A stretch of DNA of 64,000 bases from an uncultured virus (IMG/VR IMGVR_UViG_3300025101_000025) (Duplodnaviria > Heunggongvirae > Uroviricota > Caudoviricetes > Kyanoviridae). The stretch spans positions 1-64,000 of IMG/VR virus record IMGVR_UViG_3300025101_000025; one strand, written 5' to 3'. Below are positions 1-64,000 of this stretch, one piece after another; within the stretch, counting starts at the first letter, position 1; the number at the start of each line of letters is the position of its first letter. The notes beneath the pieces are model-generated. The model made no database searches. It worked only from the letters and a program-made list of their open reading frames with translations, and was not told the origin of the DNA. The position numbers and the translations under genes were made by a program.

Positions 1-5
1 AAATT

Positions 6-206
6 ATGACCAGAAAAGAATACGAATTAGTTTTCCAAGCATTAAAATCTTACAGATGCTACATGAGCAGAGAAGATGAAGCATTATCTGAAAAAATTCT
101 AGATGATCTATTTTATCCTAGTTTTGATAAACTATCAACTGATGATCTAGTAGCAGATGCAGAGGAAGCACTTAAAAATGAAGTTAAAAGTTTGAATTTT
201 AGATAA
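6..206 (+). CDS. Small hypothetical protein, cassette in repeat array
   Basis: 66-aa ORF; preceded by AAATT-ATG like other array members; its TAA is the first 3 nt of repeat copy 1. Confidence 0.75.
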   Translation: MTRKEYELVFQALKSYRCYMSREDEALSEKILDDLFYPSFDKLSTDDLVADAEEALKNEVKSLNFR

Positions 207-244
207 TTCAAACTGATACCTCTAAAATGTTCCTATAGTATAAG
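204..244 (+). repeat. 41-bp intergenic repeat, copy 1 (putative early promoter/cassette boundary)
   Basis: TAATTCAAACTGATACCTCTAAAATGTTCCTATAGTATAAG. Confidence 0.95.
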
Positions 245-256
245 ACAAACAAAATT

Positions 257-700
257 ATGACCACACTTGAAACAACTGATCTAAAAACAAGAGTTGCAGA
301 ATGGACTCAAACCTATGCAAATGCAATCACTCAAAATTATAGAGAGTATCATTTAAATATGCTCACTAGACAAGGCCACCCATATCCAGAGTATGCGAGG
401 GAGCAACTTGACGCTATCGAGAATGGAACAGCGAACCTAATGAAGTTCAAAGTTAAAACTGGTAAGAGATATTACAAAATTGTCCAGATGGAATTTGACA
501 CTTTCCAGAATCGCAATGAATACAGGGAAGGATCAGTTCATGCTTTTGTTGATCGCAATACTGGCGAAGTTTTCAAACCAGCATCATGGGCAGCACCAGC
601 AAAGCATGTAAGATATGATATGAGAATTATCAGAGAGAGAAATTTCTTACATGACCCCACTAATGTAACATGGGCAGGTGGTTATCTCTACATGAGATAA
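257..700 (+). CDS. Hypothetical phage protein
   Basis: 147-aa ORF between repeat copies 1 and 2; motif SVHAFVDRNTGEVFKPASWAAPAK resembles a phage family I recall but cannot name. Confidence 0.85.
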   Translation: MTTLETTDLKTRVAEWTQTYANAITQNYREYHLNMLTRQGHPYPEYAREQLDAIENGTANLMKFKVKTGKRYYKIVQMEFDTFQNRNEYREGSVHAFVDRNTGEVFKPASWAAPAKHVRYDMRIIRERNFLHDPTNVTWAGGYLYMR

Positions 701-737
701 TCACTAATTGATACCACTAAAATGTTCCTATAGTAAG
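698..737 (+). repeat. Intergenic repeat, copy 2
   Basis: TAATCACTAATTGATACCACTAAAATGTTCCTATAGTAAG. Confidence 0.9.
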
Positions 738-751
738 CAATCCAATTAATT

Positions 752-994
752 ATGAAACTCAAAAATATTCTAAACAGAAATTTTGACTCACTCACAAATG
801 ATGAAAAGAAATTCTATGACGATGTTCAAGAAAAATACTTACTAGGAGTATGCGATAAGTATAACATCATAACTGATGAATTAATATATATCGAATATGA
901 TTTTGAAGAGTTATCTGATAAAGGCATCGAAGAATGTGAAAAAAATAATTATACTGCATTATGTGTGGAAGCATTTGAAGAATTGACAAAATAA
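752..994 (+). CDS. Small acidic hypothetical protein
   Basis: 80-aa ORF bounded by repeat copies 2 and 3. Confidence 0.8.
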   Translation: MKLKNILNRNFDSLTNDEKKFYDDVQEKYLLGVCDKYNIITDELIYIEYDFEELSDKGIEECEKNNYTALCVEAFEELTK

Positions 995-1032
995 CTCAAA
1001 CTGATACCTCTAAACTGTTTCTATAGTATAAG
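992..1032 (+). repeat. Intergenic repeat, copy 3
   Basis: TAACTCAAACTGATACCTCTAAACTGTTTCTATAGTATAAG. Confidence 0.95.
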
Positions 1033-1046
1033 ATACAATTAAAATT

Positions 1047-1223
1047 ATGATTCAAAAATTCATCGAAGTCCCAAATACAAATATTAAAGAACCAGTTCTA
1101 AGACATGATTTTGCTGATGAACTATGCTATATGATAGCACAGGATTATGGATATGCCGAGATTGTTTGGTATGCTCTCAACGGTAAAAGAGTTGTTGAAG
1201 GTTTTTATTCTGATAAGGATTAA
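1047..1223 (+). CDS. Small hypothetical protein (58 aa, not in ORF track)
   Basis: Manual translation MIQKFIEVPNTNIKEPVLRHDFADELCYMIAQDYGYAEIVWYALNGKRVVEGFYSDKD; fills the gap between copies 3 and 4. Confidence 0.8.
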   Translation: MIQKFIEVPNTNIKEPVLRHDFADELCYMIAQDYGYAEIVWYALNGKRVVEGFYSDKD

Positions 1224-1264
1224 TAACTCAAACTGATACCTCTAAACTGTTCCTATAGTATAAG
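1224..1264 (+). repeat. Intergenic repeat, copy 4
   Basis: TAACTCAAACTGATACCTCTAAACTGTTCCTATAGTATAAG. Confidence 0.95.
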
Positions 1265-1277
1265 ATTAAACAAAATT

Positions 1278-1511
1278 ATGAACTCTACAGCAACTTACAT
1301 CGAACCAGTAAACAGAATCAAGCAAAGAATTTTATTTGATGATAACCTTAACAACATGGCATGCCTATGTTCAGATTGGTCTGATTTTCTCATTGAAATT
1401 TCAGAATGGGGAATCTACAAATTAGGAGGAGTTGATTTTGACACATTAACAACTTCTGATATTGAGAGACTCGATCAATTCATAAAAGGAGAGAATGGTT
1501 ACATCAGGTAA
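1278..1511 (+). CDS. Small hypothetical protein
   Basis: 77-aa ORF between copies 4 and 5. Confidence 0.8.
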   Translation: MNSTATYIEPVNRIKQRILFDDNLNNMACLCSDWSDFLIEISEWGIYKLGGVDFDTLTTSDIERLDQFIKGENGYIR

Positions 1512-1512
1512 T

Positions 1513-1553
1513 TAACTCAAACTGATACCTCTAAATTGTTCCTATAGTATAAG
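1513..1553 (+). repeat. Intergenic repeat, copy 5
   Basis: TAACTCAAACTGATACCTCTAAATTGTTCCTATAGTATAAG. Confidence 0.95.
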
Positions 1554-1572
1554 CAATCAATCAATTCACATC

Positions 1573-1902
1573 ATGAGAAAAATCGAAACCCAAATGAATC
1601 AAGCAATTAGAGGACAGAGAAACTGGGCAGGTTCTAACACCACAGTTTTTACTACTGATAATGGTCTTGAGTCTACAATCTATCTACATGGAAATCACAT
1701 TGCGACATATTTCCATGATGATCGCAAACTTCAAATTTTCGATGGCGGTTGGCAATCCAATACAACTAAGTCTAGACTCAATGCACTATTAGATGAATTT
1801 GACTACGGTTCTTTTATATTTCAAAAAAACTGGAACTGGTTTTTAGCAAGAAATTTCAACCATAATCACAAAGTTGATTTTTCTTCTGGAATGTTTATCT
1901 AA
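1573..1902 (+). CDS. Hypothetical phage protein
   Basis: 109-aa ORF after copy 5; motifs YLHGNHIA and DGGWQSNTTKSRLNALL. Confidence 0.85.
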   Translation: MRKIETQMNQAIRGQRNWAGSNTTVFTTDNGLESTIYLHGNHIATYFHDDRKLQIFDGGWQSNTTKSRLNALLDEFDYGSFIFQKNWNWFLARNFNHNHKVDFSSGMFI

Positions 1903-1909
1903 GGTTACT

Positions 1910-1950
1910 GGAAGTATTACGGATTAATTCTATAATACTTCCTTTTTATT
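1910..1950 (+). terminator. Rho-independent terminator
   Basis: GGAAGTATTA (1910-1919) / TAATACTTCC (1933-1942) stem followed by TTTTTATT. Confidence 0.75.
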
Positions 1951-2019
1951 TTCTCTCGTTAGTTATTAACGGGCCTCCGAGATTCTCTTCCTTACGAGAG
2001 GCGAAAGCGATTTTTTAAT

Positions 2020-2060
2020 TAACACTAACTGAAACCCCCAAATTGTTATTATTGTATAGG
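2020..2060 (+). repeat. Intergenic repeat, degenerate copy 6
   Basis: TAACACTAACTGAAACCCCCAAATTGTTATTATTGTATAGG; same spacing of TGANACC, AAANTGTT and TATWGT blocks. Confidence 0.75.
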
Positions 2061-2074
2061 ACACAATCAAAATT

Positions 2075-2242
2075 ATGAACACACAAAAAAACTTAGACAT
2101 TGTAAGAGATTTTTTTACAGACGAGCAATGGTTGGCAATTGAATATGCTCTCGGAGATTATCAGGATTATGGGGACGAGCAAGCAGAAATTTCATCTCAA
2201 ATTGAAGATAAGATTTACACACTTTTTAATCAGGTAAAATAA
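2075..2242 (+). CDS. Small acidic hypothetical protein (55 aa)
   Basis: Manual translation MNTQKNLDIVRDFFTDEQWLAIEYALGDYQDYG...; follows copy 6 with AAAATT-ATG. Confidence 0.75.
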   Translation: MNTQKNLDIVRDFFTDEQWLAIEYALGDYQDYGDEQAEISSQIEDKIYTLFNQVK

Positions 2243-2243
2243 C

Positions 2244-2390
2244 ATGAATTACAACGAAATTTGCAGGATTTATAACAACGTAGACAACAACGAGTTAGTA
2301 TCACAAACTGCATACGAATTTGAGATTTATGATGATTTTTATTATCAGTTATTTCACAGTTATTATGAAACAAATAAGGAGGTAAATTAA
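2244..2390 (+). CDS. Small hypothetical protein (48 aa)
   Basis: MNYNEICRIYNNVDNNEL...; starts 1 nt after upstream stop. Confidence 0.65.
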   Translation: MNYNEICRIYNNVDNNELVSQTAYEFEIYDDFYYQLFHSYYETNKEVN

Positions 2391-2560
2391 TGAACAATTT
2401 ATTACTAACTGATGAAGAATTAGACTACCTAGAGTTACTACTTCATAACCACGAATACGAAGAAAAAGATAGAAAATTAATCGACAAATTAGAGTTTAAA
2501 TTCTATCAACTTAAGTCTGACGATTACCAAAACAAAGTTACTACAATGGGGGGTAATTAG
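2390..2560 (+). CDS. Small hypothetical protein (56 aa)
   Basis: MNNLLLTDEELDYLELLL...; strong AAGGAGG SD and TAATG stop/start overlap. Confidence 0.75.
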   Translation: MNNLLLTDEELDYLELLLHNHEYEEKDRKLIDKLEFKFYQLKSDDYQNKVTTMGGN

Positions 2561-2561
2561 C

Positions 2562-2729
2562 ATGATTATTTCTATCACAAAAAGGATTAAATTACCCTCT
2601 GGAAAGTATAAAAAACGTGTGAAATATTCAACTGTAAAGTATCAAATAGAGAAGGTAAAACCAAGAAGATCGCATTACAAATTAAACAGTTTACATGCTG
2701 CTAAGTATCATTTAGTAAGAGAGAGTTAA
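2562..2729 (+). CDS. Small basic hypothetical protein (55 aa)
   Basis: MIISITKRIKLPSGKYKKRVKY...; G-rich SD-like run upstream, 1 nt after upstream stop. Confidence 0.65.
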   Translation: MIISITKRIKLPSGKYKKRVKYSTVKYQIEKVKPRRSHYKLNSLHAAKYHLVRES

Positions 2730-2737
2730 TCTGTTAG

Positions 2738-2850
2738 TTTTACACAATATAGAGGTAATTCTGTGGAAAACTTATTTAATTGTGGAAAAGAATGTATTTA
2801 AAAATATATTTAAGCGTTTTATTTCTCGATTTAATGTTAGTTTTTATAGT
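2738..2850. promoter_or_regulatory. DnaA-box-like cluster plus AT-rich tract
   Basis: TTTTACACA 2738-2746 (+), TGTGGAAAA 2762-2770 and 2781-2789 (= TTTTCCACA on -), then AT-rich 2790-2850; a fourth box TTTTCCACA at 3172-3180. Confidence 0.55.
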
Positions 2851-2865
2851 GATCTTAGCGAGCGT

Positions 2866-2895
2866 ATTATACCACGAACGCCCATAAATTGTAAA
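2866..2895 (-). promoter_or_regulatory. Leftward sigma70-type promoter
   Basis: Minus strand TTTACA-N18-TATAAT with extended TGn -10. Confidence 0.55.
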
Positions 2896-2933
2896 GGGCG
2901 GATAATACTTTTGTCAGAACTTACGCATAATTA

Positions 2934-2962
2934 TTGACAAGAATTGAGAGATAATTTATAAT
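2934..2962 (+). promoter_or_regulatory. Consensus sigma70 (early) promoter
   Basis: TTGACA-N17-TATAAT perfect consensus. Confidence 0.85.
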
Positions 2963-2978
2963 GGTTATATAACACTTA

Positions 2979-3161
2979 ATGGCTGCACAGTTTATGACAA
3001 TTTCCGCGTCTAATTTACAGCAAAAACAGTATCGAATTACGCTGAATTTGTCAGTTCAAAGTGACTTTAATCCGCACCAAATTAACTATGAAAAGTTATT
3101 CAAATTAGATGAGGATTTGGAAGCCCTAAGTGTAACAATTGAGGACTTAAATTATGAGTAG
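2979..3161 (+). CDS. Small hypothetical protein
   Basis: 60-aa ORF just downstream of the consensus promoter; start may be the second Met. Confidence 0.7.
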   Translation: MAAQFMTISASNLQQKQYRITLNLSVQSDFNPHQINYEKLFKLDEDLEALSVTIEDLNYE

Positions 3162-3189
3162 TTAGTGTTAGTTTTCCACAGTTGTTATG

Positions 3190-3230
3190 TAACATAATAT
3201 GAGACCTGTAAAGTGTTCTTATAGTGTAGG
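3190..3230 (+). repeat. Intergenic repeat, degenerate copy 7
   Basis: TAACATAATATGAGACCTGTAAAGTGTTCTTATAGTGTAGG; block spacing identical to copies 1-6. Confidence 0.7.
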
Positions 3231-3358
3231 GAGCAGAGATAGTGAAGAGGGAGACACCGCGTAACCGGTCAGCTGCAGCTTAGTCCCACTCTTGAAATGC
3301 GGAGCTCCGCCTCTAGTTAATTCCCAACCGACTAGATGTAAGTATCCCTACCACTCTT
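3223..3358 (+). ncRNA. Candidate structured non-coding RNA
   Basis: GC-rich, no ORF; closing stem GTAGGGA/TCCCTAC and several internal hairpins found by eye. Confidence 0.6.
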
Positions 3359-3514
3359 TTAACAGTCCGTTACGTGATATAGCAGTTATATGCGGGCGTT
3401 GTTGTTATCGGGGCGGGCGCGATGCCGTTTTAAAAAACCCTTAAGTCCCTAACCTACAGAGGTGACAAATCGATAGCTAAATATTAAACCATATTAAATT
3501 TTTTTTTCTTGGCC

Positions 3515-3625
3515 ATGGGAACACACTACGGATTCACAATAATTGTATGGGTTATAATTGGGTTAATAATATTTTCCAAGTTAGATAGTGGGGGCAAAAA
3601 GAAAAAGAAACGCAAAAACAAATAA
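3515..3625 (+). CDS. Single-TM microprotein with polybasic tail (36 aa)
   Basis: MGTHYGFTIIVWVIIGLIIFSKLDSGGKKKKKRKNK; followed by a terminator. Confidence 0.6.
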   Translation: MGTHYGFTIIVWVIIGLIIFSKLDSGGKKKKKRKNK

Positions 3626-3634
3626 AAAATTTCC

Positions 3635-3657
3635 GGGGGCTCAAAACCCCCTTTTTA
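3635..3657 (+). terminator. Rho-independent terminator
   Basis: GGGGG-CTCAAAA-CCCCC-TTTTT. Confidence 0.7.
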
Positions 3658-3692
3658 GTGTTTTCTAAATACTAATAACATGATTTAAACAC

Positions 3693-3929
3693 ATGAAAGA
3701 ATTTGACGATACAGTGTATCACATCTATGCAAAGGATAAATGTCTTTATCATAATTTAAAGGAAGAAGATTTTGAAGAGACATGGCAACTTCTAACCACT
3801 ATGGTTGGATTAATCAAGACAGATTATTCGGAGTCAGATCTATCATATATTAAGTTAGCACCGAAGGTCGGGTATGGTGGGCCAGGTAAGGTAATATACA
3901 CAGAACCAACTGGAGATGAGTCTTATTGA
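3693..3929 (+). CDS. Hypothetical protein
   Basis: 78-aa ORF; CTAAATA late-promoter-like motif at 3665-3671. Confidence 0.8.
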   Translation: MKEFDDTVYHIYAKDKCLYHNLKEEDFEETWQLLTTMVGLIKTDYSESDLSYIKLAPKVGYGGPGKVIYTEPTGDESY

Positions 3930-3934
3930 AGTGG

Positions 3935-3942
3935 TATAAATA
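3935..3942 (+). promoter_or_regulatory. T4-type late promoter
   Basis: TATAAATA exact T4 late consensus. Confidence 0.65.
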
Positions 3943-3960
3943 AGGTGCAGTATAACCTTT

Positions 3961-4101
3961 ATGTATCACAAACATGACCAAATTAAAAAGAAGAGCAATC
4001 CATATAAGAGACCAGAACCAAAGAAATACGTAGCACAAAAATATCATCAGATAAGAATTTATTTTAAGTGTGAACGACAAAATAAAGTTGACAAAGGTTA
4101 A
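3961..4101 (+). CDS. Small basic hypothetical protein (46 aa)
   Basis: MYHKHDQIKKKSNPYKRPEPKKY... downstream of TATAAATA. Confidence 0.5.
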   Translation: MYHKHDQIKKKSNPYKRPEPKKYVAQKYHQIRIYFKCERQNKVDKG

Positions 4102-4116
4102 CAAAACTGATAAAAT
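4088..4116 (+). promoter_or_regulatory. sigma70-type promoter
   Basis: TTGACA-N17-TAAAAT. Confidence 0.75.
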
Positions 4117-4140
4117 TAAGAATGAAGGTGATCATCATTT

Positions 4141-5025
4141 ATGGCAAAAGGATTTAAAGTAAAAACAGTCGCACCGAAAACAAAAGGCCCTGAATGGGAC
4201 ATCGATGCAATTAAAGAAAGAATGAAAGGGAAGAAGATAGTCTTCTGTCTTCCCGGTAGAGGATGCTCTTATATCTTTCTCAAGAACTTTGTTCAACTAT
4301 GTTTTGACATGGTTCAGAATGGAATGAGTATTCAAATATCTCAGGATTATTCATCTATGGTAAACTTTGCTCGATGTAAAGTTCTTGGAGCAAATGTTTT
4401 AAGAGGCCCCAATCAAGTTCCTTGGGATGGAAAACTTGAGTATGACTATCAGTTATGGATTGATAGTGATATTGTTTTTGATACTGGTAAGTTTTGGCAA
4501 CTATGCGATTTAGCATTTCCTGCTGAAGCAGTTACAAAAGAAGATGTAATTGAACAGGTCAAAGATAACAAAGGAGAGTTAGTTACTGATGACGAAGGTA
4601 ATGTTAAAACTCAAATTACAGGACAGAAAGTATCAGTTGATAATTCTAAACTAAATGGAATTGTTGCTGGTTGGTATGCTACCGAAGACGGTGCGACAAC
4701 CTCTGTTGCACATTGGTTAGAGGAAGATGACTTCCGTAAGAATGGTGGAGTGATGAATCATGAAACTGTTGAAACCATGGGCAAACGTAAAAAACCATTC
4801 ACAGTAGATTACACAGGCTTTGGTTGGGTTATGATTCAGAACGGAGTTTTTGAACAACTGAAGTATCCATGGTTTGCTCCTCAGATGCAAATCTTTGAAT
4901 CAGGTGAAGTTCAAGACATGTGTGGTGAAGACGTATCATTCTGTTTAGATGCACAGGAAAAGGGATTTGAGATCTGGTGCGATCCTCGCATTCGTGTCGG
5001 TCATGAGAAGACAAGGATAATCTAG
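4141..5025 (+). CDS. GT-A fold (GT2-like) glycosyltransferase-like protein
   Basis: WIDSD DxD motif, GFG, GEDVSFC and terminal GH motifs typical of GT2-like proteins. Confidence 0.7.
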   Translation: MAKGFKVKTVAPKTKGPEWDIDAIKERMKGKKIVFCLPGRGCSYIFLKNFVQLCFDMVQNGMSIQISQDYSSMVNFARCKVLGANVLRGPNQVPWDGKLEYDYQLWIDSDIVFDTGKFWQLCDLAFPAEAVTKEDVIEQVKDNKGELVTDDEGNVKTQITGQKVSVDNSKLNGIVAGWYATEDGATTSVAHWLEEDDFRKNGGVMNHETVETMGKRKKPFTVDYTGFGWVMIQNGVFEQLKYPWFAPQMQIFESGEVQDMCGEDVSFCLDAQEKGFEIWCDPRIRVGHEKTRII

Positions 5026-5105
5026 TGGTTATTTCTTTCTTTGCAATCTTACTAATACTTTTTATAATATTAGTATTAGTAACTTATTATAATCCACATC
5101 GTTAA
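5025..5105 (+). CDS. Possible hydrophobic microprotein (26 aa, GTG start)
   Basis: MVISFFAILLILFIILVLVTYYNPHR; start overlaps upstream TAG. Confidence 0.4.
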   Translation: MVISFFAILLILFIILVLVTYYNPHR

Positions 5106-5164
5106 CGACCGCGTTTTCTCGAAAAGAATAAACGTATTAAATAGTATAACTCCTTAATTTTTAT

Positions 5165-5839
5165 ATGGCTTGCCTCTTTGCGAACCTTCCTGCCTACGAA
5201 GTATGGGTGAGAAAGGAATATTTAACGGATCATAAGAGTGGGCATGGAGAATTTGTCAAGGGCGTTTGGGTATCTGTAAAATCAATACCCGGACGTGCTT
5301 TTTATTTTGAAACATACTTACCTGAGTATGCTGCAATGTATGACAAGTTACCCATATCCGCGTTCGTCTCGTCACCTGAGAAACCTGATCCTGATATGAC
5401 ACTTCATAATTTACAGTTTTGGAACTGTATGGACTATGGTGTTGCGGTAATTCAAAAACAATTTGTCGGATCAATGCATTACGAAGTCTATACAAGAGAC
5501 TACGGAACACAAACCGGCACTTATATATGCACAATTGATAATTATCATCAAGATCCTGATGCAATTGATTATTCAACAAGTGAAAACCCAGCTGAACACA
5601 AGTCTCATAACCTAATTGAACTTGATAATGGTCAGTTTTGCCTCTATCCAAACAATCGAACACGTATTTACGACAACAGTTTGACACCAGAAGAACCTAC
5701 GATGCCTGATTTTAAGGTTTCAACGGTTTACTATCAGGTTGAGAACGGTCATGATCGTGATGGATTGGGAAATGATGAGAATTATTTCTGGAAAACAGCA
5801 AAAGAACGTAAACAAGACGAAGAAATTCCCGAATTCTAA
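5165..5839 (+). CDS. Hypothetical cyanophage protein
   Basis: 224-aa ORF, typical codon usage. Confidence 0.85.
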   Translation: MACLFANLPAYEVWVRKEYLTDHKSGHGEFVKGVWVSVKSIPGRAFYFETYLPEYAAMYDKLPISAFVSSPEKPDPDMTLHNLQFWNCMDYGVAVIQKQFVGSMHYEVYTRDYGTQTGTYICTIDNYHQDPDAIDYSTSENPAEHKSHNLIELDNGQFCLYPNNRTRIYDNSLTPEEPTMPDFKVSTVYYQVENGHDRDGLGNDENYFWKTAKERKQDEEIPEF

Positions 5840-5997
5840 TGGAAACAAACGATTTTTTAGACAATCTTGCGAATCATCAATACCAAAAGATGCTTCGTGA
5901 GATTAATAATGATGATTTAACACCTAAAAAGAGTGATACAGTTGAAGAAAGTGAGATTTTTCCTAACGAAGAAAAACCTAAGCCACTTTATGAGTAA
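5839..5997 (+). CDS. Small hypothetical protein (52 aa)
   Basis: METNDFLDNLANHQYQKMLREI...; TAATG overlap with upstream stop. Confidence 0.65.
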   Translation: METNDFLDNLANHQYQKMLREINNDDLTPKKSDTVEESEIFPNEEKPKPLYE

Positions 5998-6005
5998 AAA
6001 CCGTG

Positions 6006-6012
6006 ATAAATA
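6006..6012 (+). promoter_or_regulatory. Late promoter (gp25 operon)
   Basis: ATAAATA ~20 nt upstream of gp25. Confidence 0.65.
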
Positions 6013-6033
6013 AGATAGGTCTACTACATCTAT

Positions 6034-6435
6034 ATGCCTCTTGAACGGGTAAAACAAGAATTTAAAGACATAAGTATGTCATTTCAGACTAATCCTCTGA
6101 ATGATGACCTTGTAGCATTGAAAAATGCGAATGCAATTGCAAGGTCAATTCGTAATATCGTCTTTACTGAACCCGGTGAGAAGTTTTTTAATCCAGATTT
6201 TGGATCAAGAATCACAAAATCACTATTTGAGAACGTAGATGAGATTGCTGCATCTGCAATTAAAGATGAAATAGAGTTTTCAATTCAAGAATTTGAACCA
6301 AGAGTTGAATTGATCGAAGTTACAGTGGTTCCTAACTTCGACAGTAACGAAATGAATGCAACAATTGTATATGAAATAGTAGGAATTGATGTTCCACCAC
6401 AACAATTAGAATTCGTGTTACTGCCGACAAGATAA
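6034..6435 (+). CDS. gp25: Baseplate wedge subunit
   Basis: SIRNIVFTEPGEKFFNPDFGS and EPRV motifs; position before gp6. Confidence 0.9.
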   Translation: MPLERVKQEFKDISMSFQTNPLNDDLVALKNANAIARSIRNIVFTEPGEKFFNPDFGSRITKSLFENVDEIAASAIKDEIEFSIQEFEPRVELIEVTVVPNFDSNEMNATIVYEIVGIDVPPQQLEFVLLPTR

Positions 6436-8367
6436 ATGACACTTAAAAATTTTACAAATCTCGATTTTGATCAAATAAAACAGTCATTAAAGGATTATTT
6501 ACAAAATAATTCTAAATTTACTGACTATGATTTTGAAGGATCCAACTTATCAACAATATTAGACGTTCTAGCATATAATACTTACATCACATCTTATAAT
6601 GCAAACATGATATCGAATGAAGTTTTCATCGATTCAGCAACTTTGCGTGAAAATGTGGTTGCATTAGCAAGAAATATAGGTTATGTCCCTCGTTCTAAGA
6701 AATCTTCAAGGGCATTACTTACATTTTTTGCAGATATTTCTTCAGTTTCTCCATCTCCATCAAATTTAACACTTCGTAAAGGGCCTGTTGCAGCAGTTGA
6801 TGCACCATTTGGTCAACAATCGTTTGTTTTTAGCATACCTGAAGATAAAACTATCTCTGTTTTTGATGGAATTGCAGAATTTGACGATCTTGAGGTGTTT
6901 GAAGGAACAGTTTTAGATCAAACGTTTACATTTTCATCAAGAAATCGCTTTCAAAAGTTTATATTACCAAATACTGGAATAGATTTAGACACTTTAGTTG
7001 TAAAAGTCAAACCTTCAGCTGATTCTACAGTGTCAATTAAGTATGAAAGGCATGATAATCTGTTTGATGATGACACAGGATCAGTAATTAATGGAAATTC
7101 TAACATTTATTTCTTACAAGAGGTTTCAAGTGAGCAATATGAGTTAATATTTGGTGATAATATCTTTGGAAAGGCACTTCAAGATGGAAATGTCATCGAA
7201 GTTTCATATATTGTAACCTCTGGTGACGCTGCAAACGGTGTAAATTCATTTAATTATGCGGGAAGTTTATATTATACTCGAAATTCTGTTGAAATAAACG
7301 TAACGACAGGAATTTCTTTGATTACAAGTCCACTTTCATCAAGTGGAGGAGAGTCAATTGAATCTGTTGACTCAATTCGTAAGTTTGCACCTCAAATTTA
7401 TGCAACTCAGAACCGTGCTTTGAGTGCAAATGACTTTGAAGTGTTGATTCCCAATAAAATTTACCCTGAAACTGAATCAATTTCTGTTTTTGGTGGTGAA
7501 GATCTTGTTCCTCCTCAGTTTGGAAAGGTTTTTATTAGCATCAAACCAAGAAATGGTGATTTTGTTCCAAATTTAATCAAACAAAACATAAAAAGAGATT
7601 TGAAAAAGTATTCTGTAGCAGGAATTGTTCCAGAAATACTAGATTTGAAGTATTTGTTTGTTGAAACTAACAGTAAAGTGTATTATAACACAAATTTAGC
7701 ACCAAGTGCGTCATTTGTTTCGACAAAAGTTCAACGTGATATTACAAAATACGCAGAATCTTCTGAATTAAACAAATATGGAGCTAGATTTAAGTATAGT
7801 AAGTTTTTAAAAGTGATTGATCAGAGTCATGAATCAGTTACTTCTAATATTACAACTGTTGAAATGAGAAGAGATCTCCGATTAGCAGTTTTAGAGACTG
7901 CTGAGTATGCAATTGACTTTGGAAATCAGTTTCATATCAAATCAATGAATGGTTTTAATATTAGAACGAGTGCATTTCGTGTTTCAAACATAAACACTGA
8001 TGTTTACTTATATGACGTTCCAAATGCAAATGGGGAAACTGGTCAAATCAATCTATTTTCATTGAATGCTGGAACATCAACACCAGTAATACAAAGAAGA
8101 AATATAGGTGTTATAAATTATGTTACAGGTAGGATTACATTAGATCCAATAAATATTATTTCAGGTAAAACAAAAGATAATGTTCAAATTATGGAGATAT
8201 CTGTATCTCCTGAATCGAACGATATTATCGGATTACAGGATCTTTATTTGCGACTAGATAGTAGTGTTGTAGATACAGTCGTTGATGATATTAGTTCTGG
8301 TATTGACCCATCTGGATCAAATTACACAGTCACCACAAGTTATTCTCAAGGAAACATCATAAGATAA
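6436..8367 (+). CDS. gp6: Baseplate wedge subunit
   Basis: LDFDQIK...FTDYDFEGSNLSTILDVLAYNTY N-terminus; FGD and QNRA motifs. Confidence 0.93.
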   Translation: MTLKNFTNLDFDQIKQSLKDYLQNNSKFTDYDFEGSNLSTILDVLAYNTYITSYNANMISNEVFIDSATLRENVVALARNIGYVPRSKKSSRALLTFFADISSVSPSPSNLTLRKGPVAAVDAPFGQQSFVFSIPEDKTISVFDGIAEFDDLEVFEGTVLDQTFTFSSRNRFQKFILPNTGIDLDTLVVKVKPSADSTVSIKYERHDNLFDDDTGSVINGNSNIYFLQEVSSEQYELIFGDNIFGKALQDGNVIEVSYIVTSGDAANGVNSFNYAGSLYYTRNSVEINVTTGISLITSPLSSSGGESIESVDSIRKFAPQIYATQNRALSANDFEVLIPNKIYPETESISVFGGEDLVPPQFGKVFISIKPRNGDFVPNLIKQNIKRDLKKYSVAGIVPEILDLKYLFVETNSKVYYNTNLAPSASFVSTKVQRDITKYAESSELNKYGARFKYSKFLKVIDQSHESVTSNITTVEMRRDLRLAVLETAEYAIDFGNQFHIKSMNGFNIRTSAFRVSNINTDVYLYDVPNANGETGQINLFSLNAGTSTPVIQRRNIGVINYVTGRITLDPINIISGKTKDNVQIMEISVSPESNDIIGLQDLYLRLDSSVVDTVVDDISSGIDPSGSNYTVTTSYSQGNIIR

Positions 8368-8368
8368 G

Positions 8369-11300
8369 ATGTCAGAAAAAAGAGTTAAGTTAAATCAGAT
8401 TGTAAAAAATCAACTTCCTTCCTATGTGAGGGAGGATTTTCCATTAGTTGGTGATTTTTTATCCCAATACTATCTTGGACAAGAGTATCAAGGTGGGCCA
8501 ATTGATCTTATTCAAAATATTGACTCTTATATTAAATTAAATGAATCTGCAAACAATGTAAAGACAACAACTACATCTAAAACTGTTGGAATATCTTCTG
8601 ATATTATTTTTGTTGCAAATACAAATGGATTTCCTGACCAAAATGGGTTGTTAAAGATAAATGATGAGATAATCACATATGAAAGTAAGACAGATATAAG
8701 TTTTGTTAATTGTTCTAGAGGTTTTAGTGGTATTACTTCATTCACTAATCCATCTGACCCTGAAGATTTAGTTTTTTCTTCATCATTAACCACAAATCAT
8801 GAAAAAGACACTGTAGTTGAAAACTTAAGTGTTTTATTTTTAGATGAATTTTTAAAAAAGACAAAAAATCAATTTTTATACGGTTTTCAAAAAGATTTAT
8901 CAACAAATTTAAACCAAGCTCAATTTTTAAGGCAATCAAAAGACTTTTATTCAACAAGAGGAACTGATGATTCGTTTAAAATACTGTTTGGTGCTCTGTA
9001 TGGCGAACATGCAAGCATTATAAGACCTATTGACAATGTTATATCACCATCAAACGCTAATTACCGAGTAACCAAGGATATTATAGTTGAACCAGTTGAA
9101 GGTGATCCAGAAAATTTGTTAAACAAGACTCTTTTTCAAGATTTGTTTGAAAATGTATCAAAAGCATATGCACCAATATCAAATATTGAAAAAATCTCGG
9201 TTGGAATACTTACAAACACATATTATAAGATTAGTTTAGATGGATCGTTCAATCAAGGTGATGGATCAACTGAATTATTGTATGGAAATTTTTCTGAACA
9301 TGCAAAAACAAAGATTATTGGACAAGTTGGTATAGCACAAACATTTTTAGATGTTGATTCTACATTAGGGTTTCCAAATTCAGGAACTTTAACTTTTGCA
9401 TATGAGAATGGAAGTATTGGTGTTTGCACTTATGCTCAAAAAACAATAAATCAATTTTTAGGAATCAATACAACTGGAATTACTGCAACAATTTCTGATA
9501 ATACGTTTATTGATCAGAATACTTTTGCATATGCTGAAGATAACGGTGTTCAAGATGGAATTAAATTAAAAATACGTTCAGTTCTAAACAATTTAGATTT
9601 ACCAATCGAAACTTATTATCAATTATCTGGTTCAAAGGTAAAAATAAAATCTTTAGGTAAGATAGCAGATGGTTTTAAGGAAAATGGGTGGTTATTCAAC
9701 ACAGCTCAAAGTTATGTTGTAAAAAACTTAAGTATAGTTGATTCTGTTAATAATACATTTAAACTTGTTACTCAAGATGTCAATATTTTAAGAATTGGTG
9801 ATAAAATTACAACTCATGAAACACAGGCATCAGGTGCTCAATGGGGTGATAAAATAACAGATGGATTTGATCCCGTTTCAAATAAAATTTATACTGTTAC
9901 TGATGTTTTCGATGAAAATACTTGTTTGATAACTGGAACAGGTATTTCTGATCCAACAAAAGTTACAAAAGTAACTCGTCGAATATCAAAAATTGATTCT
10001 GACCTACATCCAGATTTAAACCAGTTTACTGCTAATATTCAAAACGTATATCTTAAACCAGATATTGGATTAGTTAGAGGTGTGCCATATTATGGCCCTT
10101 CACATCAGCATAAAGGTAAAAGCATGGTGGGAGCACAACATGTTCCTTTTCCTCATGATTTTATTATACCAGATCCTAATTCAAACAAAGTTTTAGTTGC
10201 ATCTTCATCATTACCCTTTACTGGTGTTACAAAATTAAATCCTAAACTTCAAAAATTTACTTTTAGTGGAACTTACGATTTAAATGACGAAGAAATAAAA
10301 ATTACTGATCAAGTTGATCATAACTACTTCACTGGTGATAAAGTTTACTACACACCTGAAAAGACAAAAATAACAAATACACTACCTGATGGAACAGAGG
10401 TAGTTCAAGAGTTTATTGCAAGTCAACTATTTGATGAAGGATTATATTTCATAAAGAGAGTTAATGGTAATACTGTAAAGTTTGCAAAGAGTCAATCAGA
10501 TATTAATGGTAATAATTTTGTAAAGGTTAAAACTCCAAATGGTGTTGATAACGTTACTATCACTTCTAATGATATTGAAAAGTTTGAATATCAAGGAAAG
10601 AAAATAGAAACTCAAAAACTTTTCAGAGAATTTAAAACACCAATAAATGATGGGGTATCATATCCTACAACATCAGGTTATACAGGTCTTTTAGTCAATG
10701 GTGTAGAGGTATTAAATTACAAATCAAAAAATTCTGTTTTTTATGGACAGTTAAACAGTATTGATGTTGTTAAAGGTGGAGAAAATTATGATGTTATCAA
10801 TCCACCAGTTTTATCCATTACAGATTCTGTAGGAACAGCAGCGACTGGAAAATGTTCCGTTAAAGGAAGTTTTAAAGAAATTAAAATATTAGAATCTGGA
10901 TTTGATTATATCGAAGATCCGGTTATAAAAATAACAGGAGGAAATGGTATCGGGGCAAATGCTGTTCCAAAGTTAAGTATCGTTCCACATGAATCAGTAT
11001 TTAATGCTGATGGTGTAGGATTAGGAACTGTAAACATTGGAGTTGTTACAGCTACCACTGCAGGTGTAAATACATCTTCAATAGGATTTAGCACCTATCA
11101 CAGGTTTAGACAGGGTGAGAGGGTCGTATATGATACTCTGGGGGGTATTCCATTAGTTGGGTTGACTACAGATTCAACTTACTATGTTAATAGTGTTTCG
11201 GAATATACAATCAAACTTCATAAAACATATTCTGATTCTGTAACTGGTATTAATACTATTTCGATTTCTAATTTTGGAAATGGAGTTCAGTCATTTAAAT

Positions 11301-14300
11301 CATTAAATGGAAAGGCTATTGTTAGTTCAATTGCATTATTAGATAATGGTGTGGGTTATGAAAATAAAGAAAGAACTTGTAATTCAATTGGAATTAACAC
11401 AGCATTAGATTCAATTAACATTCCTGATCACGGATTCCAAACAGGTGAGACTCTTCGTTATTCGGTTGATGGAACAACAATAGATGGATTGGTTACAACA
11501 ATAGATTACTTAGTTTCAATTGTTGATGAAGATAATTTTAAACTAGCAGCTGCAGGTGTTGGAACAACCTCTAAAGATTTTTACTTAAAAACAAATCAAT
11601 TCCAAGAATTAAGAAGTGTAGGGTTAGGAACTCATAAATTTAACTACCCACCAATAAGTGTAGAAATAATTGGTAAAGTAGGTTTATCATCAGTAGCAGG
11701 AAAAACATATGATGCTGTGTTACAACCACTTGTTAGAGGAGAAATAACATCAGTTAACTTAACAAATAACGGTGTAGGATATGGTGCTTCAGAAATTATA
11801 AACTTTGACAGGAAACCTGACATCAATTTAAATTCTGGACGTAATGCTGTCTTAACTCCTGTTGTCGCTAATGGTAGAATAGTTGATGTTAGTGTAAGTT
11901 TTGGAGGAACTGATTATAACTCTCCACCAGATCTAGTTGTATTAGGAATTGGATCTGATGCTAAATTAACTCCTGAGTTAAATTCAGCAGGTAATATTGT
12001 TTCAGTTAATATTCAAAGTGGTGGTATAGGATATGGAGTATCATCAACATTCATAAGAATAGATCCTGCAGGAAAAGGATTTAAAGGTGATCCTGTTTTA
12101 CAGTCATGGACAATTAACGAAATAAAGAAAAATGAATTAAACTTGAACGATGATGATGTTTTCATAAGTTCTCCTGTTAATTCAGAGTATGGATTGCAGT
12201 GTTCTTATGCATACGCTCCACGTAATCTTAGACAAATATCTTATGCAAGTGATGCTGATGGAAATATTCTTTATGGTAAGAAAGATTTAAAGATTGTAAA
12301 TGGAGTTGAGTCTGACAGTGATTCACATTCCCCAATACTTGGTTATGCCTATGATGGTAATCCAATATATGGGCCTTTTGGTTTTGTTAATAAAACCGGT
12401 GGTAATGTTGTTCAATTAGAGTCTGGGTATAGTGAAGAAGCAAATAAAAAATCAAATAGACCGCCAACAAGTATTTTCCCACCAGAATTTTTTATTGAAG
12501 ATTTTACATATAATCCATCAGATAACGATGCTGTATTAGATGAAAACAATGGTAGATTTTGTATCACACCAGAATTTCCAAAAGGAACATATGCATACTT
12601 TGCTACTTTTGATACGACTCCTGCATCAGATGGTATATTCAAAAATTTCAAAAAACCAAAGTTCCCTTATTTGATTGGTGATAGTTTTAAATCACAACCA
12701 AATAATTTCAACTTTAATAGATTATCTAATCAAGATAACTATGATCTTGAAAAATCAAATTGTGTAAGAAACACATATCCATATTCATTTAATAAAGATT
12801 TTAGTGGTTATGATTATATCTTACAATCAAATCAGTTTGTAACACAAGACTCTACAATTAATTTTGCAGAAAAAGGCGGTGTCGATAGAGTTGGTATTTT
12901 ATCAGCAGGTAGAAACTATCAAGTCAATGATAAACTTGTTTTTGATGATAGCATTACATCATCATTCAATGCATCAGGTAAAGTAAGTAGAATAAAAGGC
13001 CCTGATATTTCTGAGATAAGTGTTGTTACAACAACTAAGGAAAATATAGAATTTTTCCCAGATTCAAAAAATACATTTGTTGGAATTGCTACAACAAGTA
13101 TTAACTTACAAAATAATACAATCGTCAATGTTGGTTCTCTATCAACAACAACAACTTCTTTACAAGGGTCTTATGCAATAGGAATTACTTCAGACAGACT
13201 TATACTATCTCAAGGTATTGGAACAGCAGCAGCAACTGGTGTTGTTACCTTTTTCCCTGTTGTAGGTGATTTGAGAAGAATAAAGGAAAATGATAGATTC
13301 AAAGTTGGTATTGGAACAGAAGTAATAAAAGTATTGAACGTAGATCGTAGATTGGCAAGGATAAGAGTTTTAAGATCACAAAGTGGAATTGCAACTAATA
13401 TTGGAATATCTCATACAGCATCAACAATTCTTGAAGAAATACCAAGAACATTTAAAATAACAACAGGATTTACAACATCAGTTGATTTAAAAGAGAATAG
13501 AGAATACTATTTTGATCCTGAAGAAGCAGTAGGTTTTGGAACTACATCTGGTGTAGGTGTGGGAACATTTAGATCATTTAGCAATCCCGGAGCTGGAATT
13601 ACTGGCATATTCATACCAAGTCAGTCATTATACATTCCGGGTCATGGATTAAAAACTGGTGATGTTGTTACATATCAAACAACAGGAACAGCTCTTAAAG
13701 TCAAATTTAAAAGCACAGTCCCAACTGTTAACTCAACTTTATTTGTTGACTCACCACTCTTTGTAGCAAATCAAGCAACTAATTTTATAGGTCTATCAAC
13801 TGTTAGAATTGGATTAGGATCTACTGGGTTTGTTGGAATTGGATCAACTTTAGCAGGAGCAGAATTAGTATATTTCCTAGATGCTGGTGCGGGTGATATT
13901 CATAGTCTTAAGACAAAATTTGATAATGTCATCACTGGACAAATTCAGAAGAATCAAGTATCTGTAGTTGGAACAGCAACACATGGTTTAAAAAATAATG
14001 ATACTGTATTCATCGATGTAAATCCCGGTTTAACAACTACTGTTACAGTTAAATACAATGTTTCAAATAGAAAAGTAGTATTCAATCCTTTATCTTACAA
14101 TGACTCTGGTATTACATCAGCAACATCTTTAACTGGTATTCCGAATACAATTAATATAAGTGATCATGGTCTTACAACTGGTCAAAAAGTTATTCATACA
14201 TTTAGTGGTTCAGAAAGTTCTTTAGTTAATGATAAAGAATATTACGTATATGTTGTTGATAGCGATAAAATATCACTTGTTGAAAATAAATATGAAGTTA

Positions 14301-17300
14301 AAAAATTAAAACCAGATTTTGTAAAAGTTGCTATAACAACAGCTGGAACTCTATCACCTGTCAATCCTCCAGTTAAATTCTATAGAGACTCGACTGTTAA
14401 TTTTGATTTATCTGATTCTTCTTTATCATATGTCCAAAGTTCAACGAGTTATCCTGCATTTAAATTTGAGTTATACAAGGATGTAAATTTAAGTCAAAAT
14501 TATGAAACAAGTGGAAAGACTGATACTTTTGAAGTAACAAGAACAGGAACAACTGGTGTTACATCAAATGCAAAACTAACTTTAAAAGTAGACAAAAATA
14601 CACCAAAATTATTATACTACAAATTAGTTGCAGTTAATAGTGATGACAATACAAATGAAAATAAAGAAATAGTTGTAGATAATGAAATTGATTTAAATAA
14701 TCAACTCATTATTAAAAATAGTGAATATAACGGTCAATTTAATATTGTATCAACAGGGAATACAACATTCATATATGATATAAGTTCAATTCCCGAATCT
14801 ACATCATACACATCATCATCATCTAAATTAAAATATTCTACAATATCAACAACAGCGTATGGTGGAATTGATCAACTATTCCTTACTGATCGTGGTGGTG
14901 GATATCTTTCTATTCCCGGAATCACAACTATTACATCGGATGTTGGAGATGGTGCAATAATTGAAACATTTAGTTCAACAATAGGTAAAGTATCAAAAAC
15001 TACTTTAGAAAATATAGGTTTTGACTATCCATCAGATCCTACTTTAAGACCAGACGTATTATTCCCACAAGTATTAAGAATAACTCCTCTAACAGGATTT
15101 AGATCAATTGGAATTACATCGCTTGGTGTTGGGTATATTCAAGATCCGAATCTCGTGGTTATTGATGGTGTAACTAAAAAACAAATTACTGATGTTGATT
15201 TAAGATTCAAACCTGATGAATTATTTGTAGAGATTTTGGAGAATAGTGAGTCGATGAATGCATCAACTCCAACAATTATTCCTACAGGTAATTCTAATGG
15301 AATAAGAGTTTCAAATTTAACATATACTGCTACAGATAATTCTGTTACTGCAACTATTAAAAATTCATTTAGTGGTGTAGTTGGTTTTTCTGGAACATTC
15401 ATAGATCCCTTCCCATTTACTGTTGGTGATAAGGTTTTAGTTGAAAATGCTAGTGTAGGTGTCGGATCAACAGCATCTGGATTTAACTCTGCAAATTATG
15501 ATTTTGCTCGATTTGAAATTATCGAGGTAACACCAAACTATGGTGGAATAGGAACGGTCAAATATAGTATGAATGACTATTTGACAAAGAACGTAGATTT
15601 CCCCGGTGTATTTGACTCTGTAAATTCAGTTACGACATTAATACCTGACAAGTGGTTCCCACAATTTGATATTAAATTACAACCTAATGAGTTTAGGAAA
15701 GGTGATGATGTAGAAAGTGTCGATTCAACTGGAACTAAAATTACAGGAACTGTTTTTGATTGGAATAATTCATCTAAGTATCTAACAGTTGAAAGTTCTA
15801 GAGAATTTGAAAACAATCAACTTATAGAACAAGTAAGATTCCGTGGTGAGAGAGTTGGAAACAAAACATATTCATCACCAACAGGAGCGAAGGGTTTAAT
15901 AAAAGAGATTGTAAAATTTGGTAGTCATTATGATCTTGATTACTTCTCTGAAGTTGAAAATGGATGGGAGTATAAAACTGGTTTCTTAAATGATGAATTA
16001 CAAAGAGTTCATGACAATGATTATTATCAGGCTTTCTCATATTCTATAAAATCAAAAGTTCAAATTAAAGAATGGGAAAATACTGTCAGTTCTTTAAATC
16101 ATACAGCAGGATTTAAAAAGTTTAGTGACCTACAAATCGAGTCTGATCAATTATCATCATCATCGAATAAATTATCTAATATCGATCCTTCAAAAAGTGT
16201 TGTTACAACTTTAGTTGATCTAATTGGTGTAGAAAGTATACACCGTGAATACAATTTTGATCTAGCAACTGAAAATTATTTGGTTGGTTTAACAAAACCA
16301 CTATCAGATGAAATAAACTTTAGTTCAAGATTAATCACTGACTTTGCAGAATCTGTTTCAAATAGAGTTGTTCAAATTGATGACTTCAGTAATATCTTTA
16401 ATAACAACCCCAGAACAACTCGATATGCAGATGTGTATCGTAATAAACTATCTGATGGTAGAACTCAGATGTTCTTTGCGCTTGTTTCAGATAGATTGTT
16501 TACTGGTGAAAGACAAATAACAATCGTAAATACTCTCCATGATACAGGAAGAGGTCAAACCATGCTTAATCAGTATGGTGATATTGATACTGTTCTCGAT
16601 TTAGGATCTTTCGATTATGTTATTGATGGTAATGAATCTGTTTTAAGATACTTCCCAAACAAATTCAAACTTAATAATTATAATGTTGTATTATGGTCTT
16701 ATCAAATTGATGCTCAAAAATTAGGTATATCGACTGATACAGTATCATGTGGTAGCACGACCCTTCCAGCAGCACCTGCTAACCCTACAACAGGTCTTAA
16801 TGGATCTTTAATAAGTATTGCCACAACTGCCGTTACAATCGCTGGAGGGGCAGCAGGGACGGTCTTCACGCTAGGTGGTATTGGAACAAATATATCCGGA
16901 CACAGATCTGCAAAAGTATTAGTTAGTGTTGAAGCTGGTGGTGGAACTTTAAATGGTAGTGTTGAGTATGATCAAGTAAATCTAATACATGATGGAACTA
17001 ATGTTGGATTCCAAGAGTTTGGTCAGTTAACTATTCACTCAGTCGATGCTTACTCATCAACAGGTAATATAGGAACATACTTCCCATTCATGGATGGGGA
17101 TGATCTTGTTCTTTCTTATACTCCAAATGCGGGTATGACAACTGCACATATTAATGCATTGGCAATTGGTATTGCAACTGAAGGTTATATTGGAATCGGA
17201 TCATATGATTTCTCATATGCAGAGATGTCTGCACAATCAACTGGTATTTCATCTAGTGCGACACCAATACCTGTAGGTATTGCAAGTTACAGTAATGAAT

Positions 17301-20300
17301 ATGATGCTGCTTATTGCATTGTTCAAATTGCTGATGTATTAAATGGTAGTTATGAGTTAGCAGAAGTTGTTATGATTGATGACTTTGATGGATCAGATCC
17401 AGAAAACATCATGTTGACTGAATTTGGTAATGTAAAAGTTGGAACAGCATTTGCAGGATTAGGAACAATTAGTGCAAGAAGAACTGGATCTGATAGTGAT
17501 ATAACTGAATTAACGTTCGTTCCAAATGCTGGTATCGGAGTTTCAATTACTACATTCTTAAATGCATTAAGACCAGAGGAAAATAACACATTACTTCCAG
17601 CAGAGGCTACAAGAGAAGTTGGAGGAGAATCGGTTAAGGATTTACAGAATGCATCATTAGAAAGTGGTTTTGCAATTTATGAGGGAACAGATATTGCGAT
17701 CAAGAGACAATTTGCTCTTGAGAATAATGGTAATCCAATATTCAAAAAACCATATGATGGTTCAAGTTCTCAAATAGTTGATTTAACAAACAATACAATT
17801 ACTCTTCCTAATCACTTCTTTACAAGTGGTCAAAAAGTTAATTACTCACCGGGTGCTGGAACATCAATTGGTATCGATACTGCACCATTCAGTATGCCTG
17901 AATCTGTATTCATTATTAAAAAAGGTGAAGATAAAGTTCAACTTGCTTTAACAGCGCAAAATGCATTAAAAGAAATAGCACTACCAGTTGGATTATCAAC
18001 AGTTGGTATTGGAACATCACATACATTTACAGCAATTGATCCTAATCAAAAGGTATTGGTTGCAATTGATAATGCGATTCAATCACCTGTTGCAGGAACT
18101 TCTGTCACTACTACATTAGATAAGTCAACAACCATTGGAGATGATGTTATTCACTTCACTGGAATTACATCATTCTTTGGTGCAGACTATGTAAGGGTGG
18201 GAAGTGGAGTTACTGCAGAGATAATGAAAATTGTTTCTGTTGGGATAGGAACAACTAATGCAATAAAAGTAAGAAGAGGATGGTTAGGAACAACGATAAG
18301 GGCTAGAGAAAGTGGTGCATTAGTTGAGAAAATAAGAGGTAACTATAATATTATTGAGAATGAAATAAACTTTACTGAAGCACCTCCGGGAAAAAATCCA
18401 ATTGGTTCAACTACAAATCCTCCTGACGAGAGAGACTTTGTTGGTATTACTACATCATCTAGTTTCCAAGGTCGAGTCTTTACTCGTTCAGGTGTAAGAA
18501 ATGGAACCGAAGAAACATACGCAGATAATTATCTGTTTGATGATATAAGTCAAGGATTTAACGGACAAACAAAAGTATTTGATTTAACTCATAGTAATGG
18601 AACATCAATCACTGGTGTCTCAACAAACAATGCTTTAGTATTAATAAATGGTATCTTACAAGCTCCCGGTTCAAATGGAGACTTTACTCTATCACAACCT
18701 TCAGGAACACAATTAACTTGGACAGGTTCTGCTAGTTCAGTTGCAAGAGATCCTAACAATGCATCAATACCAGTTGGTGGTTTGATAGTTTCTGTTGGAT
18801 CAACAAGAGGATTCGGATATCAACCATTAGTATCTGCTGGTGGAACAGTTGTTGTGTCATCTGCAGGAACCATATCATCAGTATCAATTGGTAATACTGG
18901 ATCTGGTTATAGAGCAGGTATTCAAACAGTAGTTAACGTTGCAATTCAAACAGAAAGATTTGGTGGTTCTGGTGTTGTATCGATTGGAACTGCAGCAATT
19001 TCAGATGGTCATATCACTAGCGTGGCAATCACAACTGATAGAGTTTTCTATATTCCAAGAGATATAACAAACGTTGGTTACACATCTATCACAGGTCTTA
19101 CAACTGTTACTACATCTTCAGCACATGGATTAATAGTTGGTAATGAAATAGTTCTTTCTGGAATCGCATTGACATGTGACTATGCACCTGCTGTAGGTGT
19201 TCAAAGCGCAATTTATCATAGTGCTTCAGGAATCATGACTGTAACTACAAGTAGTGCACATGGTTTATCAATTACTGGAAAGAGTAGTGATGTTTTATTG
19301 AATGATCTTGGTATGTCATCATCATCGAATGGAAGCACTCCAACTCATACTTTCCCAAGATCAGGAGATGATTCATTCTGTGGTGTCTCTGTTGCAGGTG
19401 TTGCTAGTGTCACTCAATTTAGTATTAACATAGGATCTGGAGTTACTCTCAGTAATTACATTAGCGGTGGAACAGTTCAACCTGTTTTAATATCACCTAG
19501 AGCAAATAATAATTCTGCAAGTAAACAAGATCCGGCATTTGATGGATCAACGGTTCTAAGAATTCTTAACTCAACTCAATTTGAAGTAAACACAGGTATA
19601 TCAACAAGAGCTCATAATTATGCTAGATGTGGTAAAGTTAATCAACTCATGAAAGTTGTTATCGATAAACCACTTTCATACTCAGATATACCTCTCGTTT
19701 ACAGTGGAAATTCACCCGGTGTTGGAGGAACAGAAGCAAGAGCAGATGTTGTTGTAAGTCAGGGATCAACAGTTGTTAATTTCAAAATATCAAATCTAGG
19801 ATATGGATATGGTGTTAATCATATTTTAACTCTTCCAAGATCAAATGATACAAATTTCTCAGCAGTGGGTATTCCTACTACATCTAGTTTCACTCCTGCA
19901 CAAGAGTTAGAAATAACAGTTAATGAGGTTGATAGTGATCAATTTACAGGATGGGCAGTTGGTCAAATACAAGTTCTTGACAATTTCTCAAACTTGTTTG
20001 ATGGATCAAGGAGGACATTCCCAATTACAGTAAGTGGTGAGGCATTATCAATTCAATCAAGACCCGGATCACTTGTTAAAGTTGAAGATACATTATTTGT
20101 GTTTGTCAATGATATTTTACAAATACCCGGAGAATCATATTCATTCCCCGGCGGAGCAACAATCACATTTGATGAACCACCAAAAGCTGAAGATAGTTTA
20201 AAAATATTATTCTATAGAGGAACTGGTGGTGCTGATGTTGTTGATAGAGATGTGATTGCAACTGTAAAGGTTGGTGATACTTTAACACTAGGATATCATG

Positions 20301-21508
20301 AAGATTTAGATCAAAAGGATTGGTTGCAAGAAAATGAAAGAAGTGTTGTTGAAATAACATCATCTAATTCTGTTGACACAAACCCATATGATGGGCCAGG
20401 TGTTTTTGAGGATACAAGAGAAAAGAGACCAATTACTTGGACAAGACAAACTGAAGATCTCTTTATAGAAGGTAAATTAGTTGATAAGAGTCGTGAATTG
20501 TATGATGGAAGAATATTCCCATCAACTCATATGATTCAATCAGTTGGTGTGGGAACAACAGTTGTTTATGTAAGTAACTTAAGACCTTACTTTAATCCAA
20601 AGAATGAAAACTTAGTTTCTACAGATTTCCAAAAAGATATTGTCATCTTTAATAATGCCGAAAGAGTCGCAGCTGCTGCCACTGCAGTTGTCTCATCTGC
20701 TGGAACTATAACCTCTGTGGTTATATCTGATGGTGGTAAAGGATATGTGAGTGCTCCATCTGTAACGATTCAAAATCCGGTTGGATTGGGAACAACCTCT
20801 CGTGCAGAAGCAACCGCTACATTATCTGGTGGTTCTGTATCTGCCATTACTGTGGGAGTTCAATCTGGTATTGGTTACACAAGTGCCAATCCTCCAGTAG
20901 TTTTAATTGCAGCAGAACCAACTGTAATCGAATCTAATACAGTTGTATCATTCGCTGGTGATAGTGGAGTCATAAGTGGAGTTGGAACAACTACTATCGA
21001 TAGTGTTTCAAATCCATGTATCATACTTGATCTAGTAATACCTTATGATTCTGACTTAAGAAATTCTAACATAACGCAAGGAACTACATCAGGAATAGTT
21101 ACCTCTGGATTGCAAGTTAATGATTACTTCGTTATTAAAAATTCAAATGTAGGAACTGCGATGTCATCATTAGATTATAATGATGGAAGTGTTGTTGGTA
21201 TTGGATCAACTCGACTTGATAATGTTTATCGTGTCGCTGCTGTAAATTATGACCATGTTACAGATGCAGTCGGATTTGGACAGACCACAGTGACCCAAGT
21301 AACTGTAAGTGTTGCTAATACTTCAGGATTAGTTGGTTTAGCAAATAGTGAGTATTATGGTGATTACAGTTATGGTAAATTAATTTTATCAGAACGTAAT
21401 GTATCTCGTGCTTATACAGTAAATACATCCGCTGGTATCGCTGGTATCGAAACTGGTGTGATTATAAACAGAAAGACTTCCTTAAAAGTAGGAAGTTATA
21501 CCACATAA
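8369..21508 (+). CDS. gp7: Giant baseplate wedge initiator-like structural protein (4379 aa)
   Basis: Lies between gp6 and gp8; QLPSYVREDFP and KDFYSTRGT N-terminal motifs; YYQAFSYSIKS...HTAGFK motif; many beta-rich repeats. Confidence 0.75.
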   Translation: MSEKRVKLNQIVKNQLPSYVREDFPLVGDFLSQYYLGQEYQGGPIDLIQNIDSYIKLNESANNVKTTTTSKTVGISSDIIFVANTNGFPDQNGLLKINDEIITYESKTDISFVNCSRGFSGITSFTNPSDPEDLVFSSSLTTNHEKDTVVENLSVLFLDEFLKKTKNQFLYGFQKDLSTNLNQAQFLRQSKDFYSTRGTDDSFKILFGALYGEHASIIRPIDNVISPSNANYRVTKDIIVEPVEGDPENLLNKTLFQDLFENVSKAYAPISNIEKISVGILTNTYYKISLDGSFNQGDGSTELLYGNFSEHAKTKIIGQVGIAQTFLDVDSTLGFPNSGTLTFAYENGSIGVCTYAQKTINQFLGINTTGITATISDNTFIDQNTFAYAEDNGVQDGIKLKIRSVLNNLDLPIETYYQLSGSKVKIKSLGKIADGFKENGWLFNTAQSYVVKNLSIVDSVNNTFKLVTQDVNILRIGDKITTHETQASGAQWGDKITDGFDPVSNKIYTVTDVFDENTCLITGTGISDPTKVTKVTRRISKIDSDLHPDLNQFTANIQNVYLKPDIGLVRGVPYYGPSHQHKGKSMVGAQHVPFPHDFIIPDPNSNKVLVASSSLPFTGVTKLNPKLQKFTFSGTYDLNDEEIKITDQVDHNYFTGDKVYYTPEKTKITNTLPDGTEVVQEFIASQLFDEGLYFIKRVNGNTVKFAKSQSDINGNNFVKVKTPNGVDNVTITSNDIEKFEYQGKKIETQKLFREFKTPINDGVSYPTTSGYTGLLVNGVEVLNYKSKNSVFYGQLNSIDVVKGGENYDVINPPVLSITDSVGTAATGKCSVKGSFKEIKILESGFDYIEDPVIKITGGNGIGANAVPKLSIVPHESVFNADGVGLGTVNIGVVTATTAGVNTSSIGFSTYHRFRQGERVVYDTLGGIPLVGLTTDSTYYVNSVSEYTIKLHKTYSDSVTGINTISISNFGNGVQSFKSLNGKAIVSSIALLDNGVGYENKERTCNSIGINTALDSINIPDHGFQTGETLRYSVDGTTIDGLVTTIDYLVSIVDEDNFKLAAAGVGTTSKDFYLKTNQFQELRSVGLGTHKFNYPPISVEIIGKVGLSSVAGKTYDAVLQPLVRGEITSVNLTNNGVGYGASEIINFDRKPDINLNSGRNAVLTPVVANGRIVDVSVSFGGTDYNSPPDLVVLGIGSDAKLTPELNSAGNIVSVNIQSGGIGYGVSSTFIRIDPAGKGFKGDPVLQSWTINEIKKNELNLNDDDVFISSPVNSEYGLQCSYAYAPRNLRQISYASDADGNILYGKKDLKIVNGVESDSDSHSPILGYAYDGNPIYGPFGFVNKTGGNVVQLESGYSEEANKKSNRPPTSIFPPEFFIEDFTYNPSDNDAVLDENNGRFCITPEFPKGTYAYFATFDTTPASDGIFKNFKKPKFPYLIGDSFKSQPNNFNFNRLSNQDNYDLEKSNCVRNTYPYSFNKDFSGYDYILQSNQFVTQDSTINFAEKGGVDRVGILSAGRNYQVNDKLVFDDSITSSFNASGKVSRIKGPDISEISVVTTTKENIEFFPDSKNTFVGIATTSINLQNNTIVNVGSLSTTTTSLQGSYAIGITSDRLILSQGIGTAAATGVVTFFPVVGDLRRIKENDRFKVGIGTEVIKVLNVDRRLARIRVLRSQSGIATNIGISHTASTILEEIPRTFKITTGFTTSVDLKENREYYFDPEEAVGFGTTSGVGVGTFRSFSNPGAGITGIFIPSQSLYIPGHGLKTGDVVTYQTTGTALKVKFKSTVPTVNSTLFVDSPLFVANQATNFIGLSTVRIGLGSTGFVGIGSTLAGAELVYFLDAGAGDIHSLKTKFDNVITGQIQKNQVSVVGTATHGLKNNDTVFIDVNPGLTTTVTVKYNVSNRKVVFNPLSYNDSGITSATSLTGIPNTINISDHGLTTGQKVIHTFSGSESSLVNDKEYYVYVVDSDKISLVENKYEVKKLKPDFVKVAITTAGTLSPVNPPVKFYRDSTVNFDLSDSSLSYVQSSTSYPAFKFELYKDVNLSQNYETSGKTDTFEVTRTGTTGVTSNAKLTLKVDKNTPKLLYYKLVAVNSDDNTNENKEIVVDNEIDLNNQLIIKNSEYNGQFNIVSTGNTTFIYDISSIPESTSYTSSSSKLKYSTISTTAYGGIDQLFLTDRGGGYLSIPGITTITSDVGDGAIIETFSSTIGKVSKTTLENIGFDYPSDPTLRPDVLFPQVLRITPLTGFRSIGITSLGVGYIQDPNLVVIDGVTKKQITDVDLRFKPDELFVEILENSESMNASTPTIIPTGNSNGIRVSNLTYTATDNSVTATIKNSFSGVVGFSGTFIDPFPFTVGDKVLVENASVGVGSTASGFNSANYDFARFEIIEVTPNYGGIGTVKYSMNDYLTKNVDFPGVFDSVNSVTTLIPDKWFPQFDIKLQPNEFRKGDDVESVDSTGTKITGTVFDWNNSSKYLTVESSREFENNQLIEQVRFRGERVGNKTYSSPTGAKGLIKEIVKFGSHYDLDYFSEVENGWEYKTGFLNDELQRVHDNDYYQAFSYSIKSKVQIKEWENTVSSLNHTAGFKKFSDLQIESDQLSSSSNKLSNIDPSKSVVTTLVDLIGVESIHREYNFDLATENYLVGLTKPLSDEINFSSRLITDFAESVSNRVVQIDDFSNIFNNNPRTTRYADVYRNKLSDGRTQMFFALVSDRLFTGERQITIVNTLHDTGRGQTMLNQYGDIDTVLDLGSFDYVIDGNESVLRYFPNKFKLNNYNVVLWSYQIDAQKLGISTDTVSCGSTTLPAAPANPTTGLNGSLISIATTAVTIAGGAAGTVFTLGGIGTNISGHRSAKVLVSVEAGGGTLNGSVEYDQVNLIHDGTNVGFQEFGQLTIHSVDAYSSTGNIGTYFPFMDGDDLVLSYTPNAGMTTAHINALAIGIATEGYIGIGSYDFSYAEMSAQSTGISSSATPIPVGIASYSNEYDAAYCIVQIADVLNGSYELAEVVMIDDFDGSDPENIMLTEFGNVKVGTAFAGLGTISARRTGSDSDITELTFVPNAGIGVSITTFLNALRPEENNTLLPAEATREVGGESVKDLQNASLESGFAIYEGTDIAIKRQFALENNGNPIFKKPYDGSSSQIVDLTNNTITLPNHFFTSGQKVNYSPGAGTSIGIDTAPFSMPESVFIIKKGEDKVQLALTAQNALKEIALPVGLSTVGIGTSHTFTAIDPNQKVLVAIDNAIQSPVAGTSVTTTLDKSTTIGDDVIHFTGITSFFGADYVRVGSGVTAEIMKIVSVGIGTTNAIKVRRGWLGTTIRARESGALVEKIRGNYNIIENEINFTEAPPGKNPIGSTTNPPDERDFVGITTSSSFQGRVFTRSGVRNGTEETYADNYLFDDISQGFNGQTKVFDLTHSNGTSITGVSTNNALVLINGILQAPGSNGDFTLSQPSGTQLTWTGSASSVARDPNNASIPVGGLIVSVGSTRGFGYQPLVSAGGTVVVSSAGTISSVSIGNTGSGYRAGIQTVVNVAIQTERFGGSGVVSIGTAAISDGHITSVAITTDRVFYIPRDITNVGYTSITGLTTVTTSSAHGLIVGNEIVLSGIALTCDYAPAVGVQSAIYHSASGIMTVTTSSAHGLSITGKSSDVLLNDLGMSSSSNGSTPTHTFPRSGDDSFCGVSVAGVASVTQFSINIGSGVTLSNYISGGTVQPVLISPRANNNSASKQDPAFDGSTVLRILNSTQFEVNTGISTRAHNYARCGKVNQLMKVVIDKPLSYSDIPLVYSGNSPGVGGTEARADVVVSQGSTVVNFKISNLGYGYGVNHILTLPRSNDTNFSAVGIPTTSSFTPAQELEITVNEVDSDQFTGWAVGQIQVLDNFSNLFDGSRRTFPITVSGEALSIQSRPGSLVKVEDTLFVFVNDILQIPGESYSFPGGATITFDEPPKAEDSLKILFYRGTGGADVVDRDVIATVKVGDTLTLGYHEDLDQKDWLQENERSVVEITSSNSVDTNPYDGPGVFEDTREKRPITWTRQTEDLFIEGKLVDKSRELYDGRIFPSTHMIQSVGVGTTVVYVSNLRPYFNPKNENLVSTDFQKDIVIFNNAERVAAAATAVVSSAGTITSVVISDGGKGYVSAPSVTIQNPVGLGTTSRAEATATLSGGSVSAITVGVQSGIGYTSANPPVVLIAAEPTVIESNTVVSFAGDSGVISGVGTTTIDSVSNPCIILDLVIPYDSDLRNSNITQGTTSGIVTSGLQVNDYFVIKNSNVGTAMSSLDYNDGSVVGIGSTRLDNVYRVAAVNYDHVTDAVGFGQTTVTQVTVSVANTSGLVGLANSEYYGDYSYGKLILSERNVSRAYTVNTSAGIAGIETGVIINRKTSLKVGSYTT

Positions 21509-21511
21509 ATA
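21505..21511 (+). promoter_or_regulatory. Late promoter (gp8)
   Basis: ATAAATA overlapping the gp7 stop. Confidence 0.6.
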
Positions 21512-21532
21512 ACTAAAAAAATAAATGGAATA

Positions 21533-23089
21533 ATGTCTGCCATCATAACTGACCAGATAAGAATATTAAATGCGAAGAATTTTGTAGCTGGAGTGTCTTC
21601 ATCATCTAATTCTTATTACACTTTTGTTGGTTTGACTGAGCCGACAAAAATTCAAGCAACATGGAATAATAATCCACCAGCACCAATTGATAATTTTAAT
21701 AATCAAAATGATTATTATGATACTATGATTGGTTTAAAAAAAGTAACAGCAAGCGATGTTAAACAAGTAGTAAGAAAAAGTAGTTGGACATCTGGAACAT
21801 CATACGATTATTACAGACCAGACTATAGTATTAGTAATCCACCAAAACATGGACAAGGAACAGGATTATATAACGCAACATATTTTGTGATAAACAGTGA
21901 TTTTAGAGTTTATATTTGTTTAGAAAATGGAACATCACCTGAAAATCCAGATGGCAAACCATCATTAGATGAACCAACATTTACTGATTTAGAACCTAAA
22001 GCTGCAGGATCTAGTGGCGACGGATATGTTTGGAAATATCTCTACACAGTTAAACCATCTGAATTAGTAAAATTTGATTCAACCGAGTATATGCCTGTGC
22101 CATCAAACTGGTCTACAGGAACTGATGACTCAGCAGTTAGAGATAATGCTGTTGATGGTGGTATAAAAGTTGTTGTGATACAAAATCGTGGCGTAGGATT
22201 AGGAACCGCGAATAGAACTTATACAAGAGTTCCAATTAAAGGAGATGGTAGCGGTGCAGAGTGCACTGTAACTGTTAATGCAGATCAGCAAATAGGATCA
22301 GTCGATATTACTAATCAAGGGTCTGGATATACTTTCGGAACCGTTGATATTGTTGCTGGTGGTCTACCAAGACCTGATTCATACCCTCAACTTGATGTGA
22401 TAATTCCTCCACAAGGTGGTCATGGTAAGGACATCTATAAAGAATTGGGTGCATCTAATGCCTTAGTTTATTCTAGAATTGAAAATGATCCAGAAAATCC
22501 AGATTTCATAACTGGAAACGAAATATCAAGAGTTGGTATTATTGAGAATCCTCAAGCGTTTGGTTCATCTTCATTATTAAGTTTGGATAAAGCGAGTGCA
22601 GCATACGCTCTTCGTTTAACTGGAACAGGTTATAGTTCTGCTACGTTCACTGCAGATTCTATAATTACACAAACTACTGGAACAGGTGTAACTGCCATTG
22701 GAAAAGTTCTTGGATACGATCAAGTCACCGGTGTTTTAAAATATTGGCAAGATCGAACCATGGCAGGATTTACCACTGTTGGTGTAGGGACAACGGCACC
22801 AATACATGGTTTTAATTTGGATAGATTTACTGCTGATATTTCATCAGGAGGAAGTTTAAGTATCGTTCCTAATGATGGGTCAAATACTCTTGCGATTCAA
22901 ACATCATTTAGTGGTTTATCCACCTCAATAAATAATAAGACATACTATCTTGGTCAAACTTTTGTTAATGGTGTATCTAACCCAGAAGTTAAAAAATACT
23001 CTGGAAATATTATTTACGTTGATCATCGACCAGCTATTACTCGTTCTTCTAATCAAAAAGAAGATATCAAAGTTATATTGCAGTTCTAA
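21533..23089 (+). CDS. gp8: Baseplate wedge subunit
   Basis: MSAIITDQIR, VYICLEN, DGYVWKYLY, SGNIIYVDHRPAITRSSNQKEDIKVILQF motifs. Confidence 0.9.
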   Translation: MSAIITDQIRILNAKNFVAGVSSSSNSYYTFVGLTEPTKIQATWNNNPPAPIDNFNNQNDYYDTMIGLKKVTASDVKQVVRKSSWTSGTSYDYYRPDYSISNPPKHGQGTGLYNATYFVINSDFRVYICLENGTSPENPDGKPSLDEPTFTDLEPKAAGSSGDGYVWKYLYTVKPSELVKFDSTEYMPVPSNWSTGTDDSAVRDNAVDGGIKVVVIQNRGVGLGTANRTYTRVPIKGDGSGAECTVTVNADQQIGSVDITNQGSGYTFGTVDIVAGGLPRPDSYPQLDVIIPPQGGHGKDIYKELGASNALVYSRIENDPENPDFITGNEISRVGIIENPQAFGSSSLLSLDKASAAYALRLTGTGYSSATFTADSIITQTTGTGVTAIGKVLGYDQVTGVLKYWQDRTMAGFTTVGVGTTAPIHGFNLDRFTADISSGGSLSIVPNDGSNTLAIQTSFSGLSTSINNKTYYLGQTFVNGVSNPEVKKYSGNIIYVDHRPAITRSSNQKEDIKVILQF

Positions 23090-23095
23090 TAACTC

Positions 23096-26000
23096 ATGGC
23101 TCAATCAACAAATCTAAATGTATCGCCATATTTTGACGATTTTAATGCAGATGACAACTATTATAAGGTTCTATTTAAACCGGGACTTCCAGTTCAGGCA
23201 AGAGAACTAACTGGTTTACAGTCAATATTGCAAGATCAAATATCAAAATTTGGTCAACATATTTTTAAAGAAGGTGCTAAAGTAATTCCCGGAAATACAT
23301 CGTATTTTAAGGATTATTTTTGTGTTGAAATTAATAATGAATATCTAGGTGTTACTGTAGAGTCATATATTGATCAATTAATAGGAAGGAAAATAGTTGG
23401 TTTAACCACTGGTGTCACAGCAGTTATAGTTAAAATATTAAAATCAAGCGATTCGGAAAGAAATAATTTAACTCTTTATATAAAGTATCATTCATCAAAC
23501 GTAGAAAATAATTCAGGTGGTTTATTTGATAATGGTGAATTACTGGCAGCAGATGTTGATATAATTTCAGGGCCTGAAAATAGCACATTTATACCCAGTG
23601 GTGAAGCATTTGCATCCACTGTTTCTACAAATTCAACATCAACTGGTGCAGCTTATTCTATATCTGAAGGTGTATATTTTGTTAGAGGAACATTTGTAAA
23701 TGTAAATTCAGAAACAATTTTATTAAGTCAATACTCAAATACTCCAACAGGAAGAATTGGTTTAAGAGTATTAGAGGAAACTGTAAATTCAGATGAGGAT
23801 TCATCACTAACTGATAATTCAAAGGGATTTAATAACTTTGCTGCACCCGGTGCAGATAGATTAAAAATAAGTTGCTCTCTTTTCTTCAAAGGAATTGATG
23901 ATTTAAATGATGATGATTTTGTAGAATTAGCATCAGTAAGAAACGGTGAATTAAGAACTAGACCAACAACCAGTCAATACAATATTCTTGGTGATGAATT
24001 AGCAAGAAGAACATTTGCTGAGTCTGGTGACTATACAGTAAAACCATATTCAATATCTGTAAAAGAATCCTTGAATGATGATATTGGAAATAACGGTGTC
24101 TTCTTTGATGGTCAATCAACTGATGAGGGATCTATTGCATCAGAAGAAACTGGACTATATCAAGTGTCTGCTGGTAGAGCATTTGTAAAAGGTTATGAAA
24201 TAGAAAATATAGCATCAACTTATCTTGATTTTGAAAAACCAAGAACAGAAAAAACACTTGCTAACCAGAGAGTAAATTATAATACTGGTTCAACTATAAG
24301 ATTAAACAATCAACAGGGTGCTCCAGAGGTTGGTATAGGTAACACTTTTGTTGTAAGTTTACGTGATAGTAGAGTAAATACATTAGCCACAGCAGATTCA
24401 TCTATTGAAGGAAATGAGATTGGTGTTGCAAGAGTGTATGATTTTGCACTTGAGTCTGGATCATATAATACATCAAATTCAAAAATTAACGAATATGATA
24501 TATCACTTTTTGATATTCAAACATTTACAACAGTAACTTTAAATCAAGCAATTAGTTTATCTACTCCTGCATTTATAGAAGGAAAATATAGTGGTGCAAC
24601 AGGATTTTTAAGATCTTCAACATCAACTGATGCATTAACAATATATGACAAATCTGGTGAATTAGTTGTAAATGAACCACTAATTATAAATGGTATTGAG
24701 AATTCAAGAATTGCAGTTGCTTTAACATCATTTGGAATGTCAGATGTTAAATCATTATACGCTGGGCCAAAGTTAGGTAATGTTGGAGCAGGAAGAAGTT
24801 TTGTAGGAGATGTAATACAAAAAGATGAGTTTATTTTTGGCAATGCATTAATAAAAAGATCAGACCTTACTACTGGTTTAAGCACAATAACATCTTCAAA
24901 TCCAGAGTTTCCGGGTAAACTGAAAAAAGGTAATTTATTGAAATTTGGACTAGGTAATAATGATCCAAATTTTGCAAAAGTAACTGTTGTTGGGACAAAT
25001 GATATTACAGTATCTGGTGTTACTACTGTAACAGGTATTTGTGATGGTGGTTTACCTGAAGGTTCAGATTCTCTTGATACCACACTTACAGATTTAACTT
25101 TAATAACATCACCTTTTGCCAAATCAAGTGATGATAATTTGTTTACAGAGATGCCTAAAAAGAACATCTCAAATGTTGATTTGACCAGAGCATCGTTAAC
25201 TATAAGAAAAACTTTTAATGTAACAATTAACAAAACAACAGATTCACTTGCCACAGCAGTTGATGCAGATACAAATGAAACCTTTTTACCATTTGATGAA
25301 GAGAGATATTGTTTAATAAGAAGAGTTGATGGAGTTACTGAAGTTCTAACATCTGATAAATTTACATTTACAAATGGTGGTGGAACTCTGCAGATAAACA
25401 ACATTGGATCTGATCTTTCAGCAAACCAAGCTGCAACCTTAATCGCAACACTCGTTAAAACAAATCCCAAATCAAAAGTAAAAAGAAAAGAAAGAATCAA
25501 TACTTTAATAGTCGATAAATCTAGAGTTGCTGGTGCTGGTATAGGTGGCACTACTCTTAATGATGGTTTAACACATGGAAGTTTCCCATTTGGAACTCGT
25601 GTTCAAGATAAAAAAATATCATTAAACACACCTGATGTAATTGAGGTATTAGGAATTTATGAATCAACAGATACATCTAATCCATCAAGTCCAAAAGTAA
25701 TATTATCAGCGATTGATGGACAAACTGGTAGAACAGAAGATCTAATAGTTGGTGAAAAAATGAAAGGCACTCAATCAGGTGCTGTAGCGATATATGCTGA
25801 GAAATTATCTGACGCTCAAATATCATTCGTTTACTTAAATGATAATAGATTCAAAACTGGCGAAACAATCAACTTCCAAGAGTCCAATGTAGGTGCGATT
25901 GCAAACACAATTGATGAACCTAGTAAAAATATATCTGCTAACTTTAGTTTCAATACTGGGCAGAAGAATACAATTTATGACCATGGATTTATTACCAGAA

Positions 26001-29000
26001 AAGAGGATGCTAACCAACCAAGTAAAAAAATAAAAATATATTTTGAAAATGCATATTTTGAAGCAGCAGATGAGGGAGATATAACTACTGCAAATTCTTA
26101 TAATGGATTAGACTATGGTAAAGATGTTCAATCTTTCAACGGTGTTCGTAATACAGATTTAATTGATATTAGACCTAGAGTTTCAAATTACTCAGTTTCT
26201 GAGAGTAGTCGTTCTCCATTAGAATTTTTTGGAAGAACATTTAATACGTCAGGAAACTCTGCTGCTAATGTATTGGCATCAGATGAATCTATTTTAACTG
26301 ATTTTTCTTTCTATCTTGGTAGAATCGATAGAATATTTTTAACAAAATATGGTAAGTTAACTGTTCAAACTGGAACACCTGCCGAAAATCCAGATCAACC
26401 TGTTCCATTAGATGATTCTCTTGAAATAGCATCGGTTACACTACCACCATATCTTTATGATGTATCTCAAGCATCTCTATCTTTCTTAAAGCATAAGAGA
26501 TATAGAATGCAAGATATTAGAAAACTTGAGACAAGGATAAGAAACTTAGAATACTATACTTCATTATCATTATTAGAAACAGCAACTTCTAATCTATTTG
26601 TTTCTGATGCAGATGGTTTAAATAAATTTAAATCAGGATTTTTTGTAGATAATTTTACAACTTTCTTAACTCAAGAAAGTAATATAAAAATAAAAAATAG
26701 TATTGATACTTACAATAAAGAAGCAAGACCATCTCATTATACTAACTCAATTGATTTAGTAGTTGGCCCAGTAGAAGGTGAAAATACAGTATCAAATGGT
26801 GCAGACCCAGAAGGAACAAATATTAAATTAACAGGAACTGCATTAACTCTTGATTACTCTGAAGTTGAATTTATCAATCAACCATTTGGAACAAGAACTG
26901 AAAGTGTTACTCCGTTTTTACTTAATTTCTGGAAGGGTGCGATAGATCTTACTCCAGCATCTGATACTTGGGTTGACACAGTAAGACTTGAAGCAAAAGT
27001 CATAGAGGTTGAAGGAAACTTTGCTAAAACAATAAAAGAGGCAGAGAAAACTCAGGGTCTCGATCCTCAAACAGGATTGACTGAGATGATATGGCAAGGT
27101 TGGCAAACTGTTTGGACAGGAACTGAAAGAAATATAAGAACAAATACCCGAACAGAAGAAGTAGACAGAAATGTTGATGTGAATTCTCAACGTAGAATTG
27201 AAACTTCTACCCTTAATACAATTCAAGATACCTTTACTGATAACTTCAGAGTTGGAACATCTACAAGACAAGGTTCACGAGAGTTAATTACTGAAACATA
27301 TGATCAAGAATCTCTTGGTGATAGAACAATCAGTAAGGAAGTTATACCTATAATGAGATCAAGAAATATCGCATTTGAGGGTAAAGGATTTAAACCACAA
27401 ACAAGAGTTTACGGATTCTTTGATGGAGTCAATGTGACTAAACATTGTGTTCCAAAACTTCTTGAAATAAACATGAAGTCTGGTGTATTCCAAGTAGGTG
27501 AAACAGTAACAGGAACTGTAACTGATGGTGGAATTAATTCAGCTAAAATAACATTTAGAGTTGCAGTATCAAACCATAAAGAAGGCCCTTATAATTCTCC
27601 AACAAGAGTATATGCAACAAGTCCATATACATCTACCACTGGAGCAACACAGTTAGAGACATACTCAGGTGCTGCTGGTTCAGTTCAATTATCAGGATCT
27701 GGAAGTGTAGCGATTATTCCATCTACTTATTCCTCAACATCAACGATATTAAATATTGATATAATTTCCCTCTCAGAGCAAGCACAAGGTGCTTATTTTG
27801 GACAAGTTACCACTGACATGGTATTGAAAGGTAATACTTCAGGAGCTGAAGCGGTTATTACTGATGTAAGATTAATCTCTGATTTCTCTGCTTCCGTCTT
27901 TGGTAGTTTCTTTATACCAGATCCAAATATACCAGTAAATAGTAGATTTGAAACAGGAAAGAGAGAATTTAGATTAACTGATAGTCAGACAAATGACATT
28001 GATTCTTCAACAACAGTTGGTAGTGATGTATTTGAAGCGACAGGAACTCTTGAAACTGTTCAGGAAAATATCCTTTCTGTTAGAAATGCAAAACGTGAAA
28101 CACTTACTTCCACTCAGGATAGACCAGCAAGACAATTTATTGGAACTGATGTCAACACTGAAATTATTGGAACTCAACCATTAAGAAGAGTAGAAGAATT
28201 TGATCAAGACGATCCATTAGCACAATCATTCTTTGTAAGTGAAAATAGTGGTGTTTATATTACAAGTTGTGAGGTTTACTTCTCGGCAGTTGATGATAAT
28301 AACGTTCCTGTTCAATTAGATATAAGAACTTTAAAATTAGGAGTTCCATCTCAAGAAGTTCTTCCATATTCACAAATATTACTTGATCCAGATCAAATTA
28401 CAACATCATCAAACGGATCAGTTGCAACTAAATTTACATTTAAATCACCAGTTTATTTGTCACCTGCAACTGAATATGCAATTTGCATGTTATCTGCATC
28501 AGCTAAATACAGAGTTTTCATATCAAGGATTGGTGAAAATGATTTAATTACAGATGAATTTGTATCAAATCAACCTACATTAGGATCATTATTTAAATCT
28601 CAAAATGCATCAACATGGGAACCAAGTCAATGGGAAGATTTAAAGTTTAAATTAAATAGAGCACAATTTGTTACATCAGGATCTGCTGAAATCTATAGTC
28701 CAATACTTGGTGAAGGTAATGCTCAAATTCCTAAATTATTACCAGATTCTCTTAGAATGAACTCTAAGAAAATAAGAGTTGGTATATCTTCAGCTTTTGC
28801 TGCTGGTATACATCCTACATTAGGAAATACAATTTACCAAACTGTATCTAATGCAACTGGTGATTTTGTAGGAAGTGCTGGTATTGCAACAGGTAATTTG
28901 GGAGTAATAAGAGCAGGATTGGGATACACTCCAGCTTCTGGAAATCGTGGTTTAATAGGTATTGCTTTAACCACTATCACAGGTAGTGGTAGAAACGCAA

Positions 29001-30688
29001 CTGCAAATGTTCACTTTGATGGTGGAGTTGCTGTTGCGGCGACAATTTCAAATGGTGGAATTGGATATCAAGTCGGTGATATTGTAGGTATCTCTACCAA
29101 TCTTGGTATTAATGCAAGATTATCAGTGGCATCTATCGGAAATACAAGTGAACTTATACTTGAAAATATTCAAGGTGAATTTGCAACTGGAGCTGGATCA
29201 ACATTAATGTATGGAAATACACTTGGTAATGCAGGATTTGGTAGTGCAATCACAGGTAATGGTGGAGAGATTGGTGCATTTATTCCTGCGGGAACAATAT
29301 CAACTATAACTGATGGTTTACACATTATAGTTAATCACAAAAACCATGGAATGTATCACGAACAGAATAGAGTGATTATATCTGGAGTTGAAAGTGATAT
29401 ATTACCATCTAAATTATCTGTTGATTACGCAATAGATTCTACAGATGATATTACTGTTGACAGTTCAACTGTGTATAGTAATTTTGAAAATGTTGGTGTT
29501 GCATCTACTAATCCCGGATATGTTAAGATTGGAAATGAAATTATTAGATATGAAGGTGTATCTGGTAATACACTAACTGGTATTACAAGGCAACAAGATT
29601 CAACTCTTGCTGCAAATTACACATCAGGATTATTAGTTGAAAAATATGAATTGAATGGCGTATCTTTACGTAGAATAAATCAAACTCATAATCTAGCAGA
29701 TGTCACTGATTCAAATCCAATAACATTTGACTCGTATAAAATTAAATTAGATATGGGTTCAAATGGAATTGGTAGAACAAGCGTTACAACTTCAGATTTC
29801 CCACCAAGATTATTCTTAAATGGAACAAAATCATCCGGTGGTTCAAATATACGTGCAACACAAAACATGCCATTTGAAGTTATCACACCTATGGTTCAGA
29901 ATGTCACTGTTCCCGGAACTTCTCTCAGTGCTAACTTGAGAACTGTAAGTGGAACAAGTGTGAATACAGGATCTGGTCAAGGATCAGATACACCATTTAT
30001 TGTTCAACCAACAGAAAGTATCGCTTTAAATCAAATCAATTATTTGAATTCACCTAGAATAATTGCATCAAGAGTAAATGAAATTAACAATGCAACTATA
30101 ACAGTATTACCGGGAGATCGGTCATTAAATATGACACTTGATCTATCAACTACTGATAGTCGTATATCTCCTTTTGTTGATACTGAAAGAATGAATACAA
30201 TTCTTACCTCAAATAGAGTTGATAAATTAATTACTAACTTTACTGAAGATAGTCGAGTCGATACTCTTACTGAAGATCCATCATCATTCTTGTATATTTC
30301 AAAAGAAAATACATTAGAAACATCTGCTACATCAATCAAGATTATACTTGATGCACATATTAATGAATATAATGATATAAGAGCGTTCTTCTCAATTAGC
30401 GAGAATCAGGGGTCAGAACCGATATTCATACCGTTCCCCGGTTTTGATAATTTAAATGAAAGAGGACAGGTGGTTGCACTCGATAAGAGTGATGGAAGAC
30501 CAGATTCAAAAGTATCATTATCAGATGCTAGTGGATTTGCATCTGAAGAATTACAATATAAAGAGTATACATTCAGTATTACAGATCTACCCTCATTTAA
30601 ATCATTTAGAATAAAATTATTAGGATCATCAACCAATCAAGCTTATGTTCCTAGATTCAGAAGTTTGAAGGTGATCGCTTTAGCATAA
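23096..30688 (+). CDS. Large virion structural protein (VrlC/DUF4815-like)
   Basis: NLNVSPYFDDF...YKVLFKPG.PVQARELTGLQSILQ, APGADRLKI, LARRTFAESGDY, DPLAQSF motifs. Confidence 0.8.
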   Translation: MAQSTNLNVSPYFDDFNADDNYYKVLFKPGLPVQARELTGLQSILQDQISKFGQHIFKEGAKVIPGNTSYFKDYFCVEINNEYLGVTVESYIDQLIGRKIVGLTTGVTAVIVKILKSSDSERNNLTLYIKYHSSNVENNSGGLFDNGELLAADVDIISGPENSTFIPSGEAFASTVSTNSTSTGAAYSISEGVYFVRGTFVNVNSETILLSQYSNTPTGRIGLRVLEETVNSDEDSSLTDNSKGFNNFAAPGADRLKISCSLFFKGIDDLNDDDFVELASVRNGELRTRPTTSQYNILGDELARRTFAESGDYTVKPYSISVKESLNDDIGNNGVFFDGQSTDEGSIASEETGLYQVSAGRAFVKGYEIENIASTYLDFEKPRTEKTLANQRVNYNTGSTIRLNNQQGAPEVGIGNTFVVSLRDSRVNTLATADSSIEGNEIGVARVYDFALESGSYNTSNSKINEYDISLFDIQTFTTVTLNQAISLSTPAFIEGKYSGATGFLRSSTSTDALTIYDKSGELVVNEPLIINGIENSRIAVALTSFGMSDVKSLYAGPKLGNVGAGRSFVGDVIQKDEFIFGNALIKRSDLTTGLSTITSSNPEFPGKLKKGNLLKFGLGNNDPNFAKVTVVGTNDITVSGVTTVTGICDGGLPEGSDSLDTTLTDLTLITSPFAKSSDDNLFTEMPKKNISNVDLTRASLTIRKTFNVTINKTTDSLATAVDADTNETFLPFDEERYCLIRRVDGVTEVLTSDKFTFTNGGGTLQINNIGSDLSANQAATLIATLVKTNPKSKVKRKERINTLIVDKSRVAGAGIGGTTLNDGLTHGSFPFGTRVQDKKISLNTPDVIEVLGIYESTDTSNPSSPKVILSAIDGQTGRTEDLIVGEKMKGTQSGAVAIYAEKLSDAQISFVYLNDNRFKTGETINFQESNVGAIANTIDEPSKNISANFSFNTGQKNTIYDHGFITRKEDANQPSKKIKIYFENAYFEAADEGDITTANSYNGLDYGKDVQSFNGVRNTDLIDIRPRVSNYSVSESSRSPLEFFGRTFNTSGNSAANVLASDESILTDFSFYLGRIDRIFLTKYGKLTVQTGTPAENPDQPVPLDDSLEIASVTLPPYLYDVSQASLSFLKHKRYRMQDIRKLETRIRNLEYYTSLSLLETATSNLFVSDADGLNKFKSGFFVDNFTTFLTQESNIKIKNSIDTYNKEARPSHYTNSIDLVVGPVEGENTVSNGADPEGTNIKLTGTALTLDYSEVEFINQPFGTRTESVTPFLLNFWKGAIDLTPASDTWVDTVRLEAKVIEVEGNFAKTIKEAEKTQGLDPQTGLTEMIWQGWQTVWTGTERNIRTNTRTEEVDRNVDVNSQRRIETSTLNTIQDTFTDNFRVGTSTRQGSRELITETYDQESLGDRTISKEVIPIMRSRNIAFEGKGFKPQTRVYGFFDGVNVTKHCVPKLLEINMKSGVFQVGETVTGTVTDGGINSAKITFRVAVSNHKEGPYNSPTRVYATSPYTSTTGATQLETYSGAAGSVQLSGSGSVAIIPSTYSSTSTILNIDIISLSEQAQGAYFGQVTTDMVLKGNTSGAEAVITDVRLISDFSASVFGSFFIPDPNIPVNSRFETGKREFRLTDSQTNDIDSSTTVGSDVFEATGTLETVQENILSVRNAKRETLTSTQDRPARQFIGTDVNTEIIGTQPLRRVEEFDQDDPLAQSFFVSENSGVYITSCEVYFSAVDDNNVPVQLDIRTLKLGVPSQEVLPYSQILLDPDQITTSSNGSVATKFTFKSPVYLSPATEYAICMLSASAKYRVFISRIGENDLITDEFVSNQPTLGSLFKSQNASTWEPSQWEDLKFKLNRAQFVTSGSAEIYSPILGEGNAQIPKLLPDSLRMNSKKIRVGISSAFAAGIHPTLGNTIYQTVSNATGDFVGSAGIATGNLGVIRAGLGYTPASGNRGLIGIALTTITGSGRNATANVHFDGGVAVAATISNGGIGYQVGDIVGISTNLGINARLSVASIGNTSELILENIQGEFATGAGSTLMYGNTLGNAGFGSAITGNGGEIGAFIPAGTISTITDGLHIIVNHKNHGMYHEQNRVIISGVESDILPSKLSVDYAIDSTDDITVDSSTVYSNFENVGVASTNPGYVKIGNEIIRYEGVSGNTLTGITRQQDSTLAANYTSGLLVEKYELNGVSLRRINQTHNLADVTDSNPITFDSYKIKLDMGSNGIGRTSVTTSDFPPRLFLNGTKSSGGSNIRATQNMPFEVITPMVQNVTVPGTSLSANLRTVSGTSVNTGSGQGSDTPFIVQPTESIALNQINYLNSPRIIASRVNEINNATITVLPGDRSLNMTLDLSTTDSRISPFVDTERMNTILTSNRVDKLITNFTEDSRVDTLTEDPSSFLYISKENTLETSATSIKIILDAHINEYNDIRAFFSISENQGSEPIFIPFPGFDNLNERGQVVALDKSDGRPDSKVSLSDASGFASEELQYKEYTFSITDLPSFKSFRIKLLGSSTNQAYVPRFRSLKVIALA

Positions 30689-30912
30689 TGAGTTTTATTA
30701 AAGTAAAAGATAATGAGCATTTAGTTAGAGATACTAATTCAAATTGCATCATTAATACAAACAAGTCTGAGTATGAGGAGTATCTATCTCGTCGTAAACT
30801 CAAACAGTCTGAAAAAAATAAAATTGAAAATCTTGAAAAAGATGTATCTACTTTAAAAAATGATATTGGTGAAATAAAAGATCTCTTAAGGAGTTTAGTA
30901 AATGGCAACTAA
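30688..30912 (+). CDS. Small coiled-coil hypothetical protein
   Basis: 74 aa, coupled to both neighbours. Confidence 0.8.
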   Translation: MSFIKVKDNEHLVRDTNSNCIINTNKSEYEEYLSRRKLKQSEKNKIENLEKDVSTLKNDIGEIKDLLRSLVNGN

Positions 30913-31327
30913 AAAGATAACATTTGATCCAGAGGCAGGAGTTGCATATCCATGCGATTTGATATTAAATGTTGGTGCAGATTTTAGTGCATCATTTCAA
31001 GTTGTTGATACTTCAAACACTGGTTTTAATTTTTCCACCACCAATTCAGTTGGTCTTGGGACAACGACTGGATGGACAGGATCATCTCAAATGACAAAGA
31101 GTGTTGCAGTTGGATCAACTGCTTTTCCTGATGCGACATTTAGTGTTGGAATTGATACTACTGCATCAGTTGGTTATGGATTTACAATATCATTAGGTTC
31201 AACTGCGACAAGAAGTATAAAGGCTGGGAGATATGTATATGATGTTTTAGTCGGTTCAGGATCGACTGTGTATAGAATTGTAGACGGTAACATCATCGTA
31301 AGAGGTGGTGTATCTTCCGCACCATAA
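30902..31327 (+). CDS. Hypothetical virion-associated beta protein
   Basis: 141 aa; GRYVYDV...RIVDG motif; structural-gene context. Confidence 0.75.
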   Translation: MATKKITFDPEAGVAYPCDLILNVGADFSASFQVVDTSNTGFNFSTTNSVGLGTTTGWTGSSQMTKSVAVGSTAFPDATFSVGIDTTASVGYGFTISLGSTATRSIKAGRYVYDVLVGSGSTVYRIVDGNIIVRGGVSSAP

Positions 31328-31330
31328 ATA
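31324..31330 (+). promoter_or_regulatory. Late promoter (gp13)
   Basis: ATAAATA. Confidence 0.6.
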
Positions 31331-31349
31331 TTGATAGAGGTATTGTGTA

Positions 31350-32198
31350 ATGGCTCAACCAACGAGTAGATCAACATTAATCGATTATTGCAAAAGGCAA
31401 CTGGGTGCCCCAGTGCTTGAAATTAATGTTGCGGACGAACAAGTTGAAGACTTGTTAGATGATGCTCTTCAATTTTATCAGGAGAGACATTATGATGGTG
31501 TCATACAGACATACTTAAAGTATCAAATAAGACAAGTAGATGTAGATAGAGCAAGAGGTAGAAATGGAAATAACCCAGTAGGAATAGTTACAACATCAAC
31601 GTCTACATCGATCGTTGGTGTGACAACTACTTTTACCTTTGAGGAGGATAGTAATTATCTTGAGATGCCATCTTCAGTTATTGGAGTAAATAAACTTTTT
31701 CACTTTGATGGATCTAACACAGTTACTAATAATATGTTCAGTGTTAAGTATCAATTGTTTTTAAATGATGTTGCATTTAATTTAGGATATGCTGGCATAT
31801 TGAACTATGCAATGACAAAAAGGTATCTTGAAGATATTAATTTTGCCCTTACAACAGAAAAACAAATAAGATTTAATCAAAGACAAGATCGTTTATACAT
31901 GGATATAGATTTTGCAAGTGTTGATGTTGGTGATTTTATTATCATAGATTGTTTTAGAATAATTGATCCAGATGATTTTACTGGTGTTTACAATGATTAC
32001 TTTTTAAAAAGATATTTGACAGCGTTAATGAAAAGGCAGTGGGGTCAAAACCTTATTAAGTTTCAAGGTGTTAAATTACCCGGTGGTATAGAATTGAATG
32101 GAAGACAAATATATGATGATGGTCAAAGAGAACTTGATGTCATAAGAGAGCAAATGTCAAATACTTACGAACTTCCTCCATTAGATTTTATAGGTTAA
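31350..32198 (+). CDS. gp13: Neck protein
   Basis: RQLGAPVLEINV, QWGQNLIKFQGVKLPGG motifs. Confidence 0.92.
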   Translation: MAQPTSRSTLIDYCKRQLGAPVLEINVADEQVEDLLDDALQFYQERHYDGVIQTYLKYQIRQVDVDRARGRNGNNPVGIVTTSTSTSIVGVTTTFTFEEDSNYLEMPSSVIGVNKLFHFDGSNTVTNNMFSVKYQLFLNDVAFNLGYAGILNYAMTKRYLEDINFALTTEKQIRFNQRQDRLYMDIDFASVDVGDFIIIDCFRIIDPDDFTGVYNDYFLKRYLTALMKRQWGQNLIKFQGVKLPGGIELNGRQIYDDGQRELDVIREQMSNTYELPPLDFIG

Positions 32199-32202
32199 TG
32201 AT

Positions 32203-33630
32203 ATGGTGCTCAATCCGTTTTTTCAACAAGGATCTAAAGGCGAACAAAATTTAGTTCAATCATTAATTAATGAGCAACTACAAATGTATGGAGTGAATGT
32301 TCACTACATGCCACGAAAGTATGCGAAAACAAATACAATAATTAAAGAAGTAATAGAATCAAAGTTTGATGATGCGTATCCTATTGAGGCTTATGTTGAG
32401 TCTTTTGACGGTTATGGTGACAATCCTACCTTGCTTTCTAAATTTGGAATACAGCAAACTAATGAATTAACATTAACTATTTCAAGAGAGAGATTTGAAA
32501 CGTATATATCCCCTTTAATAAAAAATGAAGAGAATATCAAACTATCAACAAGACCAAAAGAAGGTGATTTAATATATTTTCCTCTAGGTGATCGTTTATT
32601 TGAGATTAAATATGTAGAACATGAGCAACCTTTTTATCAATTACGTGATACTTATGTTTATACTCTTCGTTGCGAACTCTTCCGTTATGAGGATGAAGTC
32701 ATCGATACTGGAGTTGGTGAGATAGATGATACACTTGCTGCAACAGAAGGTGTTGATGGTGAAGATTTTATTATAGGTGGAACACAAGTTTTAACATTAG
32801 TCGGAACAGCATCAAGTGCATCTGCGGTAACTACTGTAGTGAATGGTGGTATTCAATTTATCGATATAACAAATCGTGGTAGAAATTATTTGTTTGCACC
32901 TAGAGTTGCTATTTCTTCAGCACCTACTGGTGGTGTGACAGGTATTGCGACTGCTAATTTAAGAAGTGGTATCGTTGTTTGCACGGGTGCAGCAGAGGCA
33001 TCAAATTTAAAAGCATCAGTCGTTCAAACAATAAATCTAGTAAATCCCGGATCAGGATATACAACTGGGCCTGATATACAAATATTTGGTGGTGATGGTG
33101 TAGGTGCTGCTGCAACTGCTGGAATGGCAAATGGAACTATTGGTATTGTAACCATAACAGGTGGTGGTTCCGGATATACAACAACACCAACAATTACTTT
33201 CACAGGACTATCAACAGTATCTGCTGCTGCAACTGCGATCGTATCAACTGCAGGAACCATAAGTGCAATTCATATAACAAATGCTGGTGCTGGATACTCA
33301 ACACCTCCAACAATTGCAATCGATCCTCCTGCTGCAAGTGATGCATCTGGTAATTTCCAGTTTAATGAGATAATCACAGGTGGAACAAGTGGAGCAACCG
33401 CAAGAGTAAGAAAATGGAATTCTGTGACAAGTGAATTAGATATATCAAATGTAGAAGGGACGTTCCTAAGAAAAGAAACAGTCACTGGTGGAACTTCAGG
33501 TGCAGTTCATACAATTCGACTTATAGATCTTACAAACTTTGATGATGGGTTTGGTGATAATGATGACTTTGAAACTGAAGCAGATGCGATCATCGACTTC
33601 TCTGAGGGCAATCCTTTTGGGCAACCATAA
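32203..33630 (+). CDS. gp14: Neck protein with C-terminal G/T/A-rich extension
   Basis: LSKFG, RPKEGDLIYFPL, LFEIKYVE motifs; ends DFSEGNPFG. Confidence 0.9.
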   Translation: MVLNPFFQQGSKGEQNLVQSLINEQLQMYGVNVHYMPRKYAKTNTIIKEVIESKFDDAYPIEAYVESFDGYGDNPTLLSKFGIQQTNELTLTISRERFETYISPLIKNEENIKLSTRPKEGDLIYFPLGDRLFEIKYVEHEQPFYQLRDTYVYTLRCELFRYEDEVIDTGVGEIDDTLAATEGVDGEDFIIGGTQVLTLVGTASSASAVTTVVNGGIQFIDITNRGRNYLFAPRVAISSAPTGGVTGIATANLRSGIVVCTGAAEASNLKASVVQTINLVNPGSGYTTGPDIQIFGGDGVGAAATAGMANGTIGIVTITGGGSGYTTTPTITFTGLSTVSAAATAIVSTAGTISAIHITNAGAGYSTPPTIAIDPPAASDASGNFQFNEIITGGTSGATARVRKWNSVTSELDISNVEGTFLRKETVTGGTSGAVHTIRLIDLTNFDDGFGDNDDFETEADAIIDFSEGNPFGQP

Positions 33631-33633
33631 ATA
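33627..33633 (+). promoter_or_regulatory. Late promoter (gp15)
   Basis: ATAAATA. Confidence 0.6.
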
Positions 33634-33652
33634 ATATCGTATAGGTGCAAAA

Positions 33653-34678
33653 ATGTTTGAGTATTTTTACAACGAAATATTAAGAAAAACAATTATTTCA
33701 TTTGGAACGTTGTTTAATGATCTCTCCATTAAACATACAGATTCTGATGGAAATAAATCAGTAACAAAAGTTCCATTGGCATACGGGCCAATTCAAAAAT
33801 TTCTAGCGAGATTGGAACAAGCACCAGATTTAAATAAGTCAACAGCAATGACATTACCAAGAATGTCATTTGAATTTAATGGACTTACTTATGATTCAAG
33901 TAGAAAAGTTACAACAACACAACAACTTACTGTTAAAGATCCAAATACTGATACAGTAACTAAAAAAGTTTTCATGCCTGTCCCCTACAATATGGCATTT
34001 GAACTTAATGTAATGACAAAATTAAATGATGATGCACTTCAGATTGTTGAGCAAATACTTCCATTCTTTCAACCATCATATAACGTCACAGTCAATCTTC
34101 TTTCTGAAATAAATGAAAAAAGAGATATACCTGTTGTTTTAGAGAGTGTTACATTTCAAGATGAATATGAAGGAGATTATACTTCAAGAAGAGTTTTATA
34201 TTACACACTAAGATTCACAGCAAAAACTTACTTGTTTGGCCCTGTTACAACAGCGACTGCAGATATCATTAAATCTACATCCATCCGTTATCTTGCTGGT
34301 GGAGCACGAAGTCTTGAGAGAGATATTACTTACTCAGTTACACCGAGAGCAATTAAAGATTATACTGGCGATGTAATAACAAATCTTGCAGAAGATATAG
34401 ACGGAGTTCAAACAACATTTAAGGTTGATAATACCACCAATCTAAAGACAGACTTTTATGTTGTTATAGATAATGAAGAGATGTTTGTAAAATCTATCTC
34501 CACCTCATCAAGCAAAATCACTGTTAGAAGAGGTCAAGATAAAACTTTACCCACATCACATGTTAGAGGTAGTGACATTTTAGGCATTGATTATACTCAA
34601 AATGCAGAAGGTGTTGGTGTCGATAGCGCAATTATCCCGATGGGAGATGACTTTGGATTTACTGGAATCAGCACATGA
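33653..34678 (+). CDS. gp15: Tail sheath stabilizer/terminator
   Basis: YFYNEILRKTIISFGTLFN, VPLAYGP, LPRMSFE, QIVEQILPFFQP. Confidence 0.92.
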   Translation: MFEYFYNEILRKTIISFGTLFNDLSIKHTDSDGNKSVTKVPLAYGPIQKFLARLEQAPDLNKSTAMTLPRMSFEFNGLTYDSSRKVTTTQQLTVKDPNTDTVTKKVFMPVPYNMAFELNVMTKLNDDALQIVEQILPFFQPSYNVTVNLLSEINEKRDIPVVLESVTFQDEYEGDYTSRRVLYYTLRFTAKTYLFGPVTTATADIIKSTSIRYLAGGARSLERDITYSVTPRAIKDYTGDVITNLAEDIDGVQTTFKVDNTTNLKTDFYVVIDNEEMFVKSISTSSSKITVRRGQDKTLPTSHVRGSDILGIDYTQNAEGVGVDSAIIPMGDDFGFTGIST

Positions 34679-35118
34679 AAACCTCGAAATTTGACAACTT
34701 AAATGATGCATTTAACGTAGAGTCAATATCTCCAGACAAGATAATTCAATCGACAGAAGATACGCAGATAATTAAAAAAGATGTATTAGATAGTGTTAAC
34801 GAAGATATAAAAAAAGATTACAAATATACAAGAGGTCAGTTATATTCTATAATCGAAAAGGGACAGGAGGCTATTAATGGAATACTTGAGTTAGCACAAG
34901 AAAGTGAGATGCCAAGAGCGTATGAAGTTGCAGGACAATTAATCAAAAACGTATCTGATGCAACAGATAAATTAATGGATCTTCAGAAAAAACTCAAGGA
35001 TGTGAATAAAGAAGAGGAACAGAAGGGGCCATCGACAGTCAATAACGCTTTGTTTGTTGGATCAACATCAGAGTTATCTAAACTGTTAAAGTCTGAAATC
35101 GATAAGGGTAATAAATAA
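34675..35118 (+). CDS. gp16: Terminase small subunit
   Basis: DYKYTRGQL, PRAYEVAGQLIK, NALFVGSTSEL. Confidence 0.9.
   Translation: MKTSKFDNLNDAFNVESISPDKIIQSTEDTQIIKKDVLDSVNEDIKKDYKYTRGQLYSIIEKGQEAINGILELAQESEMPRAYEVAGQLIKNVSDATDKLMDLQKKLKDVNKEEEQKGPSTVNNALFVGSTSELSKLLKSEIDKGNK
35111..35117 (+). promoter_or_regulatory. Late promoter
   Basis: ATAAATA upstream of 35158 ORF. Confidence 0.55.
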
Positions 35119-35157
35119 ATCAGGGAGAGGAATCCCGAAGTAATATTTACTCATACA

Positions 35158-37092
35158 ATGTCGGATAAACTACCGTCAATAGAAGATTTCACCATTGTTG
35201 GTGATCTTCCATCAGTTGACGATTTAATAACTGAAGAAAAATTACCCTCATTGGACGAGTTCATTGAGAAAGAGGATGAAGATGAAGTAGAAGATACTGC
35301 ACCTTGTTCTATAGAAGAGAATATAACAGAGAAAGAAAAACAAGATTTAACAGAGATTTTACGTCTTATAAATGACGTAAGAAAAGATATTCCTGAGATT
35401 CCAGAGATAAAATCTTATGATGAAGAATTACAAAAAATATCAGAAAATATAGAAGAAGTCAGATCAGAGATTCCTGAAATTCCTGAAGTTAAATATTATG
35501 ACAATGAGATAGAAACTGTTCACAAATTACTTGATGATTTAAAAGAAGAGATAAATCGAAACGCTGCCGATATACCTGAAATTAAATATTATGATGAGCA
35601 GATTAATGAATTAGATGAAAAAATAAAAAATCTGCCAGAGATAAAACATTATGACAGTGATTTAACTTCTTTAAAAGAAGATATCATTGCAGTTAAAGAA
35701 TCTATACCAGTATTTCCTAAATGGGTAAATGAAGTTAATGAAGTCCCTGATTTTTCATGGATTGGAAAAACATTTAGTGTCATTGATGATGATTTTGTAA
35801 AAGTAAATGATGGAATGGATTCGATAAAAAATCGAATCAATAGAGAAGTTCAAGAAATTGCGGAAACATTTGAAGTTAAGGAATTTGAAAATAAAATAGA
35901 AGTAGAAAAAATTACAAAAAATTTAAAAGAGACTAAAGATAAAATTTTCAAAGAATTAAGAGAAGCGGCTTTAAAGATATGGGATCACCACCATGAATTT
36001 AAAGATGATGATCGTAAATTAAAAAAACAAATTCTTAGTCATTATAATGCTTTAAAACAGAAAGTAGATAGTGAAGTTAAAGAATTTAATCGTAAAAATT
36101 TAGAAACAAAAGATTTATCAAAAGGATACTTTGATACATTAGCAGAAGAAATATCTAATCTTCCTATTCCAAAATATTATGATGATAATATTAAAAATAT
36201 AGAAAAAGATGTTATTAAGTTAAATAATCATCATGATTATAATACAACTAATATAACAGAGTTATATAAGATTGTTGAAGAATTAAAAGAAAAACAAGAG
36301 ATATTAAAAGAGGAAGTAAATACTAGACCTATTCAACCAGATCCAAGTGAAGATAATACAGATCCCCTTACACCAACCAATCAAAATTTTGCAACTCATG
36401 AAGATCTAGCAGAACATTATAAACTGTTCGTAAACAGAATCCAACAACAATTATATACGATTGGTGGTGGTGGTGCAGGATTTATAAAAGATTTAGATGA
36501 TGTTACTTTTGATAGTGGAATAGGCACAAATAAATTATTAATTTATAATGGAAATAAATGGGTTGGTATTGCCAGCACAGCTTTAATAGGAAATATATCT
36601 GAAGTATCAGGTAATTTTAACGTTGCAGGAAACATAACTGCAACAGCAGCCACATTTACTGGAAACGTTACGGTTGGTGGAACTATCACATATGATGATG
36701 TAACATTTTTAGATTCGGTAGGAGTTGCAACTGCTAGAAGTGGTTTAGATGTTGGTGGTGGAAGTATTACTCCGATTATATCAATTCAAGCAGCAACTGA
36801 TACAACTACAACCACATCAGTATCTACAATTGATAGTTTCAGCAAATCAACGTTTAGATCAGCTCAATATCAAATACAAATAACACAGGGATCTAATTAT
36901 CATGTTACAACTTTGAATGTTTTACATGACGGGTCAACAGTGTTTTTAAATGAGTTTGGAACGATAAGGACAGGTGCATCTCTTGCATCTTTTGATGCTG
37001 ATATTAGTTCTGATAATGTAAGAGTTAGAGCAACTCCAACCACGGATTCATCCACTGTTTTTAAATTAACAAAAACCCTAACTAGAGTATGA
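35158..37092 (+). CDS. Coiled-coil repeat protein with C-terminal fibre-like beta domain
   Basis: Repeated PEIKxYD units, long heptad region, GGGGAG linker, LDDV motif, beta-rich C-terminus. Confidence 0.8.
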   Translation: MSDKLPSIEDFTIVGDLPSVDDLITEEKLPSLDEFIEKEDEDEVEDTAPCSIEENITEKEKQDLTEILRLINDVRKDIPEIPEIKSYDEELQKISENIEEVRSEIPEIPEVKYYDNEIETVHKLLDDLKEEINRNAADIPEIKYYDEQINELDEKIKNLPEIKHYDSDLTSLKEDIIAVKESIPVFPKWVNEVNEVPDFSWIGKTFSVIDDDFVKVNDGMDSIKNRINREVQEIAETFEVKEFENKIEVEKITKNLKETKDKIFKELREAALKIWDHHHEFKDDDRKLKKQILSHYNALKQKVDSEVKEFNRKNLETKDLSKGYFDTLAEEISNLPIPKYYDDNIKNIEKDVIKLNNHHDYNTTNITELYKIVEELKEKQEILKEEVNTRPIQPDPSEDNTDPLTPTNQNFATHEDLAEHYKLFVNRIQQQLYTIGGGGAGFIKDLDDVTFDSGIGTNKLLIYNGNKWVGIASTALIGNISEVSGNFNVAGNITATAATFTGNVTVGGTITYDDVTFLDSVGVATARSGLDVGGGSITPIISIQAATDTTTTTSVSTIDSFSKSTFRSAQYQIQITQGSNYHVTTLNVLHDGSTVFLNEFGTIRTGASLASFDADISSDNVRVRATPTTDSSTVFKLTKTLTRV

Positions 37093-37448
37093 AGACTTTT
37101 AAGGAATTCTTACAAGAGCAACCAACAATGTCGGGGGGAAATCCTCAAGCATATAGTCAGGATGCTGATGATAGTGGCCCTGTTGCCGGTCATGATAAAA
37201 GACTATTTCCTCAAGATATAGATCTTTTAGATCAAGGATTCCAAACTGCTGCAGAGACTGGAGAAAATCGTTATAACACATTTTCAAATGTGTATCCAGT
37301 TATGAGAGTATCGCTTTCAAATAATCAAGGTGATGGGCCTTCAATAGATAGTATGGTTGCAGCATCAAAGAAATTTGTTAATATAGAGGCAGCAAAAACT
37401 GCAGAAAGAATTAAAAAAACCTATCAACAATTCATGGGATACAGATGA
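37089..37448 (+). CDS. Hypothetical protein with T4 internal-protein-like N-terminus
   Basis: Starts MKTFKEFLQE; ATGA overlaps on both sides. Confidence 0.8.
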   Translation: MKTFKEFLQEQPTMSGGNPQAYSQDADDSGPVAGHDKRLFPQDIDLLDQGFQTAAETGENRYNTFSNVYPVMRVSLSNNQGDGPSIDSMVAASKKFVNIEAAKTAERIKKTYQQFMGYR

Positions 37449-38089
37449 AAAGTTTAGATCGTTTTATAGAAGAGGCAGCAAAAAGTGTCTCTCCAAAAAA
37501 ATGTCCACCCGGATCATATTATTGTTTTGATGAGAAAAAATGCAAAAAAATACCCGGAGGATACCACGTTGGTAGAGGTGGGTTTTTAGAACCTGACTCT
37601 AAAAAGAAAAATGGAAATGGAGGTAACGGTAATGGAAACGGAAATGGCAACGGAAATGGCAACGGTAATGGATCTGGAAATGGTAATGGCTCTGGTAATG
37701 GTGGGAACGGCGGCTCTGGTAATGGTGGGGGTGGCGGCGGTGGAATTGGCGAGGAGGTAGTAAACTTACCACTTCATGTTATAATTCCAAAATCTCAAGT
37801 TGAATTTAATCTAGGACTCATGTTTAAAGAGAGTTTAGATCAAGATACGGGAATGTTGTTCATATTTAAAGAGAATGGTGAAAAATATTTTCATATGAAA
37901 AATACAGTCATTCCTTTAGATGTTGCTTTTATTGACGAGCAAGGTTATGTTGCTAATATCAAAGAATTATATCCTTTAAAAACAACTGCAATTCCATCAG
38001 AATGTAATGCCAGATATGCTCTTGAAGTTAATCGTGGTTGGTTTGAAAGAAATAATGTGAAAATAGGGGATAAAGTTTTAGATATATAA
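37445..38089 (+). CDS. DUF192-domain protein with Cys motif and Gly/Asn linker
   Basis: GLMF...GMLFIF...FHMKNTVIPLDVAFID...YALEVNRGWF...IGD is the DUF192 pattern. Confidence 0.8.
   Translation: MKSLDRFIEEAAKSVSPKKCPPGSYYCFDEKKCKKIPGGYHVGRGGFLEPDSKKKNGNGGNGNGNGNGNGNGNGNGSGNGNGSGNGGNGGSGNGGGGGGGIGEEVVNLPLHVIIPKSQVEFNLGLMFKESLDQDTGMLFIFKENGEKYFHMKNTVIPLDVAFIDEQGYVANIKELYPLKTTAIPSECNARYALEVNRGWFERNNVKIGDKVLDI
37609..37750 (+). repeat. In-frame (Gly-Asn)n / poly-Gly low-complexity repeat
   Basis: NGNGGNGNGNGNGNGNGNGNGSGNGNGSGNGGNGGSGNGGGGGGG encoded with varied codons. Confidence 0.9.
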
Positions 38090-38109
38090 TATATCGATCA
38101 TGTATTTGA

Positions 38110-38673
38110 ATGGAAAGTAAGAAAGGACTGCTAAAGTGGTTCGCTCTTGGTGTTGGCACTTTATTGGGCGTATCACATTTTAGTATGATTGGTTTACTGG
38201 CAAATCGAAAAACTTTGCCGGAGATTAATTTACCTGTAGGCCCATATACTTCATATGAAGTAAGAGCAGGGCATGAAGGTTATGAAATAAAATATCGGGC
38301 AAATGATCCGAAAGTATTAACAGTAGAGAAAGATATAAACAGAAAAGGTGGTTTTCTTGGTTTAGGAAATAACAAAACAATTGTAAAAGAACAATTTGTT
38401 ATGAGTTCTAGTGGAGGATATAAACAGGAAAAGAAGCTTAGTGCAGCGCAAGTCGAATGTATCAAAGCAGCAGGAGGAGGAGAGCAAACGGGAAGACTTG
38501 TCGGGGGCAGTGTTGGCACTGTTGTTGCTAAGCCTCTTGCCTCTGTCCCCATTGTTGGTTGGGTTCTTGCTGGTGCTGCGACGATGATGGGAATGAATGA
38601 AGGTGCTGAGATAGGTGGAAATATGGCACAAGATTTGTCAGATGCATGCCAAGAAGAAAACCTAACTAAATAA
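38110..38673 (+). CDS. Membrane protein with glycine-zipper-like C-terminus
   Basis: N-terminal hydrophobic helix; GRLVGGSVG...GWVLAGAATMMG...GAEIGG. Confidence 0.75.
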   Translation: MESKKGLLKWFALGVGTLLGVSHFSMIGLLANRKTLPEINLPVGPYTSYEVRAGHEGYEIKYRANDPKVLTVEKDINRKGGFLGLGNNKTIVKEQFVMSSSGGYKQEKKLSAAQVECIKAAGGGEQTGRLVGGSVGTVVAKPLASVPIVGWVLAGAATMMGMNEGAEIGGNMAQDLSDACQEENLTK

Positions 38674-38693
38674 TAATACGATAACTCGTAAAC

Positions 38694-39080
38694 ATGACAC
38701 CATCTCAAATTTCAGCATTAGAACATTGTGGTATCAAAGTTGAAGATGCCACTGGAGACATTAAGTTTCGTGAATTCGAGTTCATTGATATAATTAAAAC
38801 AGAACCACTTAAATCACCAAAATCTAATATTCAATACACAGAATATCAAGAAGCAACAAAGCTTCCAGATTATAATAAAGTAGGAAATATAATAGACGTA
38901 TACTTAGCATGGAGAGGATCAAGTTACATGATCAAAATGTTCTTCCCATCAGTCAAAAAACCATCCCGTAGAGAAGTCCAGATACAGATGCAGAAAGTGT
39001 ATCCCGGTGCTAAACTCTATAATTATCAGATATCCAATCATGACCCCGGAGCACCAATCCTCCAGACAACAAGAGGATAA
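38694..39080 (+). CDS. Hypothetical cyanophage protein
   Basis: 128 aa; CTAAATA at 38666-38672 upstream. Confidence 0.8.
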   Translation: MTPSQISALEHCGIKVEDATGDIKFREFEFIDIIKTEPLKSPKSNIQYTEYQEATKLPDYNKVGNIIDVYLAWRGSSYMIKMFFPSVKKPSRREVQIQMQKVYPGAKLYNYQISNHDPGAPILQTTRG

Positions 39081-39171
39081 CAAGAATTTAAAGAAGAAAA
39101 TAGAAAATTTACAAAAAGTTTTAGAGTTACAACAAAAAACAATTGATCACGACAAAAAATTTATGATTTAA
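39040..39171 (+). CDS. Possible small coiled-coil protein (43 aa)
   Basis: MTPEHQSSRQQEDNKNLKKKIENLQKVLELQQKTI...; fills the gap to gp17. Confidence 0.45.
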   Translation: MTPEHQSSRQQEDNKNLKKKIENLQKVLELQQKTIDHDKKFMI

Positions 39172-39174
39172 AAA

Positions 39175-40830
39175 ATGCCTACAGTTGAAAATATTTATCT
39201 TGGCAATCCTAATTTAAAGAAAGCCAATACACCAATTGAATTTACACAAGAACAGGTATTAGAGTTTGTGGCATGTCGTCATGATCCTGTCTATTTTGCA
39301 CAAAAATATATAAAGATAGTTACATTGGATCATGGATTGCAACCATTTGCAATGTATGATTTTCAAAAAAAATTAATTGAGAATTTCCATGAAAACCGTT
39401 TTAACATCTGTAAGATGCCTAGGCAGACGGGTAAATCTACAACAGTTGTATCTTATCTCCTACATTATGCAGTATTTAATGATAATGTTAATATTGCAAT
39501 ACTCGCTAACAAAGCCTCCACTGCAAGGGATCTTTTAGGTAGATTGCAATTAGCATATGAAAATTTACCCAAGTGGATGCAGCAAGGTATTCTTGCTTGG
39601 AACAAAGGTTCATTAGAATTAGAAAACGGATCAAAAATATTAGCAGCATCCACATCAGCATCAGCAGTTCGTGGAGGATCTTATAACGTCATATTCTTAG
39701 ACGAATTTGCTTTCATTCCAAATCATATTGCAGATCAGTTCTTTGCATCTGTATATCCTACAATATCATCTGGACAAAGCACAAAAGTTATAATAGTATC
39801 CACGCCACATGGTATGAATCATTTCTACCGTATGTGGCATGATGCTGAACGTTCAAAAAATGAATATGTTCCTACAGATGTTCATTGGTCGGAAGTTCCG
39901 GGTCGAGATGAAAAATGGAGAGAACAAACAATTGCAAACACATCAGAAGCTCAATTTAAAGTTGAGTTTGAATGTGAATTTCTTGGATCAGTTGATACTT
40001 TGATTGCCCCAAGTAAATTAAGAAGTTTGGTATATGAGAATCCAATAAAAAGAAATGCTGGATTGGACGTATATGAAGATCCTGCTGTAAAGCATGATTA
40101 TGTTTGCACAGTTGACGTTGCTCGTGGAGTTGGAAATGATTACTCTGCATTTGTAGTAATTGATATTACAACTTTCCCTCACAAGGTTGTGGCAAAATAT
40201 CGAAACAACGAAATAAAACCAATGCTGTTTCCCTCAATAATATATGAGGTATGCAAAAGTTATAACAATGCCTTTATATTATGTGAGGTGAATGATATTG
40301 GTGATCAAGTTGCATCAATTCTCAATTTCGATATGGAATATGAAAATCTCTTGATGTGTTCAATGAGAGGTCGCGCTGGTCAAATTGTTGGGCAAGGTTT
40401 TTCTGGAAAGAAAACTCAACTTGGTGTAAAAATGTCTAAGACCGTCAAGAAAGTTGGATCGTTAAACCTAAAAACAATTGTTGAAGCAGATAAACTGATA
40501 TTTTGTGATTATGAAATATTAAGTGAACTTACAACATTCATACAAAAAAGTAATTCATTTGAAGCAGAGGAAGGATGTAATGATGACCTCGCCATGTGTC
40601 TCGTCATATATGCATGGTTAGTTCAGTGTGATTATTTTAAAGAACTTACTGATCAAGATGTCAGAAAAAGATTATATGAGGAGCAAAAAAATCAAATAGA
40701 ACAAGACATGGCTCCCTTTGGTTTCATGGACGATGGACTTGGCGAAGATACGTTCATTGATTCTGACGGTGATCGTTGGAATAAAGCTGACGAATATGGA
40801 GACCGATCTTTTATGTGGGAGTATCGATGA
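39175..40830 (+). CDS. gp17: Terminase large subunit
   Basis: YLGNPNLKKAN, Walker A PRQTGKST, Walker B IFLDEFAF, nuclease DVARG and DDL motifs. Confidence 0.97.
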   Translation: MPTVENIYLGNPNLKKANTPIEFTQEQVLEFVACRHDPVYFAQKYIKIVTLDHGLQPFAMYDFQKKLIENFHENRFNICKMPRQTGKSTTVVSYLLHYAVFNDNVNIAILANKASTARDLLGRLQLAYENLPKWMQQGILAWNKGSLELENGSKILAASTSASAVRGGSYNVIFLDEFAFIPNHIADQFFASVYPTISSGQSTKVIIVSTPHGMNHFYRMWHDAERSKNEYVPTDVHWSEVPGRDEKWREQTIANTSEAQFKVEFECEFLGSVDTLIAPSKLRSLVYENPIKRNAGLDVYEDPAVKHDYVCTVDVARGVGNDYSAFVVIDITTFPHKVVAKYRNNEIKPMLFPSIIYEVCKSYNNAFILCEVNDIGDQVASILNFDMEYENLLMCSMRGRAGQIVGQGFSGKKTQLGVKMSKTVKKVGSLNLKTIVEADKLIFCDYEILSELTTFIQKSNSFEAEEGCNDDLAMCLVIYAWLVQCDYFKELTDQDVRKRLYEEQKNQIEQDMAPFGFMDDGLGEDTFIDSDGDRWNKADEYGDRSFMWEYR

Positions 40831-41099
40831 TTTATTTTTTACTTACAAGCGCAAGTTTTTTTAACTTTTTATTTTACATTTTTGCGATAGGATTTGTCAT
40901 TGCATTGATATTAGAGCAAATTGTAAGAAGAGGTGGTGATGATCTAGATATTTTAATTGTTACAACTAATAGAAAATTTTGTTGGCGACAAGCTTGGCTT
41001 GTAAATATTCTTTGGTTTTTATGCAATATTCTACTGTATCTTTCAACAAGAGCAGCAGCACCAGTTGGTTCAGATATTATCTGGAGAGGTGAATTGTAA
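40827..41099 (+). CDS. Small membrane protein
   Basis: Two hydrophobic segments; ATGA overlap with gp17 stop favours the 40827 start. Confidence 0.7.
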   Translation: MIYFLLTSASFFNFLFYIFAIGFVIALILEQIVRRGGDDLDILIVTTNRKFCWRQAWLVNILWFLCNILLYLSTRAAAPVGSDIIWRGEL

Positions 41100-41159
41100 A
41101 GAAAAACATTATAAAGAGAATGTTAAACTTGTAAATAATAAAGAACAAAGGTAGACTGA

Positions 41160-41342
41160 GTGGATTGGGATAAAGAAGTAAAATTATCTGAAATGGAGAG
41201 TATGATTACTGTTTACGAAAAACACATCGAACATTTAGAAAAAGAAAACGTTGAACTTAAGGACGAAGTTCTTTTTTTAAAAAAACAACTTGAATACAAG
41301 ACAATGGGAAAACCAACACATGAGGTGAATAATGAGTGGTGA
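41160..41342 (+). CDS. Small coiled-coil hypothetical protein
   Basis: 60 aa, GTG start; GTAAATA at 41131. Confidence 0.65.
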   Translation: MDWDKEVKLSEMESMITVYEKHIEHLEKENVELKDEVLFLKKQLEYKTMGKPTHEVNNEW

Positions 41343-41490
41343 TGTAGGTTTATCAGGAGATGACACGATCGTTTTCTATAGTAAAAAAATGACTGAAGCA
41401 AAAATGATTGTTTTAGCACACAAAGGAATTAAATTAAATTATGACTCTAAATATGATATTAATAATGTAAAGTCATTAAACAATAAATAA
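41332..41490 (+). CDS. Small hypothetical protein (52 aa)
   Basis: MSGDVGLSGDDTIVFYSKKMT...; GAGGTG SD upstream. Confidence 0.6.
   Translation: MSGDVGLSGDDTIVFYSKKMTEAKMIVLAHKGIKLNYDSKYDINNVKSLNNK
41483..41489 (+). promoter_or_regulatory. Late promoter (gp18)
   Basis: ATAAATA. Confidence 0.6.
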
Positions 41491-41523
41491 TTTCTAGGTA
41501 AAACTGAGAACTCGGAGAAAAAC

Positions 41524-43830
41524 ATGGCGACTCCTCAATTATCTCCCGGCGTATTGGTCAGAGAGGTTGATTTAACAGTAGGAAGAGCAGATAATGTATT
41601 AGACAATATCGGCGCAATAGCGGGCCCATTTCGTCTTGGCCCAATTGATGAACCCATTCAAGTATCAAATGAAGAGGAGTTAATCAAAAATTTTGGTAAA
41701 CCACTTTCAACTGATAGGCAGTATGAATATTGGATGAGTGCAGCATCATTCTTATCATATGGTGGTGTATTAAAGGTAGTAAGAGCAGACGATGATGACT
41801 TAGGTAATGCTAACGCTGGTGTTGGTATTGCATCTACAACTGTCATTGGTGGATCAGGTGGTTTAAAAATAGAAAACTATGATGATTATCAGCAAAATCA
41901 TGTTGCCGATACAAGTTTCTATTATGCTGCTAAAACTCCGGGTTCTTATGCTAACGGATTAAAGGTTTGTCAGATCGATGATCAAGCAGATCAAATAATC
42001 GGAATCAATACAACAAGTTTAGAAGATTACGGTGCAACAATTGGTGTCGGTGTCACAGCAGCATTAACTAATGTTGTCATACCGGGTGCAGGATCAACTG
42101 CAACATTCACTGGACATCTGAAAGGAATCATTACAGGTGTGGCAACAGATGCTACAAATGGTGATTCAAAAATTGATGTTAAGATTACTGCAAGAGTATC
42201 AAGTGCCGGAACAGAATTTAAAATAGATTATGCACAAAATTCACTAACCAACTCATTTAAAACAGTAACTGAAGGTGGTGGAGCAGGAATTGCAGCAACA
42301 ACTGTATTCTTTGTGAATAGTTCAGGTATTAACACTGGTGCACCGAACGCACCAATCACAGCTGCATCTGCAGAAATTGTAACAGCAGTAGATTGGTATG
42401 ATCAACAAACACTTGGTTTAGAGAACTCAACTGTTTTCTGGAAAACACTTGCACCTAGACCAGTATCTAACAAGTATACACTTGATAGAAATGGTAAGAA
42501 CGATGGTATTCACGTTGCAGTCATTGATGATGCTGGAACAATAAGTGGTGTTCAAGGTAATATTCTTGAGAAACATCTCCACTTATCTAAAGCACATGAT
42601 GCTATCTCAAATGTAAATTCTCCAGAAAAAATTTACTATAAGCAATATCTTGCAGATAGATCAGAAAATCTTTATGCTGGATTTAATCCATCACAATCAC
42701 AAGATACTTTCCATAAAACTGCTGCTGGATCATTCCAAGAACCAAGAGCAACAGGATTCTCAACAGGATTTGTTGCAAATACAACTGCTCAAGGTTTGTG
42801 GAGTCAAAATGCTCAGAATAATACATTCGCAGCCATAGGTAATGTAACTTACAACCTTGGTGGGGGAACAGATTACACTAGCGTTTCTGGTGCGGTTCCT
42901 GCTCCCGGAGCAAATGGTGGAATGACTGCTACGCTCTCTGATCTTAAAACAGCGTATGACACACTTTCAAATAAAGATGAACAGGCAGTTGATTTTATAA
43001 TCATGGGGCCTGGTCTTGGATCTAGAGATTTATCTCAAGCAAAAGCAAATCATGTAATCTCAATTGCAAATGCAAGAAAGGATTGTATTGCTACTGTTGG
43101 GCCACATAGAGATGATCTTGTTAACATATCCAACACAACAACACAAACAAATAATTTAATACAATATTTCAGTCCATTAACCTCATCATCATATTGTGTG
43201 TTTGATAGTGGTTACAAATATATGTTTGATAGATTCAATAATGAATTTAGATTCATTCCTGCTAATGGAGACACTGCCGGATTGATGGTTCGCACAGCGG
43301 TCACTTCATTCCCATGGTTCTCACCTGCTGGTGAACAAAGAGGTGTGTTGAATAACGCTATTAAACTAGCATATAACCCAACCAAAGCACAGAGAGATAT
43401 ACTTTATCCTCAAAGGGTTAACTCTTACATAACCAAACCGGGAATCGGAACATTATTATTTGGTGATAAAACTGGATTGTCATTTGCATCTGCATTCGAC
43501 AGAATCAATGTTCGTCGTTTATTCCTTACTGTGGAACAAGCACTTGAAAGTGCTGCTGAAGCACAACTCTTTGAGTTGAATGATGAACTAACAAGAGCAA
43601 ACTTTAGAAATATTGTTGAACCGTTCTTGAGAGATGTTGAAGCAAAACGAGGAATATCAGGATTCCTAGTTATTTGTGATACATCAAACAACACTCCTGA
43701 TGTTATTGATAATAATGAATTCAGGGCTGACATCTTCCTGAAACCAGCAAGATCAATCAACTTCATCACACTAACATTCGTTGCCACTAGAACTGGAGTT
43801 AGTTTTGAAGAAGTCGCAGGTCGAGTTTAA
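41524..43830 (+). CDS. gp18: Tail sheath protein
   Basis: LSPGVLVREVDLT, WFSPAG, AFDRINVRRLF, KPARSINFITLTFVA. Confidence 0.97.
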   Translation: MATPQLSPGVLVREVDLTVGRADNVLDNIGAIAGPFRLGPIDEPIQVSNEEELIKNFGKPLSTDRQYEYWMSAASFLSYGGVLKVVRADDDDLGNANAGVGIASTTVIGGSGGLKIENYDDYQQNHVADTSFYYAAKTPGSYANGLKVCQIDDQADQIIGINTTSLEDYGATIGVGVTAALTNVVIPGAGSTATFTGHLKGIITGVATDATNGDSKIDVKITARVSSAGTEFKIDYAQNSLTNSFKTVTEGGGAGIAATTVFFVNSSGINTGAPNAPITAASAEIVTAVDWYDQQTLGLENSTVFWKTLAPRPVSNKYTLDRNGKNDGIHVAVIDDAGTISGVQGNILEKHLHLSKAHDAISNVNSPEKIYYKQYLADRSENLYAGFNPSQSQDTFHKTAAGSFQEPRATGFSTGFVANTTAQGLWSQNAQNNTFAAIGNVTYNLGGGTDYTSVSGAVPAPGANGGMTATLSDLKTAYDTLSNKDEQAVDFIIMGPGLGSRDLSQAKANHVISIANARKDCIATVGPHRDDLVNISNTTTQTNNLIQYFSPLTSSSYCVFDSGYKYMFDRFNNEFRFIPANGDTAGLMVRTAVTSFPWFSPAGEQRGVLNNAIKLAYNPTKAQRDILYPQRVNSYITKPGIGTLLFGDKTGLSFASAFDRINVRRLFLTVEQALESAAEAQLFELNDELTRANFRNIVEPFLRDVEAKRGISGFLVICDTSNNTPDVIDNNEFRADIFLKPARSINFITLTFVATRTGVSFEEVAGRV

Positions 43831-43834
43831 TTGA

Positions 43835-43841
43835 ATAAATA
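43835..43841 (+). promoter_or_regulatory. Late promoter (gp19)
   Basis: ATAAATA. Confidence 0.6.
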
Positions 43842-43861
43842 ACTAAAGGAGATTAACAACT

Positions 43862-44452
43862 ATGGCAACAACTAGAGAAAACAAAACCATTTCTCAATTT
43901 AAATCTCAATTAATTGGTGGTGGAGCAAGACCGAATCTGTTTGAGGTAGAGATGGCAACTTTACCTCCGGGCATAGCATGGCCTGCAGATAACTTTAGGT
44001 ATATGTGCAAAGCAGCACAGTTACCAGCATCAGTTATTGCAAACATTGATATACCATTTAGAGGTCGTATTTTTAAAGTCGCTGGAGATAGAACCATTGA
44101 ACCATGGAGTATCACAGTTATTAATGATGAAGACTTTAGAATTAGAAAAGCAATGGAAGAATGGGTTGATACAATTGCTAAATTAGAAAATAATTTAGGT
44201 GCAACCGATCCAAGTGCATATATGGTTAATGCAAAAGTATTCCAATTAGGTAGAGGATCTGTTCCAAGTTCACAAAATAACGCTGGTGACAGAAATACAG
44301 TTTTAAGAGAATATGAGTTTATCGACATATTTCCAACAAGTGTATCATCAATTGACCTATCTTACGATTCTTCTGATACAATAGAAGAGTTCGTAGTTGA
44401 TTTCGCAGTTCAGTCATTCCAGTTTATTGACGCAGGGGGCACTGACGGTTAA
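43862..44452 (+). CDS. gp19: Tail tube protein
   Basis: GARPNLFEV, CKAAQLP, FRGR.FKVAGDRT.EPW. Confidence 0.95.
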   Translation: MATTRENKTISQFKSQLIGGGARPNLFEVEMATLPPGIAWPADNFRYMCKAAQLPASVIANIDIPFRGRIFKVAGDRTIEPWSITVINDEDFRIRKAMEEWVDTIAKLENNLGATDPSAYMVNAKVFQLGRGSVPSSQNNAGDRNTVLREYEFIDIFPTSVSSIDLSYDSSDTIEEFVVDFAVQSFQFIDAGGTDG

Positions 44453-44477
44453 CTAAATAGATAAAAAGTAATAAATT

Positions 44478-46148
44478 ATGTCTAAATTATTTGGGTTCTC
44501 GATTGAGAACACAGAACCACTATCTCCAAATGTAGTATCTCCAGTCCCTGAAAATAGGGAAGACGAGTCAGACTACTTTATGAGTAGTGGTTTTTTTGGT
44601 TCTTATGTTGACATTGAAGGTGTATTTAAAACTGAATTTGATTTAATAAAAAGATATCGTGAAATGAGTCTGCATCCAGAAGTGGATAGTGCCATTGAAG
44701 ATATTGTAAATGAAGCTATAGTTTCTGATACAAATGATCATCCAGTTGAAATTGATCTAGATCATTTAAATGCAAGTGATGGTATTAAAAAGAAAGTAAG
44801 AGAAGAATTTAAATATATTCTTGATTTATTGGATTTTGATAAAAAAGCACATGAGATATATCGTAATTGGTATATTGATGGTAGAATCTATTACCACAAA
44901 GTAATTGATATTAAAAAACCAGAAGAGGGTATTCAAGAATTAAGATACATAGACGCAATCAAAATGCGTTATATAAGACAAGAACAAAAATCAAAAGAGG
45001 ACAAATATAAAGTAAACAATCTTTTATCAGATAATCCTACTGATTATCCCTTTCCAAAGATAGAGGAGTATTTTGTTTATAATCCAAAAGCTGCATATCC
45101 AACTGGTAACATTCAAGCAAGAGGTGCATCTCAAGGAATTAAAATGTCAAGAGATTCAGTCTCTTATTGCACATCTGGTTTAGTAGATAGAAATAAAGGA
45201 ACTACATTATCATACTTACACAAGGCCATCAAATCACTCAATCAATTACGTATGATTGAGGATAGTTTGGTGATATATAGATTATCCCGCGCTCCAGAGC
45301 GTAGGATTTTCTACATTGATGTAGGAAACTTGCCGAAGATCAAAGCAGAACAATATCTCAGAGATGTGATGATGCGATATCGAAACAAATTAGTTTACGA
45401 CGCTAACACAGGAGAGATCCGCGATGACAAAAAGTATATGGCGATGCTTGAAGATTTCTGGTTGCCTAGAAGAGAAGGAGGGCGTGGAACTGAGATTTCT
45501 ACTTTACCGGGAGGTCAAAATCTCGGAGAGATCACGGACATCGAATACTTCAAGAAAAAACTCTATAGATCGCTCAATGTCCCGCCGTCGAGAATGGATG
45601 GCGAAGGAGGATTTAACTTGGGACGATCTTCAGAGATACTGAGAGATGAGTTAAAATTTACTAAATTTGTTGGACGTTTGAGAAAAAGATTCTCAAATAT
45701 GTTCCATGATATGTTACGCACTCAACTAATATTAAAGAACATTATTACCCCAGAAGACTGGGAAACAATGAGTGAGCACATACAATATGACTTTTTATAT
45801 GATAATCACTTCTCTGAACTCAAAGAATCTGAGTTATTAAATGAGAGATTAGGTAACGTTGCAACAGCAGAACCATATATTGGAAAGTATTTCTCACAGG
45901 ATTATGTAAGACGTAAGATACTTAGACAAACTGATGAGGATATCATAGAACAAGATAAATTAATTAAACAAGAAATTGCGAGTGGTGCAATTCCAGATCC
46001 AAGTATTCCTGTTGATCCACAAACAGGTTTACCAATGGATCAAGATGGATCTACAGGAGATCTTGGTGCACCAGTTCAAGAACCAGATCTAGAATCTGAA
46101 GGTGGTGCAACAGAAGCACCCACTATCCCTAGTGGTGGGGAAATATAA
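44478..46148 (+). CDS. gp20: Portal vertex protein
   Basis: YRLSRAPERRIFYIDVGNLP, EDFWLPRREGGRGTEISTLPGGQNLG; CTAAATA at 44453. Confidence 0.98.
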   Translation: MSKLFGFSIENTEPLSPNVVSPVPENREDESDYFMSSGFFGSYVDIEGVFKTEFDLIKRYREMSLHPEVDSAIEDIVNEAIVSDTNDHPVEIDLDHLNASDGIKKKVREEFKYILDLLDFDKKAHEIYRNWYIDGRIYYHKVIDIKKPEEGIQELRYIDAIKMRYIRQEQKSKEDKYKVNNLLSDNPTDYPFPKIEEYFVYNPKAAYPTGNIQARGASQGIKMSRDSVSYCTSGLVDRNKGTTLSYLHKAIKSLNQLRMIEDSLVIYRLSRAPERRIFYIDVGNLPKIKAEQYLRDVMMRYRNKLVYDANTGEIRDDKKYMAMLEDFWLPRREGGRGTEISTLPGGQNLGEITDIEYFKKKLYRSLNVPPSRMDGEGGFNLGRSSEILRDELKFTKFVGRLRKRFSNMFHDMLRTQLILKNIITPEDWETMSEHIQYDFLYDNHFSELKESELLNERLGNVATAEPYIGKYFSQDYVRRKILRQTDEDIIEQDKLIKQEIASGAIPDPSIPVDPQTGLPMDQDGSTGDLGAPVQEPDLESEGGATEAPTIPSGGEI

Positions 46149-46151
46149 ATA
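46144..46151 (+). promoter_or_regulatory. Late promoter
   Basis: TATAAATA. Confidence 0.7.
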
Positions 46152-46180
46152 TAAAAGGTTAAAGTATTATTTTCTAAAAT

Positions 46181-46417
46181 ATGGACGATTTAATGGATAT
46201 GATCATCGCTGATGAATCGCCGTCACAAATTAGTGATACGATTAAAGATGCTTTGTTTTCAAAATCAGCTGAGCGTGTTGATGCCTTTCGACCTCAAGTG
46301 TCATCATCAATTTTTGATAATGGTGAAGTAGAGGATGAAATAGAGGATGAAGTAGAAGCAGAGACTGAAACAGACGTAGAAGCTGAAGCAGATACTGAAA
46401 TAGGTGACGAAGAGTAA
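46181..46417 (+). CDS. Small acidic protein (positional equivalent of T4 prohead core gp67)
   Basis: 78 aa, very acidic tail, between gp20 and gp21. Confidence 0.7.
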   Translation: MDDLMDMIIADESPSQISDTIKDALFSKSAERVDAFRPQVSSSIFDNGEVEDEIEDEVEAETETDVEAEADTEIGDEE

Positions 46418-46419
46418 CC

Positions 46420-46427
46420 TATAAATA
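46420..46427 (+). promoter_or_regulatory. Late promoter
   Basis: TATAAATA. Confidence 0.7.
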
Positions 46428-46453
46428 AATAAAAAATGATCTAGAGTATATCA

Positions 46454-47056
46454 ATGGCTTTAAGAACTGTCGGGACAGGGGCATCACTACCAATAAAAGT
46501 GGGTGTAGCGCAGACATCTTCGTTTTTCACAGTGCAATCAGGTTACATGCGTGTAGTCGCAAAAGGATCTGGTGCACATGTCACTATTGGAACCGATGCT
46601 AGTGCAGCAATAACTGATTTGTATATTCATGCAGGCCCCGAAGGTGAAACTTTATCAATGACTAAGGCATCGCAAAGAGTTGTTGGTATAAGCACTGGAA
46701 CAACAACTGTTCTCACTGCACCTGAAGGAACACATATGCCATTTGTTCCCGGTGACATCGTAACAGTTGAATTTGGTAGTAATGCATCTGTTGATACTAA
46801 TTACAGTGCAAAACTAACTGGTGGAGTATCAGTTCTTTCAGTTGATAATAACATTCCAAATGTTATATCAGATAACTTTGCTCGCAGTAACATTACTGTT
46901 GCAGCAGATACATCGGGTATTATCACAGCATTTAATTCAGCAGCAGATTCCACTGTAAGAAAAGTTTTAAAACTATCTTGCATTGCTGCAACGGGTGAAG
47001 GTGCTGCTAATAGTGTATTCCATTTTCAACAAGTTCAAACTACAGGTAGTGCGTAA
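46454..47056 (+). CDS. Hypothetical virion-associated beta-rich protein
   Basis: 200 aa, late promoter, coupled to gp21. Confidence 0.8.
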   Translation: MALRTVGTGASLPIKVGVAQTSSFFTVQSGYMRVVAKGSGAHVTIGTDASAAITDLYIHAGPEGETLSMTKASQRVVGISTGTTTVLTAPEGTHMPFVPGDIVTVEFGSNASVDTNYSAKLTGGVSVLSVDNNIPNVISDNFARSNITVAADTSGIITAFNSAADSTVRKVLKLSCIAATGEGAANSVFHFQQVQTTGSA

Positions 47057-47706
47057 TGAAACTGATTAGAGAAGAAATCGAAACCGTTGAATTTCTTGTC
47101 GAACAAAAGAACGGCAAAAAATCAATGTATATCGAAGGTGTATTCTTACAAGGAAACATTAAAAACCGTAATGGTAGAATGTATCCTATGGAAACTCTTC
47201 GTAAAGAGGTTTCTCGTTATAATGAGAATCACATACAATCTGGAAGAGCACTTGGTGAATTAGGTCATCCCGAAGGCCCAACTGTTAATCTAGATCGTGT
47301 TTCCCATAAAATTGTATCACTCAGAGAGAACGGATCCAATTTTATTGGTAAGGCAAAATTATTATCCACACCAATGGGTAAAATTGCGTCTTCTCTCGTC
47401 GAAGAAGGAGTCAAACTCGGAGTCTCATCTCGTGGAGTTGGATCTCTTAAAATGACAAGAGAAGGTATAAATGTAGTAGGAAGCGACTTTATGTTGGCGA
47501 CTGCTGCAGATATAGTTGCCGACCCTTCCGCACCAGATGCTTTCGTTGAAGGAATCATGGAAGGAAAGGAGTGGGTATGGGATGGAGGAATACTTCGAGA
47601 GAAGTATGCTGAAAAAACATACAAACAAATTAATACATTAACAGATCAGAAAAAATTAGATGAGCAGAAATTGAACCTGTTCAACGACTTTTTGTCTAAT
47701 TTATAA
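47056..47706 (+). CDS. gp21: Prohead core protease
   Basis: NRNGRMYP, GELGHP, GVSSRGVGS, DIVADPSAPDA. Confidence 0.96.
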   Translation: MKLIREEIETVEFLVEQKNGKKSMYIEGVFLQGNIKNRNGRMYPMETLRKEVSRYNENHIQSGRALGELGHPEGPTVNLDRVSHKIVSLRENGSNFIGKAKLLSTPMGKIASSLVEEGVKLGVSSRGVGSLKMTREGINVVGSDFMLATAADIVADPSAPDAFVEGIMEGKEWVWDGGILREKYAEKTYKQINTLTDQKKLDEQKLNLFNDFLSNL

Positions 47707-47756
47707 CTTTTCTAAATAAAAATAGTTTCAAATCAAGACTCATCGGAGTAGTTAAA

Positions 47757-48884
47757 ATGTCTCGTGGCACAAAATTACAAGAAATGGAAGTAAAGACACA
47801 GCAATCTAAATCCGCTGTCAATGCTAACGCCAAGCCAGGCGATCCAATGCCAAAACTTACAACAGGTGGAACACCACCAACATATGAAGATCTCGGAGGG
47901 CCAACTCCTGAGAATTATAGACCAGATGATGATTCGGCAAAAATCAAAGAGCCAGGCGGTTCCCTTAAACAAGTTAAGGATGTCGTTAACAAAGGTGCTA
48001 AAGGAGCAGACCCCATGAAGTCCGGTGGGAAAGGTTACAAGGAGGAAGAAGAGGTGGAACTCGAAGACCAGCAAGAAATTGTTTCTGAAGATGACGCTGC
48101 TACCGAAGAGGAAGTAGTTGCAGAAGAAGATCAAGTAACCGAAGAGCAAGTTGAAACTTATGACATCGATGATGATGTCAAAGCTTTACTTGGAGGAGAA
48201 GAACTCTCTGAAGAGTTTAAAAACAAAGCAAAAACAATCTTTGAGACTGCGCTCAAGTCTAAAGTTGCCGAAGTAAGGTCACTTTTAGAGCAGCAATACG
48301 AGGAAAAACTCGGACAAGAGATTGTTGAAGCAAAAGAGGAACTCTCAAGTAGAGTTGACTCATATCTTGAGTATGTCGCTGACGAATGGTTTACTGAAAA
48401 CCAGTTAGCAGTAGAGACAGGACTCAAAGAAGAACTTACAGAATCATTCCTTGGTGGAATGAAAAGTCTTTTTGAAGAACATTATGTATCAATCCCTGAA
48501 GACAAATACGATGTGCTTGAGAGCATGGTAGAAAAACTTGATGACATGGAAACAAAACTCAATGAGCAAATTGAGAAGAATATTGGATTAAACAAACGTC
48601 TCGCAGAGTCGGTTGCCGATGGTATTCTTGATGAAGTTTCTGAAGGGCTCGCGTCCACACAGAAAGAGAAGCTCGCTTCACTTGCCGAAAGTGTAGAGTT
48701 TGAAAGTGAATCCGAATATCGTGAGAAGCTAGAGGTTTTAAGAGAATCATATTTCTCTTCAAAATCAACACCTTCATCAGCTAAAACTGAAACTTTATCT
48801 GAGGGAGTAGATAGTTCACCTGAATCAGTTCAGGGTTCTATGAGTGCATACCTGAAAACACTTTCAGCATTTAGCAAAAACTGA
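47757..48884 (+). CDS. gp22: Prohead core scaffold protein
   Basis: LSEEFK.KAKTIFE, VDSYLEYVADEW; position before gp23; CTAAATA at 47712. Confidence 0.93.
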   Translation: MSRGTKLQEMEVKTQQSKSAVNANAKPGDPMPKLTTGGTPPTYEDLGGPTPENYRPDDDSAKIKEPGGSLKQVKDVVNKGAKGADPMKSGGKGYKEEEEVELEDQQEIVSEDDAATEEEVVAEEDQVTEEQVETYDIDDDVKALLGGEELSEEFKNKAKTIFETALKSKVAEVRSLLEQQYEEKLGQEIVEAKEELSSRVDSYLEYVADEWFTENQLAVETGLKEELTESFLGGMKSLFEEHYVSIPEDKYDVLESMVEKLDDMETKLNEQIEKNIGLNKRLAESVADGILDEVSEGLASTQKEKLASLAESVEFESESEYREKLEVLRESYFSSKSTPSSAKTETLSEGVDSSPESVQGSMSAYLKTLSAFSKN

Positions 48885-48929
48885 TTTTAAAATTAAATCA
48901 AACGTAAACTTTAAAAGGTAAATCCGCAA

Positions 48930-50372
48930 ATGTTTCAATCAGAATCATTGCAGGAAAAGTGGAAGCCACTTCTTAACTATGAGGGCCTTGACGAAATCAA
49001 AGATCCCCATCGTAAAGCAGTTACCGCTGTCCTGTTAGAAAATCAAGAAAAATTCCTCAGAGAGGAGCAAGCATTTACATCAGGAATCAACCTGATGGAA
49101 CAACCAACTGTTAATACAAACACTGGTGCTAATGCTGGTTTCAGTGCTGGTGCAACTGCATCTGGCCCTGTCGCTGGTTTTGACCCTGTATTAATCAGTC
49201 TTATCCGTCGTTCTATGCCTAACTTGGTCGCATATGACCTAGCAGGTGTTCAACCAATGAGCGGCCCAACTGGACTTATCTTCGCGATGAGATCCAAGTA
49301 TAACACCATGTCCGGTGGAAGTTCTACAGAAACATTCTACAACGAAGTAGATTCTGCATTCTCCGGTCGTGACAGAGGAACTAACGCCGAAACAGGTTTT
49401 GTTGACGGTGCAGCTGGTATGGGAACAACATCTGTTTCTGCTACTAACCCTGCAGTTCTTAACCCTGTATCATCTGCTGATTCCACATCCTACAGAGTAG
49501 GTCAAGGAATGAGAACAGACGAGGCAGAAGCGTTGAATACTGGTCAAGATCAGTTCAACCAGATGGCATTCTCAATCGAGAAGATCACTGTTACTGCTAA
49601 GTCCAGAGCACTAAAGGCAGAGTATAGTTTAGAACTTGCTCAAGACCTTAAGGCAATCCACGGATTAAACGCAGAGGCAGAACTTGCTAACATCTTATCA
49701 ACTGAGATACTTGCTGAGATAAACAGAGAAGTTATCAGAACAATCTATAAGACTGCAGAGCAAGGTGCTGTTCAAAACGTTGCAACCGCTGGTATATTTG
49801 ACTTAGACGTTGACTCCAACGGTAGATGGTCAGTTGAGAAGTTCAAAGGACTACTCTTCCAGATCGAAAGAGATGCGAACGCAATTGCACAAAGAACTCG
49901 TAGAGGAAAGGGTAACATCATCCTTTGTTCTGCTGACGTTGCTTCTGCTCTAACAATGGCTGGCGTTCTTGACTACACTCCTGCACTTAATGCTAACCTT
50001 AACGTTGATGACACCGGTAATACATTTGCTGGAACATTACAAGGTAAGTTCAGAGTATACATCGACCCATATGCTGCTAACCTAACAGGTTCTGCATCTG
50101 GTGGTGCTGCTCCTACAGGTGGTAATCAATACTATGTTGTTGGTTACAAAGGAACATCTCCATACGATGCTGGATTGTTCTACTGCCCTTACGTTCCACT
50201 TCAGATGGTTCGTGCAGTGGGAGAAAATAGTTTCCAACCAAAAATCGGGTTTAAGACTCGTTATGGTATGGTTGCTAACCCATTCGCAGAAGGCACACAA
50301 GCAGGTCTTGGTTTCCTTAGTGTTAACTCAAACCGCTACTACAGACGTGTTGCTGTTAAAAACCTTATGTAA
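48930..50372 (+). CDS. gp23: Major capsid protein
   Basis: GVQPMSGPTGLIFAMR, AKSRALKAEYSLELAQDLKAIHGL, FQPKIGFKTRYG. Confidence 0.98.
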   Translation: MFQSESLQEKWKPLLNYEGLDEIKDPHRKAVTAVLLENQEKFLREEQAFTSGINLMEQPTVNTNTGANAGFSAGATASGPVAGFDPVLISLIRRSMPNLVAYDLAGVQPMSGPTGLIFAMRSKYNTMSGGSSTETFYNEVDSAFSGRDRGTNAETGFVDGAAGMGTTSVSATNPAVLNPVSSADSTSYRVGQGMRTDEAEALNTGQDQFNQMAFSIEKITVTAKSRALKAEYSLELAQDLKAIHGLNAEAELANILSTEILAEINREVIRTIYKTAEQGAVQNVATAGIFDLDVDSNGRWSVEKFKGLLFQIERDANAIAQRTRRGKGNIILCSADVASALTMAGVLDYTPALNANLNVDDTGNTFAGTLQGKFRVYIDPYAANLTGSASGGAAPTGGNQYYVVGYKGTSPYDAGLFYCPYVPLQMVRAVGENSFQPKIGFKTRYGMVANPFAEGTQAGLGFLSVNSNRYYRRVAVKNLM

Positions 50373-50394
50373 GCGAGATGCTTATATATCTTTC

Positions 50395-50423
50395 AAAGAG
50401 ACCCTTGACGGGTCTCTTTTTTT
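50395..50423 (+). terminator. Terminator after gp23 with embedded -35 box
   Basis: AAAGAGACCC-TTGAC-GGGTCTCTTTTTTT. Confidence 0.85.
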
Positions 50424-50433
50424 ATGCTATTCT
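50405..50433 (+). promoter_or_regulatory. sigma70-type promoter overlapping the terminator
   Basis: TTGACG-N17-TATTCT with TGn extension. Confidence 0.6.
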
Positions 50434-50458
50434 ATAAAAGCATACACACATTTACACT

Positions 50459-50662
50459 ATGAAACCCGTAGCACGAGTAACCGACAAGTTTGATGTCGTC
50501 ACTTTTTTAGCAGATCAATATCTATTAGAGTCTATTAATAGTATCGATAAAAGATTAGGGCAAGGATATGCCAAAAAGAATCCTCAATTAGTTTCTACAA
50601 TGGTTAAAGTTATGCAAGATTGTTCTTTTGTTAATGAAGGACAAATTGCAGTATTAAATTAG
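50459..50662 (+). CDS. Small hypothetical protein
   Basis: 67 aa between two near-identical terminators. Confidence 0.75.
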   Translation: MKPVARVTDKFDVVTFLADQYLLESINSIDKRLGQGYAKKNPQLVSTMVKVMQDCSFVNEGQIAVLN

Positions 50663-50663
50663 C

Positions 50664-50692
50664 AAGAGGAGACCCGAAAGGGTCTCTTTTTT
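50664..50692 (+). terminator. Rho-independent terminator
   Basis: GAGACCC-GAAA-GGGTCTC-TTTTTT. Confidence 0.9.
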
Positions 50693-50718
50693 ATCTAAAT
50701 AAAGAAAAGAGTAATAAT

Positions 50719-51273
50719 ATGTCTCGACCATCACAAATTGAAAATAGAAATTTTCTCTCTCCAGTTGGGTTTAAATTTAACCTTAAACGAAGTCCGGGGG
50801 TTGCTTTCTTTTGCAATACTGCAAATATTCCAGACCTCAACTTAGGAGTTGCCAACCAACCCAATTACTTAAGAGATATACCAGTTCCCGGTGATAAAAT
50901 TGATTTCGGTGATTTAAACATCCGATTTCTTGTTGATGAAGACTTAAAAAATTTCATGGAAATACAAAAATGGTTAAGAGGTTTAGGTTTTCCAGAAGAA
51001 GTTCAAGAGTTTCGTGATTGGGAAGCAAGTGGACTTCAACCAAAAAGAAACTATGGTAAAGCACCTCAAGATATTTTTTCTGATGGAACTTTACAAATTT
51101 TAAGTAGTAACTTTATTCCTAAATTTAATGTTACATTTAAAGATTTATGGCCTTATAGTTTGACTACTTTATCATTCGATGCTACAGATACAGATATTGA
51201 ATACTTTACAGCTGATGCAAGTTTTAAATATACCATGTATAATATAACTGACTTATCCAATAATCCTTTATGA
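50719..51273 (+). CDS. gp3: Tail completion / tube terminator protein
   Basis: NRNFLSPVGFKF, PGDKIDFGDL.IRFLVDEDL.NF; CTAAATA at 50695. Confidence 0.85.
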   Translation: MSRPSQIENRNFLSPVGFKFNLKRSPGVAFFCNTANIPDLNLGVANQPNYLRDIPVPGDKIDFGDLNIRFLVDEDLKNFMEIQKWLRGLGFPEEVQEFRDWEASGLQPKRNYGKAPQDIFSDGTLQILSSNFIPKFNVTFKDLWPYSLTTLSFDATDTDIEYFTADASFKYTMYNITDLSNNPL

Positions 51274-51704
51274 TTGATCTTGAAAAACTTCAAGAGATGT
51301 GGGAAAAAGATGCAAAAATAGATCGTGATAATCTACATGATGAGTCACTGAATATCCCCTCTCTACATGCAAAGTATTTTGAATTATATAATACAATCTT
51401 TCTATTAAGAAAAAAAGCAGAACAACAAAGAAAAAATATTCGTCATGAACGGTATGAGTATTTTAGTGGAAAAGCAGATCCAGATGTTTATATTGAGAAT
51501 CCATTTCCAAAAAAGATAAGAGATAAAGATACCATGACTAAGTATCTTGATGCAGATGATAAATTATCAAATGCCACTTTGAAAATAGATTACTATGATA
51601 CGATGTTAGTATATCTCGAAAGTATTCTTAAAGTAATACAAAATAGAACATTTCAAATTAAAAATGCCATTGAGTTTATGAGATTTAATTCTGGACTGGG
51701 TTGA
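51270..51704 (+). CDS. uvsY: Recombination mediator
   Basis: LHAKY, YLDAD, RTFQIKNAIEFMRF; position before uvsW. Confidence 0.88.
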   Translation: MIDLEKLQEMWEKDAKIDRDNLHDESLNIPSLHAKYFELYNTIFLLRKKAEQQRKNIRHERYEYFSGKADPDVYIENPFPKKIRDKDTMTKYLDADDKLSNATLKIDYYDTMLVYLESILKVIQNRTFQIKNAIEFMRFNSGLG

Positions 51705-51731
51705 TAAATACATATAGATTTATGGATCTAT

Positions 51732-53204
51732 GTGACAGCAAACGTTGTTATATCTAAAGCAAATGAAGTATTCTTGACAGTAAATGCTGAACCACACATT
51801 CAGTATGAACTTCGAGATCATTTCACATTTCAGGTTGAGGGTGCAAAGTTTATGCCCCAATATCGTAATCGTAACTGGAATGGTGAAATACATTTATTTG
51901 ATCTACGGTCAAAAAGAATTTACATTGGACTGTTAGATCGTATCATAGCATTTTGTAAGAAGCACGATTATAGTTATAGATTTGAAGATAATGAATATTA
52001 CGGATCTCCTTTTGAGTTAAATGAAAGGATTTCATATGAAGGTGTAAAAGATTATATACGTTCTATTTCAAGAATTTCCCCTCGTAATTATCAGATAGAT
52101 GGAGTATATGATGCCTTACGGCACAATAGAAAATTATTGATATCACCGACTGCTTCAGGTAAATCTTTGATGATTTACGCTCTTGTAAGATATTATGTAG
52201 ATAAATCTCAAAAAATCCTGCTAGTTGTTCCAACGACATCCCTTGTAGAACAGATGTATAAGGACTTTCAAGATTATGGTTGGGATTCTGATTCATACTG
52301 CCATCGAATATATTCTGGAAAAGAAAAGACCAATGAATATCCAGTTACGATTACAACATGGCAATCTGTATATAAACTTGAAAGATCTTTCTTTGAAGAT
52401 TATAGTGTAATCATTGGAGATGAAGCTCACCTGTTTAAGAGTAAGTCATTAATATCTATAATGACAAAACTACATCATGCAAAATATCGTTTTGGATTTA
52501 CTGGAACTTTGGATGGAACACAAACACATAAGTGGGTATTAGAGGGATTATTTGGCCCATCATATAAAGTAACTAAAACAGATGAATTGATGAAGCAGGG
52601 TCATCTATCTCAATTGGATATACAATGTTTAGTTCTCAAACACTCTCCACAAAAATTTGAAACATATGAAGATGAACTGCAATATTTAATCACACATTCA
52701 CAAAGAAATCGTTTCATTACTAACTTAGCACTTGATCTAAAAGGTAATACTCTTATCTTATACAGTCGAGTAGAAACTCATGGTGCAGTTTTATATGAAC
52801 TAATAAATACTAACAAGAGTGGTAATCGAAAAGTTTTCTTTGTTCATGGTGGTGTGGATGCTGAAGAAAGAGAACAGATTCGTGAAATCACTGAGAGAGA
52901 AGTGAATGCTATTATTGTTGCATCCTATGGAACATTTTCAACAGGTATCAATATTAAAAACTTGCATAATATTGTTTTTGCCTCTCCGTCAAAGTCTCGA
53001 ATTAGAAACCTCCAAAGCATTGGCAGAATACTCAGAAAAGGAACTAACAAAACCAAAGCTATTCTATACGATATCTCTGATGACTGCTCTAATAAATCTA
53101 GAAAAAACTACACATTAAATCATCTAATAGAAAGAATAAAAATTTATAACGAAGAAAACTTTAACTATGAAATAATTACAATTCAATTAAAAGGAGACAA
53201 ATGA
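51732..53204 (+). CDS. uvsW: SF2 DNA helicase
   Basis: SPTASGKS, DEAH, TGT, QSIGRILR. Confidence 0.95.
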   Translation: MTANVVISKANEVFLTVNAEPHIQYELRDHFTFQVEGAKFMPQYRNRNWNGEIHLFDLRSKRIYIGLLDRIIAFCKKHDYSYRFEDNEYYGSPFELNERISYEGVKDYIRSISRISPRNYQIDGVYDALRHNRKLLISPTASGKSLMIYALVRYYVDKSQKILLVVPTTSLVEQMYKDFQDYGWDSDSYCHRIYSGKEKTNEYPVTITTWQSVYKLERSFFEDYSVIIGDEAHLFKSKSLISIMTKLHHAKYRFGFTGTLDGTQTHKWVLEGLFGPSYKVTKTDELMKQGHLSQLDIQCLVLKHSPQKFETYEDELQYLITHSQRNRFITNLALDLKGNTLILYSRVETHGAVLYELINTNKSGNRKVFFVHGGVDAEEREQIREITEREVNAIIVASYGTFSTGINIKNLHNIVFASPSKSRIRNLQSIGRILRKGTNKTKAILYDISDDCSNKSRKNYTLNHLIERIKIYNEENFNYEIITIQLKGDK

Positions 53205-53596
53205 TAGAAGACGATTTTTATGCTACAATAAAATTTAAGAATGGTGAAGAAATATTTGCCAAGGTAGCAGCCTCTGAAGAAGAGGATAGAACTTTACTTA
53301 TTGTATCTAATCCTATCGTTATTAATGAAGTTAAAGCAAAGAATGGAATTTCTGGATATCGAATTGAACCATGGTTAAAAACAACTAAAGAAGATATATT
53401 CATGATTAATTTAACAGATATCCTAACCTTATCAGAATCATATGATGTTGAAGTAATTTCAATGTATCAAAAATGGGTAAAGGATACGACAAGAGTAAAA
53501 AACAAAGAACCAAAACTAAGTCGTGAAATGGGATATATTGCTAGTGTAAGTGATGCAAAAGATATATTAGAAAAACTATTCAAACTTAAAGGCTAA
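53201..53596 (+). CDS. Hypothetical protein (possible Sm-like fold)
   Basis: 131 aa; IKFKNGEEIFAKV...NP...PW pattern. Confidence 0.75.
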   Translation: MIEDDFYATIKFKNGEEIFAKVAASEEEDRTLLIVSNPIVINEVKAKNGISGYRIEPWLKTTKEDIFMINLTDILTLSESYDVEVISMYQKWVKDTTRVKNKEPKLSREMGYIASVSDAKDILEKLFKLKG

Positions 53597-53621
53597 TTAC
53601 CCTTGAACCTCTACAAAGGTT

Positions 53622-53650
53622 ATTCTACACATATTTTAATACCTTGTCAA
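53622..53650 (-). promoter_or_regulatory. Leftward (antisense) sigma70-type promoter
   Basis: Minus strand TTGACA-N17-TAGAAT. Confidence 0.6.
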
Positions 53651-53655
53651 GTAGC

Positions 53656-53684
53656 TTGCTATTTTGATACAAAAATGTTATAAT
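53656..53684 (+). promoter_or_regulatory. sigma70-type promoter for gp55 operon
   Basis: TTGCTA-N17-TATAAT with TGn extension. Confidence 0.75.
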
Positions 53685-53709
53685 TTCTACATAATAATGA
53701 TTAATAGTT

Positions 53710-54204
53710 ATGGCAATAATTAAACCTATGCCGAAAAGAAAACGATCTGAACATTATGTGAATAACAAAGAGTTTCTTGCTGCTTTGATTCGATACCGTG
53801 AAGATGTAGAGATAGCAGAAATTAGAGGTAATCCAAAACCAGTTATTCCAAGATATATTGGTGATTGTTTTTTAAAGATTGCTAATCATCTATCATTTAA
53901 ACCAAACTTTGTAAATTATATGTTCAAGGAGGACATGATCTCTGATGGAATCGAAAATTGCGTTCAATACATACATAATTTTAATCCTGAGAAATCCAAA
54001 AATCCTTTTGCTTACTTTACGCAGATTATTCATTTTGCGTTTCTCAGGAGAATACAAAGAGAAAAAAGACAATTAGATATTAAAAATAAAATACTAGAAA
54101 GATCCGGTTATGATGAAGTCTTTCATGGTGATAAGGTTGACGGAATGGCTACTTCCGACTATAATCAAATTAAGGATGCAGTGCACTCTAAACTACGTTA
54201 TTAA
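53710..54204 (+). CDS. gp55: Late-transcription sigma factor
   Basis: HYVNNKEF, DMISDGIENC, NPFAYFTQI...AFLRRI..EK. Confidence 0.95.
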   Translation: MAIIKPMPKRKRSEHYVNNKEFLAALIRYREDVEIAEIRGNPKPVIPRYIGDCFLKIANHLSFKPNFVNYMFKEDMISDGIENCVQYIHNFNPEKSKNPFAYFTQIIHFAFLRRIQREKRQLDIKNKILERSGYDEVFHGDKVDGMATSDYNQIKDAVHSKLRY

Positions 54205-55244
54205 TGAAAATTGCGATTATAACAGATCAACACTTCGGGTGTCGTAAGAACTCGCAAATTTTTCATGATTATTTTTTGAAATTTTATAATGATATATTTT
54301 TTCCTAAACTAGAAGAAGAAGGTATCACTACCATAATTGATATGGGAGATACTTTCGATAGTCGAAAGGGGATTGATTTTTCTGCTTTAACTTGGGCAAA
54401 GAAAAATTACTTTGATAGACTTAAGCAGATGGGTATAACAGTTCATACTATTGTTGGAAATCATACTGCATATTATAAAAATACAAATGAAGTAAATGCT
54501 ATTGATTTATTATTGAAAGAATATGACAATGTAAGAGTATATTCTGAAACAACTAATATATGCATAGATGGATTAAATATTCTTCTTGTTCCTTGGATCA
54601 ATTCAGAAAATAAAGAGAAAAGTTTAGCATTAATTAAAGACTCACAATCTCCTGTTTGTATGGGACATCTGGAGTTAAAGGGTTATAAAGTAAATGAATA
54701 TGTTGTAATGGATCATGGGTTAGATGATAAACCTTTTGAAAAATTTGAAAGAGTTTTCTCTGGACATTTTCATACAAGATCAAATAATGGTAAAGTTTAT
54801 TACTTTGGTAATCCTTATGAAATGTATTGGAATGATTATGATGATACAAGAGGATTTCATTTCTTTGATACAAACACCTTAGAGCATACTGCAGTTAATA
54901 ATCCATATCGTTTCTTCTATAAAATTTATTATGAGGATACACCTCATCAAACTTTTGATACAAGAGAATACGAAAATAAAATTGTAAAATTAATTGTTCG
55001 TAAAAAATCTGATCCTAAAAAGTTTGAAAAGTTTATTGATAAATTATATGCTTCAAATATTCATGAACTTAAAGTTATTGAAAATTTTCAATTGCATGAG
55101 AATGAAGAGTTTGAGGCTTTTGAATCAGAAGACACTCTCTCTATTTTAAATAGGTATGTTGAAGAATCTGATGTTGATCTCAAAAAATCTACAATACAAG
55201 ATTTGATTAAAGAAGTTTATCAAGAGGCATGTGAATTAGTTTAA
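54204..55244 (+). CDS. gp47: Recombination endonuclease subunit (Mre11/SbcD-like)
   Basis: TDQHFG, GDTFD, GNH, GHFH metallophosphoesterase motifs. Confidence 0.95.
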   Translation: MKIAIITDQHFGCRKNSQIFHDYFLKFYNDIFFPKLEEEGITTIIDMGDTFDSRKGIDFSALTWAKKNYFDRLKQMGITVHTIVGNHTAYYKNTNEVNAIDLLLKEYDNVRVYSETTNICIDGLNILLVPWINSENKEKSLALIKDSQSPVCMGHLELKGYKVNEYVVMDHGLDDKPFEKFERVFSGHFHTRSNNGKVYYFGNPYEMYWNDYDDTRGFHFFDTNTLEHTAVNNPYRFFYKIYYEDTPHQTFDTREYENKIVKLIVRKKSDPKKFEKFIDKLYASNIHELKVIENFQLHENEEFEAFESEDTLSILNRYVEESDVDLKKSTIQDLIKEVYQEACELV

Positions 55245-55516
55245 TGTTTGTTCTAACAATCGTAGGAAGAGAAGATGAAGGAGCATACTCTGTTCAAAAT
55301 GAAGAAGGTGATAGTATCTTGTATCTTTTTGAAGAACAAGACGATGCTGTTAGATATGCTATGATGTTAGAGGATATGGATTATCCTGAAATGCATGTGA
55401 TGGAAGTCGATCCAGCTGCTATGTTAAACTTATGTCAAAATTATGATTATGAATACACGGTTATTACTCCAAATGATATTGTTATCCCACCTGATATAGA
55501 GCATGATTTTATTTGA
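55244..55516 (+). CDS. DUF3110-like protein
   Basis: EGAYS...LFEEQDDAVRYAMMLE..DYP resembles cyanobacterial DUF3110 from memory. Confidence 0.6.
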   Translation: MFVLTIVGREDEGAYSVQNEEGDSILYLFEEQDDAVRYAMMLEDMDYPEMHVMEVDPAAMLNLCQNYDYEYTVITPNDIVIPPDIEHDFI

Positions 55517-57215
55517 AAAAGTTCGTTGGAAAAATTTCCTTTCAACGGGTGATCAATATTCTGAGATAGATTTTCAAGGTTCATCTACAACTTTGATAGT
55601 GGGATCTAATGGAAGTGGAAAGAGCACAGTTTTGGATGCTTTAACTTTTGGTTTGTTTTCAAAACCATTTCGTAAGATAAACAAAAGTCAATTAATTAAT
55701 ACTGTTAATGAGAAAGATTTAAGAGTTGAAGTTGAATTTGTAATAGGAACAATAACATGGAAAGTAATTCGTGGTATCAAACCAAATATATTTGAGATAT
55801 GGAGAAATGATAAACTACTTGATCAGTTTGCATCTGTAAATGATCAGCAAAAATGGTTAGAACAAAATGTAGTAAAGATGAATTATAAATCGTTTACACA
55901 GATTGTAATTCTAGGATCAAGTAACTTTGTCCCATTCATGCAATTAAGTGCAACGAATCGTAGAGAAGTAATTGAAGATTTACTTGACATAAAAATATTC
56001 ACATCGATGAATAATATTATCAAGGATAAGATTAGGCAAGTTAAAGAGAAAACAAAAACTTTAGATCTTAAAAAAGAATCTTTAATTGATAAAGTTTCTA
56101 TGCAAGAAAGATTTATGAATGAAATAGAGACTCGTGGTAAAGAGGATATTGAAAAGAAGAAAAAAAAGATGGATAGTTTAGGTGATGATATTTGTGTTTG
56201 TATTATGCAGAATGAGGAGGCAGAGGATAGTATCTATGGATTGCAGCAAAAACAAGAAAAATTAACAGCAGCATCAGACACTTTAGCTAAACTTAATAAT
56301 TTAAAAGGTCAGATATCTAATAAAGTATCAATGATATCTAAAGAGGATAAATTTTTTAAAGACAATACGGTTTGTCCTACATGCACTCAGGAAATCGATG
56401 AAGATTTCAGAATAAATAAAATCAATGACGCTCAAAATAAAGCAAAGAAGTTGCAATCAGGTTATAAAGAACTTGAAGATACAATTAAAAAAGAACAAGA
56501 AAGAGAGCGTCAATTTACAAAAATATCAAAGGAGATTACTAAACTCACGCATGGCATTTCTCAAAACAACTCTCTCATCTCTAACTGTCAAAAACAACAA
56601 CGAGATCTTAAAGATGAAGTTCAAACACTTACCAATCAAATTGAAAACAGAAATACTGAGCATGAAAAGTTAGAAACATTTAAACAAAATCTCCAAGATA
56701 CATATGAAGAATTAGGGTCTCAGAAAGAGAAAATAAAATATTTTAATTATACCTATGAGTTATTGAAAGATGGTGGAGTTAAAGCAAAAATTATAAAGAA
56801 GTATTTACCATTAATAAATCAACAGATAAATCGTTATCTACAGATGATGGACTTCTATATTAATTTTACTCTTGATGAAGAGTTTAATGAAACTGTTCAA
56901 TCACCAATTCATGAAGATTTTTCATATGCTTCGTTTAGTGAGGGAGAAAAACAAAGAATAGATTTAGCTTTGTTATTTACTTGGAGAGAAGTTGCTAAGT
57001 TTAAAAATTCAATATCTACTAATTTAATGGTATTGGATGAGGTGTTTGATAGTTCACTTGATGGTCAAGGAACAGAGGAATTTTTAAAGATAATTAAATA
57101 TGTTATTGAAGATGCTAACATATTTGTTATTTCTCACAAAACAGGTCTAGATGATAGATTTGAAAATGTGGTAAGATTTGAAAAAATTAAAGGATTCAGT
57201 AGGATGGTATCATGA
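55503..57215 (+). CDS. gp46: Recombination ATPase (Rad50/SbcC-like)
   Basis: GSNGSGKST, CPTC hook, FSEGE signature, LDEVFDSSLD, ISH. Confidence 0.96.
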   Translation: MILFEKVRWKNFLSTGDQYSEIDFQGSSTTLIVGSNGSGKSTVLDALTFGLFSKPFRKINKSQLINTVNEKDLRVEVEFVIGTITWKVIRGIKPNIFEIWRNDKLLDQFASVNDQQKWLEQNVVKMNYKSFTQIVILGSSNFVPFMQLSATNRREVIEDLLDIKIFTSMNNIIKDKIRQVKEKTKTLDLKKESLIDKVSMQERFMNEIETRGKEDIEKKKKKMDSLGDDICVCIMQNEEAEDSIYGLQQKQEKLTAASDTLAKLNNLKGQISNKVSMISKEDKFFKDNTVCPTCTQEIDEDFRINKINDAQNKAKKLQSGYKELEDTIKKEQERERQFTKISKEITKLTHGISQNNSLISNCQKQQRDLKDEVQTLTNQIENRNTEHEKLETFKQNLQDTYEELGSQKEKIKYFNYTYELLKDGGVKAKIIKKYLPLINQQINRYLQMMDFYINFTLDEEFNETVQSPIHEDFSYASFSEGEKQRIDLALLFTWREVAKFKNSISTNLMVLDEVFDSSLDGQGTEEFLKIIKYVIEDANIFVISHKTGLDDRFENVVRFEKIKGFSRMVS

Positions 57216-58000
57216 TTGGAATTGTTGGTAATGGTTTTGTTGGCAACGCTGTCTATCAAAATTTTAGAGACAAAACACAATGCAAGGTCTATGACACAGA
57301 CAAAAATAGATCTTTAAATACTTTAGGAGAGGTAATAAATGAGAATTTTATTTTCGTTTGTTTACCAACCCCAATGAGATATGGGGGTGAGTGTGATTTA
57401 TCAATCTTAAATAAATTTTTTGAGGATTTGCCAGATCATATTACTGGAACATTTGTTATCAAATCAACTGTTCCAATAGGAACAACTAAAAAGTTTTTTG
57501 AGAGACATAATGTAATTCATAATCCAGAATTTTTAACTGCTAGAAATGCAATAAAAGACTTTGCAAATTCTGAGAGAAATATTGTTGGTGGTGATATGGA
57601 ATTATGTGTTGATTTTGTTCGTATGTTTGAAGAATATTTTCCTCACATTCCAAGTATCATTACAACTTCTGATGAGAGTGAAGCAATTAAGTATTTTTCA
57701 AATACATTTCTTGCATACAAAGTAGCATACTTCAATAAAATATATGATTTATGTCAAAAGGTTGGTATGGATTATGATGTAGTGGTTGAAGGTGTGACTG
57801 CAGATAGTCGCATTGGTAAATCACATACTAAAGTTCCCGGAATTGATAATGATCGTGGATTTGGTGGAACTTGTTTTCCTAAAGATTTGAACTCATTGAT
57901 TGTTCAGATGGAATCTCATGGTGTAAATGCTGATATGTTCAAAGAAATATGGAAGTATAATCAAGAGATTAGAAATGTAATTGATTGGCCAGTAACATGA
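57212..58000 (+). CDS. UDP-glucose/GDP-mannose dehydrogenase family protein (short form)
   Basis: GNGFVG Rossmann motif, IKST, NPEFL, IKYFSN, GFGGTCFPKD catalytic Cys motif. Confidence 0.85.
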   Translation: MIGIVGNGFVGNAVYQNFRDKTQCKVYDTDKNRSLNTLGEVINENFIFVCLPTPMRYGGECDLSILNKFFEDLPDHITGTFVIKSTVPIGTTKKFFERHNVIHNPEFLTARNAIKDFANSERNIVGGDMELCVDFVRMFEEYFPHIPSIITTSDESEAIKYFSNTFLAYKVAYFNKIYDLCQKVGMDYDVVVEGVTADSRIGKSHTKVPGIDNDRGFGGTCFPKDLNSLIVQMESHGVNADMFKEIWKYNQEIRNVIDWPVT

Positions 58001-58722
58001 AAGTATTAGTAACAGGACATCGTGGATTTATCGGTAGATATGTATTTGCTGATTGGAGAAAGGAATTGGGTTATGAGGTGCATGGTATTGATTTTCCTGA
58101 TGATATAAAAAATTTTAAAGGTGGTGATTATGGATTAGTCATACATCTTGCTGCGTATGCTGATTTACGAGAAAGTGTAGAACAACCAGAAAAGTATTAT
58201 GAAAATAATGTTGTAAAATCAAAACCACTGTTTGATTGGTGTCGAGAAACAAATACAAGATTATTATATGCATCAACTGGTGCTGCAAATGAAAACTATT
58301 GGGATAATCCTTATGCTTTGAGTAAGTGGGTAAATGAGCAAATGGCTCCACCTAATTCTGTTGGTATGAGATTTTCGACAGTGTATGGGCCTGATGTCAG
58401 ACCAAATATGATGTATGGTTTGCTACGAGATAAAAAGGCAACCTATGTGACTAATCACAAAAGAGATTGGATTCATGTTAAGGATGTGTGTAGTGCAATA
58501 AGATATCTTGCTCCTAGTTCAATAACAGGCCCAGTTCAAATAGGGTATGGAGAATCTGTTCCAGTTAAAAAACTTGCAGAAAAATTTGGACAAGGTGATT
58601 TACCTGTTAAAGATTACACTCCCGGTGAAGTGGATGATAATGTTGCTGATATATCTGTGATGGCAAGTATTGGATGGATGCCAACAATTAGTGTATTGGA
58701 GTCAGTAGATGCCGACCTATAA
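57997..58722 (+). CDS. NAD-dependent epimerase/dehydratase
   Basis: VTGHRGFIG, HLAA, YALSK (YxxxK), VYGP, RDWIHV.D; ATGA overlap supports the 57997 start. Confidence 0.88.
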   Translation: MKVLVTGHRGFIGRYVFADWRKELGYEVHGIDFPDDIKNFKGGDYGLVIHLAAYADLRESVEQPEKYYENNVVKSKPLFDWCRETNTRLLYASTGAANENYWDNPYALSKWVNEQMAPPNSVGMRFSTVYGPDVRPNMMYGLLRDKKATYVTNHKRDWIHVKDVCSAIRYLAPSSITGPVQIGYGESVPVKKLAEKFGQGDLPVKDYTPGEVDDNVADISVMASIGWMPTISVLESVDADL

Positions 58723-59341
58723 ACAACTAAGACCTGAATTTCCTAGTCCTGCAAAAAGATTATTTCATATCCACATACCTAGAACCGCAGGTAGATTTTT
58801 GATGAATAATATTTTATCAAATGGATTTGATCTTGAAGGAACAATTTTACCAACAGAAAATGGAATGGAACCACAACATTTTCATGCAGAATTATATGAG
58901 AGATATTATGATATTGCAAATATTCCACATATTGCAATTGTTCGTAATCCTATAGATCGATTTATATCATGTTCAATATTTTTAAAAAAAATGTATGGTG
59001 ACATACAAGATGCAATGGAAGATCCAATGATGTTTTCGTCTTTAATTGAAAACTATCCATTTGAAGGTATTAATTGGTTTAGACCACAGATGGATTTTAT
59101 TACTGATGAAACTAATCTTTGGAAATTTGAAGATGGATTTGGTAGTGACTTTGATGAGTGGATGACAGATTTGATTGGTGCACCATATGTTACTAAAGAT
59201 GTGCCATACCAAAAACTGGTAATAAATGAGGATGACAAATTAATAAAGACTGATAGAATTATAGATAATATCAAGTCGTTATATAGAAAGGACATTGAGC
59301 AACTCTATCCCGAATTGGCAACACCACAAGAAACCACTTAA
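58709..59341 (+). CDS. Sulfotransferase-family protein
   Basis: HIHIPRTAG (5'-PSB-like) and IVRNPIDRFIS (3'-PB-like) motifs. Confidence 0.7.
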   Translation: MPTYKQLRPEFPSPAKRLFHIHIPRTAGRFLMNNILSNGFDLEGTILPTENGMEPQHFHAELYERYYDIANIPHIAIVRNPIDRFISCSIFLKKMYGDIQDAMEDPMMFSSLIENYPFEGINWFRPQMDFITDETNLWKFEDGFGSDFDEWMTDLIGAPYVTKDVPYQKLVINEDDKLIKTDRIIDNIKSLYRKDIEQLYPELATPQETT

Positions 59342-59388
59342 CAAAGTGTCTACTTAAGACCTCTGGCAAGCGTCAGGGGTTTTATAAT
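59333..59388 (+). promoter_or_regulatory. Operator-like palindrome, stem-loop and -10 box
   Basis: ACCACTTAACAAAGTGTC, hairpin ACCTCTG/CAGGGGT, TATAAT at 59383. Confidence 0.6.
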
Positions 59389-59413
59389 GGCCATATACAC
59401 ACACAGGAAACAG

Positions 59414-61612
59414 ATGGCAGTTCAATACGAAATCAAATCACAACTTGCAAAACTACTTGCAACAGAAGATCTTATTGTTGAGCATAAGCATGTAGAGACA
59501 GCGCAGTTCAATGTCCAGACCCGCGTATTGATTCTGCCTCTTTGGGAGAAAGCAAGTAATTCTGTATATGATATGTTGGTAGCGCATGAAGTTGGGCATG
59601 CGTTATTTACACCTAATGAAGATTATAGAGACAAAGTAAAAATACCTTTTGATTTCATAAATGTTTGCGAAGATGCTCGTATAGAGAAGTTGATGAAGCG
59701 TAAGTATCAGGGTCTTCCAAAAACATTTTATTATGGATATAGTGATCTTCATGATGATGATTTCTTTAATGTAGTAGATGTTGATTTTGAAAAATTTAAT
59801 CTTGCTGATAAAGCAAATCTTCATTTCAAGATTGGTAATTTTATTGATATAACATTTACCTCAAAAGAGAAGGAGATTATTGACGAGATTGCTAACACAG
59901 AAACTTTTGATGAAGTTCTTGTAGTATCAGAGAAGTTATATAATTACTGCAAGGAGAATATGGAGGATCAGAAGAAGCAAGTTCAAGATCTTGATCTTCA
60001 TATGACTCCACAAACAGGACAACCAGAATCTCCAGAGTCATCTGATAGTAATGATGATGGTGAGTTAGAAGAAGTTGATCAGCAAGTCACTCAATCAGGA
60101 ACTGAACCACAAAATGATTTTGGTTCAGATGAAGGTGGTGATATGGTTACACCAGAGGATGAGCAATCTGATTCTCCTTATGATCCTGATTCTTCAGAAC
60201 CACAAGTTGCAACTGCAGAAGAGTTGGAGAAGAGTTTAAAAGATTTAATTGCAAGTCATGATGGTAGAGAGAATATCTATGTTGAGTTACCTGATGTTAA
60301 ACTTGACAAAATTATTGAATCTAATAGTGAGGTTCATGATGTTATCGAAAAACATTTTGCATGGGAGTGGAGTAGAATTAAAGCAGATAGAGAGAAGAAT
60401 GGATATTCATGTGTTGCAAATCCATTTGAAGAAATTGATTCTGAATTTAATAATTTTAAAAAGAATGCAAGAAAGGAAGTTAATTATCTTGTTAAAGAGT
60501 TTGAGTGTAAGAAAGCTGCATCTGCATATGCTCGTGCTGCAGTAGCTCGCACTGGTGTATTGAATACATCAAAACTTCATACTTATAAGTTCAATGAAGA
60601 TCTTTTCAAAAAAGTTACCATATTACCTGATGGTAAAAATCATGGATTAGTATTCATTCTTGATTGGTCAGGATCAATGCAATATATCTTACAGGATACT
60701 TTAAAGCAACTTTATAATTTAATTTGGTTCTGCAGAAAAGTAAATATTCCCTTTGATGTATATGCTTTTTCAAATGAATTCAAACGTGATGAGGGTTGGG
60801 GTTATTCTCATAATTATGATACTGTTGCCTATGAGAAGAGAGAGAACGTAATGGCAATTGATAGTTGTTTTTCTCTCATGCATTTTTTCTCAAGTGATGT
60901 TAAAGGAAAAGATCTTGAACATCAAATGCTTAACATATGGAGAGTTGCATCTTTATTCAGAGTATGGGGTCATGTAACTTACCCACGTAGACTTGCATTA
61001 TCAGGAACACCATTGAACGAATCATTAATCACTCTACGTCAAATTCTTCCAGAGTTCCAAAAGAAACATAACCTTGAAAAAGTTCAGTGTATTGTTCTTA
61101 CTGATGGTGAAGCTGGACATCTCTCATATCATGTGGAGGTTAAACGTTCTTGGGAAGATGAACCATACATGGGAACACGCGGTATCGTTCCTGAAGCGAC
61201 ATTTATACGTGACCGTAAACTTGGTTGTAATTATAAAATTGGTTATAGATATACAGATTTTACAGATACTATTCTTCAAAATCTTCAAGATCTATTTCCA
61301 ACAGTAAACTTTATCGGCATTCGAGTTATCGTTCCTAGAGCTGCATTATCTTTTGCAAGACATTTTACAACTGATGAAACAAAGTTAAATGTGATTGAGA
61401 AAGATTGGAAAAAAACAAAAAGTTTCAATATTGTTGACTCTGCTTATGATGCATATTTTGTAATGTCATCAGTAAATCTTAATGACAATTCAGATTTTCA
61501 AGTAAAGGAAGATGCTACCAAGTCGCAGATTAAATCAGCATTTGTTAGATCACTCAAGACAAAAAAACTAAATAAAAAAGTATTGGGCGAATTTATTTCT
61601 TTAGTGGTATGA
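59414..61612 (+). CDS. Zincin-like peptidase domain + VWA domain protein (CobT-like partner)
   Basis: HEVGH and NVCEDARIE in N-terminus; MIDAS LDWSGSM, SGTPL, LTDG; track start 59387 falls inside the -10 box so 59414 is preferred. Confidence 0.85.
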   Translation: MAVQYEIKSQLAKLLATEDLIVEHKHVETAQFNVQTRVLILPLWEKASNSVYDMLVAHEVGHALFTPNEDYRDKVKIPFDFINVCEDARIEKLMKRKYQGLPKTFYYGYSDLHDDDFFNVVDVDFEKFNLADKANLHFKIGNFIDITFTSKEKEIIDEIANTETFDEVLVVSEKLYNYCKENMEDQKKQVQDLDLHMTPQTGQPESPESSDSNDDGELEEVDQQVTQSGTEPQNDFGSDEGGDMVTPEDEQSDSPYDPDSSEPQVATAEELEKSLKDLIASHDGRENIYVELPDVKLDKIIESNSEVHDVIEKHFAWEWSRIKADREKNGYSCVANPFEEIDSEFNNFKKNARKEVNYLVKEFECKKAASAYARAAVARTGVLNTSKLHTYKFNEDLFKKVTILPDGKNHGLVFILDWSGSMQYILQDTLKQLYNLIWFCRKVNIPFDVYAFSNEFKRDEGWGYSHNYDTVAYEKRENVMAIDSCFSLMHFFSSDVKGKDLEHQMLNIWRVASLFRVWGHVTYPRRLALSGTPLNESLITLRQILPEFQKKHNLEKVQCIVLTDGEAGHLSYHVEVKRSWEDEPYMGTRGIVPEATFIRDRKLGCNYKIGYRYTDFTDTILQNLQDLFPTVNFIGIRVIVPRAALSFARHFTTDETKLNVIEKDWKKTKSFNIVDSAYDAYFVMSSVNLNDNSDFQVKEDATKSQIKSAFVRSLKTKKLNKKVLGEFISLVV

Positions 61613-62094
61613 TCACATTCAAAGAATTCATGCAAGAGAGCAGTCTCTCTCGTATAAAAAGTAAATCAGATAAGAGTGGCATAGCAACTCTTTCGGGTGA
61701 TCGTGGTGACAAATCAAGGAAAGAAAATCAAGCAAGATCAAAACAATTGCAAAAAGATATTCGTGGTAAGTTTGGTAGAGGGCCAACTAAATTAAAGGGA
61801 TCATATTTAGAAAATCCCGGTTCAAAAGATGAGAGAAAAGTAAAAGAGAAAAGTTATGCAATAGATCGTGGTAAGATGGGTAAAAGAAAATTCAAGAAAG
61901 AAGTTAAGAAGTTAGGTAAGAAGTATGGGCAGGATTCCGTATTAACACAAACTAAAAAAACTGCTACACTACATAGAACAAGAAAAGGTGGATTAGATAA
62001 AAAAGGAGAAAATGTCGGTAGGTTTAAACCACAAGGTAAAAACCCATACGGTCAATCACAAATTAAAGGTAAAACTTTCGCATATGGAGATTAA
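61609..62094 (+). CDS. Basic hypothetical protein (T4 30.3-like) with internal-protein-like N-terminus
   Basis: MITFKEFMQESSLSRI...LGKKYGQDSVL. Confidence 0.7.
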   Translation: MITFKEFMQESSLSRIKSKSDKSGIATLSGDRGDKSRKENQARSKQLQKDIRGKFGRGPTKLKGSYLENPGSKDERKVKEKSYAIDRGKMGKRKFKKEVKKLGKKYGQDSVLTQTKKTATLHRTRKGGLDKKGENVGRFKPQGKNPYGQSQIKGKTFAYGD

Positions 62095-62331
62095 ATGACA
62101 AAACCTTATGATGACTCCAATTGGAGAGAAGAATACAAACAGTATACAAGTGATAAATATTATCTTGAATTACTGGAAAATGGGCCTAAAAGTTTATCTC
62201 AGTCGTGGATACTAGGTGCATTATATAATAAATGGAAAAAGATAAAGGGGTATCATAAGTATGATCCTAAAGAGAATACAGGGCAGTGTCAATCCTCTTT
62301 TGCAGAGTGGGAATCAAAGATAAATAACTGA
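62095..62331 (+). CDS. Hypothetical cyanophage protein
   Basis: 78 aa, GGAGA SD. Confidence 0.8.
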   Translation: MTKPYDDSNWREEYKQYTSDKYYLELLENGPKSLSQSWILGALYNKWKKIKGYHKYDPKENTGQCQSSFAEWESKINN

Positions 62332-62338
62332 CACTAAA

Positions 62339-62393
62339 GACAATAAACAAACTGTCCCTTTTAGTGGTATATGCGATCATAGTTTGATATAGT
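62339..62393 (+). promoter_or_regulatory. Operator-like palindrome and extended -10 box
   Basis: GACAATAAACAAACTGTC, then TGATATAGT (TATAGT at 62388). Confidence 0.6.
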
Positions 62394-62419
62394 AAAGGTA
62401 TACAAACACAAATCGCATC

Positions 62420-63550
62420 ATGACAAAAAAATTATTCAAACCCTTTGAAGTCAAAATGACTCGTGAAGAAATTATTGAGGGTCTTAGATCCAACTATGGC
62501 ACTGAATTTACTGCTGCTGATGTAAAAGGTTTTTGTGCGATGAATGATATTGCATATTCGACCATTACCAAAAAGATTGATGAGTTTAAAGTTGGTCGTG
62601 GAAAGTGGAATTTTGAAGTTACTAAAAAATCAGTAGAAAAGATAGAGCGTTCATTTAGTGCTCCAAGCGTTACACCTTTTGTGGAAGAAAATCTAGTTCC
62701 TACAATAAATGACACATTCGTAAAGTTTGGTAGTTTTACTGATCTTAGAAGTATTATTAAGTCAAAATTATTCTATCCTACATTTATCACAGGTTTATCT
62801 GGTAACGGAAAAACTTTTAGTGTTGAGCAAGCATGTGCACAACTCAACAGAGAACTTGTTCGTGTAAACATTACAATCGAAACAGATGAAGATGATCTTA
62901 TTGGCGGTTTCCGTCTTGTTAATGGTGAAACCGTATGGCACAATGGCCCAGTCATCGAAGCACTTGAGCGAGGTGCAATATTGTTACTTGACGAAATCGA
63001 CCTTGCATCCAACAAGATCCTCTGCCTTCAGAGCATCCTTGAAGGAACTGGAGTCTTTCTTAAAAAAATTGGGAGATTTGTCAGACCATCCGCAGGATTC
63101 AACGTCATTGCCACCGCAAATACTAAAGGTAAGGGTTCAGACGACGGAAGATTTATTGGAACTAACGTGCTCAATGAGGCCTTCCTTGAAAGATTCCCAG
63201 TAACGTTCGAGCAAGAATATCCTGCACCAAAGACAGAGCAAAAGATTCTTGCTAATGCATCTGCAGAAATTGGTATCAAAGATGCTGATTTTTGTAAGAG
63301 ACTTGTTGATTGGGCAGACATCATTCGTAAGACATTCTACGATGGTGGTGTAGAGGAGATCATTTCTACTCGTCGTTTAGTTCATATCATTCGTGCATAT
63401 GGAATCTTCAAGAACAAAGCAAAAGCAATCGAAGTATGTGTCAATCGTTTTGATGATGAGACTAAGCAATCATTCATGGAGTTATATGACAAAGTGGATG
63501 CAGATGTAGATTTTAATCAAGAGAACAATGGATCTGTGGAACAAGTATAA
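62420..63550 (+). CDS. cobS: CobS-like MoxR-family AAA+ ATPase
   Basis: GLSGNGKT Walker A, LLLDEID Walker B, ATANTKG, NEAFLERF, ISTRRL. Confidence 0.88.
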   Translation: MTKKLFKPFEVKMTREEIIEGLRSNYGTEFTAADVKGFCAMNDIAYSTITKKIDEFKVGRGKWNFEVTKKSVEKIERSFSAPSVTPFVEENLVPTINDTFVKFGSFTDLRSIIKSKLFYPTFITGLSGNGKTFSVEQACAQLNRELVRVNITIETDEDDLIGGFRLVNGETVWHNGPVIEALERGAILLLDEIDLASNKILCLQSILEGTGVFLKKIGRFVRPSAGFNVIATANTKGKGSDDGRFIGTNVLNEAFLERFPVTFEQEYPAPKTEQKILANASAEIGIKDADFCKRLVDWADIIRKTFYDGGVEEIISTRRLVHIIRAYGIFKNKAKAIEVCVNRFDDETKQSFMELYDKVDADVDFNQENNGSVEQV

Positions 63551-64000
63551 GTCTGTTCTCCATGAAACAATCTCATTAGATTATGATGAGACATGGGGAG
63601 CATGGGAATCAAAAGGTATGAGTCTTTTTGCGAAGACTTATACCAATCCTTTTTTAATTAAATCAAGAGAGGTAGATATTTGGAGTGATAAATGTTCCAT
63701 TTATAACAACATCCTTTACCCAAAAACAGGTAGTAATCTTCCATGTTTTGGTATGGATTTGATGGGATTCAATGAAAAGAAAGTTATCATAGTATTTGAC
63801 TTTCAACATCCAGTTGAAAACTATCGTTACTCTGTTGATGGATTACCAAAAGGAAAAAATGATTATAGATTTTTTGAAGTTGGAAATCATTTTTCAGATA
63901 ACATTTATGTTGCTAAATGTGAAATGAATCAAGTAAATGAACATCTTGAAATGTTTGAAAATTACTTGACTAAATTTAAAAACATGTTAGAATTAGAAAA
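63528..64000 (+). CDS. pebS: Phycoerythrobilin synthase (ferredoxin-dependent bilin reductase), truncated by window end
   Basis: Manual translation contains IYNNILYPKTGSNLPCFGMDLMGFNEKKVIIVFDFQHP...SVDGLP...YRFFEVGNHFS, closely matching P-SSM2 PebS as I recall it. Confidence 0.88.
   Translation, partial: MDLWNKYKSVLHETISLDYDETWGAWESKGMSLFAKTYTNPFLIKSREVDIWSDKCSIYNNILYPKTGSNLPCFGMDLMGFNEKKVIIVFDFQHPVENYRYSVDGLPKGKNDYRFFEVGNHFSDNIYVAKCEMNQVNEHLEMFENYLTKFKNMLELE

Follow-up and report, generated by a model that had tools for sequence, protein, structure and literature searches.

In one clade of T4-like cyanophages, the early genes appear to be headed by a compact, repeated promoter element at which homologous recombination shuffles them, and whose lineage-private box may be read by a phage protein, f34. 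This overall reading, derived from the comparison of sequences, is given a probability of about 0.6. If the shuffling alone held, it would extend what is known of T4 only modestly; what is new here is a candidate reader for the compact element. According to the excerpt available of PMC5780444, T4-like cyanophages are devoid of MotA and AsiA; for the start of their early programme, f34 represents a named candidate protein. Among openly accessible papers, a literature search retrieved none dealing with a compact element of cyanophages or with its reader; subscription papers may bear on novelty.

Organization of the Array

The window, i.e., the whole stretch of 64,000 nucleotides analysed, contains the following features.

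6..206, + strand: cassette ORF, 66 aa (phrog_36090/19727, unknown function)
212..241, + strand: element core copy 1 (private box ACTGATA, shared block CCTCTAAANTG, -10-like TAGTAT)
257..700, + strand: cassette ORF, 147 aa (DUF7717, PF24835)
707..736, + strand: element core copy 2 (matrix scan)
752..994, + strand: cassette ORF, 80 aa (no family; missing here in the relatives L058, L056, L059 and L065)
1000..1029, + strand: element core copy 3 (matrix scan)
1047..1223, + strand: cassette ORF, 58 aa (phrog_17176; precedes the DUF7717 ORF in L056 and L065)
1232..1261, + strand: element core copy 4 (matrix scan)
1278..1511, + strand: cassette ORF, 77 aa (phrog_9580)
1521..1550, + strand: element core copy 5 (matrix scan)
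1573..1902, + strand: cassette ORF, 109 aa (Kyano_Gp96, PF23790)
1910..1950, + strand: hairpin with U-run (-14.8 kcal/mol for 1905-1955; no other hairpin observed within the array)
2028..2057, + strand: element core copy 6 (variant form conserved in relatives; heads the ORFs at 2075-2729)
2075..2729, + strand: four small ORFs (55, 48, 56 and 55 aa) behind copy 6
2934..2962, + strand: canonical sigma70 promoter TTGACA-17-TATAAT (before a 60-aa ORF at 2979)
3198..3227, + strand: element core copy 7 (variant form conserved in relatives; not directly followed by an ORF)
6034..8367, + strand: gp25 and gp6 baseplate genes

The matrix scan of the whole 72,674-bp contig returned seven copies of the element, all on the + strand and none on the - strand, with scores of 44.5-64.7 versus 4.1 for the next best site; leave-one-out scores ranged from 25.9 to 61.8, versus a background maximum of 6.1. 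The seven-copy array of the original prediction is real, with a correction to the register of copy 2, which starts at 699 and not at 698. Its upstream continuation, which had also been predicted, is borne out by relatives holding 19 and 20 copies on single contigs; the element of the 66-aa ORF sits just before the contig end and is present in relatives. The location of gp25 and gp6 indicates that the array is the early-gene region of a Kyanoviridae genome, and the position just before these two genes is that of the small-ORF region in Syn9, P-TIM40, P-SSM2 and P-SSM4. The family matches of the cassette ORFs in PHROG and Pfam are only to families of unknown function, and the anti-defence role put forward in the original prediction is thus conjectural.

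In copies 1-5, the stop codon of the upstream gene adjoins the element (stop-to-core distance of 5-9 nt) and the ATG of the next gene then follows as had been described, behind an A-rich leader without a Shine-Dalgarno sequence. The proposed unit, consisting of the element plus exactly one ORF, holds for these five copies and fails for copies 6 and 7, the former heading four ORFs and being preceded by 125 nt that include the hairpin, the latter having no ORF behind it. This hairpin is likely a terminator marking the end of the series of one-gene cassettes. The rightmost copies had been considered as decaying; however, the deviant sequence of copies 6 and 7 is almost unchanged in relatives, and these copies are therefore stable variants. 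The sigma70 promoter at 2934..2962 belongs to a promoter class other than the element, and shuffled versions of the GC-rich sequence that follows copy 7 fold just as well as the original (z -0.53). No Rfam match was found in positions 1-6000 of the window (E up to 1) or in 11 loci.

Architecture of the Element

The element had been described as conserved over 41 bp, but the shared core spans only about 28-30 bp (core positions 1 to about 30). Across the core, flank identity changes over from the upstream to the downstream gene: the 5' TAACTCAA part goes with the former, the 3' end and the leader with the latter. Three parts can be recognized: a lineage-private box, 7 bp long and placed where a -35 would be; the CC.C.AAA..G block, which the lineages share; and TAGTRT, which resembles a -10. 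The first seven bases (5') are private to each lineage, and T3, G4 and A5 do not vary across the 56 junction types, even in the deviant copies. The element contains no inverted repeat.

The predicted -10-like box is present, its register being probably TAGTRT rather than TATAGT. Similarly, the 15-bp spacing from the -35-like hexamer depends on the register, since TAGTAT, two bases on, lies 17 bp from YTGATA. In the window's lineage, YTGATA-17-TAGTAT gives 8-9 of 12 sigma70 matches; other lineages read GGGGGT or TACTCA at the same position, that is, no -35, and a plain sigma70 promoter was thus rejected at the family level. TAAANT at core positions 12-17 was also discarded as a -10, the frequency of T17 being 0.36 in S-SM2 and 0 in S-B05. 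The idea of a phage-specific, promoter-like element is supported, its promoter activity being putative.

Distribution of the Compact and Dyad Elements

The compact element was found in the isolates P-TIM68, S-SM2, SynMITS9220M01, S-B05 and S-B43; in isolates, its copies lie on one strand, in the early region. Other cyanophages carry a different, dyad element, a status based on six isolates, ten others being those in which the strict compact pattern, which also missed S-B05, is absent. In Syn9/P-TIM40-type phages, the right half of the dyad ends 31 bp before the -10 in 23 of 39 sites. No dyad copy occurs in the window's array, and L006 has 18 compact and no dyad sites. When scored with the half-site matrix of the dyad, the window copies range from -7.7 to -1.4 and those of SynMITS9220M01 reach 8.4, and the copies of S-B05 terminate in a dyad half-site word fused to the -10. 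Bellamy is a dyad-type sister of S-SM2. A loose P-TIM68-style pattern gave mostly single matches attributable to chance, and the strict core had three single matches in GTDB genomes, none of them cyanobacterial by title.

Shuffling of Genes at the Element

In the window and 18 related contigs, the 139 copies with both neighbours fall into 56 junction types, seven of the neighbour labels having been set right manually. Joints at the elements in contigs of four sequencing runs had short sides, might reflect misplaced repeats, and were left out of the analysis. More than one downstream partner was found for 14 gene families and more than one upstream partner for 14, with true re-orderings among them. 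Crossover intervals (11 of the 34 junctions, well fitted) share no position; two crossovers map to the start codon or farther downstream, and one precedes the core. The gain, loss and reordering of genes with breakpoints at the element, which had been anticipated, are supported by the junction types, the flank switch and the crossover intervals. Partner changes concern 14 of 26 families at element junctions versus 6 of 21 at other junctions (the latter recounted manually), a difference that is not significant (Fisher p 0.14).

The rearranged orders in this lineage all derive from short-read metagenome assemblies, and might in principle be chimeras formed at repeats. This appears very improbable: the window copies have at most 30 identical bases in common, the alleles on rearranged contigs have an identity of no more than 75-91%, the order of the window is found again in L061 at 99%, and identical new junctions turn up in independent pairs of assemblies (L056 and L065; L066 and L068).

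The one-gene units, the fixed length, the invariant blocks and the real re-orderings would also be compatible with a site-specific recombination site like the integron attC, served by a dedicated recombinase, the original prediction having drawn an analogy with integron cassettes. This explanation is largely refuted and retains the slimmest chance of all, because the crossovers lack a common position and because tyrosine and serine recombinases (PF00589, PF00239), integrases and resolvases are absent from the three complete element-bearing isolates, and PF00589 from two partial contigs, including the window's own; moreover, the element has no inverted repeat and carries a -10-like end and an A-rich leader. 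RecA/UvsX is present in all three complete isolates. The original prediction called for a search of the genome for a recombinase or an activator; tyrosine and serine recombinases are missing from these isolates, and the activator has a candidate in f34, encoded outside the window.

It is very probable that the element combines a promoter with homologous shuffling, the latter appearing similar to that of promoter-early stem-loops (PeSLs), although without stem-loops, and not to that of integrons. The element would act as the start signal of the early genes, and general recombination between its copies, presumably by a UvsX-type enzyme, would delete, insert and reorder whole promoter-plus-gene units, because the copies all point in the same direction and lie between whole ORFs; it would also keep the copies alike. 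The rearrangements themselves are directly observed, so that PeSL-like shuffling of early genes extends to marine cyanophages with promoter-only units.

A Candidate Reader of the Private Box

f34 is a basic protein, roughly 190 aa long and without annotation (L057:476-1024), whose gene lies, in two relatives, 6,947 nt upstream of the position of the window's first ORF. Of 20 isolate genomes, four encode it, all of which carry the element; its homologues include SSM2_065 in S-SM2, AIR93418.1 in P-TIM68 and SynMITS9220M01_053. The element is present in all 80 loci picked by f34 (the best 80 of 583, ranked by likeness to the window's lineage), none of them of the dyad class, and f34 is found in none of the 16 loci of the dyad class whose upstream sequence extends over 10 kb. 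S-B43 has eight element copies and no f34 match; its record appears rearranged in comparison with S-B05, and it is possible that f34 is truly missing from it.

The class of the box corresponds to that of the tail (last 45 residues of f34) in 75 of 86 loci, both sets of classes having been drawn by hand after the AUC result was known. On a tree built from the N-terminal part of f34 itself, at least 18 changes of box class are required. When f34 and the neighbour gene are compared on the same pairs, which are not independent, f34 identity is the better predictor of the box in 12 of 13 families, and the signal resides in the last two 30-residue windows of f34 (AUC of 0.84 and 0.90, versus 0.47-0.70 elsewhere). 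The 80-aa gene phrog_21741 shows a 4 versus 0 split among eight isolates, yet tracks the box more weakly (AUC 0.69). Two single-cell viral contigs agree with the predicted pairing of box and tail. Since the tail of f34 changes together with the private box, f34 may read the element, and a functional coupling of the two is probable.

In 80 of 105 loci, a copy of the element sits no more than 60 nt from the stop codon of f34; therefore, tail and box are physically linked (in S-B05, the distant f34 has two element copies 0.7-1.7 kb downstream). This linkage might by itself explain the co-variation: the element would be read by the polymerase of the host, assisted or not by a host factor, the box would be uniform through recombination among copies, and the tail of f34, an ordinary internal protein, would follow the box through the copy at its stop codon. 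The sigma70 matches in the window's lineage, the crossovers observed among copies and the absence of an f34 match in S-B43 point in the same direction. This explanation is nevertheless unlikely, because the other lineages have GGGGGT or TACTCA at the -35 position, T3, G4 and A5 do not vary, and the helicase, located at a distance of about 700 nt from f34, fails to track the box (AUC 0.53 versus 0.79). Furthermore, the copies upstream of f34 belong to the same class as the downstream ones in 62 of 77 loci, with only two clear conflicts.

Among the same best 80 of 583 loci, TAAATA is located within 70 nt of the f34 start in 75 of 77 cases, versus 46 of 960 other ORFs, and the N-terminal pattern K[TSQ]FxxF..E, which we take to resemble the T4 capsid-targeting signal, is found in 71 of 80 proteins. 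f34 thus carries both a late-promoter motif and an internal-protein-like N-terminus, the two marks (late expression signal and N-terminal targeting pattern) of a T4-type internal head protein. Its net charge is +0.18 per residue, no family match was found in PHROG, Pfam or PDB, and the predicted model is mostly disordered (pTM 0.24), with no known DNA-binding fold.

These signals suggest that f34 might be synthesized late, packaged into the head and delivered together with the DNA. A phage protein most likely reads the private box, the candidate being f34, whose C-terminal 45 residues change with the box. An activation of early transcription by the injected protein can be put forward only tentatively. 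The same caution applies to a lock-and-key scheme, in which one clade would have swapped the common dyad early promoter for a compact one, with a -35 box read by the injected, small, basic f34. The C-terminal module of f34 would be swappable; because a copy of the element lies beside it, lock and key would travel as a pair. Recombination among copies would then spread a new box through the array, shuffling it at the same time. If this were the case, only a matching virion would switch the early genes on.

A different role can be imagined for f34, which might bind the box without activating, either shutting off early promoters late in infection or organizing or protecting DNA in the head or during entry. 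The late-promoter motif and the strongly basic, largely disordered chain are consistent with it, and T4 internal proteins are mostly DNA-protecting in the excerpt available of PMC3012670. It is, however, rather improbable: in the f34 clades, the dyad found ahead of these genes in other phages has been lost, and therefore f34 and the box would replace part of the promoter; besides, a repressor packed on the DNA would be expected to block the first transcripts. The reading of the box by f34 is testable through tail swaps and reporters, thanks to the predicted specificity module and to the cultured P-TIM68, S-SM2, SynMITS9220M01 and Bellamy.

Comparison with Known Systems

An early-gene regulatory element of the T4-like cyanophages Syn9 and P-TIM40 was reportedly described by Doron et al. 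in 2016, and the dyad of these phages would correspond to that published motif. The Syn9/P-TIM40 element and that of the window share the genome region, the DUF7717 and Kyano_Gp96 families behind them, and the nature of a repeated, non-canonical promoter with a -10-like end; unlike the dyad, the element of the window's clade is compact and non-palindromic.

Integron cassette arrays consist of one-gene units and rely on an integrase, a palindromic attC and a fixed crossover. The window's array is likewise made up of one-gene units, but it has no integrase, palindromic attC or fixed crossover, and each unit possesses its own promoter-like element.

The analogy with PeSLs drawn by the original prediction is a sound one. 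In the excerpts available on the T4-type phages RB49/phi1, T4/PST and KVP40/nt-1 (PMC2839356, PMC4122927), as in the window, repeated promoter units lie between the small ORFans of a variable region, genes are gained, lost and exchanged at these units, crossovers fall at several places within the unit, and no recombinase is known. For the S-PM2 ORFanage, PeSL shuffling was judged unlikely in the portion available of PMC4503421. Unlike PeSLs, copies 1-5 of the window are not preceded by a stem-loop terminator, the single hairpin being located before copy 6; the element has no Shine-Dalgarno sequence and departs from the plain sigma70 consensus in sister lineages, where there is no -35 (a 17-bp register being possible in the window's lineage). 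Its lineage-private box, the co-varying phage protein and the cyanophage host are further differences.

We know of no T4 internal protein that tracks a promoter sequence. As far as the excerpt of PMC3012670 goes, f34 shares with T4 internal proteins a short conserved N-terminus and a basic chain, but those known to bear a capsid-targeting sequence are anti-restriction proteins. On the host side, the regulator PMM1637/PlmA has the site CGRE1 (PMC6191309, in part). T4 Alt is an injected head protein favouring early promoters; unlike the proposed box reader f34, it modifies the polymerase and reads no DNA sequence (excerpt of PMC5780444). T4 middle promoters have a MotA box read with MotA/AsiA (same excerpt); MotA is made after infection, whereas f34 has late and packaging signals. 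At these middle promoters, a phage box near -30 replaces the -35 and is read with a phage protein, as is proposed here for the private box and f34.

The repeat array and its cargo

Seven copies of the element, all on the + strand, were found in the 72.7-kb contig with matrix scores of 44.5-64.7 versus 4.1 for the next site, and each copy was still recovered by a leave-one-out matrix; they are therefore far over chance. As originally described, copies 1-5 are flanked by stops and starts. The proposed unit of one element plus one ORF holds for these five, but not for copy 6, which precedes four ORFs, or copy 7, which precedes none. The array is followed by two T4-type genes:

6034-8367, gp25 and gp6, downstream of the array

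Their presence identifies the window as a T4-like cyanomyophage. The nearest gp6 sequences are those of S-SM2 (64.7%), Bellamy, SynMITS9220M01 and P-TIM68. A run of small ORFs occupies the same place in Syn9, P-TIM40, P-SSM2 and P-SSM4, a place that we take, after Doron et al. 2016, to be the early region.

All families matched by the cassette ORFs are of unknown function, DUF7717 and Kyano_Gp96 among them. Pfam matches were obtained for 4 of 30 proteins from relatives (one helicase, two DUFs and a T5orf172-type domain), and the P-TIM68 annotation lists one ORF behind an element as a putative anti-restriction protein. On these grounds, a cargo including anti-defence genes is plausible.

Behind copy 7 (3228-3480) lies a GC-richer stretch without ORF, kept in the related loci L058 and L017, which might encode a small RNA; it has no Rfam match and a folding z of -0.53. 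Comparable stretches lacking an ORF are found behind single copies in P-TIM68, S-SM2 and L061. A perfect sigma70 promoter (2934-2962) precedes a 60-aa ORF (phrog_12516); another strong promoter-like site lies nearby on the - strand (2895-2866).

Gene shuffling at the element

Pattern scans yielded 18 related contigs besides the window, some being near copies of one population. Two related contigs carry 19 and 20 copies, so that the array runs on for about 10 kb before the window begins, as had been suspected. Among 139 copies with both neighbours, 56 junction types were counted (seven neighbour labels corrected by hand), with more than one downstream partner in 14 gene families and more than one upstream partner in 14. 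True re-orderings are included: in L056 and L065 a 58-aa ORF precedes the DUF7717 ORF, and in the window it lies two units behind it. Gain, loss and reordering between relatives are thus borne out. Chimeric assembly at repeats might produce such gene orders; this is unlikely, since element copies have at most 30 identical bases in common and the rearranged contigs carry distinct alleles.

Junctions with a common upstream gene are 0.72-0.92 identical over positions -30 to -2 (unrelated pairs 0.24-0.60), and those with a common downstream gene 0.60-1.00 over positions 30 to 42 (unrelated 0.28-0.61), counting from the first base of the core. The flanks go with the neighbouring genes, so the common unit is a core of about 30 bp rather than the 41-bp element first described, and the sequences indicate that exchange takes place in or beside it. 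Well-fitting parents were available for 11 of 34 junction sequences, whose crossover intervals (-11 to -7, -2 to 11, 2 to 16, 7 to 27, 11 to 35, 20 to 22, 44 and beyond) have no common point; several fall in the core, where breakpoints had been expected, but one lies upstream and some at 44 and beyond. Partner changes affect 14/26 families at element junctions versus 6/21 at other junctions (p 0.14), which speaks against a strong tie of shuffling to the element. In one related locus (L005), leader and gene start are identical behind the copies at 8635 and 10302, a junction of the duplication type.

Three complete element-bearing isolates encode RecA/UvsX, and neither a tyrosine integrase nor a resolvase was found in them. 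The shuffling thus looks like homology-driven exchange, as reported for PeSLs, and UvsX may be the recombining enzyme.

The element family and its private box

Window-like (compact) elements occur in P-TIM68 (13 copies), S-B05 (12 in the array), S-SM2 (at least seven) and SynMITS9220M01 (at least 10), in each confined to one strand of the early region. In the gp6 tree these four, the window and Bellamy form one clade of six (support 97/96), of which Bellamy is the only non-compact member, carrying the dyad type also found in Syn9, P-TIM40, P-SSM2, P-SSM4 and S-SCSM1. Bellamy and S-SM2 are gp6 sisters (99/98) with different early elements, and Bellamy lacks f34, the protein family discussed below; this suggests that the early block was replaced as a whole.

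Compact lineages have the block CC.C.AAA..G and the end TARTRT in common but differ in the seven 5' bases (ACTGATA in the window; TTAGTTA, TTACTCA, GGGGGGT, ACTGAAG and more elsewhere), which are uniform inside each genome. The -10-like box had been placed at TATAGT (core 23-28); in the window lineage alone this fits about as well as TAGTRT (25-30), but across five lineages TAGTRT fits better (P-TIM68: T23 0.00, A24 0.08, T25 and A26 0.92 each). In this register the private 5' box falls 17 bp upstream, the -35 position, and the element is probably a promoter with early timing.

In 23/39 dyad sites, 31 bp separate the end of the right half from the -10. A common origin of the compact element and the dyad half-site is possible: in S-B05 copies a half-site word of the dyad is fused to the -10 at the copy end. 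The window copies, however, are not scored by the half-site matrix. Some annotated starts in S-SM2 (L069 11467, 13324) and SynMITS9220M01 (L071 10209, 11142, 11880) are ATGs within the element 3' end; the true starts probably lie further downstream.

A candidate reader of the private box

The original prediction proposed a genome search for a recombinase or activator. When 756 SynMITS9220M01 ORFs were screened against eight isolates, four with the compact and four with the dyad element, one family was prominent, f34 (183-220 aa in most members), a candidate encoded outside the window; in two relatives its gene lies within the array, 6,947 nt upstream of the first window ORF. An 80-aa gene (phrog_21741; L386:700-939) is likewise present in the four compact-type isolates and absent from the four dyad-type ones.

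Single-sequence and profile searches both place f34 in 4/20 isolate genomes, those of the four element-bearing phages; among 50,697 phage records, 10 contain it. The compact element is present in all 80 viral loci picked by f34 (best 80 of 583), none of them dyad-class. Of the 80 picked by Kyano_Gp96, 70 belong to the dyad class and f34 is missing from all, only 16 of them having 10 kb of upstream DNA.

The family comprises 2,962 homologue clusters, without a Pfam, PHROG or PDB match. Its net charge averages +0.18 per residue; in the structural model most of the chain is disordered, and helices occupy 89-104, 110-123 and 143-161. In 71/80 members it opens with K[TSQ]FxxF..E, a start resembling the T4 capsid-targeting sequence. 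Longer forms (300-500 aa; L098, L116, L187, L120, L217, L227) have extra N-terminal segments after the same start; the window ORFs at 37089 and 37445 also begin with it but are not basic. Despite the position of f34 among early genes, TAAATA, named as the T4 late promoter motif in PMC3037559, is found no more than 70 nt from the start in 75/77 f34 loci versus 46/960 other ORFs. Together with the opening pattern (part of PMC3012670 describes the T4 signal), this suggests that f34 might be packaged and injected.

On the same pairs, f34 identity predicts a common private box better than the neighbour gene does in 12/13 families (0.72-0.92 versus 0.38-0.83), and the signal lies in the last 45 residues (the tail). 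With box and tail sorted into three hand-drawn classes, the two agree in 75/86 loci. A FastTree phylogeny of the f34 N-terminal part requires 18 or more changes of box class, well-supported branches forcing 5-8 changes per class. A fourth tail type pairs with TTACTCA (S-B05, L092, L095, L223), and the predicted pairing holds in two single-cell contigs left out of class drawing.

The main rival is that the tail follows the box through physical linkage to the adjoining copy; in 80/105 loci the f34 stop indeed has an element no more than 60 nt away. Yet copies upstream and downstream of f34 are of the same class in 62/77 loci (two clear conflicts; 13 involve unclassified copies), and the helicase adjoining f34 does not track the box (AUC 0.53). 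The clearest result against f34 as reader is S-B43, with eight element copies and no f34 match; its array is rearranged relative to S-B05, so an assembly gap might be the cause. In both records (L371, L619) the array is split over two distant places, possibly by mis-assembly or inversion.

We give the reading of f34 as reader, which is testable, slightly less than an even chance (about 0.45). On this picture, the most likely one, the f34 tail would bind the private box and activate the host polymerase, the injected protein allowing use of promoters without a true -35; a new tail would arrive together with its adjoining element copy, and gene shuffling and the spread of the new box across the array would then share one recombination process.

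Other features of the window

8369-21508, very large ORF of 4,379 aa in the baseplate region after gp6
35385-36195, five loose 49-nt repeats within a coding region
37622-37693, Gly-Asn tandem repeat

Comparison with known systems

Neither the compact element nor f34 was found in the literature searched, a scope that did not include Doron et al. 2016 and its supplements. For PeSL arrays, homology-driven exchange is reported in parts of PMC2839356 and PMC4122927, and the array described here works alike; however, it lacks the stem-loop and thus counts as a PeSL variant, not as a true PeSL array. Nor is it an integron, and the compact element holds the same place as the Syn9-type dyad but differs from it. 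The new part of interest rests on the testable hypothesis that f34 reads the private box.

What the first reader, a model, noticed from the sequence alone, without database searches (positions are those of the whole stretch)
3223..3358. Candidate multi-stem ncRNA occupying the cargo slot of the last repeat copy
Seen: where other copies are followed by an ORF, copy 7 is followed by ~130 nt of GC-rich, ORF-free sequence that folds extensively by eye. P1 is GTAGGGA 3226-3232 / TCCCTAC 3345-3351, extendable with AGT/ACT. P2 is AAGAG-GG-GAC 3245-3255 / GTC-CC-CTCTT 3283-3293 and closes a three-way junction with hairpins ACCG-CGTAAC-CGGT and AGC-TGCA-GCT. Then come GCGG-AGCT-CCGC 3299-3310, TCTAGTT/GACTAGA 3312-3336 and a final T-run. 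Two loops (TGCA, AGCT) are self-complementary, as in kissing or dimerising RNAs. CCACTCTT occurs twice (3286-3293, 3351-3358), allowing alternative pairing. Inference: a phage structured RNA (decoy, regulator or replication primer). Caveat: a sigma70 start 7 nt after TATAGT would clip the 5' arm of P1, so it may instead be processed from the 2934 promoter transcript or act as ssDNA.
Basis: partly seen in the sequence, partly recalled or inferred. Interest (0 to 1): 0.8.

Follow-up and report, generated by a model that had tools for sequence, protein, structure and literature searches.

The report
New structured small RNA in cyanophages
A 126-base gene-free stretch of a marine cyanophage belongs to a family of folded small RNAs that no catalogue searched here holds; related phage sequences keep its helices through matching mutations, but its job is unknown.

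Summary
From this window alone they fold no better than shuffled sequence (z -0.56 and -1.1). Relatives settle the matter. Exact-word scans of viral and metagenome contigs gave 22 matching sequences, 20 of them distinct. All come from marine phage-like contigs and sit in at least seven gene contexts.

On a MAFFT alignment, 97.3% of cells pair and 18 of 33 pairs change on both sides. Shuffles gave 7.2 (0 of 500 reached 18) and slid controls gave 1-4.

P4 plus its loop is a perfect 10-nt palindrome in 20 of 20 distinct sequences, in four versions. This suggests pairing between two RNA molecules.

There is no Rfam match, no tRNA call, and no match in 50,697 phage isolate records or in cellular genomes.

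Best reading: an autonomous, early-transcribed structured RNA gene carried as a cassette, acting in trans and possibly as a dimer. Its function is unknown. A separate, much more widespread conserved non-coding element lies just downstream (3363-3490).

The parts
3187..3225 (+). Seventh copy of the promoter-like repeat; its -10-like TATAGT (3220-3225) abuts P1
   Evidence: Repeat family D1, 7 copies. The simple sigma-70 scan does not flag this copy. In relatives a -10-like hexamer lies 6 nt before P1.
3226..3232 (+). P1, 5' arm (pairs with 3345-3351). G3233/C3234 may extend it by pairing with U3343/G3342.
   Evidence: 7 pairs; 5 change on both sides among relatives; 98.4% of cells paired. L238 has an entirely different but complementary helix. 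The G3233/C3234 extension appears in the MFE folds.
3235..3238 (+). P2, 5' arm (AGAG), pairs with 3289-3292 (CTCT)
   Evidence: AU and GC alternate at two of the four pairs (9 of 18 and 6 of 18 distinct sequences changed on both sides); 100% of cells paired.
3239..3248 (+). Nearly invariant 10-nt purine-rich bulge (ATAGTGAAGA)
   Evidence: Identical in 18 of 19 distinct sequences that cover it; one has a single change. That one was found with a scan that did not require the bulge.
3249..3255 (+). P2b, 5' arm (GGGA, bulged GA, C), pairs with 3283-3287
   Evidence: 5 pairs that never vary, so they say nothing for or against pairing. Predicted in the MFE fold.
3256..3269 (+). P3 hairpin (ACCG / CGGT, loop CGTAAC)
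   Evidence: Pairs change on both sides. A-U alternates with G-U at the first pair (5 of 18), which fits the + strand only. In L192 this arm is replaced by a branched arm about 70 nt longer.
3271..3280 (+). P4: 3-bp stem plus 4-nt loop, together a perfect 10-nt palindrome (AGCTGCAGCT)
   Evidence: Palindrome in 20 of 20 distinct sequences, four versions. As a hairpin -0.4 to 0 kcal/mol; as a self-duplex -13.7 to -17.7 kcal/mol.
3283..3292 (+). 3' arms of P2b (3283-3287) and P2 (3289-3292), with A3288 unpaired
3293..3298 (+). Conserved junction TGAAA(T) between P2 and P5
   Evidence: Invariant or nearly invariant columns in A2
3299..3310 (+). P5 hairpin (GCGG / CCGC, loop AGCT)
   Evidence: 3 of 4 pairs change on both sides (GTCG/CGAC in L192 and L371). 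The loop is AGAT in 14 and AGCT in 6 of 20 distinct sequences.
3312..3336 (+). P6, optional hairpin (TCTAGTT / GACTAGA)
   Evidence: Missing from the 100-nt variants (L147, L276, L307, L316, L328, L343). Other stems stand in its place in L311, L317 and L348. 5 of 6 pairs change on both sides.
3337..3344 (+). Junction TGTAAGTA before the 3' arm of P1 (AAGYA kept)
3345..3351 (+). P1, 3' arm
   Evidence: the covariance model match spans 3226-3351 at 129.8 bits

Best explanation
Window 3226-3351 (+ strand) is a member of a family of structured small RNAs of marine T4-type cyanophages that none of the catalogues and collections searched here holds.

Shown:
- Fold: a closing helix P1; a junction bearing P2, P5 and an optional P6; then P2 leading through an almost invariant 10-nt purine bulge into P2b and a tight three-way junction with hairpins P3 and P4. 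P2b itself never varies, so covariation does not test it.
- The helices are kept by compensatory changes. Peripheral arms come and go.
- The element sits in different slots of the variable early region in different phages, once per record.

Inferred:
- It is an autonomous RNA gene carried as a promoter-plus-cargo cassette.
- Host RNA polymerase transcribes it early from a sigma-70-type promoter, so that the transcript starts at the first base of P1.
- It acts in trans as a folded RNA rather than as a plain antisense.
- Two molecules join through the always-palindromic P4 decamer.
- The dimer offers the invariant bulge to a partner, either a host or phage protein or a pyrimidine-rich RNA.

My odds: real structured RNA family, about 0.9; autonomous trans-acting gene, about 0.6; dimer through P4, about 0.4. 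The partner and the biological role are unknown. The single confidence figure (0.55) is for the statement taken as a whole up to and including trans action.
For: Covariation:
- MAFFT alignment of 20 sequences (18 distinct rows), 33 hand-drawn pairs. 97.3% of cells pair, against 88.3% in shuffles. 18 pairs change on both sides, against 7.2 in shuffles (0 of 500 shuffles reach either value). Sliding the partners by 1-3 columns gives 37-50% paired and 1-4 such pairs.
- The model-fitted alignment of 22 sequences (20 distinct), with two extra pairs drawn across the P4 loop (35 pairs in all), gives 99.1% paired and 21 of 35 pairs changed on both sides.
- The first relative found (L147) differs from the window by 6 substitutions over 3226-3312. 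Four of them form two compensated pairs in P2. A fifth, in the 5' arm of P1, is matched by a change in the 3' arm of P1, which lies beyond that aligned stretch. The sixth lies in a loop.

Strand: G-U replaces A-U at the first P3 pair in 5 sequences. On the minus strand these would be C-A mismatches.

Conserved unpaired core: the bulge is identical in 18 of 19 distinct sequences. This includes lineages found by scans that did not require the bulge.

P4: a palindrome in 20 of 20 distinct sequences, with loops TGCA, GCGC and CCGG. The decamer is unstable as a hairpin and stable as a self-duplex. It forms the intermolecular duplex in the cofold minimum of 6 of 6 natural variants tested.

Cassette behaviour:
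- A near-identical relative (L003) carries 89 unrelated bases in place of 3182-3369.
- In L147's record the RNA lies upstream of the homologue (52% identity) of window ORF 1573-1902; in the window it lies 1.3 kb downstream of that ORF.
- At least six unrelated downstream ORFs, and four cases with no ORF before the next promoter-like repeat, a hairpin or the conserved downstream element.

Promoter: a -10-like hexamer ends 6 nt before P1 in 15 of 20 variants. In L313 the scan flags TTGCAA-17-TATATT.

Copy number: one per record in 6 of 6 records.

RNA libraries: contigs from four marine RNA-seq runs of four studies cover the element. One matches 3229-3383 with no difference and starts at about 3226. 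In two runs the only other cover within 2900-3700 is a stretch at 3596-3629 whose loose ends are runs of A or A-rich, which I take to be spurious.
Against: - No transcript ends were measured. Contigs from RNA libraries cannot exclude carried-over DNA, and in run X10 they run on through the promoter.
- In the window itself the -10-like box abuts P1. A start 7 nt downstream would clip the 5' arm of P1. Here the RNA may instead be part of a longer transcript running from the consensus promoter at 2934-2962 to the terminator at 3635-3651.
- Folding energies are ordinary: mean z is -0.84 on the plus strand and -1.22 on the minus strand.
- The sample is small and its members are closely related, so shuffle controls overstate significance. 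I drew the structure from these same sequences.
- Most relatives were found with exact words that include the bulge or its neighbours. More distant members are missing, and the invariance is partly a product of how the sequences were found.
- Dimerisation rests only on the palindromes and on an in-silico cofold with no concentration term. A 10-bp palindrome could also be a DNA site.
- No partner is known. The window holds no complement to the bulge beyond chance: one other match with 3 mismatches, against 1.68 expected.
- In 12 or more of the 20 variants an ORF starts 20-35 nt after P1 with the usual leader. A cis role is therefore not excluded.
Confidence: 0.55

Rival explanations
1. A cis-acting 5' leader: an aptamer-like or otherwise regulatory structure at the start of an early mRNA. 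It would control or stabilise the ORF that follows it, as a riboswitch or a 5' stabiliser does.
For: The element begins where transcription is predicted to start. In 12 or more of 20 variants it is followed, 20-35 nt later, by an ORF preceded by the same short leader that other cassettes of those phages carry. It has the aptamer-like look of variable stems around invariant junction and bulge nucleotides.
Against: The downstream ORFs belong to at least six unrelated families. In four contexts (the window, L309, L328, L314) no ORF follows before the next promoter-like repeat, a hairpin, or the conserved downstream element. No Rfam riboswitch model matches at E up to 10.
Confidence: 0.15
2. A self-cleaving ribozyme or RNA-processing signal that defines transcript ends inside the early polycistronic region.
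For: Its size (100-170 nt), multi-helix junction, invariant unpaired nucleotides with freely varying stems, and residence in phage DNA are typical of the small self-cleaving classes (general knowledge). One RNA-library contig starts at about the first base of P1.
Against: No match to any ribozyme family in Rfam 15 at E up to 10, in the window or in 10 relatives' loci. RNA-library contigs cross the whole element without a break in 2 of the 4 runs laid (X1 and X2); in X4 and X10 they cover only part of it, and contigs are poor evidence on this point either way. The predicted start at P1 is explained more simply by the promoter spacing.
Confidence: 0.08
3. A DNA-level or single-stranded-DNA element: the palindromes are protein-binding sites, or the fold forms in DNA during replication.
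For: P4 is always a 10-bp palindrome, and P5 is a 12-bp palindrome in 6 of 20 distinct sequences. In the window the element lies beside a conserved non-coding element that has iteron-like repeats.
Against: Compensation is found in five further helices that are not palindromes, and G-T wobble occurs on one strand only. Double-stranded DNA sites do not explain this. The element is not linked to the downstream conserved element: 0 of 99 loci carrying that element have the RNA, and 0 of 5 other RNA-bearing records have the 19-mer.
Confidence: 0.05
4. A short protein-coding gene on the minus strand.
For: One minus-strand frame is free of stops in 13 of 20 variants. ORFs of 39 and 44 aa were listed across the element in L147 and L276.
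Against: Every minus-strand frame has stops in the window and in 6 other variants. Length differences among variants are 20, 21, 23, 26, 66 and 69 nt, mostly not multiples of three. The listed starts differ (ATG in L147, GTG in L276). The antisense of a purine-rich RNA is poor in stop codons by composition. The substitutions are pairwise compensatory.
Confidence: 0.03
5. No function: a G+C-rich spacer whose stems arise by chance.
For: The window's folding energy is within the range of shuffled sequence.
Against: The covariation statistics and slid controls. A conserved core is kept across phages whose flanking proteins are only about 52% identical. P1 is kept as a helix with an entirely different sequence in L238.
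Confidence: 0.02

Closest known systems
Structured RNA motifs of cyanophages in Rfam (manA, wcaG, PhotoRC-I/II, glnA/glutamine riboswitch, psbNH)
   Same: Conserved multi-helix RNAs found in marine cyanophage DNA by comparative analysis, supported by covariation and mostly without a tested function. I saw that such motifs are reported in cyanophages in passages of PMC9964418.
   Different: None of them, nor any other of the 4227 Rfam 15 models, matches. There are 0 gathering-score hits in the 64-kb window. Nothing lies over the element at E up to 10 in the window or in 10 relatives' loci. As I recall, those motifs are tied to particular downstream genes; this one is not.
phi29 prohead (packaging) RNA, pRNA
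   Same: (Recalled.) A phage-encoded RNA of about 120 nt with paired 5' and 3' ends and a three-way junction. It multimerises by base pairing between loops of different molecules, and that pairing is kept by covariation among related phages.
   Different: pRNA pairs two different loops to build a ring on the portal of phi29-like podoviruses. Here one self-complementary decamer would give a homodimer. The hosts are T4-type myoviruses, which as far as I recall package DNA without an RNA. No Rfam model matched at all. Multimerisation here is inferred, not shown.
Palindromic dimerisation hairpins (retroviral DIS-type kissing loops)
   Same: A hairpin whose loop is self-complementary, and whose loop sequence may change only to another palindrome (recalled for HIV-1 subtypes). 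Here the loops are TGCA, GCGC and CCGG.
   Different: Here the loop has only 4 nt on a 3-bp stem. An extended 10-bp duplex is therefore more plausible than a kissing complex. The biology is unrelated.
PeSL cassettes (promoter-early stem-loop modules) of T4-type phages
   Same: Repeated early-promoter modules flank small variable cargo in hyperplastic regions and mediate shuffling (passages of PMC4122927; search listing of PMC2839356). The window has 7 such promoter-like repeats, and the RNA changes slot between phages.
   Different: Described PeSL cargo is ORFs; here the cargo is an RNA gene. The passages of PMC4122927 that I saw do not mention cyanophages (0 occurrences of the word).
T4 small stable RNAs C and D
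   Same: (Recalled, not checked.) Small stable RNAs of about 120-140 nt, of unknown function, encoded by a T4-type phage.
   Different: They lie in the tRNA cluster and are processed together with tRNAs. The window has no tRNA gene.
Candidate structured RNAs from IMG/VR (DNAVirus_N catalogue, PMC10690425)
   Same: 8495 unnamed candidates were predicted from the same collection by clustering of intergenic regions and covariation (passages seen). This family might be among them.
   Different: This could not be checked. The two large supplementary files with the alignments could not be read, a third file lay beyond the search's fetch limit, and the files that were searched hold neither core word.

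Membership tests
Any Rfam 15 family (4227 models, including riboswitches, ribozymes, pRNA, Y RNA, 6S, cyanobacterial Yfr RNAs and cyanophage motifs) | Covariance-model score at or above the family's gathering score | tested here: not met
   0 matches at gathering score in window 1-64000. At E up to 10, window 2900-3700 gives only a snoRNA-model match at 3425-3547, outside the element. Ten relatives' loci give four weak matches, none over the element.
tRNA / tmRNA | Cloverleaf with anticodon arm and T arm (ARAGORN call) | tested here: not met
   0 genes in the whole window. P5 has 4 bp and a 4-nt loop, and P6 is optional.
Riboswitch / cis-regulatory leader | Consistent association with functionally related downstream genes | tested here: not met
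   At least six unrelated downstream ORF families and four contexts without a following ORF.
Riboswitch / cis-regulatory leader | An expression platform: a conserved alternative pairing with a terminator or with the ribosome-binding site | tested here: inconclusive
   No conserved alternative pairing seen by eye. A T-rich run follows P1 in many variants, but it resembles the ordinary leader of other cassettes. I made no formal search for competing structures.
Riboswitch / cis-regulatory leader | Ligand binding | not testable with these tools
   Needs in-line probing or a binding assay.
Self-cleaving ribozymes | Site-specific self-scission | not testable with these tools
   Needs an in-vitro cleavage assay. 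No sequence or structure match to known classes in Rfam.
Autonomous bacterial/phage small RNA gene | Own promoter placed so that the transcript starts at the structure | tested here: met
   A -10-like hexamer ends 6 nt before P1 in 15 of 20 variants; TTGCAA-17-TATATT is flagged in L313. Not met in the window's own lineage (hexamer abuts P1), nor in L309 and L238.
Autonomous bacterial/phage small RNA gene | Defined 3' end (intrinsic terminator) | tested here: inconclusive
   A T-run starts 3-6 nt after P1 in many variants. A separate hairpin follows in L328 and L314. Nothing follows in L276. The scan finds no terminator at the element in the window.
Autonomous bacterial/phage small RNA gene | A discrete transcript is detected | tested here: inconclusive
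   Contigs from four RNA libraries cover the element. Contigs show neither ends nor strand, and DNA carry-over is not excluded.
phi29-type pRNA | Intermolecular loop-loop complementarity between two different loops, and a gene located next to the packaging genes of a phi29-like phage | tested here: not met
   There is one self-complementary decamer instead of two complementary loops. The context is the early region of a T4-type cyanophage. No Rfam match.

The most novel reading that the evidence does not exclude
The RNA is a homodimeric, aptamer-like sponge made early in infection. Two molecules zip together through the palindromic P4 decamer. The paired invariant purine bulges then form a pocket that captures a host defence component, either a signalling nucleotide or an RNA-binding defence protein. 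That would be an RNA-only counter-defence factor, with no known protein or RNA relative. A milder version is that it is the founding member of a new class of self-dimerising structured RNAs, or of a new ribozyme class.
Probability: 0.07. Interest if true: 0.9.

Novelty: new variant of a known kind. Interest (0 to 1): 0.62.

Why it matters
T4-type cyanophages are among the most abundant viruses of the ocean. Their early regions are treated as arrays of small orphan ORFs. This result shows that one of the shuffled cassettes carries an RNA gene instead. The RNA has a well-supported fold and an invariant unpaired core. It also has a helix that changes only from one palindrome to another, which is a rare and directly testable sign of RNA-RNA pairing between molecules.

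The work supplies a covariance model and a set of natural variants (100 to 169 nt; three kinds of palindromic loop). These make simple bench tests possible without a cultured phage.

The family has no match in Rfam 15, in 50,697 deposited phage records or in cellular genomes. Routine annotation therefore misses it.

Tried and rejected
- Rfam at gathering score on the whole window and at E up to 10 on 2900-3700 found nothing relevant. The same holds for 10 relatives' loci and 10 loci of the neighbouring element.
- ARAGORN found no tRNA or tmRNA gene.
- Single-sequence folding z-scores did not tell this real family from shuffles. They are a poor test here.
- blastn of window 2900-3700 against phage isolates hit only Bellamy, and only over the neighbouring element. 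blastn with the L313 RNA found no match. The covariance model found nothing in 5 isolate genomes.
Only 3 (from three contigs) showed similarity beyond the word by blastn.
- The 17-mer scan of 185,579 species' genomes gave 29 stretches, none with the 3' core downstream, so all are taken as chance.
- The metagenome scan gave 59 stretches. Twenty match the model and 39 do not.
- Of the new contigs from the last two viral scans, L366 and 13 of the 14 new loci have no credible match.
- A search for a target complementary to the bulge in the window gave nothing beyond chance.
- A loop-loop pairing between P3 and P6, seen by eye, was dropped because it does not covary.
- For the neighbouring 19-mer element: RNAalifold on a MAFFT alignment of 111 sequences found only an invariant 4-bp hairpin. 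An alignment-free test of a hairpin around CAGT was weak (5.37 against 5.10 +/- 0.10; the best of 200 permutations, 5.49, exceeded the observed value). Mean z was -0.63 on the plus strand and -0.04 on the minus strand.
- Literature: full-text searches for the core words of both elements found nothing relevant. The big supplement files of PMC10690425 could not be searched.
- Parts of 2900-3700 without cover in the RNA-library contigs are not interpreted.
Full report
**Setting.** The window is the first 64 kb of a 72.7-kb IMG/VR virus record, estimated 35% complete. Its gene order around the finding matches Synechococcus phage Bellamy and other T4-type cyanomyoviruses. A long run of small early ORFs comes first. 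After it come a conserved 70-80-aa gene, a gene of about 256-294 aa (cluster 'GC 102' in the S-SM2 annotation) and the baseplate wedge genes. Seven copies of a promoter-like repeat precede the small ORFs. The last copy is at 3187-3248.

**The observation.** The stretch has 52% G+C against 34% for the window. No ORF lies inside it.

Taken alone, however, it is not better than chance. For 3215-3365, z = -0.56 and 57 of 200 shuffles fold as well. For the exact 3226-3351, z = -1.1. The opposite strand is no different. Rfam gives nothing and ARAGORN gives nothing.

**First look at relatives.** Loci anchored on the downstream protein showed that two contigs share the stretch at about 100% identity. 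A third close relative, L003, is 87.5% identical before 3181 and 99% identical after 3370. It carries 89 unrelated bases in place of 3182-3369. At that stage the stretch looked like a lineage-specific filler.

**The turning point.** An exact scan with a 27-mer from P3-P4 found a copy in a different phage contig (L147), in another gene context. Over 3226-3312 it differs from the window by six substitutions:
- A3235G with T3292C, and A3237G with T3290C. Together these make two compensated pairs.
- G3230A in the 5' arm of P1. It is answered by C-to-T in the 3' arm (GTAGGGA/TCCCTAC becomes GTAGAGA/TCTCTAC).
- C3305A, which lies in the P5 loop.

The hairpin 3312-3336 is simply absent from L147. This also shows that the 3' strand CTCT pairs with AGAG at 3235-3238.

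**Collecting the family.** Further exact-word scans were run as follows:
- a 14-mer and a 17-mer of the core in viral contigs;
- a gapped pattern in metagenome contigs;
- two patterns that avoid the bulge.

Together with the window, these gave 22 sequences that match the covariance model at 58-142 bits; the lowest score belongs to L393, which is cut at its 5' end. Five duplicate stretches match as well. Twenty of the 22 sequences are distinct.

Most other pattern hits were chance:
- 39 of the 59 metagenome stretches do not match the model;
- 0 of 29 stretches from cellular genomes carry the 3' core;
- only 3 of the 120 14-mer stretches, from three contigs, show similarity beyond the word.

All true members come from marine viral or marine metagenome contigs. 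None of 50,697 deposited phage records matches by blastn. None of five isolate genomes matches the model.

**Structure.** On a MAFFT alignment (A2) I drew 33 pairs: P1, P2, P2b, P3, P4, P5 and P6.
- 97.3% of cells pair, against 88.3% in shuffles.
- 18 pairs change on both sides, against 7.2 in shuffles. None of 500 shuffles reaches either value.
- Sliding the 3' partners by one to three columns drops pairing to 37-50% and the double changes to 1-4 pairs.

P1 is GTAGGGA, GTAGAGA or GTAGAGG with the matching 3' arm. In L238 it is a completely different complementary sequence. P2 alternates AGAG/CTCT, GGGG/CCCC and AGGG/CCCT. P3, P5 and P6 each exist in several compensated versions. Five G-U pairs at the first P3 position fit the + strand only.

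Caveats:
- I drew the structure from these same sequences.
- The sample is small and closely related.
- P2b never varies, so covariation says nothing about it.
- The model-fitted alignment A3 (99.1% paired, 21 of 35 pairs) leans towards the model by construction.

Peripheral parts vary as in other functional RNAs. P6 is absent from the 100-nt forms. A 70-nt branched arm replaces P3 in L192. A long insertion stands in for P6 in L312.

**Conserved unpaired core.** Between P2 and P2b lies a 10-nt bulge, ATAGTGAAGA, at 3239-3248. It is identical in 18 of the 19 distinct sequences that cover it and has one change in the other. Because most scans required this word, I checked the three scans that did not. 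They reached five lineages that cover the bulge. Four have the identical bulge and one has a single change. A sixth lineage, L393, is cut before the bulge. The junction TGAAA and the AAGYA before the 3' arm of P1 are also kept.

**The palindrome.** P4 is a 3-bp stem with a 4-nt loop. The ten bases together are a perfect palindrome in 20 of 20 distinct sequences, in four versions: AGCTGCAGCT, AGATGCATCT, AGTGCGCACT and AGACCGGTCT. The loop has been replaced wholesale twice (TGCA to GCGC, and TGCA to CCGG) and both times by another self-complementary word.

A random tetranucleotide is self-complementary 1 time in 16. A loop cannot pair with itself within one hairpin, so this points to pairing between two molecules or to a symmetric DNA site. 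ViennaRNA gives the decamer -0.4 to 0 kcal/mol as a hairpin and -13.7 to -17.7 kcal/mol as a self-duplex. The cofold minimum of six of six natural variants uses it as a 10-bp intermolecular helix. The P5 loop is a palindrome (AGCT) in only 6 of 20, so it is not under the same constraint.

**Gene or leader?** In 15 of 20 variants a -10-like hexamer (TATATT, TATTGT, TATTAT or TATAAT) ends exactly six bases before the first G of P1. In L313 the promoter scan flags TTGCAA-17-TATATT. The transcript should therefore begin at P1.

What follows P1 differs between variants:
- Six unrelated ORF families follow, each 20-35 nt after P1 and behind a leader like that of other cassettes.
- In L328 and L314 a hairpin follows.
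- In L309 the next promoter-like repeat follows.
- In the window and L343 the conserved element described below follows.

In L147's record the RNA lies before the homologue (52% identity) of window ORF 1573-1902. In the window it lies 1.3 kb after that ORF. Each of six records holds one copy. This is the behaviour of cargo in the promoter cassettes described for T4-type phages (PeSLs; passages of PMC4122927). It argues for an autonomous RNA gene rather than a regulator of one gene.

In the window's own lineage the hexamer TATAGT abuts P1, six bases closer than elsewhere. A perfect consensus promoter at 2934-2962 and a terminator at 3635-3651 could instead give one longer transcript that contains the element.

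**Expression.** Contigs assembled from four marine RNA-seq runs of four studies cover the element.
- X1 holds 3229-3383 without a difference, in a contig that starts at about 3226.
- X2 holds 3208-3360.
- X4 and X10 hold other variants of the family.
- In X1 and X2 the only other cover within 2900-3700 is a stretch at 3596-3629. Its loose ends are runs of A or A-rich, so I take it to be spurious.

This fits an abundant RNA. But contigs give neither ends nor strand, DNA carry-over is possible, and X10 contigs continue through the promoter.

**Rivals.**
- A cis leader or riboswitch (0.15) is weakened by the unrelated or absent downstream genes.
- A ribozyme (0.08) cannot be tested here.
- A DNA or ssDNA element (0.05) does not explain one-strand wobble pairs or the compensation in helices that are not palindromes.
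- A minus-strand ORF (0.03) is broken in 7 of 20 variants, including the window, and does not tolerate the observed indels.
- Chance (0.02) is contradicted.

**Comparison with what is known.** The element is not a member of any Rfam 15 family. In kind it resembles the orphan structured RNAs of cyanophages. In its possible mode of assembly it resembles phi29 pRNA and retroviral dimerisation hairpins; both of those comparisons are recalled, not tested. Whether it is among the 8495 unnamed IMG/VR candidates of PMC10690425 could not be checked. Full-text searches for its core words found nothing relevant.

**Next to the finding.** The stretch 3363-3490 is a different element and is much more widespread.
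- The 19-mer, or a stretch containing it, matches in Bellamy, S-SM2, SynMITS9220M01, S-SCSM1 and P-TIM68. I confirmed the exact word in four of these five; I did not fetch SynMITS9220M01.
- It occurs with at most one mismatch in 15 of 19 loci chosen by the neighbouring protein alone.
- Among the isolates inspected it is unannotated in four (Bellamy, S-SM2, SynMITS9220M01, S-SCSM1) and lies under an ORF call in P-TIM68. It sits at the same place, before the gene block that leads to the baseplate genes.
- It shows only a weak fold signal and has no Rfam match.
- It is independent of the RNA family.

**Verdict.** The family appears in none of the catalogues and collections searched here. Its function is open, and the palindromic P4 gives a concrete hypothesis to test.

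Noticed in passing
window 3363-3490 (19-mer at 3448-3466): A widely conserved, syntenic non-coding element. One to four tandem modules ending in CAGT come first, then a TTGTTTATA-like box, a G+C-rich block ending GCGTTG or GCGATG (often followed by a C-run), an A-run, and the invariant 19-mer CCTAACCTACAGAGGTGAC. It, or a stretch containing it, matches in 5 isolate phages. It occurs with at most 1 mismatch in 15 of 19 protein-anchored loci. In the isolates inspected it lies before the gp104-like gene and the baseplate block. There is no Rfam hit and only a weak fold signal. It could be an RNA leader or a DNA site (an origin or an operator). As I recall, the 19-mer contains GAGGTGA, complementary to the 3' end of 16S rRNA.
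   Followed up: partly
window 201-3248: Seven copies of a 62-nt promoter-like repeat (63-82% identical to the reference copy), each before a small ORF except the last. They look like the PeSL-type shuffling cassettes of T4-type phages. The sigma-70 scan did not flag copy 7, the only copy that lay within the region scanned.
   Followed up: partly
window 3515-3625 and 3635-3651: A 36-aa ORF counted from its ATG (hydrophobic stretch, then a Lys-rich tail) and a clear terminator are inserted between the conserved element and the gp104-like gene. Bellamy has neither at this place.
   Followed up: no
L147 1-1227 and the related loci L311, L313, L316: In these phages each early ORF is preceded by a C-run (ACCCCC), mostly 3-12 nt before the ATG. 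This may be a lineage-specific translation-start signal.
   Followed up: no
L192 414-483; L312 about 160-225: Large lineage-specific insertions inside the RNA. In L192 a branched arm of about 70 nt replaces P3. In L312 a structure of about 65 nt stands in place of P6.
   Followed up: no
L003 377-465 (replaces window 3182-3369): In a near-identical relative the RNA cassette is replaced by extra CAGT-ending modules of the downstream element. The two elements therefore compete for the same spot upstream of the 19-mer.
   Followed up: partly
window 3226-3351, minus strand, and relatives: One minus-strand frame is free of stops in 13 of 20 variants. I take this to be a by-product of the pyrimidine-rich antisense strand. 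The frame is closed in the window.
   Followed up: yes
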